Source: Saccostrea cucullata
Taxonomy: Eukaryota
Direction: 5' to 3'
NCBI RefSeq assembly: GCF_032062105.1
Contig: NW_026921645.1
Span: 1-64,000, forward strand
Length of the DNA stretch: 64,000 nucleotides
Below the pieces are notes generated by a model. That model made no database searches. It was not told the DNA's origin and was given only the letters and a program-made list of their open reading frames with translations. A program made the translations under genes and the position numbers. Below, piece by piece: positions 1 to 64,000 of this stretch (positions are counted from its first letter, which is position 1; each line of letters starts with the position of its first letter).

Positions 1-87
1 TGGAACTTTGTTCATTCTATTGTTCATAAATGTGGACATTTTGACCATGACAAAAACTTGGTTATACGTAATATGTATGCTATTAAC

Positions 88-3000
88 CTCCGAACTCTTT
101 CTACTCTCTGGTCGCTGACCGTTGGCTCCTTACCCCCGAAACCCCCCACGTCCTCGGGGTTGGCAAAGATCTGCGAAGAAAATAGCTTACAGGTAGTAAA
201 CAGTAAATAAATGTAGTAGACATGTATAGTAAATGAATTTTTATACATGCACTGAATGGTCAACAAATTTATACACGTGGTAAATTAACAATAACTTCAT
301 TTATACATGTAATAAATATACATGCTGCATCAGCATGGTTTACTTGCAGCAAAACTTTAATGTAATATACTGATCACAATGCACCGGCAGATTTTGAAGG
401 GGTGTGTTGCTGACCACCAACCCTAATATTTCCAAAATAAGTATTTAATTGAAGAGAAAATGAAATCGATAAATGTATAAAACACAGTGGGACAGTTCAC
501 TCAGATTGCAGAGATGCAGTCCATTTTTGTCTCAGTATATAGTGAAATCAGGTAATTTGGTAATGTATGAATAAAATTTGGCCTTGCCCCCCCCTTCTTA
601 CACCCCATTCATACGACGAAAATTTACTTATGTGTGCAAATTTACATATAAGTAAATCTACACACATAAGTAAAAGTTAATTTGCTATGCGTTCAGACTG
701 TTAGTAAATCCTCACGTTTTCATATAAACTAAGGAGATGGACAAAATTGTCTTTTTTTTTTTTTTTTTATAGAGAAAGGGTATTTCCTTACTGTTTGAGT
801 ATAAGACTAACTTTTAAATCTTCCTCAAAGAAACTGGGGGGGGGGGGGGGGTCCGTTCAACTGATTTTTGAGTACAACTTAATTAATGACTTTAAGGAGA
901 AAGAATGGTATAAGAATTTACACACAAAGAAGGAAAACTTTAAATTATCAATATGAGCTGCAAGATTGACATGGGAAAGTTTCATTGCAAATTTGTAATC
1001 AACTATTTCAATGATAGAAAAATATAACATTTATAAACTACAGTTGTTCATATTTGCGATGGAAGAACTTTTTTAAAGCTTTAATTGAAGAAAAATGACA
1101 TTATTGTCGTCCTGTGCATTATTGATTTCTTATATAATGCTATATAATCGATTGTACATAAGCATTTCTTTTGAAACAATTTAAAAATGTTATTTTGGTT
1201 TAATTATAAGGGTTTAAATTATATACAAATTAATAATAATAACACATTTTAATAGCAAAATAGTTTTCTCAAAAATACAGCTCATATTGCTTTATTGTTG
1301 GAAAATGTTTTGGCTTCCGTTCCAAATTTTGTAGAAGAGATTGTGTAAAGAAAAAGGTGACTTGCCATCTACTAGTTGATGTCTTCGACAGAAATAAGAC
1401 CAATTAAAAATATTTTTGCCGTTGGGAAATCTACAGTACATCAATTGTGCGAGGCCATTTTAAAATATTTGCTTGAATATTATATAAAAATTATGTATTT
1501 CCCAGTAGAATCATGTGATCGATCTCAAAAATCTTTGAACAATACAAATATGTTCAAAGGAAATTAACACACACCCCTGGACATGATGAGATTAGGTGCC
1601 AAGGAGGTTATTTACGAATGCTTATTTTCACTAGTTTATTGAAATTCCTGTAACATTAACTTATATATGAGTAGCTTGCTTGAATTAAAAACAGAGAAGT
1701 GTAGAAGAAAGTCATCAAGGGCTAAACGGTAATGGGGCCCGAGCGATTGATAGAATGAATGTTCCTATCATAGCTCCGGAGCATTCCCAAGAAGAGAACT
1801 TGAATAGAAAGGACACTACTTATTGATCCTACAGGGTACTTGTTTGCGACCCCAGCTATATTTTTAGAGACATAGGTTTGCCAGAATGGGTGCAAGATGC
1901 TCTCGTTTTTGCAAATTCGAAAATTTATCTCGGAGGGGACAACAGGCATATTCATAATATTTTGTTTCAATCGCAACTTGTTGGAAAATTTCCGACTACT
2001 TTCCAAAAACGACCTCGTATGTATACTCGATTCCCATTATATCGCGGGTTTCATTGTATCGCGGTATATCGCAAAAATGTGGATACATAGCCTATATTCT
2101 TTTTGTTGATAGACAATATGAATGTTGTCTGAATGTTTAATTTTTTGATGATTCAAAAAAGCGGAACATCCGTTTGAAAAAAAAATAAAACGAAATTTTC
2201 AGATTTCCAGTCCGGTTTTAATTATATTTAGACCATTAGAATTATAACCTCGTAAAAATTATAATAAAGTTCATCTTTTTAAGTCTTTAGTTTATACAAT
2301 TGTTCACTTTTTCATGTAGAATTACATCGTAAATTCAAAAATAAAAATTGAGGTCTGTGTCATTTACAAGTTTCCATGTATTCCCATAAGCGATACAATG
2401 AGACTTTCCAATTTAGGAGGTAAATAAGACTTCCTGTTTTAAAAATAGACCACAAATTAAACGATGCAAGCTTGGAAAATAATTGGACACTAAAAAGTTA
2501 GGCCAAAGTTAGAATTATAATTATCATTTGATGTAAGTTAAAATAAAAATTAGAAATGACACGTTTTATGCAAAAGAATTAAGTACCGCGATATAATGAG
2601 ACACCTGTATATATGGTAGACGCCATTACAACCCTCCCTTTTCACGATCTTTGAAATAAATGCATGGAGACCTTTTATCTGTGGAATATGGAGTTTAACT
2701 TTATTCAATGTAATGATATTACCTAAAACATATTTTGAAGGGAATTTTCAACCAATTCCATCCTATATTTGAATAAACAGGAAATGTATAAATTTTTAAC
2801 ATCCGGTGATGTTAATAATGGGTGCAAGAGGTTGTTTTTGCGACCTCTGACGGAAAGACCGGAGATGATGCGATTGAGTTTTGTTTCTAGCTACCAAGTC
2901 GCCCGTGTGGCGCAGTGGTTTGAGCGTCTGCTATAGAGTCGCGAAGTAAGGAGTTGCTCCTTACGTCGCGGGTTCGAATCCCATTGTTGGATGTGGCGAC

Positions 3001-4233
3001 CGGTCCTTCCGATGAGACCGTATATAAACCGAGGTTCCGTGTCGCAGTAGTTGCTGGCCAGCATGAAAAAGATCCCTCCCTGCTCAATGGCTCTGATTGC
3101 CGAGTATAGGACAAAATTTGCAGCTATCCACCGGTTAGTGATGAGGGAAAAATTCTCGAGAGGGACGGTAAACAATAAACAATCAATCAATCAATCTAGC
3201 CACCATGTTTACGGACTGATATTTTACACGCCAATGCATACACAACCGAAACAACACTTAAAATGGATATTTATGCAATAAACAAAACAAAATACATACA
3301 TAAGTAAATTTGCTGCGTGTTCATACGACACAATTTACACACATGAACTAATAATTTGCTACAAAGTGTATGCAAAAGTTAATTTGCACCTAGTCCTGAC
3401 CAGGTGTAAATTTACTCAACTGTGCAGAATTTGCATATGAGTATATCAGTTCATACGACAAAAATTGCACATGTGAGTAAATTTATACTGAGGTATGCAA
3501 ATCCTGTCGTATGAATGGGGTATTAGATTATAGAGTTTGGACAAGTTTCCTTTTCTTGCTTATCAACGTTTTTCCAGATGGGTTGAAATTGTTTAAGTGG
3601 CTTTCCCTCCTCCACCCCTTTTCATAAACGACCCATAAAAAAAAAAATTCATATCCCATCAAACCTATATGAATGCTTGCACCCGCTCCTGCAAAATAGT
3701 TGTCGATGCATGCGGCCTCACTCACAGTAATTGGTCTTTTTGAATAAATTAATGATTATAGCAAAAAATCGATGGATATTGAGAAACTGTTCACTCTAAC
3801 TGCGTGTCTTCCCTGAACAGAAAACTAACAAAGAACCATGTAACAAACATGACAAATTAAGCACCTTACAAGTGTTTAAATATTGTGACCTAATGTTACA
3901 AATCGTATGTACTTGTTTTTTAATAACGAAAGTGGGTCACATATTCCATTATGCGCTGCACAATGCTATATATTGTTTAGAGTTGATATAAATAGTACAT
4001 GCTGATAAAACGTAATGCATGTTAATCTTTTAAAACTGGTCTCTCGGCATTCTGTTGGAGAATATTGCGTATGATTGTAAATGCCCTCCTTGTCATTGAC
4101 CTACCTTATATGTAAGTCGTTGCCGCACAGTCAGTGCACTCATTAACAAAGTTTTTCCTAGGACAACACCCGAATAAAAGGCAAACCTCCCAAACAAAGG
4201 ATTATCATAGCTCAGCATAGGATGCATCGCCAT
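88..4233 (-). CDS. MGST1: Microsomal glutathione S-transferase 1 (MAPEG family), first two coding exons; the gene continues off the left edge
   Basis: Exon 4105-4233 = MAMHPMLSYDNPLFGRFAFYSGVVLGKTLLMSALTVRQRLTYK, donor GTAGGT. Exon 88-170 = IFANPEDVGGFGGKEPTVSDQRVERVR, acceptor TTCGCAG, donor GTTAAT. The FANPED and DxRVERVRR motifs and the intron positions match MGST1. Confidence 0.93.
1330..1940 (+). pseudogene. Harbinger (HARBI1-like DDE) transposase remnant
   Basis: Fragments STEIRPIKNIFAVGKSTVHQLCEAI (HTH), ARAIDRMNVPIIAPE..NRK and CDPSYIFRDIGLPEWVQDALVFANSKIY (cf. GWPGxVHDARVF), separated by stops and frameshifts. Confidence 0.85.
2897..3194 (+). mobile_element. tRNA-derived SINE with Deu/Nin-like central domain, nested in the Harbinger element
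   Basis: A box TGGCGCAGTGG, B box GGTTCGAATCCC, central GATGAGACCG..AAACCGAGG..AAAGATCCC and an (AATC)n tail. The 11-bp TSD is TCTAGCTACCA (2886-2896) / TCTAGCCACCA (3195-3205). Confidence 0.88.
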
Positions 4234-4782
4234 TCTCTGAGTCTCACCCTGTTCTTAATTGCTCTTCGGCTCTTGGGGCCCCGCGGTAGGTAATTCCCGC
4301 TGACGATACAATATTATCACAAACTTTAAATATTCTGTGGATTCGGTCTACTGAATATTAAAAAAAATATTGTCCATTTAATGTTTCGGTTCAATAATTG
4401 TCTTTTCTGAATGAAACTTTTCCAGTGAATTCATCGTGTCGTTCCGATACCCCCAAAAATTTACTCCGGAACAAAAAAAGTCAATCCGTTAATTTGCAAA
4501 ATATGTTAATTAATATACCTATACCTCAATGATAAAGATGTCTTCGAATTGACCATAAAAATTGCTAAATAATACTTATTATGTAAATAACATATATTTT
4601 AGCCATGCAGGCCCTATCTCCCTCTCCTATCACAAAAATTAAAGTGAACGTTCCCGAAAATTTGAACAGACAACACTATACAAAGAAATATTTTCTCTCT
4701 GTGATAACTCTTTGAAAGTTAGCGGAGTTAATTTCTTGATAATTCTACCGGAATGTAAATTAGGCAGGTCAATATGTCAGGA

Positions 4783-4901
4783 GCTAAGGAGGCCTAATAT
4801 GCATGCAAATCTCGTGCGCATCTGTCTCTGAGTCTGATGCTAAGGAGGCCAAATACAGTATGCATGAAAATCTCGTGCGGCTGCCGTTGTGTTTGACGTC
4901 A
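4783..4901. promoter_or_regulatory. Putative MGST1 upstream regulatory region: ~56-bp tandem duplication with an octamer-like site, plus a CRE
   Basis: Two copies of GCTAAGGAGGCC..ATGCATG(C/A)AAATCTCGTGCG, the first with a perfect ATGCAAAT. TGACGTCA at 4894-4901, ~0.6 kb upstream of the ATG. Confidence 0.35.
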
Positions 4902-5010
4902 GTGGGCGAGGACTATTGAAATTGGGATGGGAATCCTCATGTAATTTAAATTAATGCCTGCATTTTTAAAGTCTAAATCTAGAATTTTATTTCACAATGA
5001 AATGGAAATA

Positions 5011-5116
5011 TAAGGAATCACTGTCTAGTTAGTATAGTATGCCAGGGACATCAACAATAGTGGGAAACATTTGTTGATGCCCTGGCATACTATACTAACT
5101 AGACAGTGATTCCTTA
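5011..5116. mobile_element. 106-bp palindromic MITE / hairpin
   Basis: TAAGGAATCACTGTCTAGTTAGTATAGTATGCCAGGG(A)CATCAACAA pairs almost perfectly with 5071-5116 around a ~13-nt loop. Confidence 0.75.
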
Positions 5117-5572
5117 AATAAATACTGCTAGATTATGGGCGAAATGCAATTATATAGAACAATCAGTTGTACGGTACATATATAGTCATGTAGCCCTCCC
5201 CCTCCCTCCCCCTTTGAGCTAAGGCCCTTGATTGTTGAATAAATACATATAAATTTTAACACTTCACAATTATTTATACACGTTTTCAGTATACATTGCA
5301 CATATTATTTTTTTTTTGATTATCCCCCCACAAAAAGACACCCCCCCCCCCGGAAAAAATCTAGCTTTTTCGATGTTTTCGCGTTGTGATGAAATTTTGA
5401 AATGTAGGTATCGTTTGGCATTTTGATATATGCCCATGCCTTGACAATGGCTCTGGGTTTTTAGTTGCTCAGTCTTGTTTGAATCTTCTTTCTTATTCAA
5501 TTAATTTACTTTATTGACAATTACCATGTCGGCATACATTCATAAACATTAATTTATTAATAACGTAACAAA

Positions 5573-5829
5573 AACAAGATGTGTTTATGAAACACTGATG
5601 CCCCCGTATGGCAACAAATCGAAGATTAAACTTTTCTTAAATGCAAACTCACTGGAAATACAATTCTGAAATATGAAATCAAGCCAGGGTTAGTTTGGAA
5701 ATCTCCAAGCACAAGGTCAAAAGATCAAAGCAATTGGTATCCAATGAAATGTCTTGCCACAAAAAATACATTTGTGAAGTATGGAAGCCCTAGCCCTAAC
5801 CCTTCAAAAGTTATGGCAAAGGTTAAAAA

Positions 5830-5860
<31 letters not shown>

Positions 5861-6940
5861 AGGGTCAAAGGTCTTGCTATCAAATGTAAGGTCTTGTCAC
5901 AAGGATTAAATATGTAAAGTATGAAAGCACTAGCCCTACCTTTAAAAGTTATGGTCAAGGTTTGCTTTTTAAAAGTAGGTCATACTCCAAGGTCAAAGGG
6001 TCAAAGTTTTGGTATCCAATGAAGGGTCTTTTCACAAGGATTACATTTGTATAGTATGAGGTCACTAGCCCTTAACATTCAAAAGTTAAAGCCAAGATTA
6101 AAGTTTTTTCATAAGTACGAAAATCTCCAAGGTCAAGGTCAAAAGATCAAGGTAATTGGTGTCCAATGAAATGTCTTGCGTTGCCACAAAGAATACGTAT
6201 GTAAAGTATGGAAGCCATAGTCCTAACGTTTAGAAATTATGGCCAAGGTAAAAAAAAAATTAAAAAGTAGGTCAGACTCCAAAGTCAAGGTCAAGGTCTC
6301 TAATTGCTATCAAATGTAAGTTCTTGTCACAAGAATTGAATATGTAAAGTATGAAAGCACTTGCCCTAATCCTTTAAAAGTTATGGTCAAGGTTTGCTTT
6401 TTTAAAGTAGGTCAAACCCTAAGGTCAAGGTCAAATGGTCAAAGTTCTTGGTACCAATGAAGGGACTTCTTACAAGGATTACATTTGTGAATTATGAAAG
6501 CCCTAGCCCTTACCATTCAAAAGTTATGGCCAAGGTTAAAGTTTTTTCATAAGTACGGAATTCGTCAAGGTCAAAAGGTTAAGATTGTTGATATCCAATG
6601 AGAAGCCTTTCCACAAAGAATACATGTGTGAAGTATAAATGTCCTGGTATCTACTGTTCAAAAGATATGGTAAAAGTAAAAGTTTGGATTTTTGTGTAAA
6701 AGTGGGTCAAACCCCAAGGTCAAGGTCAAAAGGTCAAATTTGGTGGTACCAAGCGAAAGGTCTTGTCACAAGGAGTACGCATGTGAAATATGAAAGTCAT
6801 AGCTCCACTAAATCAAAAGCTATGAGCAAGGTTAAAGTTTTTGCGGACAAACAGACAAACAGAGAGACAGCTAGACAGACAGACGGACGGACACGACAAA
6901 AACTATACACCCCCGAAACTACGTTTACGGAGGCATAATT
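5573..6940 (-). mobile_element. Non-autonomous Helentron/HINE (pearl/DINE-like) with an internal ~150-bp tandem array
   Basis: About 8 repeats containing CAAGGTCAAGGTCAAA and GGTCTTGTCACAAGG. (ACAG/ACGG)n microsatellite and subterminal hairpin at 6845-6940. Other end AACAAGATGTGTTT..GATGCCCCC. Confidence 0.85.
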
Positions 6941-7352
6941 AACACGATTAATACATGCATAATTGCACATACAAAGTAACAAGTATGAGGGGAAGAAAAT
7001 ATTGTATATTTCTCGATATTAATATTCATTTTTGACTTTCTTTTCTCAGGTCCTGTTTCTGGTGTCAAAGCACTAAGATCCTTCTAGCAGTTGAAACATT
7101 TGTAGGATTGACAATTTTTCTAATGGGGTTATCAATAATGTATGTGTTTACATTAAATATATACATGTAATTGCATCTATATTGGTCATACTATGGACAA
7201 TAAAGAACAAAATGCTTTTCGTCTTCAAATAACAATTTACATGAATACCAATCTATAGGAATAGGGGGTTTACAGTATCAACCCGTTTCAATATACTAGT
7301 ACAGTGCATGGATTGGCACTGCTCCTTAATTTTGTTAATAAAGATCTACAAC

Positions 7353-7950
7353 TTTTTATGCGACGGGATCGAAAGATCCGAGGCGTATATTGTTTTTGTC
7401 CTGTCTGTCTGTCAGTTTAGCTGTTTATCTGTTTGTCTGTTTGTCTGCAAACTTTAACCTTCGCCATAACTTTTGAACCATGAATGGTTGAGTCTTCATA
7501 TTTAGCATGCATACTCCACTAATTAAGCTCTTTCAAATGACACCAAGGTCAATGACCTTGTGACCTTAACTGTGACCTATATTCTAAAAATAGTTTTTTT
7601 CTGCAAACTTTATCCTTCGCCATAACTTTTGAACCATAAAAGATAGTCTTCATATTTGGCATGTATATCCACTGATTAAGCCCTTTCACACGACACTAAG
7701 GTCAATGACCCTGTGACCTTGACTGTGTCCCATGAGCTAAAAATAGTTTTTTTTTAACCTTCACCATAACTTTTGAACCATGAGAGATAAAGACTTCATA
7801 TTTGGTATGTATACTTCACTAATCAAGTTCTTTCAAATGACACCAAGATCATTGACTTTGTGACCTAGACTGTGACTTATATGCTAAAAATATGCTTTTT
7901 CGAACTTTGTTGCCGCCGGGCGCATAGTGTTTCAAAAACATATCTTGTTT
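7353..7950 (+). mobile_element. Non-autonomous Helentron/HINE with ~3 x 155-bp repeats
   Basis: Starts TTTTTATGCGACGGGATCG.., then a (TCTG)n tract and repeats of CCATAACTTTTGAACC..AAGGTCAATGACCTTGTGACCTT. Ends GCCGCCGGGCGCATAGTGTTTCAAAAACATATCTTGTT. Confidence 0.85.
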
Positions 7951-8555
7951 TCAAAGGTAGTTTTAAATAACCGCAATTTGTACTCATTTTGATTCACAAT
8001 TTTGCTATAAAAAGCTAACTTCCCAAAGTCTGATTTGCTAACAGTGTTCATATATCTTGTTTTGGTAATGCTCTATCAAAATAAATTCAAAATCAAAATT
8101 ACGCTTAAGTAACGTCAGTGTTTCTATTCTTGTGGTCGAAAAAAAAAATACTGCGAGACAATTTAATTACTTTATGTATATAATCATTTTGTAAACAGTA
8201 TAATATGAACAGAGATGAACTGATTAATGCATTATATTATTGAGCTTATTTTAAGAACGCGATTCAAGACTGTAAGGATTCGCATAGCCTTTTAGAATGC
8301 ATTTTCAGGATAATAAAACTTTACAGTGATTTTCTTTCAACATGTTATCATTTAAATTGCAGATGTTCAAAGAATAATGCTTTTTTCGCAATTTTTCATA
8401 TATGAAATCAATTGAAATGTACATGTATTTCATTTTCTACAACAGCTTTACAACACTGACAAAAACGATATTCTTTTGGGATATATTGTCTCAAGCCGCG
8501 GTTCGTAGTCCGCATAATAGCTCTCTCCAGGATGGGAGAGGATCATACATTTTGG

Positions 8556-9458
8556 GGTGTGTTCCCCGAATGGCTACTGGAATAAAACAACAAGTAATTA
8601 TCACACTCAATTAAGGGGCCCTCTAAGGGGTAGAGGTAGACTTACCTGTCTTTACCTGGATAAGCAATATTTTGTAAATCAGATTTATTCATTCAATTAT
8701 ATTTTAATTCAGAGGGTTTTCTATTTTCCGAAATATACTGAATAAAAATATATATAAATATAAGTAGATAAAATTAAGATTTAAGAAAAGTGAAATTTTT
8801 ATGGTACCTTTAATTTATTTTTTTCCCCAAATTATTAATAGTATTGATTGAGAACTTAAAAATTATTATCCCTTTTTGTGCTACATTTTCAAACTCTTTT
8901 AGATAAATTAACACAAGTGGTTTTTTTTTAAATATTATACCGGTAGATATATATGTATGATAAATAAAGTGTTTCTATAAAGTTTTGTTTAATTCATTTT
9001 ATTTATCTATCATTTTGAATTATCAAAACATTCTATTAAATAATCATAAAATCCAGATGAAGTTTATGAACTTCTTCACCTTTCATAGCAATCCTTTAGT
9101 TGCAAAGAAATATACGAAGATGGACTAAACAAATTGTAAATATGTTTTATATGAAAGTGAAACAGTGTTATCTCATATATAATGTGAAATCAGTGCTGCT
9201 AATCAATAGAACTTCAAGATAATTTATAGTTTTTAATATGATTTGTGCTTGTAAAATTATTTATTTAAAAAATATGTATACAAAATATTTATATAGTGCT
9301 CAAATTAAAATAAAATGAGATGAATTTCCATTTTATTTTGTTTCAATTATGGTAGATTATTCATACCGGTAAGTCTACCTGTACCCCTTAGAAGGCCCCT
9401 TAATTGAGTGTGATAATTACTTGTTGTTTTATTCCAGTAGCCATTCGGGGAATAAACC
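8556..9458. mobile_element. MITE with ~90-bp TIRs and an AT-rich interior (MuDR/hAT-like)
   Basis: 8556-8647 is the inverse of 9366-9458. 8-bp direct repeat CATTTTGG at 8548-8555 and 9459-9466. Confidence 0.82.
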
Positions 9459-9721
9459 CATTTTGGACGTGATTTGCGACAATCTTGGGATACAAAGCTT
9501 TAATATTGAACTTCTGTCTGTTTCAATTTTTGAAAATGTGCACAAATTCTAAGTTTTTTAAAGAACGAAAATATTTATTAATTGGAAATTTCAAGTAGTC
9601 TTGTGATTTATAGTTCTTTCTAATTTGACTGCAAATAATAATTTACCACTTTTGGAAAATTCGATGTTCTGAAGTAGCAAACTAACCTGCGTTTTCATGT
9701 ATAGAAATTCTTCAAGCTACT

Positions 9722-10270
9722 GTAGCTGCAGAACTGTAGCGTTATGGTTTTATACTTGTCTTTGACCATAACGCTACAGATCCCGTAATGCAAAAAGGTG
9801 CAATTTACGGCGCAATATTTTTTGCGCGCTTTTTGGGAGAATTTCTCCACTTTCTAGCATTGGTTAATCAACTACCTTTCACTCCCTAATTCTAGACACA
9901 TTCTGTAGCCAATATTTATATTTTATCCACCTCCCAACCATCTATAGACTTTGTCGCTATAGGCAATAAACTCGCTTGAAGTGATTTTTTAGCAATCTAA
10001 CATATAATTTTAGTCAAGTGAGTTTATCACTTGTAGAAACGACTATAAAGGGTAGGTATGGATAAAATATATAGATTAGTTAAATAATGTGTCTAGAATT
10101 AGGGAGTGAAAGGTAGTTTATTGACCGATGCTGGAAAGTGGAGAAATTCTCCCAAAAGTGCGCAAAAAATATCGCGCCGTAAATTGCACCTTTTTTGCAT
10201 ACGGACTCTGTAGCGTTATGGTCAAAGACAAGTATATATAAAACCATAACGCTACAGATCTGCAGCTACT
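9722..10270. mobile_element. Foldback element with ~180-220-bp inverted arms, each containing its own hairpin
   Basis: 9722-9902 is the inverse of 10087-10269. Each arm carries CTGTAGCGTTATGG..CCATAACGCTACAG. No clear TSD. Confidence 0.75.
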
Positions 10271-10460
10271 GCTAAATGTGCTATCAGTAATATCTAATGA
10301 CGAAAGTTTAAGATTCTTTTCAAATTTATGAATATGACTCTGCAAATTATCCTTTACACCATAATTTTATACGTTGTAATTTCCTAAGAGAAAAAACAAC
10401 AAGATTTCTAATTCCATTTTTATTATGAGCAATCAATTACATCGGGTTCGATGATCGTTC

Positions 10461-10496
10461 TGCGCATGCGCATTACAGCCGCGAGGAGCCGGAAAA
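10461..10496 (+). promoter_or_regulatory. Putative promoter of the NKRF-like gene: NRF1 site plus ETS core
   Basis: Perfect NRF1 palindrome TGCGCATGCGCA at 10461-10472 and CCGGAA at 10489-10494, in a local CpG-rich patch ~2.1 kb upstream of the ATG. Confidence 0.55.
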
Positions 10497-12619
10497 TTAT
10501 CAACATTTGATTTGGTGTAATTATTTTTTTATTCATCAACATATCTTTTGTAAACACCATTTTATTTGACTCTTTATCTTTTAGCAAATTAATTGATAAT
10601 ATATTTGTCATTTTCTTATCGAAGTTATTCATCATGGACAACGAAAGCAACGATTCAGTTGTTGCAAAATATTTAACGATTGACAGTTTTGATAATTGTG
10701 ACAAGTCTCTGTTTTGTCCGTGAACTATATTCTGTATACATATACCTGCTGGAAACACCTTACTTGAATATTGTTTTCTCCATTTATTAAGTATGGCGAT
10801 AGCATTTTTACATTTTAGACCTAACAAGATTTACTTGAGGCATGTTTATAAATAATATGTCAGATAAGTTCAAAGATGTGTTTGAGGCAAGTGCTCACAT
10901 TAAGTGGCTCAATTATTCTTTTAAACAGATGGAATATTTGTTGAACTTTTGAAATCAATTCCATACAAATAGAATTTGTGTGGAATTCTTTCAAAATGCA
11001 CATACAGATATTTATAAAAAATATCATTCCCTACACACATAGACTACATCAAGGCTAAAACAAACTTTTCACTCTAAAATGAGGCATACATACAAAACAC
11101 AAAATATTATCAATGATTTATTTATAATAGGAGCACATTCATATAAGGATAATAACATAATAGCCACTAAAAATGTCACTATGCTAAAATGCTGCATACT
11201 TTTGCATCTTTGAAAATAAAACCTGAAGAAATTTTTAGAACTGGCAGCAAGAAATCATGATATAGACACGTTATGGGATAGAATTCAAAGTGTTTTATGT
11301 ACATGAGTATCTTTTGCCATTTTCTCATTGACCAATATCCCATTTTTTACCTAGTGTAGTGCAGAATTTTTCATTTTGTTAAAATTGTTTTATTCTTTCA
11401 CTACACATTTCCATGTTTTGTATGCAGTGAGTGTTGAAGATGAATTTGATGTTTAACAGGTTATGCAGATAAGGAAGAACTGTTTATGATTTCCATGACA
11501 ACTCCTTTAACTGCTTGCTGAAGGTATAAACTGCACCAGAGTAAATCAGCCAACACATTTCTATGCCCGATCCCTAGAAGTAATTGGACATCATTTCCTC
11601 TGGTTCAGTCCATTGCATGCTTGGTCCTGACATTGAGGCAAAGAATTCCATTTTGGAATGCTCTCATGTCATGGCCTTGGATTAAGTCAGCCTACACATG
11701 GAATGCTTGAATGGATATTGTGGTCAAAATAAGATATTCATTAAGCATCCCATCAGATGAATCTTCAGTGGTGAAACTACATGACAACTTGTAAATGAAA
11801 TATTTCTTCAATGACCAAAATAAAAAAAAAAATGTGGAAGATTTTACAACATGTTTTTCTAAGAAAGAACAGAGAATTATATCGTGAAGGATTACAATTG
11901 ATTTTTTTCACATTTGTATTCTCTTTCTTCTTGAAAAGCATTTTGTTAATATGGTCATTGAAGAGATATTTCTCAACTGGTTTGTAAAAGGTGAAAGAGG
12001 TAATGTGCTAGTCACAGGGTTTTACACGTCTTAGCACATTTTATCGTGTGAATAGTGCAGAATAAAAAACATGGGCTGGGTGCATTCAAAATCCATTCAA
12101 AGTAACTTTCTGACTGCCATGCAGGTAAGTTGGTGGAGACACTTCCCGTGACTCCATCTTATCTTCAGGGAAAGTCTCAAAGCTTGAAAAAAACTTACTC
12201 TATTGGTTGTTGTTCAAGGGCATTGCTCAAAAATCCATGCAACAACTAATAGGTAAAAAAAAAAGGACCAACATTTGTGTTGGGGAATAAGATTCAGATT
12301 TAATTACCATAATTCTAAAATATATTTATATAACTATTAAAATTTTAATACTTTGGATAGCAGTGAGAATTTCCTGGATTTGAGCAAGCACCTGCAGACT
12401 TTTCAAAATGAAAACTGTTGGCTCAAGGTAAGAGAGAAGATCACATAATGTTAATCATGTCAAGGTCTGTAGGATTTGTAAAAATCTGTATAATGTCTCT
12501 TTTTTTTTTTATTTTTTATTTATTTGAAATACATATAATTGATTAAAATGATAATGAATTTTATAAGTGTTTGGAAAAGTGCATGTTAAATGGTATGATT
12601 ATAATTAGAGAAAGGGAAA

Positions 12620-15600
12620 ATGTGGAACTCTGGGATGTCGAACTGGGGAGCTGGCTCCACGGAGGGAAACACTCTGGGAAAAAAACGGAGCTACGCAGAG
12701 ACAGGATTCTCTACGGATAACAATGGTGGGGGTTTTGGACCGCCCTCTACTTCCTACATGAAGAATGATTATGGGTATGTGGGTCACGCATAGGAATACT
12801 AAGTGTCACTTGACTGAATGTTTTTATACAGAAATAAAGATTAGTAATTACAACCATATATTAGTGTTTTATTTAATGGATTAAGATTGTGTTAATCATT
12901 CAAGATGATTATGGTCATTACAACCATCTATTAATGTTTTATTTAATGAATTAAAATTGTTAATCAGTCAAGATGATTATGGTTATGGGGGTCAGTGGCC
13001 GGATTATGATGCTAGTTACGGATCTTCACATGAAACACCTCACCATCAACCCCCTCCCGACGACATGATGAGTTCCATGGGGCTCCCCACATCATTTACG
13101 GCCACCATAAACCAGGCCTCGGAAAACTTCACAGAAGACATCCCTCTAGAAGGCAAAGGAAGGAGAAATCACGGCGGCAAGTTTTAAAATATGCTATATG
13201 TACAAAGAAATAATAATAATGGAAAATCTATCAGACAGAAAAACTGGACACTGATAATAAATGAATTAAATGATGTTTGGATAAATTTTCACATTTGATT
13301 TCAAAATAAATATTTGATTTCACTTTAAATTCTGTACAGGTGTGTACCAGACTCCAGGTTATCAGAATCAAGCACAGTATGGCAGGGGTGGAAGAGGGGG
13401 AGGCCAAGGGGAGAGAGGAGGCCATGGGGGGAGAGGGGGCCGGGGTCAGAACAAACGAGGTCAAGGTCAGTTACCTGGCATTTATTTAAAAAATGAATAT
13501 AATTTTCAAAATATAATGATTAGAAGTACAAGTACTGAAAGAAATTTACTGATATAGAAATGCTTTAAAAAAAAAAAACTTTTAATTTCTACGTAGGTAG
13601 AGGAGGAGGTCAGCAGAGAGGAGGAAGAGGAGGGGGTCAGAGAGGTGGGGGCGGTGGGGGAGGGTTCCAGAACAAGGGAAGAGGAGGTGGGAGGGGCGGA
13701 GGTCAGGACAGGGGAAATAACTACAATCAACCACAGTGGGGAACAGGCTACAATGAAGGAGGGGGAGGAGGAAGAGGAAGGGGAGGTAACAACTTCAGGG
13801 GTAAGGAGTTGTCTTTCTTTTTGTTTGAAAACAGTAGTATATTATTTGTGCAGCTAATTATCTTCCTTTCATCCACTAAATTGTCAATTTTCTCCTATTT
13901 TCAGAAAAAATGGTACCAATGTTTGTTTATTTATTAAGTTTAAAAAGAATTATTTTTTGGAATGTGTCTTGTAGGTAATGTTCAGAAAAAGCCAGGACTA
14001 CCTCCTAATAAAGTGTTTAGTGGTAATAAGAGGGGGGGACGAGGACGGGGCAATAGAGGGGGGTCAGGGGGACAGTTTGGTGGCACAATGGCTCCTGTTC
14101 ACAGCCTGTCTAAGGTATAGTTCTACCGCCGTAAAAAATAGCAGGGTATATAATGGAGATTTAAAGATCTAAAAACATATGATGTAACACGTCATAACAT
14201 TGAACTGAGAATTCATATACTCTGTTAGTTCATGTGTACATTGGAATTTATGGTTATATGTTATAGCTGATATTCTGTATCCTTTGTAAACACTATTTCT
14301 TTATAATTCTATTGTAGGTTGCAACCCAGCAGTTTGATACGGCCAACATGTCCACAGCTGAGAAGATACATAGATTTGCCCTGTACGTCCAGGGAGAACC
14401 AATGAAAGTGAACGCTATACAGACAATAGAAAACGCCATTACAGGAAGCAAGCTCAACCTGAAAACTCAATATGAGGTTAGTAGTTATCAGCTGTCAGGA
14501 CATGTTAAAGTGTTTTATTGAAGGAACATGTGTCTTTGAATATGAGGATATATAAGATATTAAAGAGCTGCCTTATAAATTGTTCTCTCTACTAAATTCT
14601 TTGATTTTTGTTTCCAAAACAGGTTCATACTATCAACATGTTTTTTGGCAAAACTTTACCACAATAATACCTTCTGTTTAATTGCAGACAAAGGGGTTTA
14701 TATCACCTTTTCAAGGATTTATTATTCCAGATTTATAACCTCGGTTTATTTGAAAGGGAGGAGTTATTTTTCCTAGTTTATAACTGTTTATTTTAAATGG
14801 AAGAGTTATTTTTCCTAGTCTATAAAGTTTCTAGTATGGCGGTCCCCAGAATCACGCGATTGCGCATGAGCAGTTATTTCCCTTGCCGTTGCTATGCAGA
14901 ATGTAAACAAACCGCCATTTTCCACTCGCTTCAACAAAACGCATTCGATCGAGTGATTAGGCCATATAAAATTAATCTTTAGATTCTCATCCCCGCCCGC
15001 CCCTCTCAAAATGTCCCGCCCCGATGTTTTTTATTTTGATTTTTGGGTATTTTCATGTATTTTTATTCAGTAAGAATTTGGGTCAAAGTTTAAGAGTTAT
15101 CTCCCGTCTGTATTAAAAGTCGCGTGTCGCTATTTATAGCAAAAACGCCATGTGAAGAATGGAGAAAAATCGGCAATAAAAGCAGTTTAAACATGTAAGG
15201 AAAAGATAATTTGTCAGTATAGAGAAGGCAGAGAAGAAAAAATAGCATAAACACATATAGATACCATCACTGGCAGGAGCAAGTATGTAGAGAGATTGTA
15301 ACTAAGTAAAAATAGACGAGGAAAGTCAAGTGATATATAAACGATCTCCAGCTGTGTGACTTAGCTTTGAAATAAAAAAAAATCTACAAAATCGTAGACA
15401 GACTTAAGAGAAGGCCTAGATTTTTCAGTAGAATAATTATTAGAAAATTTATATAGATTTTGCAAAATAAGAAGTCACACATACACAATTTATTGGTATC
15501 CCCACCTCATTTTGTTCAGGGTGTGCCGTTTAATGTGTACTTGATAATTTGTTAATTAACAATAAATATTTAACTTTTAAAGAAAAAAATTTCTTTAAAT

Positions 15601-18600
15601 ATTTAAAAGAATATGAAAAGAATTAAATCTATTCATATTGGCATTAAGGTAATGAAAAAAAATGTGTACGGGGCGTCCATTGTTTTGTTGATACTTAGGC
15701 CTATATATAAATTAACAATTATAAAAAATAAAAAATAAAATCCGCCCACCCGCCCCAATTTTTTTGCAAATTAGGATGAGAATCTAAAGATTAATTTTAC
15801 CTGGCCTTAGGATTAGGTTATATAGTTTTTAAAATTGGGTTTGTTTTATAAATCCAGTCTGTAATCTTTCTGACTTTGGGCTAATTTATGTAATTTTTGC
15901 TTACAAAAGGCACTATGAGTGCCTTTTGTGACCAAAAACTTGCATGAATCAGCCTGTCGAATCGTGCTGATATCTTACACTTTGGTTTAGTTCATGACAT
16001 GTTTGCTTTACAAAGGAAAGTTTAAGAAATGAAAGTTCGAGTAAATCAACTCTATTGTCGAAACATGGCGATTTTCAGCGCTGAGTTTAGGCAAGTTATT
16101 GTAAAAGCGACTTACCGTTAACTGCAGCTCGATATTCTGACCTCCTAATCATGTCCAAATAATTTATATTCAGAATATTTTTCCTTTCAAATCGATAATG
16201 ATGCACAATTCAATCCATCGATGACTAATCATTAGCTAACATTTGTTAAATCCCTGTATTTCTCACAAAAATCACACAATTTTAATAGCATTGCACTTTG
16301 AGTCCTATCAGGCATTTCTTCATTACGTCAAAACACAAGTGACGCATCTCATGAATATTTATGAGATTACGTCAGAAATTGATCATGTGACTGCATTCCT
16401 AAACAATGCAAGATGGAGATTTACTTCCTAAACAAGAACGTTATTTTACGAAATCTTTTAATTCTCATTTAAAAAACTGTGTTTAGGCTATCTAAATTTA
16501 ATTCCCTGGTTCTCAGGCCAATTTTCTCCAAAACAGATGCGGGAGGGCGGCATTTTATTTTTCATTTTATTGGCAATAAAGTAGATGAGGGAGGTATTTT
16601 TTTTATTTTAATTTCCGAATTTTCTTTAACATAAAGATAATTTTTTTAATCACAGATATACTTTCCATTTCTGGTCAAAATTTCTGCTTTATCCATTGCT
16701 TAACAGCGTGTAAACATCGTAGGTAATGTCCTCGAATGTATTTTCAAACGAAGTAGCCAAAATCTCATTGTAAATGGCTACCGGAAGTGATATTTGAATA
16801 CTAAACTACGAAACAAATGAGGTCGGAATTTTTTTTCCCGGATTGGTCACCGCAATACCAACTTTTTATTTTATCAAAAACACAATAAAATCGGCAATGC
16901 GGCTACCTCAAAACGGATGCGCGCGGGCCTGAGAACCAAGATTTCAATTTTATATGGCCTTAAGTACCAGTCCACATAAAAATCAGACAAAACTGTAAAA
17001 AAGTGATACATGAAGGTTTTCAGAATTTGATGATTTTCCACTCATAGATTTATTTTGTAGTATGAACAATGTATGTAAAATGAAAAATGTTTTGAGTCAT
17101 GGTAACCATGGAAACCCGACCAAAGAAATTTCCTTAGCAACCGGCGGATTTTTCAGCGTTGATGGACAAAAAATCACCTATATTTGAGGCTTAAAATAAC
17201 ACGTAAATTCCATGAGAATTATTCTTACTTATGGGTGTAATAAAGATACACATTTATTGTGTTCTAATAATGTAATAAAAAATATTTAGATCCTAAGTCA
17301 GTCCTGTGGTAATCATTGGAAGGTACACGTTTTACAAGTTTTGCTGATTCAGCATTTTTCGTGATTTTGGCAATATTCAAGGCCAAATTTTAAAAATGGC
17401 CAGATTAATACAGTTGTTGCATGTATCTCAAATAAAAGCAGATGTATTTCTCTTTTAGAATTTGAAGTCAAATCCATGGGCTCTTTTGAAAATCGAATCT
17501 GTTGCCTAGCAACAAAAATGGTCTTTTTGATGCATAAAATGAGAAACAATGTAAAAAGTTTACTTAAAAATCAAATGAACGGTTAATTATGATAAACGAG
17601 ATACAAATTTTAAAATAGTATAATTAAATTCGGTCTCCCTAGCACATTATTGAATATTGCATAATTCTTTATCCCCATAGCAACGGCAGGTTCTCCATAG
17701 CAACAAGGCAAAGAAAGGTAATTTTGGCGTGTATTCGTGTAATCTTATTAAGGCTTATTCAAATTAAGTCAGAAAAATGTGATTGAGCAAAACTGACAAT
17801 GAACTGTTGGTCAATCTTAATTTTTTTATCGTCTTTAATCAACACATGGCAAAAATTCCCAGTGCATGGCAACCAATGTACCCTATGCCTCCTGTAAAGA
17901 GATTTGACTTTTGGATCAGTGTTCGTCATGGAAATGAATGTTGAATTAATATGTTGATGATTGTATTTGTGGAGAGTGCTGAAAAAATATATGAAATGTT
18001 CCCTCAGTTGTTGTCATGGCAACAACTACATGTGACTGAATTTAAAATGGGACGAGTTCAAAAAACACAGTATAAATTCTTAAACAGAACTGTGACTGGG
18101 CGAATTTAAAACGGGGCAAAATTTCTTGTATGTGTGAACAGGGAAAAATCATATGATACCAAATTAAGGATGTTTTCCATAGATAATGTTTTAATGTAAC
18201 TTGTACGATATTGTGGATTAGTTTCAAGACACTCACCGTGCATGGTTTCAATGGTTGCATTTTATTTCCGGAACTGTTTTCATTTCCGATATTTTAAAGT
18301 TTTCATCTCTGACATTTTTCAAGCAGTACTTTTCTGCAATGAAAGTAGGTAAGATTTAAGACTTAACTCATGAAAAATATTACAGAATATATCATGAATA
18401 AATCATTGAAATCCAAAATAATGAGTTTTGCAATTGACTTTGGGTTATGTTTTAGGCCTAAACCAAAGGCCATGACATGGGGGGGGGGGTTAGGTTCGAT
18501 ATTCAGTACCAAATTTTTTCCAAACAGCACCACTTCGAATTCATAATTTTAAACCTATTCTGCAACGTGTCTGTGGAAAGTGGGGGGCTAAACCTACGCA

Positions 18601-21600
18601 GCAATGTTCAATGTCAATACTAGGAAAAGGCTAAGCCCCTAGCCCCCCCCCCCCCCCCCCCCCCCGGTTCCGACGCCTATGTAGTTTGGTAACTTTTTAA
18701 CCATAGACAGAGTAGAGGAATAAAAAAAAATGCATTTCAACCACTCTAAGTAATATTCAGCATTACTTAGTAGTGTCCCCACCCCACAAGAACCCCTGAC
18801 CCTCAGGTTCACACATTTCACAATTCTTGCTCATCATAAATGTTTGATTAACATCATGGAGTGCATTTCAAAGAAATAATTCATTTCTAGTATATAGTCA
18901 AAGACACCCCCCCAACCCCAGCCCTCTATGATACCCCTGTTCCGGGGGGCTTGGAATTCCTAGTTCTGGAAGAACTATCATAGCTATATAATAACTATAT
19001 GTCTGTAGTCAGTTTGTTAAATACCTGGGGGCAAAGAAGAAGATTAATTATCAAAGAATTATTGCAATTTCACCATTTGATGATTAGAGCCCCACCCTAA
19101 GTAACACCAGAAACCCTGGTCCTTGCGCCATGAAATTCACAATCTGATCCTTTGGCCATGAAAATCACAATTTTCAAAGAGGCACTCTCCCTCATTGTAA
19201 CTACGCATGTAGTTAGTTGTTTAATACCCAGGGACAGAGAAGGAGATTTTCCATTTTAAAAATGCATGTTTACTATGTAATCAAAAGAGTCCTGCACCCT
19301 AACACCAGAATTCCTGACCCTGGGGCCATGAAGTTCACGATTTTAGATGAGGCATCCTTCCTCATCATAACTATGTATTTTTCAAAGAATGAATGCATGT
19401 TAACTATATATTCATTTAAGCCCCGTCCTAACACCAGAACCCCTGTCCAAAGGCCATGAAATTCACTACTGTAGAACAGAAATTCTTTCTCATCGTAACT
19501 ACGTACTTAATTAATTTTACCCAGGAGCAGAGAAGAAGATTTTCAAAGAAATAATGTACATGTATTTTCACTATATAATCTATTTAGCCTAGCCCTAGCA
19601 TACAGAACCCCTGACCCTGGGGCAAAGAATTTTACTATTTTGGTACAGTGTAGAGGACTCAATGCTTATTACAATCATTCCAACAGTTTCACTGCTTGAT
19701 GTCTAGAAGTAAAGAAGATTTTCAAAGACTGCATTAATTTTAGTGGTTTTGGTCCCACCCCTCAGGCCACAGGGACCCTGAAATTCACAATTTGTGTTCT
19801 TCTTTTACCCATAGATGGGTTATTTCAAATTTGGTTGAAATTGGTTCAGTGGTTCCAGAGAAGAAGCTAAAAATGTTCAAATGTTTACGACCGCCGAATG
19901 ACGTACGACGATGAACGAACAAAGATAGCAATAGGTCACCTGAAAGACTCGGGTGACCTGAAATTCTCAGAGGCACATCTCTCTTTTAAAGTGCAGTTTT
20001 AAGTTTGAACTCAGATATGCAAGGATGGAAATTAAAAGGCATACAGAAACCACTTCTGGTAAATATATGCACAGACCCTTAGTAAGCAATTTCGGGGGTG
20101 GAGGTGGGGGTGGGGTGGGGTGGGGTGGGGGTTACAACCATATATTTTCAGTTTGGGCACTATCAACAACCGAAAATTCCTTGGCAAACAAACCAAAAAA
20201 TGGAAGATTTTCAATAGTATTCTATAGCTAAGTATCGGCATAATAGCCCCCCCCCCTCGCTTCTTACACGGCCGTAGGTAAAAAAAATCATCGTTGAAGG
20301 AATTCTTAAAAGACAGTAGAATGTTTTTAATATGAAGACATCACAATTACGCCTGTACATGTAGCACAGGGAAAGATATTAATATAATTGTATAAGTATG
20401 TATTGAATTATAAATATGTTTTTATTTTTTGAACATGAAATAAATTTATTTAAAATTTTATTTCCAGCTGTTTGGCAAGCAAAAAATTTTCAGAAAGGGA
20501 TCCTGCAGATATCTAAGAAATACAAAAAATGTCGGAAATGAAATAAAATTGTCCGAATTGAAATTTTAAGCATGTCGGAAACCCTATGCAAAATACTGGA
20601 CATTAAATGCAGTGAAAGAAAACATGAATATGAAATGAGCAAGCTCACAAAATTGTGTACACCTAATAAAACCCTTAACCCTGGTAATGTTTATCTAGCA
20701 TATATTGTGTTCATTTGAGATAATTTCCATTTTTCAAAAGATAAGATATTTATAAGCTTGTATCTTTAACTTGTTGTTGGGAAGCTGACACTTATTTAGT
20801 TCACAAGGAGTCTGTAGCACTGGAGCTTCAAACGCTATTACCCAGAGAACAGGCCCATAGGAACGCGTATCAAAGTAGTGGGAACAACCTCCAACATCGC
20901 CCACCTGAGCACATGGGCTAGGTAAAAACAAATCAGCTCAGCACTCAAAAGTTTACTTGGGGAAGGGAGGGGGATGGACTTGAATTTTATACTTCTTGCC
21001 ACCATATCAATTATAAATTACTGGTATTAATGTAAAAACTTTGGGCCAGGAAAGATGAAATTTGTGTAGAAGCATCCTCAGGTAGTGTACATTCAAGTTT
21101 ATTCAAGTCATGACCACGGTGGTAGGGTGGGGCCACAATGGACGACCAACGTTTTACATAGGAATATATAGGAAAAATCTTCTTAATAACAGCAAAGCCA
21201 TGATTGGTCATGTTTATATGGAAGCATCCTAAGGTAGTGTAGATTCAAGTTTGTTCAAATCATGACCCCCAGGGGTACAGCCACAATGGATAATCAAAGT
21301 TTTACATAGGAATATATAGGAAAAATATATAAAAATCTTGATTGGTCTTGTTCAAATGTTAGCATCCTCAGGTAGTTTAGATAAAGATTTGTTAAAATCA
21401 TGACCCCCAGGATTGGGTGGGACCACAAAAGTACATAACTTATTTGGAATAAAGCCACAGTTAGTCAAAAAATATGTAAGCACTCTTAGTTAGTGTAGAT
21501 TCAAGTATGCATAGATTCAAGTTTGTTCAAATCATCCCCCCTCTTTTAGGATCGGGACCACTTAGGCATTTACTGAATTGATTTTTCCTAGCCACAGTGC

Positions 21601-24600
21601 TCAGGTGAGCGATGTGGCCCATGGGCCCCGTGTTACATGGATGGGTTCGATGTCCTCAGTTTTGTTTTGTTTTTGTTGCATAATATTTCCATTTTAAGAT
21701 ATGAACTAACCGGATACATGAAGATGACCCTCTGACTATCGTTTGCATAATTTTTTAAATATATTTGCACTACATTAATGCAAATCTCACCAAACAACAT
21801 ACAAAAATAAAGTTTCTACTTGTGTGACTAGCCATGTTTTAAATTCATTTGTATTTTGATCTAGCTTTGGACATCTTGCAATATTTCTTTCAAATGGTGT
21901 AAACTTCAATTTTACGTAAATAACTGTAACTGACTGTGATGAGACTTTTCTTATTTTGATTTATTTTAATGTGCCGCGTCGCCCTCATGGAGCAGTGGTT
22001 AGAGCGTCTTCTCTAGAGTCACGAAGTAAGGAGCTGATCCTTGCGTCGCGGGTTCGAATCCCACTGTGGGACGCAGTAGGTGCTACCTTTGAGCTACCGC
22101 GAACGGTTCTTTTCGTTTGGAAAAAAAAAAACTCTCCAATCTATGACAAGTATCAATAGAATAATTAAAACCTGATCTTCCTATTCAATTGGAAATATCA
22201 TTGGAAATGTTTCCATAGTGACGTTATTCATTTTATTTATCTATTTACTTTCATGAGGAATTAATCATACATTGTAATACTTACTGAGAAATCTGTGACG
22301 AGTGCCTAATCTTTCAATATTATGAATAACGACTACAGAGTATCCCATACTGAAAATGTAACATTGTTTGCTATGTGCTACAAATAGTTGTTATGGATTA
22401 AATGAGTTTAAAAATACTTTCGAAAAACAAACATTTCAACATCATTTTTTCCTTCATGACGTGATATAAATAAAGATTTACAGGTAACATGTATATGCGT
22501 CAAACTTTCTTTGTGTCGTTGCTAGGGGAGTGGTGTTGTTGCTATGGAAATAAGTCATTGAACAATATTCAATAACTTGATACAACATTTTAAAGTCTTT
22601 CCGAACTATCACCATGCAATTATGAGCATATTACTTGAATATCCAATTCCATGACAAACAATACAATCCCAAAGTCAAATCTGTTTTACAGGAGACATAG
22701 GAACTTTGGCTGTCATGTACACGGAATCCTTGCCATATGGATTGATTAAGTACCCAAAAAAAAATAACAATAATAAAACCAACATTTCATTGTCAATTTT
22801 GCTCAACCGGATTTTTCTGACTTATTTTGAATAAGTCTTAATATTTAGATTACACGAATACACGCCAAAATTACCTTTCTTTGCCTTGTTGCTATGGAGA
22901 ACCTGTCGTTGCTATGGAGATAAAGAATTATGCAATATTCAATAATGTGCTAGGGAGACCGAATTTAATCATACTATTTTAAAAATTGTATCTCGTTTAT
23001 CGTAAATAACCGTTCATTTGATTTTTCCGTAAACTTTTTACATTGTTTCTCATTTTATGCATCAAAAAGCCCATTTTTGTTGCTAGGCAACAGATTCGAT
23101 TTTCAAAAGAGCCCATGGATTTGACTTCAAATTCTAAAAGAGAAATACCTCTGCTTTTATGTGAGATACATGCAACAACGGTATTAATCGGGCCATTTTT
23201 AAAATTTGGCCTTGAATATTGCCAAAATCACGAAAAATGCTGAATCAGCAAAACTTGTAAAACATGTGTACCTTCCAATGTCTACCACAGAACTGACTTA
23301 AGACCTAAATATTTTTTATTACATTATTAGAACACAATAAATGTGTATCTTTATTACACCCATAAGTAAGAATAATTCTCATGGAATTTACGTGTTATTT
23401 TAAGCCTCAAATATAGGTGATTTTTTGTCCTTCAACGCTGAAAAATCCGCCGGTTGCTAAGGAAATTTCTTTGGCCGGGTTTCCATGGTTACCACGACTC
23501 AAAACATTTTTCATTTTACAAACATTGTTCATACTTCAAAATAAATCTATGAGTGAAAAATCATCAAATTCTGAGAACCCTCATATGTCACCCTTTGTCT
23601 GATTTTTATGTGGACTGGTACTTAAAAACCAGTTTTTTAAACCCAATTTTTCGCAAGGAACACGAATTTGAGGTCAAATTTGCAATTTGTGGCTTCTTTT
23701 TCGATTTTGTCGATCGCTCACGCGATCGTCTATATACTGTACACCGCCTTCGGCGGCAGCTATTTTAGCGCCATATTTATGGGGACCGGTATACTAGAAG
23801 TGTTCCCATGTTGAATTGCAGGTTGAGGAGTTAATGAGAATCTCTGGGAAGTGGATGTTCACAGGGCGTCTTATCCTTGGGGGCATATTTCTAGCTCGCA
23901 GTGTGGGAGCTAACAAAAAAGAAGTTAAGCATGAGACTTACCAGAAAGCCCTGGATGTTTTAAAAACCAAAACTGTAGCTGAAATATTTAATCTTACAGA
24001 CCCAGGAGCTGAAGCCATAAGGCAAGTTATTAGAAAAAGAATGCATGTATTTTCTCGTAATAAAAACATGAGGGATTAATATATATATAAATTGATAATT
24101 CTTTTTCTGTGTTTAGGAAAGAATTGGCCTCAACATTAGACACAGAAAAAGATGTCTCTAAACAAGCCGACACGATTCTTCAGAAGCAGACAGAACAAGC
24201 GATGACCATTCGTACCAATCAGGATGGTTTTATTTGTTTGATTGAGTACATAAAGTCGGCGGGAAATCTGCCAGAGAACAAGATCTCGTGTATGGAGCAG
24301 GCTATGAGTGCCTCCCACTGCGCTCTCAGTCACAAGTATGACTTCAAAGCCTCCAGACTCCCAACTGGAAGGTAAACAAATAAATCATAGCTTTTAAGAT
24401 ATGTTTTTCATTCTTTACAGTAAAAATGTGAAAAATTAAAGTTTTTACAAAAAGGAAACAAAAACTAGTTACCAAAACATGTTTTGAAATGTGCTGTAAA
24501 AAAGAACCGATCTGAATTGCAGATTTTTCTTTCATGGGATATTGACTGTGGGGGACATTGTGATTGCTGTCGGTAAGGGCCACAGGAAGAAAGACGCCAA

Positions 24601-26983
24601 AGTCAACACGTACGAGGAGGCCTTCAAAAACTTGACAACAAAGCCACTGCAGGAGGTAATGAAGGGAATAGATGTGGAGGAAGAGGCCAAGACTGAAGAA
24701 GAAGCAAGTGGGTCAGGAGTGGCCATGATTGTAGACGGAAAGAAAATGTCTGTCACTGAGAAAATGGACAAAATGATCCAACGCCTAAAGGACGCAGTAT
24801 ACAAAGAAAACAATATCAACACAGTGGATGCCTGCGCTACAAATCTGGGTCTGACTAAGACCTGTATTTACCGTAGATTACAGGGGGATGACGAGGCAGA
24901 CCCCTCAAGGGTGGCCTGTGACCTCTACCTGGAGAAATTCCTGATTGCCTCGGGGGAGGGAGAGAAGAGGAAGGAGTCCCAGATAGATGCCTATAACAAT
25001 GCCTGGGAGGTGTTAATTACCACCACAGGTGAACACGTCGTAAAGGACCACAAACGACTGACCAATGACAATGATGACCCCTCCATCATTGATGTCCACG
25101 TTAAAGGTAGAAAATATAATAATATAGAACCTCTATCATTGATGTCTATGTTAAAGGTAGAATGCATATTTGTAATTTTGTTTAATACTTGTATGTTGTG
25201 GACCTCTGTTATGATATCTTAACAAAATTCATATTCAGGACAAGTTTTAAAACTTTATACTTTAGTGTACTTGTACAGTAAAGATAAAACAAATTATGTA
25301 AAAGTCTCAGACATTGGACTTGGTTCAACCATGTGGGTAAAAGTTTATTGACTTACAACAGGTGCCCAGAAACCACAAGGAGACTCCAACCTGGCTGGTC
25401 TTAAAAGACACAACCAGGACCATGAGGACCCCTCTAAGACAGTGGACAGCCTGGTCATCCTGGAGCATGAGGAGTGGACAATGGACAGGAAGAGGCAGGC
25501 CTTCTGTATCCTCACTTACTCTGCCACCTCTAACGGCATGCTGCTGCAGTGGAACACCACTCAAGAAGGGAACATGTTCAAGTAAGTGTGCTTCTTTATC
25601 CATTTTTCTTAGCCAGTAATCAAAGAATGCAGGTTGGTATTTATACAAAAATTATATCTATTTTATCATGTTTATACGCTTAAGCCAATAGTTACTGATT
25701 GGTCTGTCCTGTCGTACGTTGAGAAAAAAGTCATAGTAGTGTAAAATTTTATATGGGTATATAGAGGATTTGTCTTAGTGCAGATAGTCCAGTTTACATC
25801 CTTTAAATTTATTTCAAATGATAATAAATAAATATATTAAATATGTGCTGAAAAAAAATTCTGAAATTTTCTCAGAATGATGTGTCCAATTATTTTAAGG
25901 CTCATTGAAAGATGTGATATTGCTCTTGTATTTAATTTTTATGAAACATAAAATCTATTTACCTCAGAACTCTTTAGCAATGCATCCATCATATTAACAA
26001 TTTTCTATATACATTTCCAGATGTGATATCTCTCTACAAGGAACACTAATTGGTGAAGCTAAAGCCATGAGTAAGAACAATGCCAGAAATCTAGCAGCAG
26101 CTGATTCCTTGTTTAAGCTTTACGAGTCTCAGGATGTTATCAAGGTTGGTACTGCATTCAGAAATACTTCTATCTAGTTTTCCTTTGTAATATTTCTGTG
26201 TTGTAGCACTGAGAGTTTTGTGTTTTCTGTAGGTGACCAGACGAGATGACAGCAAGCTATGGATTGCCTACAGCAACATCCTCAGTAAATCGAAGATTCT
26301 GCAGGAGAGACAGGGGGACGGGGCGGACCCTGAACTCAGACCCTCCCTGGACAACGAGGGAAACGTCATCCCTATCCCAGAAGAGGCCAATAAATGGGTC
26401 CTCAAAGTGTGTGAAGAAATCATCAATGAATACAAAGATCAATTCACAATGGAGGAACTTATTTTTGGTCCAGGTAGGATGGAGGCATAAAGTTCTATAA
26501 AATGAACATTTTATTCATTAAAAAAAAGGTAAGGTAGTGATGTGCATTACATTTCTTGTTTATTTAATGTTTACCACAATATGAAATCATTTAAACCTTT
26601 TTATTGAAGGAATGCCCTTGCATGAAAGCAAAGAGGTAAGAAACATGGCCAAAACTGGGAACCTGCGACACGACATTCGTCAGCTAGAGGGCCAGTCATA
26701 TCTCGTCATTCAGCACAGAATGCAGCCCCAGGACATCGCTAAGTGTGTCCACGCAGCAAACGGGAGAAGTGGGAAATACCTCCTGGTGGACAAGAGTTCC
26801 CTCCCCTCCCATCAGGACATTATCCCTGACCTGGAGAAACAGATGGCGCTGAGCGGGAGTCTAGCGGGGCAGACGAAGACAGAGGTCAGGGCCCCGAACC
26901 CCCTACAGGGATTTAAACCCCGGATACTGAGTGACCAGGACAGCGAAGAGGGTTTCGATCAGAGCCTGCAAAGATTGTACTAA
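12620..26983 (+). CDS. NKRF-like RNA-binding protein (~996 aa): G/Y/RGG low-complexity N-terminus, four dsRBD-like domains, degenerate C-terminal R3H
   Basis: Phase-consistent exons: 12620-12774, 12968-13176, 13340-13465, 13597-13800, 13975-14114, 14318-14476, 23822-24021, 24117-24371, 24523-25106, 25362-25581, 26021-26144, 26233-26473, 26610-26983 (2991 nt). dsRBD-like ends GANKKEVK, GHRKKDAK, GEKRKESQ and AMSKNNARNLAA. The C-terminus EEIINEY..ELIFGPGMPLHESKEVRNMA..SYLVI..GKYLLV resembles the NKRF R3H end. Confidence 0.8.
14960..15806. mobile_element. Tourist-like (PIF/Harbinger) MITE
   Basis: TIRs GGCCATATAAAATTAATCTTTAGATTCTCATCC / GGATGAGAATCTAAAGATTAATTTTACCTGGCC. TTA TSD at 14957-14959 and 15807-15809. 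Confidence 0.87.
16486..16959. mobile_element. Tourist-like (PIF/Harbinger) MITE inserted at the edge of the left foldback arm
   Basis: TIRs GGCTATCTAAATTTAATTCCCTGGTTCTCAGGCC / GGCCTGAGAACCAAGATTTCAATTTTATATGGCC. TTA TSD. Confidence 0.83.
16960..18000. repeat. Left arm of the ~1-kb inverted repeat (partner 22585-23640)
   Basis: TTAAGTACCAGTCCACATAAAAATCAGAC.. is the inverse of ..GTCTGATTTTTATGTGGACTGGTACTTAA. The near-identical spurious ORFs 17349-17549(-) and 23043-23243(+) confirm it. Confidence 0.92.
18720..19963 (-). mobile_element. Degenerate Helentron/HINE with diverged ~150-170-bp repeats
   Basis: Repeated AACACCAGAACCCCTGACCC..GGCCATGAAATTCAC units. Typical end GACGA..AGCAATAGGTCACCTGAAAGACTCGGGTGACCTGAAA. 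Confidence 0.7.
21030..21634 (+). repeat. Cg170-like (~166 bp) oyster satellite within a HINE remnant
   Basis: 3-4 units of AAGCATCCTCAGGTAGTGTAGATTCAAGTTTGTTCAAATCATGACCCC..GGGCCACAATGG, ending in CTCAGGTGAGCGATGTGGCCCATGGGCC. Confidence 0.75.
21977..22113 (+). mobile_element. Short tRNA-derived Pol III unit sharing its head with the SINE at 2897 but with a different 3' part
   Basis: A box TGGAGCAGTGG, the same GTAAGGAG..TCCTT(A/G)C hairpin and B box GGTTCGAATCCC, then ~40 unrelated nt and TTTT. Confidence 0.65.
22585..23640. repeat. Right arm of the ~1-kb inverted repeat
   Basis: Reverse complement of 16960-18000, plus 16468-16485 on the far side of the MITE. The outer ~800 bp are very similar; the inner ~200 bp are more diverged. 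Confidence 0.92.
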
Positions 26984-27611
26984 GTTATACTGAGTTATTC
27001 TGAGAGGTCACAGCGAGTCATTGTCAAACAATGGACCATCTGCTGAGATGTTTACACTTAAGTGACAGACTGTGTGAAAGTTTTAAATAGACATTGCATC
27101 ACTGTTTCAAATGTTGTGAATATATGTTTTTATATGTGTTTTTGTAAAAATGTTTTATTAAATGGATAGACATCTTTATTTGTGAACAATTTTATTTTGT
27201 TTTGGAAAAGTCCTGAATTCCTGATCAAAAATCAATGTCTGTGGTGTTTTTCTATTTTTATGTATTTTTACAATTTCAGAACATATTAGCCATTTCAGTG
27301 TCTAAAATGTTTCTACATGTACATCTTAAATTGTCTGATACAGTGTTCATTTAAGATTTCCTGCTCAACTGAGCCAAGGGCTCTGGAGTAAATTTTATTA
27401 ATCTTGAAGTGTCAGGAGACTTGTCATTGTAATCTTTTGATATTTTCACTTCTCCAGAACTAATAATCCAATATGAACCATACTTGGGGCAAAATATCCC
27501 AGTCTGAAGAATTTATTTATTTATTCTTTATTATTTCACTTATAATATTACTTCTCTCCAGAAGAAATAATGTATAGGTATAAACTCAGTATTAAAAGAA
27601 CTGGATGAAAT

Positions 27612-27965
27612 AGATGGAGATAACGAAAAGTAATCAAGTTGAAAAGTCCATTCAAAAATAAAAAGCAGGAGCAGAGCAAACAGAGACCTCTGAAACATCA
27701 GGGGTGGGATCAAGAGCCATGGATGAGAGAGCATCCCCTGTAGAACGGTCACACCCGCCGTGTGCTTCTTGTCATGATCGGGAAATATCGGTAAAATCCG
27801 TGAAAGTTTTGTGTGTAAATAATTGTTTAACAATTAGCATGAGAAAAAAAAACAGTCAGCATTTGACTTAATGATAGATTTATTTGCTGACAAGATCATT
27901 GTATCTGCCATAGAACTTGAAAAATGATGACTTTAAACGAGACTGATAACTTACCTCAGTTTAGA
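27612..27965 (-). mobile_element. 3' fragment (pseudo-LTR) of the Penelope-like element family seen at 62.2-64 kb
   Basis: Its reverse complement matches 63700-64000 (GTCTCGTTTAAAGTCATCATTT..AGTCAAATGCTGACTG..CACACGGCGGGTGTGACCG). Confidence 0.8.
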
Positions 27966-28929
27966 AACAAGAAAACATTGATGTAACCATCAATTGTCGC
28001 CCGGGAAATAAATAAAGTAAACAATGGAAATGAGTCTTGATCATCAAACCGCTAGTTTAGAAATTAGCCGTACGTAGAGCATGCTCCTGCGTATCGAACA
28101 ACTGAGATATATTTGTAGGCAAGTGATGGAGGTATATTGCTGCATAATGGAAATTGATCATGACGATTGAAAACTTAATCACGTTTATTATAAACCTTTG
28201 TTGGTAGAGTAGATCTGACGTCTGTCTGAAGTAATATATATACCGGTATAAATATGAATCAAATAATGTCAAAAACTGGTATGTTTAATTTCAAGCTCAG
28301 CGGGATATATTGTATCGACATAAGAATGGAAATAACCATTGACAATACATCGTCGTTATATCTAATGTAGAATCATTTTAAATCTCAAAAAAGAACAGTA
28401 GAACGATGTACTAGGAAAAACTACATTATTGTGTTTCCTTTATAAATATAGTCTAAAGATATAATTACATGGAGATAGAGACTACTTAAAGGAGAGTTCA
28501 TTAGACAGAAGAAAAGTGTATTTTCAGATGAACGTAAATTTAATCGCAAGCAACATATTGTGGAGTAGATTAGAACTTCAAGCTCTGTACCAGGATGAAG
28601 TCTGGAGACACAAAAGTTTCAGCAAGCCAAACAAATCGTTATGCATGTACATATAAACTGATAAATCTAGGAATATCTTCATTTTGACAATTTTTGTCTA
28701 CCCAGTCTGCATTAGTATCAAAGATATAACATCGAGACCACAGTATTTCACACAGATTTTTGGGTGAAGTTAAATCCTTCTCAGAGTCATGTAGCGTTTC
28801 TTTACCCCGTTTCTGGAAGATAGACATTATCTCCATATGGATAGGACAATAGTCCTATCATGCGTAAGCCAGTACCCATTGTAGCTAGGTGGACCGGGAT
28901 AGTGCCTTGTCCTAGGATAACATCAAATG

Positions 28930-30620
28930 CTTAGGGCAACAGAAGCAGAAGAGTCAGCAAATTGGAGAAACTTAACAAGATCATTAAACGTCTATTTGGA
29001 AAGTTCAAGGGATTGACAGGTGGGTTTGTAAAGGACAAGCACAGAAAATTTATGGCAACCAAGAAAGAAAGAAGAAATTCCAAGCAGTACTCAACCAACT
29101 CTCAGCAGACGATATTCCAGAGGCTGCAGAGGATTTGGATGTAGACGTTGAGCCACAAATGAAAGAAGAAAATGGATTGCTATCAAAATCCTCAGGAAAA
29201 CTAAGTCACCAGGCCAGGGCAACCGTGATGAATAATTGTGCTAGCTGCTTCCATTTTACATATCTTAGCTACATGGGAGGGCGAGAAAGTGCCTGTTGAT
29301 TGGACCAAAGGAATAATAGTCAAGATCCCAAAGAAAGGAACCTTTAACGACTAACAACTGGAGAAGGATCACCTTGCTATCTGTGCCGAGTACGATCTTG
29401 GCTGAAATCATTATCAAGAGAATACAAGGGGCTGTGGACAAGATATTGAGGAAAGAACAAGCTGGCTTCAGGGAGGAAGGAGGATTTTCACACTCCGTAA
29501 CATCATCGCGCAGTGCACTGAGGGGCATATATATACTCTATTAGAATTTTCTAGACTCGAGAAGATGACAAGATACCGGTATGTCCTTCCAGAGAAGCTG
29601 GTGCATTTGATTAGGAGCTTTTACAACAACTTCAGATGCATTATAGGGAGTAGTGACATCTTCTTTGATGTCAAGACTGGCATCAGACAAGGATATTACA
29701 AGCAGTTTTTTTTTTCAACTTGATCATTGATGAAGTTATGAAAAACAACAGAAGATACTAGGAGTTACAAAGAACCCTCTTCTGAAAATAGAGAAAGAGC
29801 TAGACTTTGCAGACAATTTAGGACAGATGTTACATAAAAACCCATACACGCAGGAAATGACAAAGAGACTAAACAGCTTTGGACAGCAGGTGAGAAGAAT
29901 CAAAACAAAGAAGACAGAAATGGCCCAAAATGTTAATACATCTGCCCCTGTGAAGATGAATGAAACAGTCCTTCATCAAACAGACTATTAAACCTACCTC
30001 GACAGTATCATCAAGCAACAAGGTAGCAAAAAGGAAGATATCTACGGCAAATTAGGAAAGACCAGCAGTGTTTTCAGGAGCATGAAGAACATGTAAAGGT
30101 CACCGCAATAAGCACCAAAATCAAGCTCATTCGTCATATCTAATAGTTCTGTATGTGTCTAAATGTTGGAGGATGACAGAAGCTGATCTAACCAAGCTGC
30201 GCTCATGTTACACAACATGCCTTCGTAAAATTCTCAGAGTATTCCGACCAGAAGGGATCTCCAATGACGAACTGCTCAGAATTAGATACAGACAGGAGGA
30301 CATTATCATAACAAGAAGGAGATGGATAGGGTATAAGATAAGATTTATTAATACTAATTTGGGGCCCATCAGGGCATACAAGTAAAGAGAAACATACAAG
30401 AATAAATTTCAGAATTGATAGTAGCAACTAACAAAAGATTAATGATGATACAGTATAGTTGGGGATTACAACATATATAATCGACATACTGTACACATAA
30501 GACTTTTTTAGGGTATGTGCTTCGGATAGAGCCACGACCAGTCACAAGAACGACATACCACTGGAATCCAGATGAAAAGAGAAAAAAATAGGGAGACTTG
30601 GGGCAACATGGAGAAGGAAA
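28930..30620 (+). mobile_element. Degenerate RTE-clade LINE fragment (RT pseudogene)
   Basis: Broken motifs KGIIVKIPKKG..NWRRITLLSVPS..LRKEQAGFR, KTGIRQG, LDFAD, CLRKILRV and WNPD..GATWRR, with many stops and frameshifts. Confidence 0.85.
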
Positions 30621-31224
30621 TTTAAAATAAGATTACCATAAAGTAAAGGTGGTCCCTGACAAGACTGACCCAATACAGGGGGAGGTGGAAATACTGTAAC
30701 AGGATGTAATGGCCGATATTTTATACCAACAAAGAGATTTGAACCAAACACTTTTGACCACTGAGTCATGTGAGTCCACTGATCAAACAGATAAGCAATG
30801 CTTATCATATTCATGATTGCTTTAAGATGAAGCCTGGAGAAAGATTTGAATCACAGTAAGCATTTGTAACGGGAGAGGAGAAAATGCAGCGGACCAGACC
30901 GGGAATCGAACCCGGGCCCCCTGAAACTCCGATCAGGTGCTCTACCAACTGAGCTATCGATCGATTACGTTTCATGTGTATTCCTTGTGACAAGACCTTT
31001 CTTTGGGCGGTCACGTGATGAGCCGAGCGTAAGTGTTTTTTTCCAGCTCCGCTGTTTTTCCCTTTATTTTGTCCTTTTAATCGTGTGAGATCTTAAAAAC
31101 AGTTCAAAACTGTCCAGCTGGTTTAATAACAAGTACAAGTAACTTTATTTGAAAGTTGTAAACTTTTGTTGTGAAGAAACAGTGATTTTTCCAACACCTT
31201 ATGTACCGTGAGTAGCTACTCACA

Positions 31225-32290
31225 ATGTCAACAATGTCAACGCAGAAAGATGGTAAAAAATCAGAGAGTGGGGGAATCGATAAAAAGGCTAAGGGTGACA
31301 AGAATACTCCAGACAGAAAGTTGGTGCAATTGAACCTCCAGTCAATTCCTGTCAATTCCTGCTTCAATTAAAAATACGGTAGTGTCAGGAAAAAATGCCG
31401 CAAAAAAACAAAGAAGTAGCAGTTCTGATTACGAGTCAACAAGTGGTGTCAATAGTGCATTGGGTGATCTTAGTCTTATACAAGAAGGCATATCGGAGAT
31501 AAAACGAATTATGGTCAGTAAAGATGATGTAAAAGGAATGGTTACTTCAATCGTTACCGAATTAAAGGGTGAACTAAAAAATGAAATCCTCGCTGAAGTC
31601 AAAGAGTCACTCATACCTGAAGTTAAACAGAGCGTGACGGAGCAGGTAAAGAAAGAATTCGGGGAAAAGATAGACAAAAAAACAAAGGAGTTTCAAGATC
31701 AGACTAAAGATATCTCAGAGGGGTTTAATTTAGAGTTTGAAACACTGAAAGAAAAGTTTCACGAGCAAGCAAAAGAACTCAGGGCCCTAAAAGAACATTT
31801 GAAACGCTATCAATATTTGACTGAAACAGCAGTTACTTTAGCAAACAGCAATCAGCAGTATTCGCAAAAGGACAATATTAAGTTCACCAAATGGAATGAG
31901 CAAGAAAACGAAAATCTGCGTGCAGAGCTCTGTGCAATCTTGAAGGAGACAGTCAACGTTGATCTACAACCAACAGATATACTGGCCATACACAGAGTCC
32001 CAGGATCGGGTGGTAATGTCGGACCACGGCCAGTCATCGCCAAATTTAGAAATACCGAGACGAAAGTGATGGTCATAAAGAATCGCTCAAATGCGGAGTT
32101 GAAGAAGCGCTTTGTGATGCACGATCACGTAACTCCTATGAATGCCAAACTTATAAAAGACTTGAACGAGGACGAGCGTATTAAAAGTGCTTGGTACTTT
32201 AATGGCAAAGTGTTTGCGTTGGACTACGATGGAGACAGACACCGATTTGACATCCTGGACAGTGTGTCTGACAAACTTAAACACAAATAG
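31225..32290 (+). CDS. LINE ORF1p (coiled coil + RRM + CTD), frameshifted by a 10-bp duplication; the intact portion is 31382-32290
   Basis: Heptad-rich region, then HRVPG..GPRPVIAKF and SAWYFNGKVF. ATG 31225 is in frame with 31382 once one GTCAATTCCT copy (31341-31360) is removed. Confidence 0.85.
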
Positions 32291-32529
32291 CACGATTTAT
32301 GCATAAACAGCTGGAGCACGAAAAACTTTTAAGATCGGGATCGGGAAGCAGTAAACTTTGTGATCGGGATTGATTGAAGCGAGAGAATGCGAAAGTGTGT
32401 GACATGGTATGTGTGTGAAGATTATCCACTTTTCTTTTGTTTTGTTGCTTATTTCTCCAAAAACTATATACTTCAATCGTCATCCGCTTTTTTGTCTAAG
32501 TATTATTCTTTTATTTTGTATCAGATTTA

Positions 32530-35500
32530 ATGTCAGATAATATAAAAGTTGTTACAGTGAACTGTCAGGGCCTTGCAACACCATCAAAACGACTAGATGT
32601 TTTAAATTTTTACAGAAAAAAAGGATATTCAATTATATGTCTGCAAGATACTCATTTTACTACAGAAATTGAACCATATGTTGAAGCACAGTGGGGTTTC
32701 AAATGTATATTTAATTCTTTTAAATCTAATGCAAGAGGGGTTGCTATAATGTTTAATAATAATTTTGAATTTGAAATACACAGTATAAAATGGGATAATA
32801 GTGGGAATATGCTGGCATTAGACATTACAATTGAAGATAATAGAACTACTATCATAAACATATATGGTCCTAATTCTGATAATCCAGAATTTTATGATAT
32901 AGTTAGAGAAACTTTTCTTGAATTTGATAATGAATATCTGTTACTTTGTGGTGACTTTAATCTTGCTTTAAACCCTTCTTTAGATACTTTCAATTATCGT
33001 AGTGTCAGTAACCCAAAAGCACGTGAGAAACTATTAGAGATTATGGAAGATATTCAGTTAATTGACTACTATAGAATTTTAAACCCAGACAAAAAAATAT
33101 ATACCTGGTTGAAAAAAAATCCATTAAAACAAGGTCGCCTTGACTATATTCTTATTTCAGAAAGTCTTTCAAATTTGGTTGAAAACTTTGTTATTAAACC
33201 TGGTTACAGGTCTGACCATTCTTCAGTTATAATGGAATTAAAATTTAATTCTTTTGAAAGAGGGCGAGGTCTATGGAAATTCAATAACAGCTTATTAACA
33301 GATAAAACATATGTTGGAAAAGTAAAAGAAACTATAGAAAAGGTAGTTGCCCAATATTTACATGTTCCAAATAATGACGGTAATCAATGTAATGTTCAAA
33401 TTGACGACAGTCTGTTTTTTGAAGTTCTTTTGATGGAAATTCGAGGGGTTACTATTTCTTATTCATCTTTCAGAAAAAAAGAAAGACAAAATTCAGAAAA
33501 ATTATTACTAGAGGAAATTGAACATTTAGAAACAATGACAGAAATTAATTTTGAACTTTTAGAAGAAAAAAAGCTGAGTCTTGAAAATTTGAGAAAAGAA
33601 AAATTGCAGGGGCATATCATAAGATCACGAGCTCGATGGATTGAAGAAGGGGAAAAACCGACAAAGTATTTTTGTAATTTAGAAGCCAGGAATTTTTTAA
33701 ATAAAACTATTAAAAAGGTAGAAGTAGAGAGTGAGGGTACAATATATAATCAGGCAGAGATCTTAAATCATGTGAAATTATTCTATAAGAATTTATATAC
33801 AAGTTCAGATTCTGAGCTCTTTGATATTAATTTAGAAGAAATTATTCAAGGACAAGATGTCCCAAAGTTAGATAAGCATACATCTGAGAAACTTGAGTGT
33901 GATATTAATGAAAAGGAAGTAGCAGAAGTGCTTAAAAATATGAAAAATAACAAATCTCCAGGTAGTGATGGTTACACGGTTGAATTTTTTAAATTCTTTT
34001 GGAATGATTTAAAGGCTTATTTACTTAAGGCAATTAAATGTATTTTTATAAATAACGAGCTCCCAATATCACAAAGATTAGGTATAATTTCATGTATTCC
34101 AAAAGGTGATAAACCTAGACAGTTTCTAAAAAATTGGCGCCCAATAACACTTCTAAATGTTTTATATAAAATAATATCAGGATGTCTCGCACAAAGAATT
34201 AAAACAACATTAGATCATTTAATATCAGATACTCAATCAGGATTTATGAAAGGGAGGTATATAGGTGAAAATACAAGATTCATGTATGACTTAATCCACT
34301 ACACAGATTCCAAAAGCATCCCAGGTCTATTAGTTTTGATTGACTTCGAAAAAGCCTTTGATTCAATTTCATGGACATTTACATATAAAGTTTTGAAGTA
34401 TTTTGGTTTTGGTTCAAAGATTATAAATTGGGTCAAGATTCTAAATTTTAATTTTAAAGCTTCTATTTTACAAAGTGGATTTTTATCTGATCAGTTTGAT
34501 ATACAAAGAGGTTGCAGACAAGGTGACCCTGTTTCTCCATATTTATTTATTCTATGTGCAGAAATTCTGGCAATTCTAATTAAACAGAATAAGGACGTTA
34601 AAGGTATTGTGGTAGATAATAAAGAACATAAATTATCTCAGTATGCTGATGACACTTTTCTTGCTTTAGATGGTTCACAAAAATCCCTTTTTGCTGCTCT
34701 TGATACCATTGATTTTTATTCAAAACTTTCAGGATTGAAAATTAACATATCAAAAACTAAAATAGTGTGGATTGGATCAAAAAAGTATTCAAAAGAAGTT
34801 TTCCATCACACAAGGTGGAAACTAGAATGGGGAACTACAACTTTCAACTTACTAGGAATTCAGTTCTCAGTTCATCTTAAAGAAACTGTTGATATTAATT
34901 ATGACTTACAACTACCTAAAATAAGAGCTTTGATTAAACAATGGAAGCGAAGAATCCTAACTCCAATTGGTCGCATAACCGTTGTTAAGACGCTTATCCT
35001 ACCTAAGCTTAATCATTTATTTATTTCTTTGCCATCTCCTAGAAAACAGCTTTTAGTTGATTTGCAAAAAGATATTTTTGAATTTATATGGAAGTCCAAA
35101 TCTGATAAGATAAAGCGATCCCTTGTCACACAAGACTATCTTTCTGGAGGTTTAAAAATGGTCAACTTAGACATTTTTATAATTGCTTTAAAATCTTCTT
35201 GGATGAAAAGGTTAACTCAAAAACAAAAGCCATGGATGGATTTCTTTTTTGCATTAAATGGAAAAGATGTTATTGAGAAGTTATTTCATTTTGGGGATCT
35301 GTTTATTTCAGAGCATTTACTTCCTAAAAACAATTTTTTCTGGCAAGATGTATTAAAATCATGGCTGGAAGTCATGAAGTGTTTAAATAATTGTAAACAT
35401 GTAAAAAGTAATTTTTTAAATATCCCAGTGTGGTACAATTCTAATATCTTGGTTGGCAAACGGTCTGTTTTTATCAAAAATTGGTATGAGAAGGGTATCA

Positions 35501-36348
35501 GAGTAATAGGAGATTTTTTAGATAGCGAAGGAAAATTTTTATGCTTTGATTCTTTACAAAAAAGATTTTGCCTCTCACAAACGGATACAAATAAGCAGAT
35601 TATGCAATATAATAGTGTTCTTACTGCAGTATCAAAATATTTGAAATGTATGTCTATTGACAACCACTTATTCACAAAATCTTACAATACACTTATGCCC
35701 TTTTATTATGAATTGTTGTTACAGTCAGAAAAATGCACTAAGCCAATTTACTCCATATTAAACACAAATAATGTTAAACCTACATCTATATCAAAATGGA
35801 TTTCCATTTTGAGTGTCTATGGGCAGTGTAATTTTGAAATACATGATGTTTTTAAAGTTTGTTTTAAAGTAACAAGTGATACAGCTGTTCAATGGCTGCA
35901 GTTTAGAATACTGCATAGGATTCTTCCTGTAGGTTACTATCTTAAAAAGATTAATATAAAAACTACTGATTTGTGTACCTTTTGTAAGAATGAAAGTGAA
36001 ACAATCCAACATGTATTTTTATTTTGTAATAATATTTTGGCATTGTGGAGTAGTCTTAGCCAACATATATATAGAGCTACTTCAAAAAGGGTCGGATTTA
36101 ACATTAATAATGTTATATTAGGAGAGATTCCTTTGTCAAAAAATAATAGAGCTGTGAATTTTATTATATTATACACTAAACAATATATCTTTACTTGTTT
36201 GATGCAGAAGAAAATGCCAAATCTCAGTGCACTCTTATGTCATCTAAAAATCAAATATAATGTTGAAAAATTTGTTTCAATCCAAAAGAATAAAATTGTG
36301 TATTTTAATTATATATGGTCTACATGGAAACCTGTTTTTGAGGAGTGA
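32530..36348 (+). CDS. LINE ORF2p: APE endonuclease, reverse transcriptase and CCHC zinc knuckle (1272 aa, open)
   Basis: NCQGL, CLQDTH (D where APE usually has E), GDFN, RLDY, SDH; KSPGSDG, WRPITLL, DFEKAFD, RQGDPVSP, YADD; CTFC..ETIQHVFLFC. Confidence 0.97.
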   Translation: MSDNIKVVTVNCQGLATPSKRLDVLNFYRKKGYSIICLQDTHFTTEIEPYVEAQWGFKCIFNSFKSNARGVAIMFNNNFEFEIHSIKWDNSGNMLALDITIEDNRTTIINIYGPNSDNPEFYDIVRETFLEFDNEYLLLCGDFNLALNPSLDTFNYRSVSNPKAREKLLEIMEDIQLIDYYRILNPDKKIYTWLKKNPLKQGRLDYILISESLSNLVENFVIKPGYRSDHSSVIMELKFNSFERGRGLWKFNNSLLTDKTYVGKVKETIEKVVAQYLHVPNNDGNQCNVQIDDSLFFEVLLMEIRGVTISYSSFRKKERQNSEKLLLEEIEHLETMTEINFELLEEKKLSLENLRKEKLQGHIIRSRARWIEEGEKPTKYFCNLEARNFLNKTIKKVEVESEGTIYNQAEILNHVKLFYKNLYTSSDSELFDINLEEIIQGQDVPKLDKHTSEKLECDINEKEVAEVLKNMKNNKSPGSDGYTVEFFKFFWNDLKAYLLKAIKCIFINNELPISQRLGIISCIPKGDKPRQFLKNWRPITLLNVLYKIISGCLAQRIKTTLDHLISDTQSGFMKGRYIGENTRFMYDLIHYTDSKSIPGLLVLIDFEKAFDSISWTFTYKVLKYFGFGSKIINWVKILNFNFKASILQSGFLSDQFDIQRGCRQGDPVSPYLFILCAEILAILIKQNKDVKGIVVDNKEHKLSQYADDTFLALDGSQKSLFAALDTIDFYSKLSGLKINISKTKIVWIGSKKYSKEVFHHTRWKLEWGTTTFNLLGIQFSVHLKETVDINYDLQLPKIRALIKQWKRRILTPIGRITVVKTLILPKLNHLFISLPSPRKQLLVDLQKDIFEFIWKSKSDKIKRSLVTQDYLSGGLKMVNLDIFIIALKSSWMKRLTQKQKPWMDFFFALNGKDVIEKLFHFGDLFISEHLLPKNNFFWQDVLKSWLEVMKCLNNCKHVKSNFLNIPVWYNSNILVGKRSVFIKNWYEKGIRVIGDFLDSEGKFLCFDSLQKRFCLSQTDTNKQIMQYNSVLTAVSKYLKCMSIDNHLFTKSYNTLMPFYYELLLQSEKCTKPIYSILNTNNVKPTSISKWISILSVYGQCNFEIHDVFKVCFKVTSDTAVQWLQFRILHRILPVGYYLKKINIKTTDLCTFCKNESETIQHVFLFCNNILALWSSLSQHIYRATSKRVGFNINNVILGEIPLSKNNRAVNFIILYTKQYIFTCLMQKKMPNLSALLCHLKIKYNVEKFVSIQKNKIVYFNYIWSTWKPVFEE

Positions 36349-37983
36349 CAGTTCAGATGGCATTGATCACTATTGTTGCTGTCTTTTCTTTTCTTTTTTA
36401 TCTGCATATTGATAAAAGAAATAAGTATAATTCAAATAATTTATGCACAATGTTATAAGGTGTTGGAGGAAATAGTGACGAATTGAATTTACATTTATTA
36501 TCTTTTTTTTATCTCTATTTTTTAATATTATCTATAGATGGATAGTGGATAGTGTGAAAGGGTGAGTGTGTTTGTGTGTAAGGCATAAATGTAAATATGT
36601 TCATCTATCTCTTTGTTTATTATGAGAAAAAATATAAATAAAAAAAAAAAAAAAAAAAAACTGAGCTATCGATCTGGCCACCGGCGATCGAACCCGGCTG
36701 ACCGCCACATTCCGCCCTCCTTAAAGTTCTTTAACCCTCCAAAGACCCCAACCCAGGCTTATCCCAGGCAGGTCTCTCACCTGTCAATTCCAGGGCATGG
36801 CACGGCACCAAATGTAACGGGAGTGGAGAAAATGCAGCGGACCAGACAGGGATTCGAACGAGACTTACCCAATATAGGAGGAGGTGGAAAGACTGTAACA
36901 GGATATTTTATACCAACAAAGAGATTCGAACCAAACTGGTAAATTGAATGTTTTAATAAAGAAGAAAATGAGCAGGACAAAGATAAGTAAATGTGAAAAT
37001 TAGGTATTCTCTTGGAAGATTTTTAACATTAAAATGTGTACTATTACAGAGCTTTGCAGAAGTTTGCCTCTTTCGTGGAACGTAGCAGCGTTGTTATAAT
37101 TATTGATATCACAAAGTAGTTTAACCAAAAAAAAAAACCCGAAGAATTTTGGTTTTTCATAACCTTTATTTGAAAAAAAAAATCAAGTCTACATTAAGTA
37201 CTATGAAAGAACAATGTTTAAAAATCTTTAATTTTGATACACAAATTATATTAGCTCTAGACCAATGATTCTTAAGTCTGCATATGGTCATTGCAATATA
37301 TAAAGTGATTTATTTCACAGTTTTGTTCTAAGAACTTGGAATTTGGTTCATTTCGAAAAATTTTCCCACAATTTTCGAAATTATTTAGGTTATGTGGGAA
37401 AAAATAAGTAATTAACCCATCACCAAGTCTATTAAAAAGCACACACACGCAAAGTAAAAGAAATACAAAATTTGTCTTGTTTACATGTTTGAAGAAGAAA
37501 TAATCACATATGAAATCGAACTTCATTACCATAACGTTTCTCAATTAAAGGTTATCATTTTGAGTTCACATTTCAAATTGTTCACACCAAAATCGTTAGT
37601 TCATCAGCTGATCAGAGTTCTGTAGCTCACACGGCCTCAGTAACTACTTAATTCCATTGGCATACTAAAGTAGGGTTGGTTGTATACCTAAAGAATTCAA
37701 TTTGACATTTTACTACAGTTAATTCCAGCATTATACATACACAGTCTAAGTAATACAAAGAAAAAGTTATTTACTTTGCTTTATCGAAAATGTTTATTAT
37801 CTTGCCATTTAAGATTAAAACTATTCAATGGAATGTCTTAGTAACTTGTGTATAATATTCATTGCATACTATTGTTAAAAAGTATTTGATTTTCGAATAT
37901 TCCATCATTTTTGTCAAATGATAAGCTTTAAAAGCATTATTACTAGACAAAATGTTTTCACATCTTCATTTTCTACGCCTATT

Positions 37984-40900
37984 TCATACTTGTCCTCCGC
38001 AGGCTCCACTTCCGTACATTGTCGGCGTGCGCATGTTCCTACGAAGAGCCCGGAGCTCTTCTTTTGTGCGCATGCTTCTTTCGTTCAAGGTGTCAAAATT
38101 GGATTTCATGCTTGATAGAAAAGTTCCATAGCTTTCCTCTGCTACCGATAACTCTAAATTAATCATAATGTACATTATTTTTTAATACTCTTGTATGTTT
38201 TTTAAATGAAGTAAAATAGTGTGTATTAGTTTGATACCCTTTTCAAAAGCACTAATGCTCGGTTCGTAGTCGTTTTCTTCATATGAATCTGTATATGCCC
38301 AATTTTCTTGGTGTTTCTCAGTTGCACTATACGTTGACACCTAAATCAAAAATTCAGCATTACTCCGATTAGAATGATTCAAAATATACAAAAAAAATCA
38401 AGCAAAATTAATGTGAGCATTGGTGTACCTTATTAGCCCGGTTCTCCAAACTAATGTCTATCCTGGGGATTCTCAGATTGTACTTCATATTCAAACGCCT
38501 TTCTGGCACCGGGGATAACTAAAAAGGCAGACAAAACAATGAATTAAATCTACCACATATACCGAATTGTACGTTAAGCTATACCCTTGTAAATGAATTT
38601 GGTCTCTTCAATGCCGAATGATGTAAATTTACAAGCATTTGGAGAATGCAGACCTTTGACTCTTGTTTCTTGTTTAATGGTAAGCCCATATCAAAGCGTA
38701 GACGACGGATTTCCTGTTTTAACTCCAAACTTTTAGCACTGATGGCCAAGAAGTTAGACTTGCATTGATCAAGGAACTCTCCATATTGATTTTCCATCTC
38801 TAGTTCTTCTGAAAGTTTTAAAAATAGAAATTCATTTCATGCTTGTTAATTACAGCAAAAAAGTTAAAAATGTAAGCATGTTTTATACAAAATATAAAAC
38901 AAATGTTTAAGATGAAGTCATCGAATAGTGTTACAATCTCTGGAACACAGTTTAAACAAAACAAATAATCAACAGGGCAAACATGCGAATAGGGATCAGC
39001 TGCCTCGGAGGAATAAGCATCCCTTGTGAATTGGTCACAACCGCCGTAAATTTTATGTATTGAACAGATAAACGAAGAACTTCTTAGTAAAATTTAGATT
39101 AAAACGTATGCTGTAACAACTGTATAAAATATCAGATGAAATACGAACCATCTTGAATAAAATCTTCCTCGTCCCCTTCGAATTCCTCCTTGTCATAATT
39201 AACTGGGGAATAGTTTGGTGTCCTTTGGAGTATTGGCATCTTCTGGAAAAAAAGACCATGAATTATTTTAATATACGTAATTTTGAACTATTTTATCTTT
39301 AATCTGCTTTGGATTTTTGTTTATAGCAATTGAAAGAATGTAAAGAAACAACTGCAGTCCTACTAGAACTGGAGACTTCCTCTCAAGATGTTTTGGAATT
39401 GTAATCTTGGTTGGAGTGTAGTAATTTTGTACGGGTTCCTCGTCACCGCTTTCGTACCCCGGTGAATACATGGACCGGGGGGTGTACGCCGGTGAGACCT
39501 CCTCCTCCTGTCTCCTAGGTGTGGCCAGTGAGGTAACAGAAGGTATGTTGATGTCTGTGTATGGAGATCGGGAAGAGGTAGGACGACTTTTTATGCTATA
39601 CCCCGTGGATCTTCCACTGGCCAAAGTATTGTATGCCGAATCATAAGACTCATTCAAAGTGTCGGGCTTCCACTTTATGTCGCTTAATTCATTATCCAGT
39701 CCGACTAACTGAAAAAGAAAGAGGGGGAAAGTTTCATAGAAGATAAAAAAAGGGTTATCTCAAGAAGTAAATATGTATTAAGTTCAAATATTTAACTTAC
39801 GTCGTCTTTAGAATTAGATACGTAGTGAGAATTTTCCCACAAGTCCAAGTGTGATGAAGAATTAGTCATTTGTTCACGTGCTTCCTGTAGATTCCTCTTT
39901 GATCGAGTACACCTTTGTTTCAGGCTTTCACACTCAGCATGTAACTTTCTCAGGGAGTCGCCGTGCCTTTTCTCCAGAACTGATTCTGCGAGGAAACATA
40001 CATGTACAATACAAATGGAACCACAGATTAGATAGCCTCTCATATTGATTTCAATTTACCTTCATCATCTGACGCTAGAGATCCAACGTCTAAGTTCAGA
40101 GCCAACTCATTCCACCTTGTTCCTGCAGTGATTGGCTTGCCTGTCAATCTTGGAGTGGAAGTCTGATATTTCATTGGAAGTACAGGCGACCGTGACGTGT
40201 CATTAAATGACGAAGTTACAGGGAGGGTTTTAACCTCACTATCCACCATATCCTGACAAAGTGGCATCTACAAATACGGTATAACATGACTACTGATTTT
40301 ACGTAATGAATAAGATTATTTGAAAAAAAAAACCATTTCTATTTTCAATACAACATTCAATTAAAATTATCATCTTACAGTTTGATATATCTTTAAGTTT
40401 TCAGAAAACAGCTGCTCGCAACTGTCAAATCTTGACCTGAGTCGCTGAATATCTTGCTTTAAATTTTCCGTTTTTCTCATGAGATCATTTGATTGCTGCT
40501 CACACATACGCAGGTAGTGCCCATGTTGTCTTTCACAGAGAATACTCCCAGCGTCTGAAAGAAGATACCTCCAAATATTACTTGAACATGTAAGTTATAT
40601 GATTTCTGCAAACCTAAGCACGATATTCACCTACCTTTTCCTGTTATATGGGTGTCTACCAAAGCTTTCTCTGAATCCTTTATGCATTTTTCATATTTGG
40701 CATAATCTATTTTAAAAACAGCTGTAGGAATTCGAGTATTTCCCAGAAAGTTATTCTCTTTATAAGCCGATGATGTGTCCTCCTTTTCATTTCCAGAACT
40801 GGAAATGGAGCTGTCTACTGGAAAGGACTTTGGCTTGATATCATCAGTTGATGATTTCAATGAGATTCCCTGGTCATACTTCCGAGGAATTGGGTCCAGT

Positions 40901-43028
40901 GTCCAGTCATTAGCCACATGCAGGTTTCTCCTGAACATGTTGCTGATCGAGGAAAGACCATTAGAGAATTTCTTTCTGTTCATCTGGCTTTGAGCATACG
41001 TCACAAAGGTGGGACGGGCTGGAGGTAGCACTCGCTCCTGTCTGTAACATGTTGGCTGAGAAAACACAAATGGCGGTGATTAAAGCTGTGATTTGAAATT
41101 CATAGACTGAATAAAGAAACATCAAACAAGTACCTTGATGAATGCAGGGTCCAGACTTACTCCAGGACTCTTGGTGATATGGAAATCTTCATAAGGTAGG
41201 TATATTTTACGTACATCATCATCCAAATCATTGTCGATAAATTTCCTCATCATTTCAATCTCTCTCAGCTAAAAGGGTATTTACATGTTTATTATTTAAC
41301 AAAAGATTCTCTCTTGCTGATATTTTTGAGAACAATTCAAGGAGTTATGATTGAAATCTAGAAATGTTTTTTAAGACATTTGTTTGCCAAAGAATGTTTT
41401 ACAAATATGCAGAGACTAAGAGACACCATGACTTATAAAATATGTGGTCTGGTACCAATTAATTTTCCTTTAATATTCCTGTTAGATTTGAATTTTTTCG
41501 AGCAGTAGAAATTTTCAAAAATATGATTTTAATTATTTTTTATGAATTAAAATTTAATTGTTGGTGACAAGTGTAATCACCTCTTGTCTAAGGACTTCCT
41601 CTGGTTGAGCTTTACTTTCAGGAACTGTCCAGGAGCCTCCCATTCGTAGACGAACATTACTCAGTTCCTTCCCTACAGTTAGACATTTTTCACTGAGGTA
41701 GTCAAATTTCTCCTTCATCCTCCTGAGAAGTGTTCCATATTCCTTTTCTTCGTCTTCATCTGCTCAAAATTTGAATGTTTTCGATTTGCTACATTTTTCA
41801 TCTAGTAGAAGGTTTAATAACTAGAAGGGCATTAGAACTATAAATCTAACTATTTTCAGTTGGTAAACTTGTAGACTAGAAAAAAGGAATAATGTTATGT
41901 GCAAAACACATATGTGCAAAACTTTTTAATAAAAAGATTGATTTAAACGATTTAAAAAAGAATAGGTCTTTTCAAAGTGGTATCTGAACCCTGAACCGTC
42001 TCTTTGAGCTAACAGTTTAGTATAAAATACTACTCTACACAGAAGACATGATAAGACTCACCGTCAAAATCGCTATCTCCCAAATCTACGGAACTGTCGT
42101 CCTCATTTTTGGGGATCTGACTTTCAGCTTGTACTAGCGGGTCTTGTTCACCAATATCGTCTGGTAGGTCCTCTACGTCAGAACCACACACGGAGACGTC
42201 AGACCTTGTGGAGTCATCTCTCTGATACTCCAGCTGACGAAGTATTTCTCTCTTATCCTCTGATATCGGAGGAACCTAATTCACAACCAAAACCAACAAT
42301 TACTGTGAGTTTTATATAGATTTCTCAACTATACCAGAAACTATCACATCGTTTCTCTTGGTTTAGGAATGAATACCATCGCCTACCTGATTATCCTGAT
42401 CAAACCTCTCCAGAATCCTTTTGGCCTCCTCGTCATTGGGTTCATTGTTGTCGATTCTTTGAATACTCTCCACTATGTCGTTATAATAATCATCTCCATG
42501 TCTCTTACTCATGTCATGGAGGACTTTGGTGAGGTCACTGGACAAAGAGGTGAACTCTTCTTCTGACAATGTCGCCTCTTCTCTCCTGTCTACAAGCTTT
42601 CTGTTGGCATCCCGAATCTGCTGAATGTTTCTAAGTTCGTTTTCTTCTAAAGCAACCGATCTTTCAAGAATGCACGTTGATATGTTGATAGTGAAACAGT
42701 CAGGGTCAATGTCGTTGTTAGCTTGGTAACAACAACTGCATTCTGCTTGTGATGCTCGCTCGCAATCTTCGTCCGTCTTCTGGAACAGTCGATTCCATTC
42801 TGCCAGGGTCAGGATGGACGAGGAGTTCCTGAATCCTTGATCACACTTGCAGCACTCCTTGGTTTTTTTGGAGTGGAAGAAGCCATGTCGGTGCAGATTA
42901 AGGAGCTGTTCTAAAGACGTGTTGAGGCGGGCGGTGACAGTCTTGACAGTCTTAATGAGAACCTGGGATGCTACATGGAGAAGAGATGACACCAGAAGAA
43001 AGTTCAACGACTCTTTAGACCTCGGCAT
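37984..43028 (-). CDS. ~1038-aa protein: N-terminal Cys-rich DZIP3-like HEPN domain (degenerate RxxxxH) plus five repeated helical modules in acidic, S/T/P-rich linkers
   Basis: Phase-consistent exons: 42387-43028, 42062-42275, 41581-41759, 41134-41268, 40635-41055, 40379-40554, 40060-40267, 39801-39985, 39364-39708, 39149-39242, 38654-38808, 38429-38518, 38238-38340, 37984-38153 (3117 nt). The exon 1 pattern HRHGFFH..CCKC..EWNRLF..CSCCYQA..IQQIR..LSEEEF resembles bivalve DZIP3-like HEPN domains. Confidence 0.75.
38925..39050 (-). mobile_element. Short Penelope-like pseudo-LTR remnant in an intron
   Basis: GGGATCAGCTGCCTCGGAGGAATAAGCATCCCTTG..GGTCACAACCGCCGT resembles 27705-27760 and 62260-62320. 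Confidence 0.6.
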
Positions 43029-46000
43029 TTCTTAACTTTGATAATGCTGAAAGTATAAACAACTCGCTGAAAGTATATACAACTCGCTGTCAAATTCTTT
43101 AGACATTTCTAGAATTAATCAAAGTCCAAATTGGCGTTTGCATGTCGTTTAGGCCTTAATGGAACTGACGAATTGCATATAACTAGTTATAAATTATGTA
43201 GATTTGTTAGTCGGGTAATGTACAACAGCTTTAAGTATTTGTTAAACTGTTTGATTAAATCCCAATGTGCACGACATAAGGTCAGGCTTTATTTCAATCT
43301 GGAACCGTATCAAAAACCTCAGATATTTGGGTTTGCCGATTAAATGATCAGCTAAAATTCCAGAATGAAGAATTTCACTTAATTTTGAATTACACATTCA
43401 ATTTCAGTTAAATTAAATAATGTTAACATGCATAAATTCTAATGGCTTTATGTGTCTAAATTTCACATTAATTTCTGAAATAAATCGCAATTAAAAAAAA
43501 TGATTTGATTGGGCTTTACTCGATTTTATCGTTGTTATATTATCAATTCTATAAATAATTGTGATTTATGTACGGGTCTTGCAATGAAATTTTATCTCCG
43601 TTTAATTCAGTGTCAGATCGATCGGGCTTCATCGTTCTATATATGTATTTAAATTTCAAACTGTTAAAAAGTGTTTACAGTATAATAGTGTACTACAAAT
43701 TAGCAGGGAGCTCTAAATACCTGAGGGTCTAGGCACGACTTGTCGGATCAAAGACTTAGACAAATATTTTCTGTATTAATAAGAATTAAAACAGCTTTAT
43801 TGACTAAAGTTTAGCCAGATTATGATATCAGATTAAAAGTGAGATGAAACAATATGGTAAAAATTATTAATTAACCTTCAATCAATGTGAAGACAAATAC
43901 TCCAATTATTACAGAATGTATTGCTAATATCCATGAGAGATATTTACTTTTTCACAAATATGATTTGCGTGTAAATAAATTTATTATTGAGAAATGCTTT
44001 CCCCTTTCCGAATTCACTAACTTTGCAAATAATATTAAAATGATACCGTGTAACTGTGTAACGATACCGTTCATTTGATAGAAAGCAGTAATTTGGGATG
44101 AATAGTAATACTTTCGATTTAATTTCTTTTTAATTTTAAATTTCAAAAAGTTTAATTTCTTAAACTTTCAGCTGTATAATCGAGGTAGCTATTGCATCAA
44201 TAGTAAGCATAGTAATAAGATGTCAAACCTTCACATATTGTTAGTCCATATTCCAACGTGGGCCTTCAAGCTCCAGGCCCATGACGAAAGTGAGGTAGGC
44301 AATTTATTTTTGGCAGTCGGGCTCAGTGATCATAAAGAACAAAACAAGTCTCAAAGACGGTTAACCTATTAAGCGGAGCATTGACTGTTAATAAAAAAGA
44401 CTACGTAAGTCGCCGGGATTTGGCAGTATATCAAAAACTGCCGAGTGTCGATAGCATAATTAATTATTTTTAAAATGATTTCTAATCATCTTAAAATCTA
44501 ACCGAACTCAAATAAAAATGTTCAATCAGGCTCGAAATGCTTATTATTGTGAAAGAATAGATGCATGGTTTAGTTTCTTATGTAATTTTTAGATTATAAC
44601 GTGCTAACCATCGTCAATAATTGAACCATTATCAGCATTACGATATTGAGTAATTTGAAGCTTAAAGTACATTCAATACAAAGATTTTGTTTATCTTGTA
44701 CACATACATTCTCATCTTGTACATATATATCGTCTACGAAAAGTGACAAAGCCTCTTAAATTCTATCAAAACTACAGCAGAAGGATATACCCTCAAAAAT
44801 GCGGGGCAACCCTGCCCCTTCCCCTGCACTTTATACGGGCTTGCAATTTAAATAATTGAAGAAATTTGTGCAAAAATTTAAACATAAACATTTGATCATT
44901 GCATCTGACTTTGATGTTTGAACGATTAAAGAGTATATGCACAACGAGGACATTTTTATAAGCATTTGACAGGAATCTGGGTGCACTTTAAAAGTGAATA
45001 TTTCGTTCAATTGCATGACACATGAAATTCTGGCATTCAATTGATATATCAAATTCATATGGAAAGGGAAATATTTTTTCCAAAGGATGTTTTGATTTGC
45101 TTGAAATAACTTGAAAAAAGGATAATACGAGTCATGTGCTATGAATTGTTACATTTATAAACACATTAAAGAATCTCTTGGTCATTTCTCCGCGATGTTG
45201 AAAGGTCATATTTGTACATTTTAATTTAACGAAAAAAAAAATCCATTTAATGTAAAATATAAATAATTTTTTTAAAAATAAAATAATTAAAAACAAGGAG
45301 ACCCAGAGACCATAAGAATAAACTTTTTCTATATAAAAACAATGCGGTGCTTCATTGTCATTTTAAAATCCACATATTAGTTGCATATGTGCGTCTTCCA
45401 CCCCAAACACTCATTAGGCCATTAATCGAGAAGTTTTTATTTCTCTTCTTAGAGAGTTTTAACTTGTTTTAATTCAATAAATTACGTTGTTTTCAGTTTA
45501 TTTTCATTTTTTTTTAAAATCTACAATAGAAAATTTCTTTAGTTGCACCGAGAACAAAAGAATTTCTTTCCTAATCTTTGAGTTTCACAGACCTATACCC
45601 TAGTCGGTTAAAGAACTTTAAAGCTTATGCTTCTTTATTAAATATATATAGTCCGACTTTAAAAAAATGTTCTTTCTTACTCTATCATTTTATAGGTGCA
45701 TATTCTTACGCGGTATTACTATGTTATACGTAACTATCAGGTTTTAGGTAAGCGGGCTTAAATATTACAAATTGACATTATGTATTATATTAATGTAAAT
45801 GTAACGCTTTCTATTGTAAAATCTATCCAATTATGGTCAACCGACCTGTGAACATTTCAACTATAAAATAATGTTTCATGCACACAATTCCTGCGGATAA
45901 CAAGCCAAAAAAAAACGTCAAGATATTATAAGCGAACAAAAAGAAAGATGTAAGTTTATCAAATGTTAAACTGCAGTTAATTTGGGCATGGTTTCTGATT

Positions 46001-46474
46001 AATGCTTGAAATAGTTTTAATATTTATGATCTTCTGAAATATCTATATAAATGTAAATACCAAGTATCTACATTTTACAATATGAATCAACGAAAGAGAC
46101 TATGTATATCTTACTTAGTCAGTAAAATCTAAATTGTAATCAAGTTGACCAGTGAGAAGATCAATATAAAAAAAGTTTAACCTCTTCCAGTCCGGGTTAG
46201 AATGATAAAATTGCCTGCTACAGTTCGAGCACATTTGACGTGTCTAAACTTTTTATGTTACTTCTTAAAGTTCCTCTGAAACATTTTGTTGATTTTTATT
46301 AAGGCAACAATAACATATGAATGTAAATATGTTTTAACATTGAAAAAGTAGAACTAGAAAAGTAAGTAATATCACAGTCTTAATATTGATATATGCGTTT
46401 GATCAATAAGTGACCGGTCCTATGTGTTCTGATTTTGATACAGTTTCACGCAGTATGTTGTACAGGAAGTCCGA

Positions 46475-49400
46475 TCACAATATAGAACAGGAGGATGATC
46501 CTGAGGAAGGTGTCCATGGATATACAGGAGGGAGGAGGGCGGGGTCAGGTTCCTGGAAGGGCTGAGAGAAATACACCCTGCAACATAAAGAAATGCATGT
46601 ACTGATAGCCTTAACATCGACTTAAAAATGCGTGGCGATGGTGGTCAATTTAAATGATCAGGTATGTATTATCTCTTCTTTAATACTGTTTTAGAATGTA
46701 AAGTTTATAGTATAGTGTATTGTACGTATATACTGCAAAAGAATTAACAGTCTATTATTTGTAAGTTTTAATGAACATTAAAAATGATTTTTATAATTTT
46801 CAGACCTGATTGCAGTGACGAAGTGTTTCCCGACCCCCGCGGGACTGATCACGTTAGATTTGCTGTTATCCACACCGAGTGGAGAATGTTGTTTGAAGAG
46901 GTAGGATACGGTATCAACAGTGTAGACAGGTACTCCTAGAAAAGTAAGTCAATGTTACTCACTGATAACATTGTCCAGTGCACAAATGTGATTTTGTTGT
47001 GTTTGACTTGTAACAACAACATATTGGAGAAATGTCTCTCAAATATCGAGATTTAAAGCTACAAAGAACATTTAGAGCAAAATTTGACTAGGAATAGGAA
47101 CATCCACAACAAATTAAAGAATATGATTTTTAGGCAAGGATATTCACAATTTTGTAAGAGGTACTCTTGCCCATCGATCATTAGCATGAATTTACTTGTC
47201 TGCAAAATACCCATGGTAAGAAGAAGAGGATTTTTAAAGAATGAAGGCATTTTCAGTGAATGATCAACAGAACTCCATCTTATCACTGGAATCCCTGATC
47301 AAGAAACCGTGATTTTCACAATGTGGAAGGAGATATACTTTATCATCATAATTTTGTTTGTTACATTTTACCTACATCTAACACCAGAGCCCTTGTATCT
47401 GGGTCTCTGATTTTTATAATTTTTTAGGAACCTTCGCTCATCAGAACAATGTGTTTACGTTGTCTGTTCAATTCTAAAGAGCAAAGATCTTTTTAAAGAA
47501 TCTGCAAATTTTCACTTTATGGTCCAAAGGGCTCAACCCTAATCAGAACCATGGCTCAGGGGCAAAAAATTTCGCTATTTTGAAAGAGGCTCAATTAAAT
47601 TATGCACTAACTTTGGTTGCTGAATATAAAGGGGGGAAAAGAATATCGACATACAACGACGAATCGAAGAAATCAGATAGCAAGAGGTCAACGAAATTGT
47701 GTGCCCTTATATATAATATCCTCGGTTACCAGTGACAAATCGTGTCTTTAACTAGACACCTGTTTGAAGACCAGGCGTGGGTATCCGACGTCGTATGCCC
47801 TGATAAACTAAATATACCTGTTGCTCTCAGCCAAGCTTCGATCCGGTACATTGTTTGTTGCATATTTTCAAATGACTTCGGTCCAGTACGAACGGGAAGG
47901 AAGAGTTTGGTGGAAAGGCCTGGCGGAAAGGAATTGGTTGAACTTCCGTTTACTTTGAAAATGCGAATTATCTGTAACTGTTTTCCTTCTGCAGTACCGA
48001 AGACAAAGTCATCGGTATCGTTCGATAGAACATCAACCTCACCTGAAAGGAAAAAAAAATCATACATTGTTCTGTTACAGCACTTTGAAAAACAGTTGGT
48101 GAAATCAAGAAAAGAAGATAGAATTGTACGATACCCATTACTTCCCGGTATTTCGATATATGAGTTTGTATATTGACAATCCGTCCTTCCTAAGAAAAAA
48201 AATCAGTATGAATACATATTTTTCATCAAAAAGTGCAAGCAGAAAAATCACTTTCGAATCAAGTGTTTGAAATAAAAAGGAACGTACTTTTAGTTCTGAG
48301 GGTGGATTTTTAGATAGACGTTCCAGTGTTTCATCGTACGTCTCAAACCTGGCAGGTGTCCCCATTCCAGGTTTATGGGTTACTTTAGGTATAACATCTA
48401 TCAATTCTGCGGAATATACAAGCAAAAAGAAGGGACAATATTTTAAGGCCATAATGGTCCCATATGCTAGGGTGCTGTTTTTAATATTCTGTACAATTAC
48501 CAAAGGTTTCCTGTGCTGAAGTTCCAATGATGTAGAATATCCGGAGAATCTGCGTGTAACGCCGTGATTTCCCGCCATTTTCATGAAACACTGTATTGTC
48601 AGGATCCACGTCTAACTTCTCATATCCCTCCGCAGCCTTTATCACGGCACACTCCACAGTCAAAATAGTTCCTTCAATAGCATGAAGAACTACTTCACAC
48701 AATTTTAAGACGATTGACAGTGCTCTGTATATCTCAACATTATTTTTATTTGTCTTAATATGTCCTATTTCATATTATTCTGACCTACCTCCAATGGGTT
48801 TACTCTTGAGTTCTTTGTTTAGCTTGTCTACAGTAGTTCTCAGTCCTTCGTATGATGCTATGGTTTGAACTAAAGCCGGACCGTGAAATCTGCGGCGTCC
48901 ATAGAAAGCGAAGGGTATGGATACCTTGTCTGGAACTCTGCTGTAAAGCCCCAACTGTTGAGGAGGCGAGGAACTTTTGTCGCGGGCATACAACCACAGT
49001 CTAGTAATGATAGATTAATATAGATTAATATGGACAAAATGACTGGATCACAATTATTTGCTCCAGTATACAAGTTTATTTTTCAAAATCTTTGAATTTT
49101 TACGACTCTTTAGTTCTTTAGTTCTTTGATTGAATTTTAAAGAGATTTACCTGATTCCATTGATGTAAACGTTAAACCCATACGTGGCCTCGTGAAATAA
49201 CATGCTTTCCATTATAACTTCCCCGCTTGGCTCTACCTTTCGCTCTACCGTCTCACATTTCCACACGCCGTACATTGGATTCTCTCGTAGCCAGTGGTTG
49301 GATGCCTGTATCAAAGTACTGTAAAAGTAAAACAAAAAGTGATTTGATGCCTGGATCAATGTACTATCAAAGTGAAACAAACAGTGAAAATCAGGAACCT

Positions 49401-49750
49401 ACAGAGCAATTGCAGCTGGGTTGGGGTTTAGGATACACTCGACCATACAGTAAAATCCTTGACAACGTCCAGAAAATTATCTGATTATAAATTGGTGCAT
49501 TTAAACTTAAAAATGCTATAATTAACCCTTACCTGAACTTGTCGTATTCCGGTGGAACTCGTCCTTTCATATTTCCCGGGTGAAGACATCGAGGCATTAT
49601 GTCAATGTAAGCCAAGGGCGGCAACTCCTCCTTAGATACGTCAGTCTTCGCTGAGGTTTGGGCCTGGTGCCCCATAATGTCCTCATAGGAGGGCGGAGGG
49701 AGCGAGTTGATAACATCTTCTGTGGTTATTACTGGTGGGGGCGAATCCAT
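46475..49750 (-). CDS. Uncharacterised PPxY / four-repeat / CaaX protein, paralogue A (~466 aa, ends CSIL)
   Basis: Exons 49533-49750, 49151-49318, 48789-49000, 48501-48671, 48288-48406, 48135-48189, 47818-48042, 46806-46935, 46475-46577 (1401 nt). All introns are GT-AG and collinear with paralogue B. Confidence 0.85.
47040..47710 (-). mobile_element. Degenerate HINE/Helentron remnant in intron 7 of paralogue A
   Basis: Diverged AACACCAGAGCCC../CCCTAATCAGAACCATGGCTCAGGGG units like those at 18.7-20 kb. End ..CAACGACGAA..GATAGCAAGAGGTCA. Confidence 0.5.
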
Positions 49751-50119
49751 ACTCACACTGAACAAGCTCGATACGGGTTTCTTTGATAAGATAGAGATGT
49801 CGAATACACAGTTTGAGTTCTTTGACAGTCTTTTTACAGCAACCAGACCATTTCATAAATGTTCATTCCTAATCATGCCTTTACATAACTGGAATATTTC
49901 ATTTGGTCATTTTCTTCCACATGTTTCCAGAACACTGTATGAATGGCAGCAGTATTGCAAAACTGACCAAAATAAGACATTTAAATCAATAAACACTGTT
50001 CCTGTATGGTTTCATTGACCTTCGATAATCGGGGGAGTTTTCAAAGGCATTTAAACGTGTAAAAGGTGTATCCACAAGTATACTTTTGTTTTGACAATAC
50101 TTGAGGAATAACGGTTTAA

Positions 50120-50545
50120 ATTTTATAACAAACGCTTGAAAAACAGGTAGGACATACGTTGATGGGGATGTTTCTCCGTCCACCTGTCTGTTCGTCCGTC
50201 AGTCCTTTACGCTTTGGAGTACCCATTTCTTATTCGCAACTCCTCCTTTTCTACTGATTGAAATTAAATTAGTTTCACAGAATCTTTGTTACAGGGTGTC
50301 ATTGCGCACTTTTTATTTTTTTTTTATCGAACACATATTTAGGGTTTCTCATAGCACAACATGGACATTACTATTGAGGGATACCCATCTTTTATTCGCA
50401 TTTCCTCCTATACCACTGAATAAAATTTAATGAAACTTTCTCAGAATCTTTATTACATAACTGGTGCCAATGTGACCTCCTGTATTACTTCTTGATCTGA
50501 CATCTATTTCAGGTCTCTCATAGCAAAACATGGACTTTGCCAATT
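50120..50545 (+). mobile_element. HINE-like remnant with two to three ~160-bp units
   Basis: (CCGT/CTGT) microsatellite, then repeated ACCCAT..TTATTCGCA..TCCTCC..CAGAATCTTT..TCTCATAGCA.AACATGGAC. Confidence 0.55.
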
Positions 50546-51447
50546 ATGATAATTTTTTAGCTCAATATTCACTGTACCCCTAGATGGTTTTATGATGTGA
50601 TCATGATCAAGCATTTGCCTTGCGTGATAATTTGAATATTTGCCTGAGTTGATTATGCATAAAATAATTATGCAAGCTTTTTGCTTGATCATCATCACAA
50701 AATCAGAAAATCTGATAGCTATTTCTTATATCTACATGTTTTCAATTCCATTGATATACCTGCTCCAATCCAACCCTTCTTTTTTCTGTCTCTTTCGCCT
50801 TGCACGTGGTATTTTAAGACCACGCCTATCGATGAACCAGTAGCGTTATGTAGAAATCACGTATTATGACTACTTGTGGATTTATCTAGGATCTTTTTAA
50901 TGTAAATATTTGAACATACCAAAGTGAATCTAACTAATGTTCCAATACTTGAAATAAACAGGAAATTTTCATCAATATAACAAATGACTTTTTTTCTGGG
51001 GTACATGATTGGTAAATTCAAAACAGTTTAATTTTAACTCTCTGGAACGTGCATTTTTACAATTTTCTTTGATCACAAAATCCTTGTGTGAATGTGTGCA
51101 TGATGTTAATTTTACCTTGCTTGTGGCAAAAATTTATGTACAATCATTGTTTCCTTCACAAATTTCATTTTCTCAATAATTTTCATCTTTGTTTGCTCAG
51201 AAAAAAGAGGTATCTTTATGCACATACCTTTACATACGTTTTACATGCATGATATGTTTTAGATCTTATTACCTATGGATGGCTCACATTTGTAAATGTT
51301 TCAGCAATGTACGTACTGGTTATAAGTACATCGCGTTTGGTCATTATATTTGAATACGTTCAAGGCAGACAATGAAGTTTTATCTCTTGTAATTTTAAAA
51401 AAATTATCATGTAAAGAAATTATTTTATTATGCATGACCAAAATGAA

Positions 51448-51448
<1 letters not shown>

Positions 51449-51482
<34 letters not shown>
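51449..51482 (+). repeat. (CT)n microsatellite
   Basis: About 16 CT units, one interrupted. Confidence 0.9.
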
Positions 51483-51486
<4 letters not shown>

Positions 51487-51835
51487 AATATAAATACAAA
51501 CAAAAAATAATACATTTGCAATGACAAAGAGGTATATTCATTCAATATATTTTTGTCAGATAAACCTTTGACAAATTTACATTGCATGAATTTCTAAAAC
51601 ATAAATCATTTAAGACTTAGAATGCGGAGAATGTATAATAAAATAGTAAGTGATCGTGGTCAGAGTTTTCAGTTAATGCTTTTGAATCTAATTTAAAAAA
51701 ATAAATATTATTGTCGAAGAAAGTTCCATAATCAAAACTGGATAGCATCTGCAAATCTCTCTCATAAGATGTACATGTAAATAAAAGTACAGATAATACA
51801 ATTGATAGACAAGTTGACGTCACATGAGCCGCGCT

Positions 51836-54800
51836 TTACTGGATAGTACAGGTAGAGGATGGTTTCATGGAGGGATCCCAGGGGAAAGCGGGAGGGAGAT
51901 AAGACGGGTGGGGCTCCTGGTACGGATAGAGAAAGTAAACCCTGCAAAAATGTGAAAGTATCGTAAATACAATTGTACATGCTAATCTGAGTCTATAATT
52001 TTAAGGGTTATCTGATATCTTTATGTGTATTTTATTTAGAGTAATTTATAGTTTGTATATATAAAGTTGTAGCTATAAATGTAAATCTTTTTCCCCTTTA
52101 ATTTGTATTTTTCGTTTACCTGACCGCTGTGACGTAGTACTTCCCAACTCCTTTAAAGGACGTGTAGTACGTCCTGGTAGCATCCACAGCTGACTTCAGG
52201 GATTCTCGATAAAGAAACTTGACGGTTTCCACTTTATACGAAGGGATACCTGTTTTCGACAACAGTTTAATAGAGACGTCTTACGTAAGTTCATATATGT
52301 ATTACTTTTAGCTTTTTCGATTTTATTTGAATTTAAGACTTATATAAGTAAATATATGGATACTTTGAGATTACCTGTGACTTTTAGCCAGGCTTCAATA
52401 CGGAACATTGTCTGTGACATTGTCTCAAATGACCTCTCTCCTGTCCTGACGGGGAGGAATAGCCGTGACGTAATGAAGCTGATTTGTGGTGGGGGTGCGG
52501 CACTAGGCGCCATCACGTAAAATACCCGGAGTGTCTGGAGAAATGACCTTTCCGACATTCCGTCGTCGAAGTCGTCCGTCAGATCCGAGAGAATGTCAAG
52601 TTGTCCTGTAATACGGTAGAAAGTTCGAATCTATTGAGTTACACAAATCACTGAGAGTAGATATCCGATTGACTATAGGATATGAGCTTACCTAGCTTGT
52701 CTGTGTAACGGACTTCATGTGTCTGAATGTTGACCAACTTTATACCCTGAGAGAGTTTATCCAAAAGTTATCTTCAATAATTTTTAGTATACATTTAAAT
52801 TATTAAATAGGACACATGTCTATAAATTTATGTATCATATTTTAAAAGAAGATGTTTTACTTACAGTTTGATGCGGCAACCATTTGTTGAATTTTGTCAT
52901 GTTTTCTTCGAAATTCTGAAACTGTGCGTGAGTAGCAATATCCGGTGGTTTTGTAATGCTGGGAATAAATTCTTTCATCCCTGGTACAAAAAGGTTAAAA
53001 ACACAATGGATAAACAAAGAATGTACGAATGCACACTACATGTACGAGGGGTTATCAAAAAGTTCGTGGACTGAGGCTATAAAATTAGTACTATGTAGTC
53101 TGTGCTTTCAAAATTTATATGGAACATAAAACAACAAAAAATAAAGAAAAGTTGAAAATTTTAGCCTGATACGTTCATTATTTTCCAAATTATTATGAAA
53201 TGAAAACGACAATATATGATCACTCGGCGCTGTCGTCGTTTACTTTCATGACGTCTGATAGCGTCATTGTTTTTTCATTGTCCGCTTCTTTTACCTCATA
53301 CACTTTCTTGATGAGAAACCCGGGAGCTAAGAAAGGACTTAAACCCGACTTGTTTATATGACTTTACAATGCCATGAACAGTGGCCTTCAATGAATATAA
53401 TATTCCAAATGGATTGATACATTGGGAGAGATCCGCGCTTGATTGTGCCGGCATATTTTGCTTTTGGGAGTTCAATATCTACAACGCATGATCAGCGACA
53501 TTTTTTGACGTGATTAATTTTTCACAACTTGACTGCACATCGACATTAACTGTGTATCCCTTTTCTCTCTGAATCTATTTTGACATTAAAAGACAAGTAC
53601 TCTGGATGCATTTTATTTCTCTGTAGCCAGTTTCAACATATTTATGTCTAGGTCAGGGGCACAACTTGATAGAATGTAGGAAACGGAAACCCCTCCCCCC
53701 TTTTGACGTCATTTTCAAGGCCTCATTTATTTGGACATTCCGTGTAAAATTTGCGATATAATTTCATAAAACTTCCAGAATGAAGTGAAAGTTTCGTATT
53801 TTATGGAACAATTGTGTCCAGACACATACCTGTTTTATAACGGGATTTTTGGATGTCAAATGACCGTATCAAAAGAGTTTTTCTTAGTTACACGTAGGTC
53901 GCAAAAACGTCGTGTTCGAGGTTGCGCCGCCTGGACATACCATTGCTTACAAAAACATCACTCATTGATTGAAAAATAAAATTTATGATTTATGGTTTAT
54001 TCTTTAGATAGAAAAGATGATGATAACTAGATATTGTAAAATTCGTTGATATGCCTAAAGCGGTTTTAATTTTATGACGCTAGTCCACGAACTTTTTGAT
54101 AACCCCTCGTATATATTTATACAACGTGTCCCCTACATTTTTTCTAAATTATTGGAATAAGAAATTTCAAGTAAAGAACTACGATTAACCTATTGTTTCA
54201 TTGGCAGGTTCTCCTATGACGTAGAAGACACGTATGATCTGCGTGTACCGCTTCATTTTCCCGCCATTCTCATGACAGACAGTGTTATCAGGATCAATGA
54301 CAGCTTTTTCCAGTCCCTCAGACATCTTAAGTGTGGCACTTTCAACATTCAGTATAGAACCTGGGTAAGCATTGAAATACTAGTAATATCAGTTTTCAGC
54401 ATTCTGAAAACTGATATGCTTAACAATTGTTAAATGTTAATAGCTATGGAATAATACTTTTTCTATATAAGGTATCTTTTAGAATTTTGTAGTATTCAAA
54501 CCTTGCAGTGTTTGTTTCTTTAAATCTTCATTTAAGCTTTGTAGGGTTTCATCAAATCCCTGATATGTGGTCATTGAATAGCCATACATTTGTAGAAATA
54601 ATGGATGCCCGATGGCAAACCCAGCAAATGGGTGATACAGCTGGCCAGCTGTGAGGTTCACCTCTGTGGTTTTGGGGACTTTGTTTAAAAGTCCTAGTTG
54701 TTGTGGTGGTGTGGAGGGGTCTTTAACGTATAACCATAACCTAAAACAGTCAATAAAAGGACTGTATGAGGACACTGTTGAGAGAGTATAAAGGTGACTG

Positions 54801-57453
54801 CAGGATCAGTTTATCATTTCAATAAAGAATGGATTTTAATTTTTTCCATTTCTTAAAGAATATTATGGTTAACCCTCTGATGAGAACCTTGTCATATTAT
54901 GGCGTTCCCTTCCTTAGTTCTCTCACGAGTATGTATAGGAGAAATACAATATGGTGTTCCCTACCTTAGCCCTCTGATGAGAACGTTGAAGCCATAGGTT
55001 GACTCGTGGCTTAACATCTTATCCATAATTATCTCCCCGCTCGACTCCACCTTTCGTTCTACCGTCTCACATTTCCACACACCGTAATTTGGGTTTGCTC
55101 GGAGCCAGTAATTAGCTGCTCCTATCAGGGTACTGCAAGCATAAGATAATTAATAGCCATTCTCTGTAACCACTTAAACTTCGTTGCCACGCATGGTCAC
55201 CGATTTTGATGAAACTTCACCCATGCTTAGTACTTAACACCAGAAACAGATATCAAAATTTCGTTGCTATGTGTCTCGGTTGCTATGGCAACAACCGGAA
55301 AATTTTGAAAAATCGAGATTTTCAGCCACTTTAAATCTTGACTGTGGCTTAAAAAAAACTAGAAAAAGCAAACAAACCATTCTCACAAAAACATGACACC
55401 TTGATGTCACTCATACTGTAAAGAAACTGTTTAGATTATATCTCTAAGTAATTGGTAACAAAGGGTACTTTTGGAATACATTTAAAATGCTGAAATATTC
55501 TGAAAAACACTCTGTATTCACCAATGGTAGGTGTTACATGCTCAAACTCAATCAACGACTTAAGAAGAACAATGAAAATGTTTGACCTTAAGTATATAAG
55601 TATAAGCAATATCATTCTATAAATAACTTTTATGGTTGCCATGGTAACACAGTGTAACCATGCAAAACCAGTAACTAAGATTGGATTAATCCTACTGTCT
55701 TGAGGAAAAACATGAAAAATCAAGACTGGCAAATATGCATCCTTAGGACCTTGCAACACCAAAACCATAAGAAAAATTGAGTATAATTGCTACTTTGCAG
55801 TCTTACCATGGAAACAAAGTACCAGTGCTTAAAAGTGAATTATTTTTCGCTGCATTAAGAATTAAATTGCCATTTAATCAAGAAACAAATTAAAGGACTC
55901 AGCTTGAATAGTACTTATCTGTTAGAACTGAAGTTGAATATCATATATTGATAAAATTTGATAAATAAAACAACACTGTTGCTATGGTTTCCAAGAAGGG
56001 AAAATGTTCGATTTTGTGACCTTTATATCAATATTAAACCCTGTGTGCCAACTTCTTGCATCCACTTAGAGATTGGATGATAGTCAAAATTAAAAGTAAA
56101 GTTAGCTGTTAATAAATATCAATCATAAAAGTTTTGGGAATCTACATTTAAGGGTACGTATCCACGGAAATAAAATATTTTTCAGGTTTTTAAGCATATA
56201 TTTTCTGCTTATTTCCATAGCAACGCTCTATTTAAAGAATAGAATCGGAATTTTTTTCAAATGGGAAAACTTGGAGCACACCGACATCTTATTAAATTGA
56301 TCATTAGTTATGAGGAAATGTGCTTTTTTTAAAAGACAGGATCAGATTTAATTATACAGAGTGTTACTTTGAAGGCTCTCTGGGTATAAAAACCTTGGCA
56401 ACCATTGCCAACCAAAATGAAATATCATATTATGTTCTTGGTATATGTTTCAAGGCTCTTTTTTCTATTATTTGGTAACATTTCATCCTATAATTGCTTT
56501 TTATTTTTACGTGTATGACTTTATAAAATTCAATGAATATTTTTTTTTTACTTTTGAATACTTTCTTACCATAGTAACGTATGTAATAGTTGATTTACCA
56601 AACATGTTTATCATGCATTTGAGACATCTGACCTTCAACTTTTGGAAACAGTCATTGCCCATTGTTTGCTTTGCCGCAAATGTTAACTATGGCGCTCTAA
56701 ACATGTTAAAAAATGCCATTTTTCGAACTTCAAGACATGTTGCCATGGTAACTATAAAACATAGCAACCAATTTTTGCCTGATTTCAGTTTAGGGTATCA
56801 ATGTCTTTTATCATAGAGAGTTTGGAGAAATTCTGAGACTATGCGTGCCACAGCTCCTATATAAAATTTCAAATCATTACAGAGAATGGCTCTTAATGTT
56901 CAGTGATATTGTAAAGTTTTACACTAACAGTTTAGTGCTGTGTGTTCTACAGTTTTGAAATGTTTCCAAATTATACCCCCCAAAAATGCAAAAAAAAGTT
57001 CCTTATAAGGAGGTCCTGAGAACCTGGATTACTGAATTTCTATAAATTCATCTAATATGTCTAAGAAAATGTTATTATAATTTATATGACGGATAGTTAG
57101 GAGATATTTTTCCTTGTAACCAAGATTTTTTTATACATGTACATTAATTCTTAATACACGAAATTTTCTGCATACAATTAGAAAATACATAAAGAACACT
57201 AAAACACTGTTAAAATGTCACAAGTCTGTTACAAAGTTTACCTGAATCTGTCGTATTCGGGTGGCACCCTTTTCCTCATGTTCCCCGGATGCAGACACCT
57301 GGGCATGATGTCTATGTAGGCCAGGGGAGGCAGTTCTTCCCTAGGGACGTCAGCCTTCACGGAGGAGAGAGCCTGGTGTCCCATCACCTCCTCATAAGAC
57401 GGCGGGGGCATGTGTTTATCCACATAGTCAGGAGTTACAGGGGACTTGGACAT
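51836..57453 (-). CDS. Uncharacterised PPxY / four-repeat / CaaX protein, paralogue B (~475 aa, ends CTIQ)
   Basis: Exons 57242-57453, 54965-55132, 54502-54740, 54190-54360, 52865-52980, 52692-52746, 52375-52605, 52120-52249, 51836-51941 (1428 nt). Shares EELPPLAYIDIMPRCLHPGNM, YGVWKCETVERKVE and FLPVRTG with paralogue A. Confidence 0.85.
53045..54109. mobile_element. Non-autonomous Tc1/mariner element
   Basis: Perfect 28-bp TIR CGAGGGGTTATCAAAAAGTTCGTGGACT. TA TSD at 53043-53044 and 54110-54111. No long ORF. Confidence 0.88.
55154..56892. mobile_element. Non-autonomous TTAA-targeting DNA transposon (Sola3/Kolobok-like ends), rich in X-box motifs
   Basis: TIRs TAGCCATTCTCTGTAA / TTACAGAGAATGGCTC. 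TTAA at 55150-55153 and 56893-56896. Confidence 0.75.
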
Positions 57454-58415
57454 GGTGTTTCAGTGGGGAGGCAGTCCTGATCAGGATCTAATCACACAAA
57501 ATCGTCATTTTGTCGAAGAGTGTTTATAGTCAGTCAAAATGGCAGACAGTCTTGGATCACAGTAAAGTATGTATTTAAATGGGTTATATTTAGTGAGGAA
57601 CATTCTCTGCGAGACTATTTAAAGCTCCACTGATCAAGTAAACACGAGTAAATCAACAGATCGATACCCGGTTCATTGGATTGCTCTTTAAAATCAAACT
57701 CGTGACAGTATGATTGCTTTTGCAATTTTTTAAAACACAATTGCAGGTACATTTTGCCATGACAAGTCTATTTTGAAAGAATTATAGAAAGAGTTATTAG
57801 AATATATATCTAACAGCATTTCTTTAACTGGATGAGTAATGAATGAATGATAAATGCATTGGAGAAAGGAATATTAAAACTTATTCTTAAACAAAATAAT
57901 ACTGTAGTAGAATTGCAAATAATTTAAGAGATCATGAAATAAGTAACAAATTCCCAGGTGTCGTAATAATACAGCAACATGGAACAAATTATTTATGAAA
58001 ATCCAACAAAATATATTGTTGCGATCTTCTTGAAATGAAACATTTCAATGATTTGGCATACCAGTAACTATTATTAAGTTTGATTAAGGTACGTGTAAAA
58101 CAAGCGGAAATAAACTATTATTAATCAGTTGGATTTGTGAAGAAGCTAATTCTGTCCATTACTGTGTTTGAATCTAATAATAAAGTTAATTGTTTCAGAG
58201 TTTCTTGCTAAAATTCGTTTTGATTTATAGGCATGATTATATTTGTGTCGAATTCAGTACTTTTTGCATCGTGGAAGTATTGTTGACCAAAAATATTCTA
58301 ATTCATTAACTATGCATGTTCTTGTCCATAACTGAATAAATTATGAGGAGGGTTATGGAGTCTATCTTTTGCTTAGTATAAATGTAAGACAGGCATATTA
58401 ATTAATAAGCGTAGG

Positions 58416-58549
58416 TATAAATCCATTTCTCAGCATTGAGTGTATGTGCATTAACGGCCAGTGGATGACACACATTTCTCTGACATCCTTTTGAAAAAAC
58501 CGGCCGCATCACAAGGAGAGACAAAGAGTCACGTGCTAAAAAGGTAAGT
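58416..58549 (+). promoter_or_regulatory. Putative TATA box and non-coding first exon of the secreted-protein gene
   Basis: TATAAAT at 58416 and a strong donor AAG|GTAAGT at 58543/58544. A matching acceptor TTTACAG ends at 59435, just before the ATGs. Confidence 0.45.
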
Positions 58550-59463
58550 TCACTTAGTTCCCCTCCACGGTCTTATCAGGTGTTGATGATTGCATAAAAT
58601 TGGTTGATTTTTAATGAAAAGCCGTGAACAAACATAAAAAAATATAAGAAAAACTATGATTTCTTATTGTGAAGAATGACTGTAAACCACATCCCTTTCT
58701 TTCAATCTCATTAATGATTTGTTCACTTTTTGTGGTTCTGGTAAAAATGACAGCTCTATGGTTTAATGTAAAAGACATTAGACTCTGACATGTCTATTTC
58801 TATTGTTCACTGAAGTCCGGCCAAACGATCCTTTCTTTTAAGACAATTGTACACGATTTCACTTCCTTGTGAAATAAAAATACGTTTAATAGATCAACAT
58901 ACACTCTTTAAATGGATGGGATACATCCATCATTTTTACGTTTATTAAACAGGAACATTAATTCGAATAGAGCCTTGATATAATTTATACAAAGAAGTTT
59001 ATAGTACATCATAAGATAACATAGTTTTCAGACAGATCAATTGGATAGTGCAGCTGTAGTAAGTATGTAGTTTGTAGGAAATAATTTTACGTTTTAACAT
59101 CGACTGTAGTAATATTTAATGAATGAATATTAATTAATTTTTAGGAAATAATAATTAGATTGAGTTGAAGAATATGAGATTTTGCAATTATGTCATGACA
59201 AAAATAGCTGTAAAAATAAATCATACATAAATAATTTTCCAAATTTATAATTAATTTTAAGCGTGATTTCACTTTTCTCCCAATAATAATGTCTTTATTT
59301 AGATTATATTTATTATATGATATTTATACATGAATTTCACGGAACTAAGGTCTCATACAAAAAAAATTATAATCGTGGCTATCATAATATTAGAAGCAGC
59401 TTTAACTTTTTGAAGTTTTTATATTCTGTTTACAGATTCAGTATGTGCCGCTACAGTACAGCC

Positions 59464-61284
59464 ATGGTGAGATTAACCCTAACTTTGATATATTCCCTGT
59501 TGATTTCATTGGAGGTCACCAAGGCGCTTATTCTCCCTGCGTATAACCTCAGATCCGCCTCTAACCACAAAGTTATGGCGCTCTCAGGAGCCACAGATGG
59601 AAAAGCAGTGTTAGTGTCACAAGAACAACCACTGTCCCTTAATGTGTGTATCAGGAAGCACTCCATGATACGACTGGACGATGTCAGGTTTTCTAATTAT
59701 AATTACTCCACCTTCTTCAACGTGACCTTCAATAGTGGAGAATGGATGGGAACATTCTATGTGAGACCCGGTATGGATTGGAACCGATTCAAGAACACGG
59801 GAATATTTCCACACAGATACACCCTGGAACCCGGATGGCACGTCATCAAGATTTACGTCATGGATTACTTCGGGTACACGGAAGGCATTGCTGTGGATAC
59901 TTTACGGTTCAGTGTAGATGACCCATGGATGGACAATGATATTTTATCGTGCAAAACAATATGCACAGAGAAAAATAGGTTCCCCGTACGATCTCCGTCC
60001 TCTTCCGAGAACGCATTGCCTTCTGGAATAGAACAGAGATCGTTTCCGACTAAGTGTGCAGAAGTTGATAACATTGACATACCCCTGTACAACGCTCACA
60101 TTGACAGCTTCACGATTACGGCTTCACTTCCGCAGTATAAATCCTTCTCCAACAGAAGGGAAGAGAACACCACAAACTGCCCTCATCTAAGTTCAGAATT
60201 GTGGCGATTCGATAACTTTAACGTCAGTTCCTCATCTGCCGAAATAATCAACAATAAGGGCGCCAGAATGTCATTTTATTCAACGTCTTCAAACGAAGTT
60301 TATATCATCATTCGTTTCTTTCTGGAGGGACAAAAGAAAGGGAGTGTGGATGCAAAAATTGGATCGTTATTAACTCTTCAGTTAAAGACCCTTACAGCTC
60401 CAACAATGATAAAATTGCGTTATAAAGAAAAATGGGGTAATCTGTCGTTACCGATTACACATAATTTTACACATCAGAATCTGCAATTCACATGGACAAT
60501 CCCAGACTTTACCTGGACGGAAGACAGTCTTAATTACATCATTTTAACAGCAGAGTCAGAAAATCTTGCTCTCTTGGTAAATAATTTGCGTCTGGAGAAA
60601 AGAGCATTCAAGCCCGAGAAGCACGTGACCATCTACAAGAGTGATGACGTACACATTGTAGCTGTTTACGTAGAAATGTGGTGGTTAGCCCCGGACAGAA
60701 TGACTGTACACCTCACTAACGGACAGACCTACGAAGACGTTGCTTATCTACAGATCTACAGACCGATTCCATGGAACAATGGGTATTCTCAAGTTCTAGT
60801 TTTGTACCAGGACGGAAATGCCCGATTCATTCCGGTGACTCCCGAAGGACTTGACTGGATCCCATTTGGTACATCCGTTATTCTTGGACAAACGTACAGT
60901 GATTCAATAAGACCTTATACCTCCATAAAACAGCTTAATATAGACCCAGAACGATGGACTATGCGCATCTTTTATAAAGATGGAGGTTCGATGCTAATGA
61001 AAATTAACAGTACTTACAGTGAAACTCAAGCTCATGTGTCCGAAGTTTTCTTCACAAGGGACAGGTATACACTTCCGTTTGCCACTGTACGGTCAATGTA
61101 TGTGTCTGAAGGTAATACTGATGTAGACAGTGTCAAGGTCGACGATAAAGAGACCTACCATATAATGGACCAATGGGGCTACGTTCAAGGAAGGAGCTTC
61201 GCATTTTACCGCAGTTGTATATCCAGACACTTAACACTTAGTCCCGACATCCAAATTGATGTGTTTAAAACCAAAATATCGTGA
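59464..61284 (+). CDS. Uncharacterised secreted protein (~606 aa) with a CBM6/CBM35-like N-terminal beta-sandwich; single coding exon
   Basis: Kozak GCCATGG at 59464 and signal peptide MVRLTLTLIYSLLISLEVTKA. Pattern VRFSN..WNRF..LEPGWHVIKI..GIAVDTL. Trp-rich C-half (VEMWWL, YSQVLVLYQDGNAR, DWIPFG) and several NxS/T sites. Confidence 0.85.
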   Translation: MVRLTLTLIYSLLISLEVTKALILPAYNLRSASNHKVMALSGATDGKAVLVSQEQPLSLNVCIRKHSMIRLDDVRFSNYNYSTFFNVTFNSGEWMGTFYVRPGMDWNRFKNTGIFPHRYTLEPGWHVIKIYVMDYFGYTEGIAVDTLRFSVDDPWMDNDILSCKTICTEKNRFPVRSPSSSENALPSGIEQRSFPTKCAEVDNIDIPLYNAHIDSFTITASLPQYKSFSNRREENTTNCPHLSSELWRFDNFNVSSSSAEIINNKGARMSFYSTSSNEVYIIIRFFLEGQKKGSVDAKIGSLLTLQLKTLTAPTMIKLRYKEKWGNLSLPITHNFTHQNLQFTWTIPDFTWTEDSLNYIILTAESENLALLVNNLRLEKRAFKPEKHVTIYKSDDVHIVAVYVEMWWLAPDRMTVHLTNGQTYEDVAYLQIYRPIPWNNGYSQVLVLYQDGNARFIPVTPEGLDWIPFGTSVILGQTYSDSIRPYTSIKQLNIDPERWTMRIFYKDGGSMLMKINSTYSETQAHVSEVFFTRDRYTLPFATVRSMYVSEGNTDVDSVKVDDKETYHIMDQWGYVQGRSFAFYRSCISRHLTLSPDIQIDVFKTKIS

Positions 61285-61459
61285 AAGAAAGATTCTTATT
61301 ATAACTAAGAAATAATAATAGTTTGATGATTTCCTGAGAAAATGCTCAGTGTTGGGCGTTAGTGCTATTTTTTAATTGAGAGCAAGACGCATGGGGTGTT
61401 TCATCTGCATACAAGTTGATCAACGGAATAAACATGATAAAGATTGAATTTGAGTGAAG

Positions 61460-62165
61460 AAAACAATATTTGTTGTACAGCTCTTAATACAACGATCCAT
61501 CTAAGGAACGGAATCTTCCTATCATTGTACAGAGTCATGCAAATCTTAACATTGTGATGCTATCATCTTAACGCTATGGTCCTATCAATAAAACACTTTC
61601 ACATCATTATCACCACCGCCTTACAAATCATAACGGAGGCCTAAACATTGTAGTTTTGTCCCACCATGATTTTTTCGAGTCTTAAAAGTGTGATCCTCTG
61701 GTTGTACAGATGATGTAACCAATGTGTTCTATAGAAGACATCATACCAATATTACAATCATTGTGGGAACATTAATATATTGAACTCAAAATTGTACACT
61801 TCTTAACATGGTGATTCTTTTAATGAAAATATTTCAACACTGGTTATTTGTATTTTTGTACAGTTCTAAACACTGTGTTCATATTATTTGATTTTTTTCT
61901 CAATGATCTCTATCACATCATGATCCTATCAAGTAATAAGGTCCCATTGTAACACTTAGATTCTACATATTGTAGGTATGTTATCATTGGGATCCTATAT
62001 TTTGTACAGATATTAACATTAATATCCTATATTTTGTACAGATGTTAATGCTGGGATTTTATACCCTGGTATATTTACATACATGTTTATTAACATTGGA
62101 ATCCTATATATTGAACAGTTGTTAACACTGTGATCCCAAACATGTAGATGTTAACACTGGGATAA
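61460..62165 (+). repeat. Degenerate ~31-bp minisatellite
   Basis: Units such as TTGTACAGATATTAACATTGGGATCCTATAT, clearest at 61960-62160. Confidence 0.7.
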
Positions 62166-62169
62166 AATA

Positions 62170-64000
62170 TATGGAGATAACGAACAGTACTCAAGCTGAA
62201 AAGTCTATTTAACAAAACAGACAAGGAGCAGAGCAAACACAGACCTCCAAATCATCCGAGGTGGGATCATGTGCCACGGAGGAGTGAGCATGCCCTGCCG
62301 ACCGGTCATACCCGCCGTGTCATGATCGGGAAATAAAGGAAAATCTGTTGACAAATCGGTGTGTATATAATGGCCTAACAATTAGTTTGAAACACGTCAG
62401 TCAGCATTTGACTTAAGGTAGTCCAATCCTCAGGTTTAAAAAATTAACAGTTAAGTAATCAAAAATACTCATAAAAGTATCTCTGAATCCACAATGTTAT
62501 TTGTAATTTTATCCACAGTATTTCGTCAAAGTTAACGATTAAAGTTAATCATATTATACAGGGAATATTGTCAGATCTCCAATGTTTTTGCAGAAAAAGC
62601 GAATTGAAATATCAGCAATGCATTTTCTAATTGCAAATTGATCAATAAATATATTTTAGGTTAGGAACGATAAGTATCCAGGTATTGAGAGTGGTAATCC
62701 TACTTATTCTCATACTTCCCTTTCTAAGGAAGAAATTCTTCAAAATTATGTGTCAGTTTTGAATATTTTTAATATTCCACAGAGCCAAAATGAATTTGAA
62801 CTACCTTATATGTATTGGATTCCGAAACTTCATAAGAATCCTTACAAACAAAGATACATTGCGGGTTCCAGTAAATGTTCAACCAAGCCTCTTTCGTTAC
62901 TCCTCACTAAGATATTGACAGTAGTGAAGGAAAAACTTCAAGAGTACTGTGCAACTATATATTCAAGAAGTGGTGTGAATCAGACGTGCATACTAAAAAA
63001 TTTTAAAGAACTTTTGGACAATTTGAAATCACAAAATTTTACCAAAATCAACAGCTGAAAAGTTTACGACTTTCACTTTATACACAACAATTTCCCACAA
63101 CAAATTAAAATCCAGGCTTTTTGATTTCATTGACAGCTGCTTCTTCAATAAAAATGGAACTCGTAAGTTTACTTACCTGGTCATTTGCAAAATTATTTTG
63201 TTAAAACAGATTCTGATTGCACACAAGTACTCTGAAATTGACATCAAAAAGAAACTTAAGTTTCTGATTCATTAACAATATCTTTGTAGTTTTTGGAGAC
63301 CAGGTCTTCCAACAATCTATTGGAATTCACATGGGTACCAATTGCGCCTCGTTATTAGCAGATCTATTTTTGTATTCATATGAAGCAGAATTTATGCAAA
63401 ATCTTATGAGTGAAAAGAAGAAAACACATGCTGTGGCCTTCAACTCGACCTTCAGAGGAGAGATTGAGATAAAAGATACCACAGAGTCTGACACATCTGT
63501 TTCATACTTGAATATTTTACTTGAAAAAGACGTTAATGGTAACCTAACAACCAAGTTATATGATAAACGTGACGACTTTAACTTTTCTATTGTCAACTTC
63601 CCTTACTTATGCAGCATATACCTTCATCACCGCATACGGAGTGTATATATCTCAGTTGATTCGATACGCAAGAGCATGCTCTACGTATGAACAATTTCTA
63701 AAACGAGGTAAATTATTGACAAGCAAGTTGAATGAATCAAGAATATCAGCAGTCTCGTTTAAAGTCATCATTTCGTAAGTTCTATGGTCGGTACAATGAC
63801 TTTATCAGCAAATACAATTTATCATTGAGTCAAATGCTGACTGACGTTTTTCATACCAATAGTTAGTCCATTATTTATACACTGAATTGACGACAGATTT
63901 TTCCGTTATTACAATGAGCACACGGCGGGTCCGACCGGTCAGCAGAGGATGCTCACTCCTCCATGGCATCTGATCCCACCTCTGATGTTTCGGAGGTCCG
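62170..64000 (+). mobile_element. 5'-truncated Penelope-like element (Naiad-type, RT at the C-terminus) with an inverted 5' pseudo-LTR; runs off the right edge
   Basis: RT remnants LPYMYWIPKLHKNP, MGTNCASLLADLFLYSYE, LYDKRDDFNF and AYGVYISQLIRYARACS. The YIDD segment is deleted and no GIY-YIG follows the RT. 62170-62418 is an inverted copy of the 3' end at 63825-64000. Confidence 0.85.

Follow-up and report, generated by a model that had tools for sequence, protein, structure and literature searches.

Tandem oyster genes for four-repeat proteins with PPxY and CaaX motifs: putative prenylated adaptors of Nedd4-family ubiquitin ligases

Two neighboring genes in a 64,000-nt stretch of the Saccostrea cucullata genome (the window) raise the question of what role might be played by a protein combining a PPxY motif near its N-terminus, a body of internal repeats and a terminal CaaX signal. 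The original prediction, made from the letters of the DNA, had interpreted them as tandem paralogs representing an undescribed family of membrane-anchored ubiquitin-ligase adaptors. Modeling by exon joining at GT-AG sites resulted in uninterrupted frames for both genes, with the following coordinates.

Gene A, 46475..49750, minus strand, 466 aa, ending in CSIL, corresponding to database protein P0007
Gene A coding exons, minus strand: 49750-49533, 49318-49151, 49000-48789, 48671-48501, 48406-48288, 48189-48135, 48042-47818, 46935-46806, 46577-46475
Gene B, 51836..57453, minus strand, 475 aa, ending in CTIQ, corresponding to database protein P0001
Gene B coding exons, minus strand: 57453-57242, 55132-54965, 54740-54502, 54360-54190, 52980-52865, 52746-52692, 52605-52375, 52249-52120, 51941-51836

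The products are letter-identical to the RefSeq entries LOC134260480 (gene A) and LOC134260481 (gene B), each annotated as 'uncharacterized protein' of S. cucullata. Both genes are spliced from nine exons with matching intron phases, lie head-to-tail on the minus strand and encode proteins of 52% identity, bearing out their reading as tandem paralogs. All eight introns of gene A are joined in RNA, as are at least seven of the eight of gene B among the matches listed, from which intron 1 is absent; two 2026 runs gave low raw-read depth, and a third had none over gene A. Since the RNA splices in both last exons, carrying CSIL and CTIQ, respectively, the objection that transcripts might end in other exons devoid of a CaaX box does not hold. 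PPPSY, PPEY, both CaaX ends and all eight short segments quoted for the gene B repeats are present in the gene models. Hence, the observation of two genes with these motifs and repeats is largely confirmed, with corrections to the proposed repeat pattern and to the role of PPEY.

A search with the gene B product retrieved 50 relatives, those bearing names being all molluscan, while a profile search resulted in 723 cluster representatives at E ≤ 0.001, 150 of which were listed. From 30 distant clusters looked up, 21 are named, all as uncharacterized proteins, and the named members come from a hemichordate, amphioxus, a tunicate, annelids, a nemertean, a brachiopod, a sea spider, mites, a centipede and a tardigrade. 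None of the 21 names belongs to a vertebrate, an insect or a nematode, a sample of 30 clusters which does not imply absence from those groups, and one apicomplexan transcriptome among the distant members probably represents host carry-over. Identity across family members falls to about 20–30%, and all family counts given here refer to related, not independent, sequences. Nothing exceeded the curated Pfam cut-offs for 19 window segments, 45 homologs and 51 single repeats, and the sole family above cut-off in 87 distant members is a zinc-finger fusion in P0091; thus, no Pfam family above cut-off covers the repeats in any of these homologs, distant members or single repeats. Likewise, literature searches on PPxY with CaaX and Nedd4, on PY adaptors and on family descriptors returned no paper on the family by title or abstract start (subscription journals and supplements lying outside the coverage), and six locus IDs appear in no paper searched, oyster expression tables in supplements being again outside the coverage. 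As far as these searches reach, the family is undescribed, as had been proposed, and its repeat domain unannotated. In the Saccostrea genome, one additional locus was found, and a second query did not reveal any further paralog.

Third paralog, G000:C19422, about 19020-14275, minus strand, ending in CSIS, first exon without PPxY

The predicted body of the proteins is made up of four repeats, located in gene B as follows.

Repeat 1, 54716..57336, minus strand, about residues 40-135, strand-helix-strand-strand
Repeat 2, 54206..54709, minus strand, about residues 138-258, with a variable helical insert
Repeat 3, 52502..54205, minus strand, about residues 259-355, modeled alone at pLDDT 92
Repeat 4, 51917..52486, minus strand, about residues 361-449

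Although invisible to BLASTP self-comparison of the gene products, the repeats are clearly recovered by HHalign, with all six pairs of repeat profiles aligning at 93–99% probability and 16 reversed controls reaching at most 15.5%. Four repeats were counted in 147 of 201 proteins. Accordingly, the predicted four-fold repetition holds, whereas the pattern proposed for it does not as written, the actual one being looser: repeat 2 is devoid of Trp in both A and B, and repeat 3 of gene A lacks the N-x-W-L element. Every repeat conserves a Glu/Gln in strand 2, where the commonest residue accounts for 85–98%, and an Arg in its last strand (95–100%), even across members only about 20–30% identical, and this Glu/Arg pair may be a structural salt bridge. 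Each repeat is predicted to fold as strand-helix-strand-strand with extra short strands (pLDDT 87–92), and the models suggest compact packing of the four units, possibly into a closed ring-like module.

Comparison of these models with known structures gave weak, tied matches to the substrate-binding domains of KCTD5 and KCTD16, GFRP, Cse60 and the five-repeat barrel of Fvan-cmp, which also tie with ribosomal S6/S10, ACT, dodecin and designed proteins; in a second look with VIA, the KCTD5 C-terminal domain was the top match. With neither model did Foldseek retrieve a PDB entry at E ≤ 0.001. Three PDB sequence searches gave no match below E 0.05 (E 1.7, none, and E 0.09, the latter a contractile-sheath protein judged to be a chance hit). 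No YbjQ-type protein was noticed in the matches listed, which does not exclude this type. The best whole-chain structural match over all four oyster repeats (rmsd 5.3) was to the N-domain of Fvan-cmp, a barrel formed by five EHEE repeats of 44 residues each (PMC9912923). Both oyster models share this EHEE order of secondary structure, and a repeat of the EHEE type is likewise found in GFRP; the Fvan-cmp domain, however, is secreted and has five short repeats, whereas the oyster proteins have four of about 90 residues, as in the 147 of 201 proteins, and are predicted to be cytosolic and lipid-anchored. The proposed likeness of the repeat to small single-domain bacterial proteins is seen at the level of fold (Cse60, DUF4177, dodecin) but not of sequence, as no sequence link to Cse60, DUF4177, dodecin or giant-virus orphans was detected. 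HHalign probabilities for the repeat against Cse60 (PF10957, 1.5%) and DUF4177 (PF13783, 0.1%) were at background, the thin 7- and 9-sequence profiles of these two families not detecting each other either. A search of short proteins returned five sequences, all read as pieces of the present family; the repeat profile matched none of 301 genomes from one bacterial phylum in a search run without positive control, and an Atlas named-cluster search gave no usable match.

Both motif pairs proposed as WW-domain ligands lie upstream of or at the beginning of repeat 1.

Gene B PPSY, residues 17-20, 57394..57405, minus strand, conserved PPxY of the N-terminal arm
Gene A PPSY, residues 19-22, 49685..49696, minus strand, conserved PPxY
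Gene B PPEY, residues 64-67, 57253..57264, minus strand, structural P-x-F/Y before the repeat 1 helix
Gene A PPEY, residues 66-69, 49544..49555, minus strand, same structural position as in gene B

Only the first of the two withstands comparison. Ahead of repeat 1, PPxY occurs in 71 of 114 N-termini versus 4.5 expected in shuffles, with just two occurrences of PPxF. It persists, at variable spacing, to about 25% identity, is kept from molluscs to amphioxus and hemichordates, and resides in an N-terminal arm of about 40 residues with low pLDDT (63–69), which is predicted to be flexible. In contrast, PPEY lies where repeat 1 begins, in an ordered segment (pLDDT about 93), reads PPxY in only 5 of 45 aligned members (also 5 of 111), all from the oyster clade, and mostly has Phe in place of Tyr (35 of 45), and was consequently rejected as a second WW ligand. 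The first motif is absent in 43 of the 114 members, among them all 9 rows of one mollusc clade, and also in the third Saccostrea gene; as these keep the repeats without PPxY, the core function does not depend on it. PY motifs bind the WW domains of Nedd4 without by themselves making a protein a substrate, as only about 50 strong substrates are reported in PMC2824488 for roughly 700 arrayed human proteins with a PY motif.

At the opposite end, the CaaX boxes differ between the two genes.

CaaX box CTIQ of gene B, 51839..51850, minus strand, predicted farnesyl type
CaaX box CSIL of gene A, 46478..46489, minus strand, predicted geranylgeranyl type

Conservation of this signal is evident from a Cys at position -4 in 47 of the first 50 homologs and in 116 of 138 full-length four-repeat proteins with tail, 115 of these 116 having an aliphatic a2 residue. 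In a quick tree of 58 rows, for which 7 short or truncated sequences of the first 50 homologs were left out, the A-type genes and the B-type genes each group in a clade of their own with support of 100, and a Pinctada gene with the end CAIL joins both clades in an open fork. The B-type database proteins all end in Q (4 of 4) and the A-type ones in L (3 of 3), with P0003 and P0035 assigned to their type by similarity outside the tree. The proposed lipid-type switch is thus kept in oyster orthologs, and it agrees with published prenyltransferase data. In a yeast screen without farnesyltransferase, where a score below 0.2 at 37°C identifies a canonical geranylgeranylated end, CSIL and CTLL scored 0.014 and 0.015, whereas CTIQ, CSIQ, CAIQ and CSIS reached 1.1–1.9 (PMC11304957). 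A companion value labeled 'Ras_HM' is higher for CTIQ (17.6) than for CSIL (12.4; PMC10320760), and in the data of PMC11152559 human GGTase-I left ends outside the L/I/M consensus unmodified. From the yeast scores, which are tetrapeptide proxy data on a reporter, and the human consensus it is likely that the A/B switch swaps geranylgeranyl for farnesyl.

A further step of the original prediction, that the duplicates target different membranes, finds no support, since neither tail contains a polybasic patch, a second Cys or a palmitoyl signal and X flips often within the family. A lone prenyl group mainly sets membrane affinity, and the switch would likely alter affinity and exchange more than compartment. 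It is also possible, if rather doubtful, that the L/Q difference is functionally neutral drift within acceptable CaaX ends. Such drift would suit the wide variation of X among the 116 members (L 55, S 19, V 12, Q 10, M 9, I 5, F 3, T 2, A 1), the S ending of the Mytilus orthologs in the quick tree and a single RNA contig (run X7, depth 5.5) whose letters give gene A a CCSIS end like that of the Mytilus ortholog, but is less easily reconciled with the uniform ends of the A-type and B-type proteins, with the S or Q that ends all 9 rows of the PY-less mollusc clade and with the divergence of gene A in repeat 3 as well. The PY-less clade, which has a Trp just upstream of its CaaX box, goes back to an older, mollusc-wide duplication counting as one event, and on the sequences compared this duplication is a cleaner case of an end switch than the A/B pair.

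Known Nedd4-family PY adaptors include the alpha-arrestins/ARRDC, Ndfip and Commissureless/PRRG proteins. The oyster proteins resemble them in joining a conserved PPxY in a flexible arm to a membrane-directed body, but have neither an arrestin fold nor a transmembrane helix (maximum hydropathy 0.9–1.1), a CaaX anchor taking their place. Their architecture consists of the PPxY arm, the compact four-repeat body, a short Ser-rich linker and the CaaX box. CaaX boxes are shared with FBXL2, an anchored ubiquitin-ligase substrate receptor in which cysteines beside the CaaX tune the compartment (PMC9988375), and with the prenylated F-box protein FBXO10 (PMC11042265), and a Cys beside the CaaX as in FBXL2 is found in 20 of 116 family members; these two employ F-box/SCF, however, whereas the family described here is devoid of an F-box, and its ligase would be of the HECT type. 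KCTD5 acts as substrate receptor by a CUL3-binding BTB domain and a ring of the same core (PMC10348674). Yet KCTD5/2/17 (CUL3 substrate receptors) and the H1 domains of KCTD12/16 are homopentameric with a BTB, while the oyster proteins have four covalent repeats with PPxY and CaaX at 4–8% identity to them. Pfam matches to arrestin, F-box or BTB/T1 domains were not found in the 45 homologs and 87 distant members; the predicted fold differs from that of arrestins, and only the arm of about 40 residues precedes repeat 1. Lacking these defining domains, the family would work like a PY adaptor yet stands outside the arrestin, Ndfip, KCTD and F-box families.

Given the precedents of KCTD5 as a ring-type and FBXL2 as a CaaX-anchored receptor, both genes are best explained, with some reservation, as encoding a prenylated Nedd4 adaptor of undescribed architecture. 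The soluble four-repeat protein is likely prenylated at the CaaX box, which would anchor it to a membrane, the N-terminal PPxY likely recruits a Nedd4-family ubiquitin ligase, and the four repeats are predicted to act as one ring-like module that would capture a membrane-side target for ubiquitination. In effect, such a protein would correspond to KCTD5 in a single chain, with BTB-CUL3 replaced by PPxY-Nedd4 and a lipid anchor added.

The main rival, which we regard as unlikely, is a prenylated protein in which PPxY governs only its own turnover or endosomal/vesicle sorting and the repeats serve as a ligand or ion sensor or as an allosteric regulator resembling GFRP or the KCTD1 C-terminal domain. 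In its favor, the PY-less members form a stable clade keeping repeats and CaaX, and the conserved Glu/Gln and Arg of every repeat would suit a polar site, GFRP binding phenylalanine and the KCTD1 ring binding ions (10.1101/2024.06.14.599093); but the Glu/Arg pair may be merely structural, and the retention of PPxY from molluscs to hemichordates is as in dedicated adaptors. Improbable is a prenylated scaffold whose PPxY tethers a non-ligase WW protein, such as those of the YAP/Yorkie, Kibra or MAGI type, to membranes: PPxY binds any group I WW domain, but the PP[S/T]Y[E/D]-x-hydrophobic flavor of the motif (45 and 63 of 114) is typical of Nedd4 adaptors, and a single conserved motif would suit tandem-WW scaffolds less well. 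Very improbable, finally, is a fused KCTD-type module sequestering or degrading G beta-gamma at the membrane, for which the top VIA match and the binding of G beta-gamma by KCTD5 and KCTD12 via the same core speak; a complex prediction pairing gene B residues 36–456 with a G-beta stand-in from a metagenome, 270 of whose 283 residues are the same in oyster exons, scored 0.00 without alignment and is no evidence either way.

Returning to the prenylated Nedd4 adaptor, a more far-reaching version, which we consider speculative and rather unlikely, would see an ancient class of invertebrate ubiquitin-ligase receptors that arose by fusion of KCTD/GFRP/Cse60-type units to a four-bladed ring in one chain, linked by PPxY to Nedd4 and by CaaX to membranes. 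Its paralogs would have been retuned repeatedly by gain or loss of PPxY and by a switching lipid code (geranylgeranyl, farnesyl, farnesyl plus neighboring Cys or Trp), so that some versions would recruit the ligase and others, devoid of PY, would act as decoys.

The locus, real and expressed, thus represents a known type of system in a new architecture, whose function we infer. If the adaptor reading is true, it would constitute a new kind of membrane-anchored Nedd4 adaptor uniting prenyl anchor and PPxY in one protein, a combination not found in the titles and abstract starts searched. The repeats define a domain without annotation that most of the sampled groups of invertebrate bilaterians retain, by which the KCTD/GFRP ring fold may extend to a fused four-fold form, and the tandem oyster genes together with the PY-less third paralog would allow prenyl type and ligase recruitment to be studied in a natural experiment.

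A third gene of the four-repeat family is present in the Saccostrea genome, its product ending in WGCSIS and belonging to the mollusc clade of the family that lacks the PPxY motif. This gene and the exon of gene A in which repeat 3 deviates are located as follows.

Contig G000:C19422, 14275-19020, minus strand: third four-repeat family gene (loci L011/L012)
Window 48288-48406, minus strand: exon 5 of gene A, repeat 3 tryptophan lost in A-type genes

The repeat 3 tryptophan is kept in 42 of 45 and is absent from the A-type genes, which also have a longer branch in the tree than the B-type genes. For the C-terminus of gene A, the letters of one RNA contig at window positions 46479, 46490 and 46491 would turn the end into CCSIS, resembling the Mytilus orthologues in combining a farnesyl-type X residue with an adjacent cysteine. 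This variant is found in a single RNA contig (run X7, depth 5.5) with 11 differences in that exon.

The predicted folds nearest to the single repeat are those of two giant-virus orphan proteins, from Harvfovirus and Klosneuvirus (probability 1.0, TM 0.54-0.59).

Beyond the family genes, the window carries the following candidate coding sequences and mobile elements.

13569-13937, plus strand: RGG-rich exon, a probable part of an RNA-binding protein
31334-36348, plus strand: apparently intact element with frames of 318 aa (ORF1-like) and 1282 aa (endonuclease/reverse-transcriptase-like), by its features a putative LINE-like retrotransposon
59446-61284, plus strand: 612-aa frame contained in one exon, its N-terminus hydrophobic
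62660-63690, plus strand: broken fragments, reverse-transcriptase-like as judged by eye

The hydrophobic N-terminus suggests that the 612-aa product may be secreted; a Pfam search with this frame gave no match. Repeats at about 52990-54110, 55150-56900 and 50200-50650, in introns and intergenic DNA, show heavy read pile-ups with loose ends and are probably transposon insertions.

Among the database members of the family, P0091, P0093-P0095 and P0099 bear long N-terminal extensions; P0091 has a zf-CCCH_3 domain (Pfam), and P0093-P0095 and P0099 retain the PPxY about 10 residues ahead of repeat 1. The annelid Dimorphilus possesses members with near-consecutive gene numbers (P0098, P0119 and P0140), and the tardigrade Paramacrobiotus at least five family genes (P0104, P0107, P0112, P0134 and P0173); the expansions of the family in these two lineages are independent.
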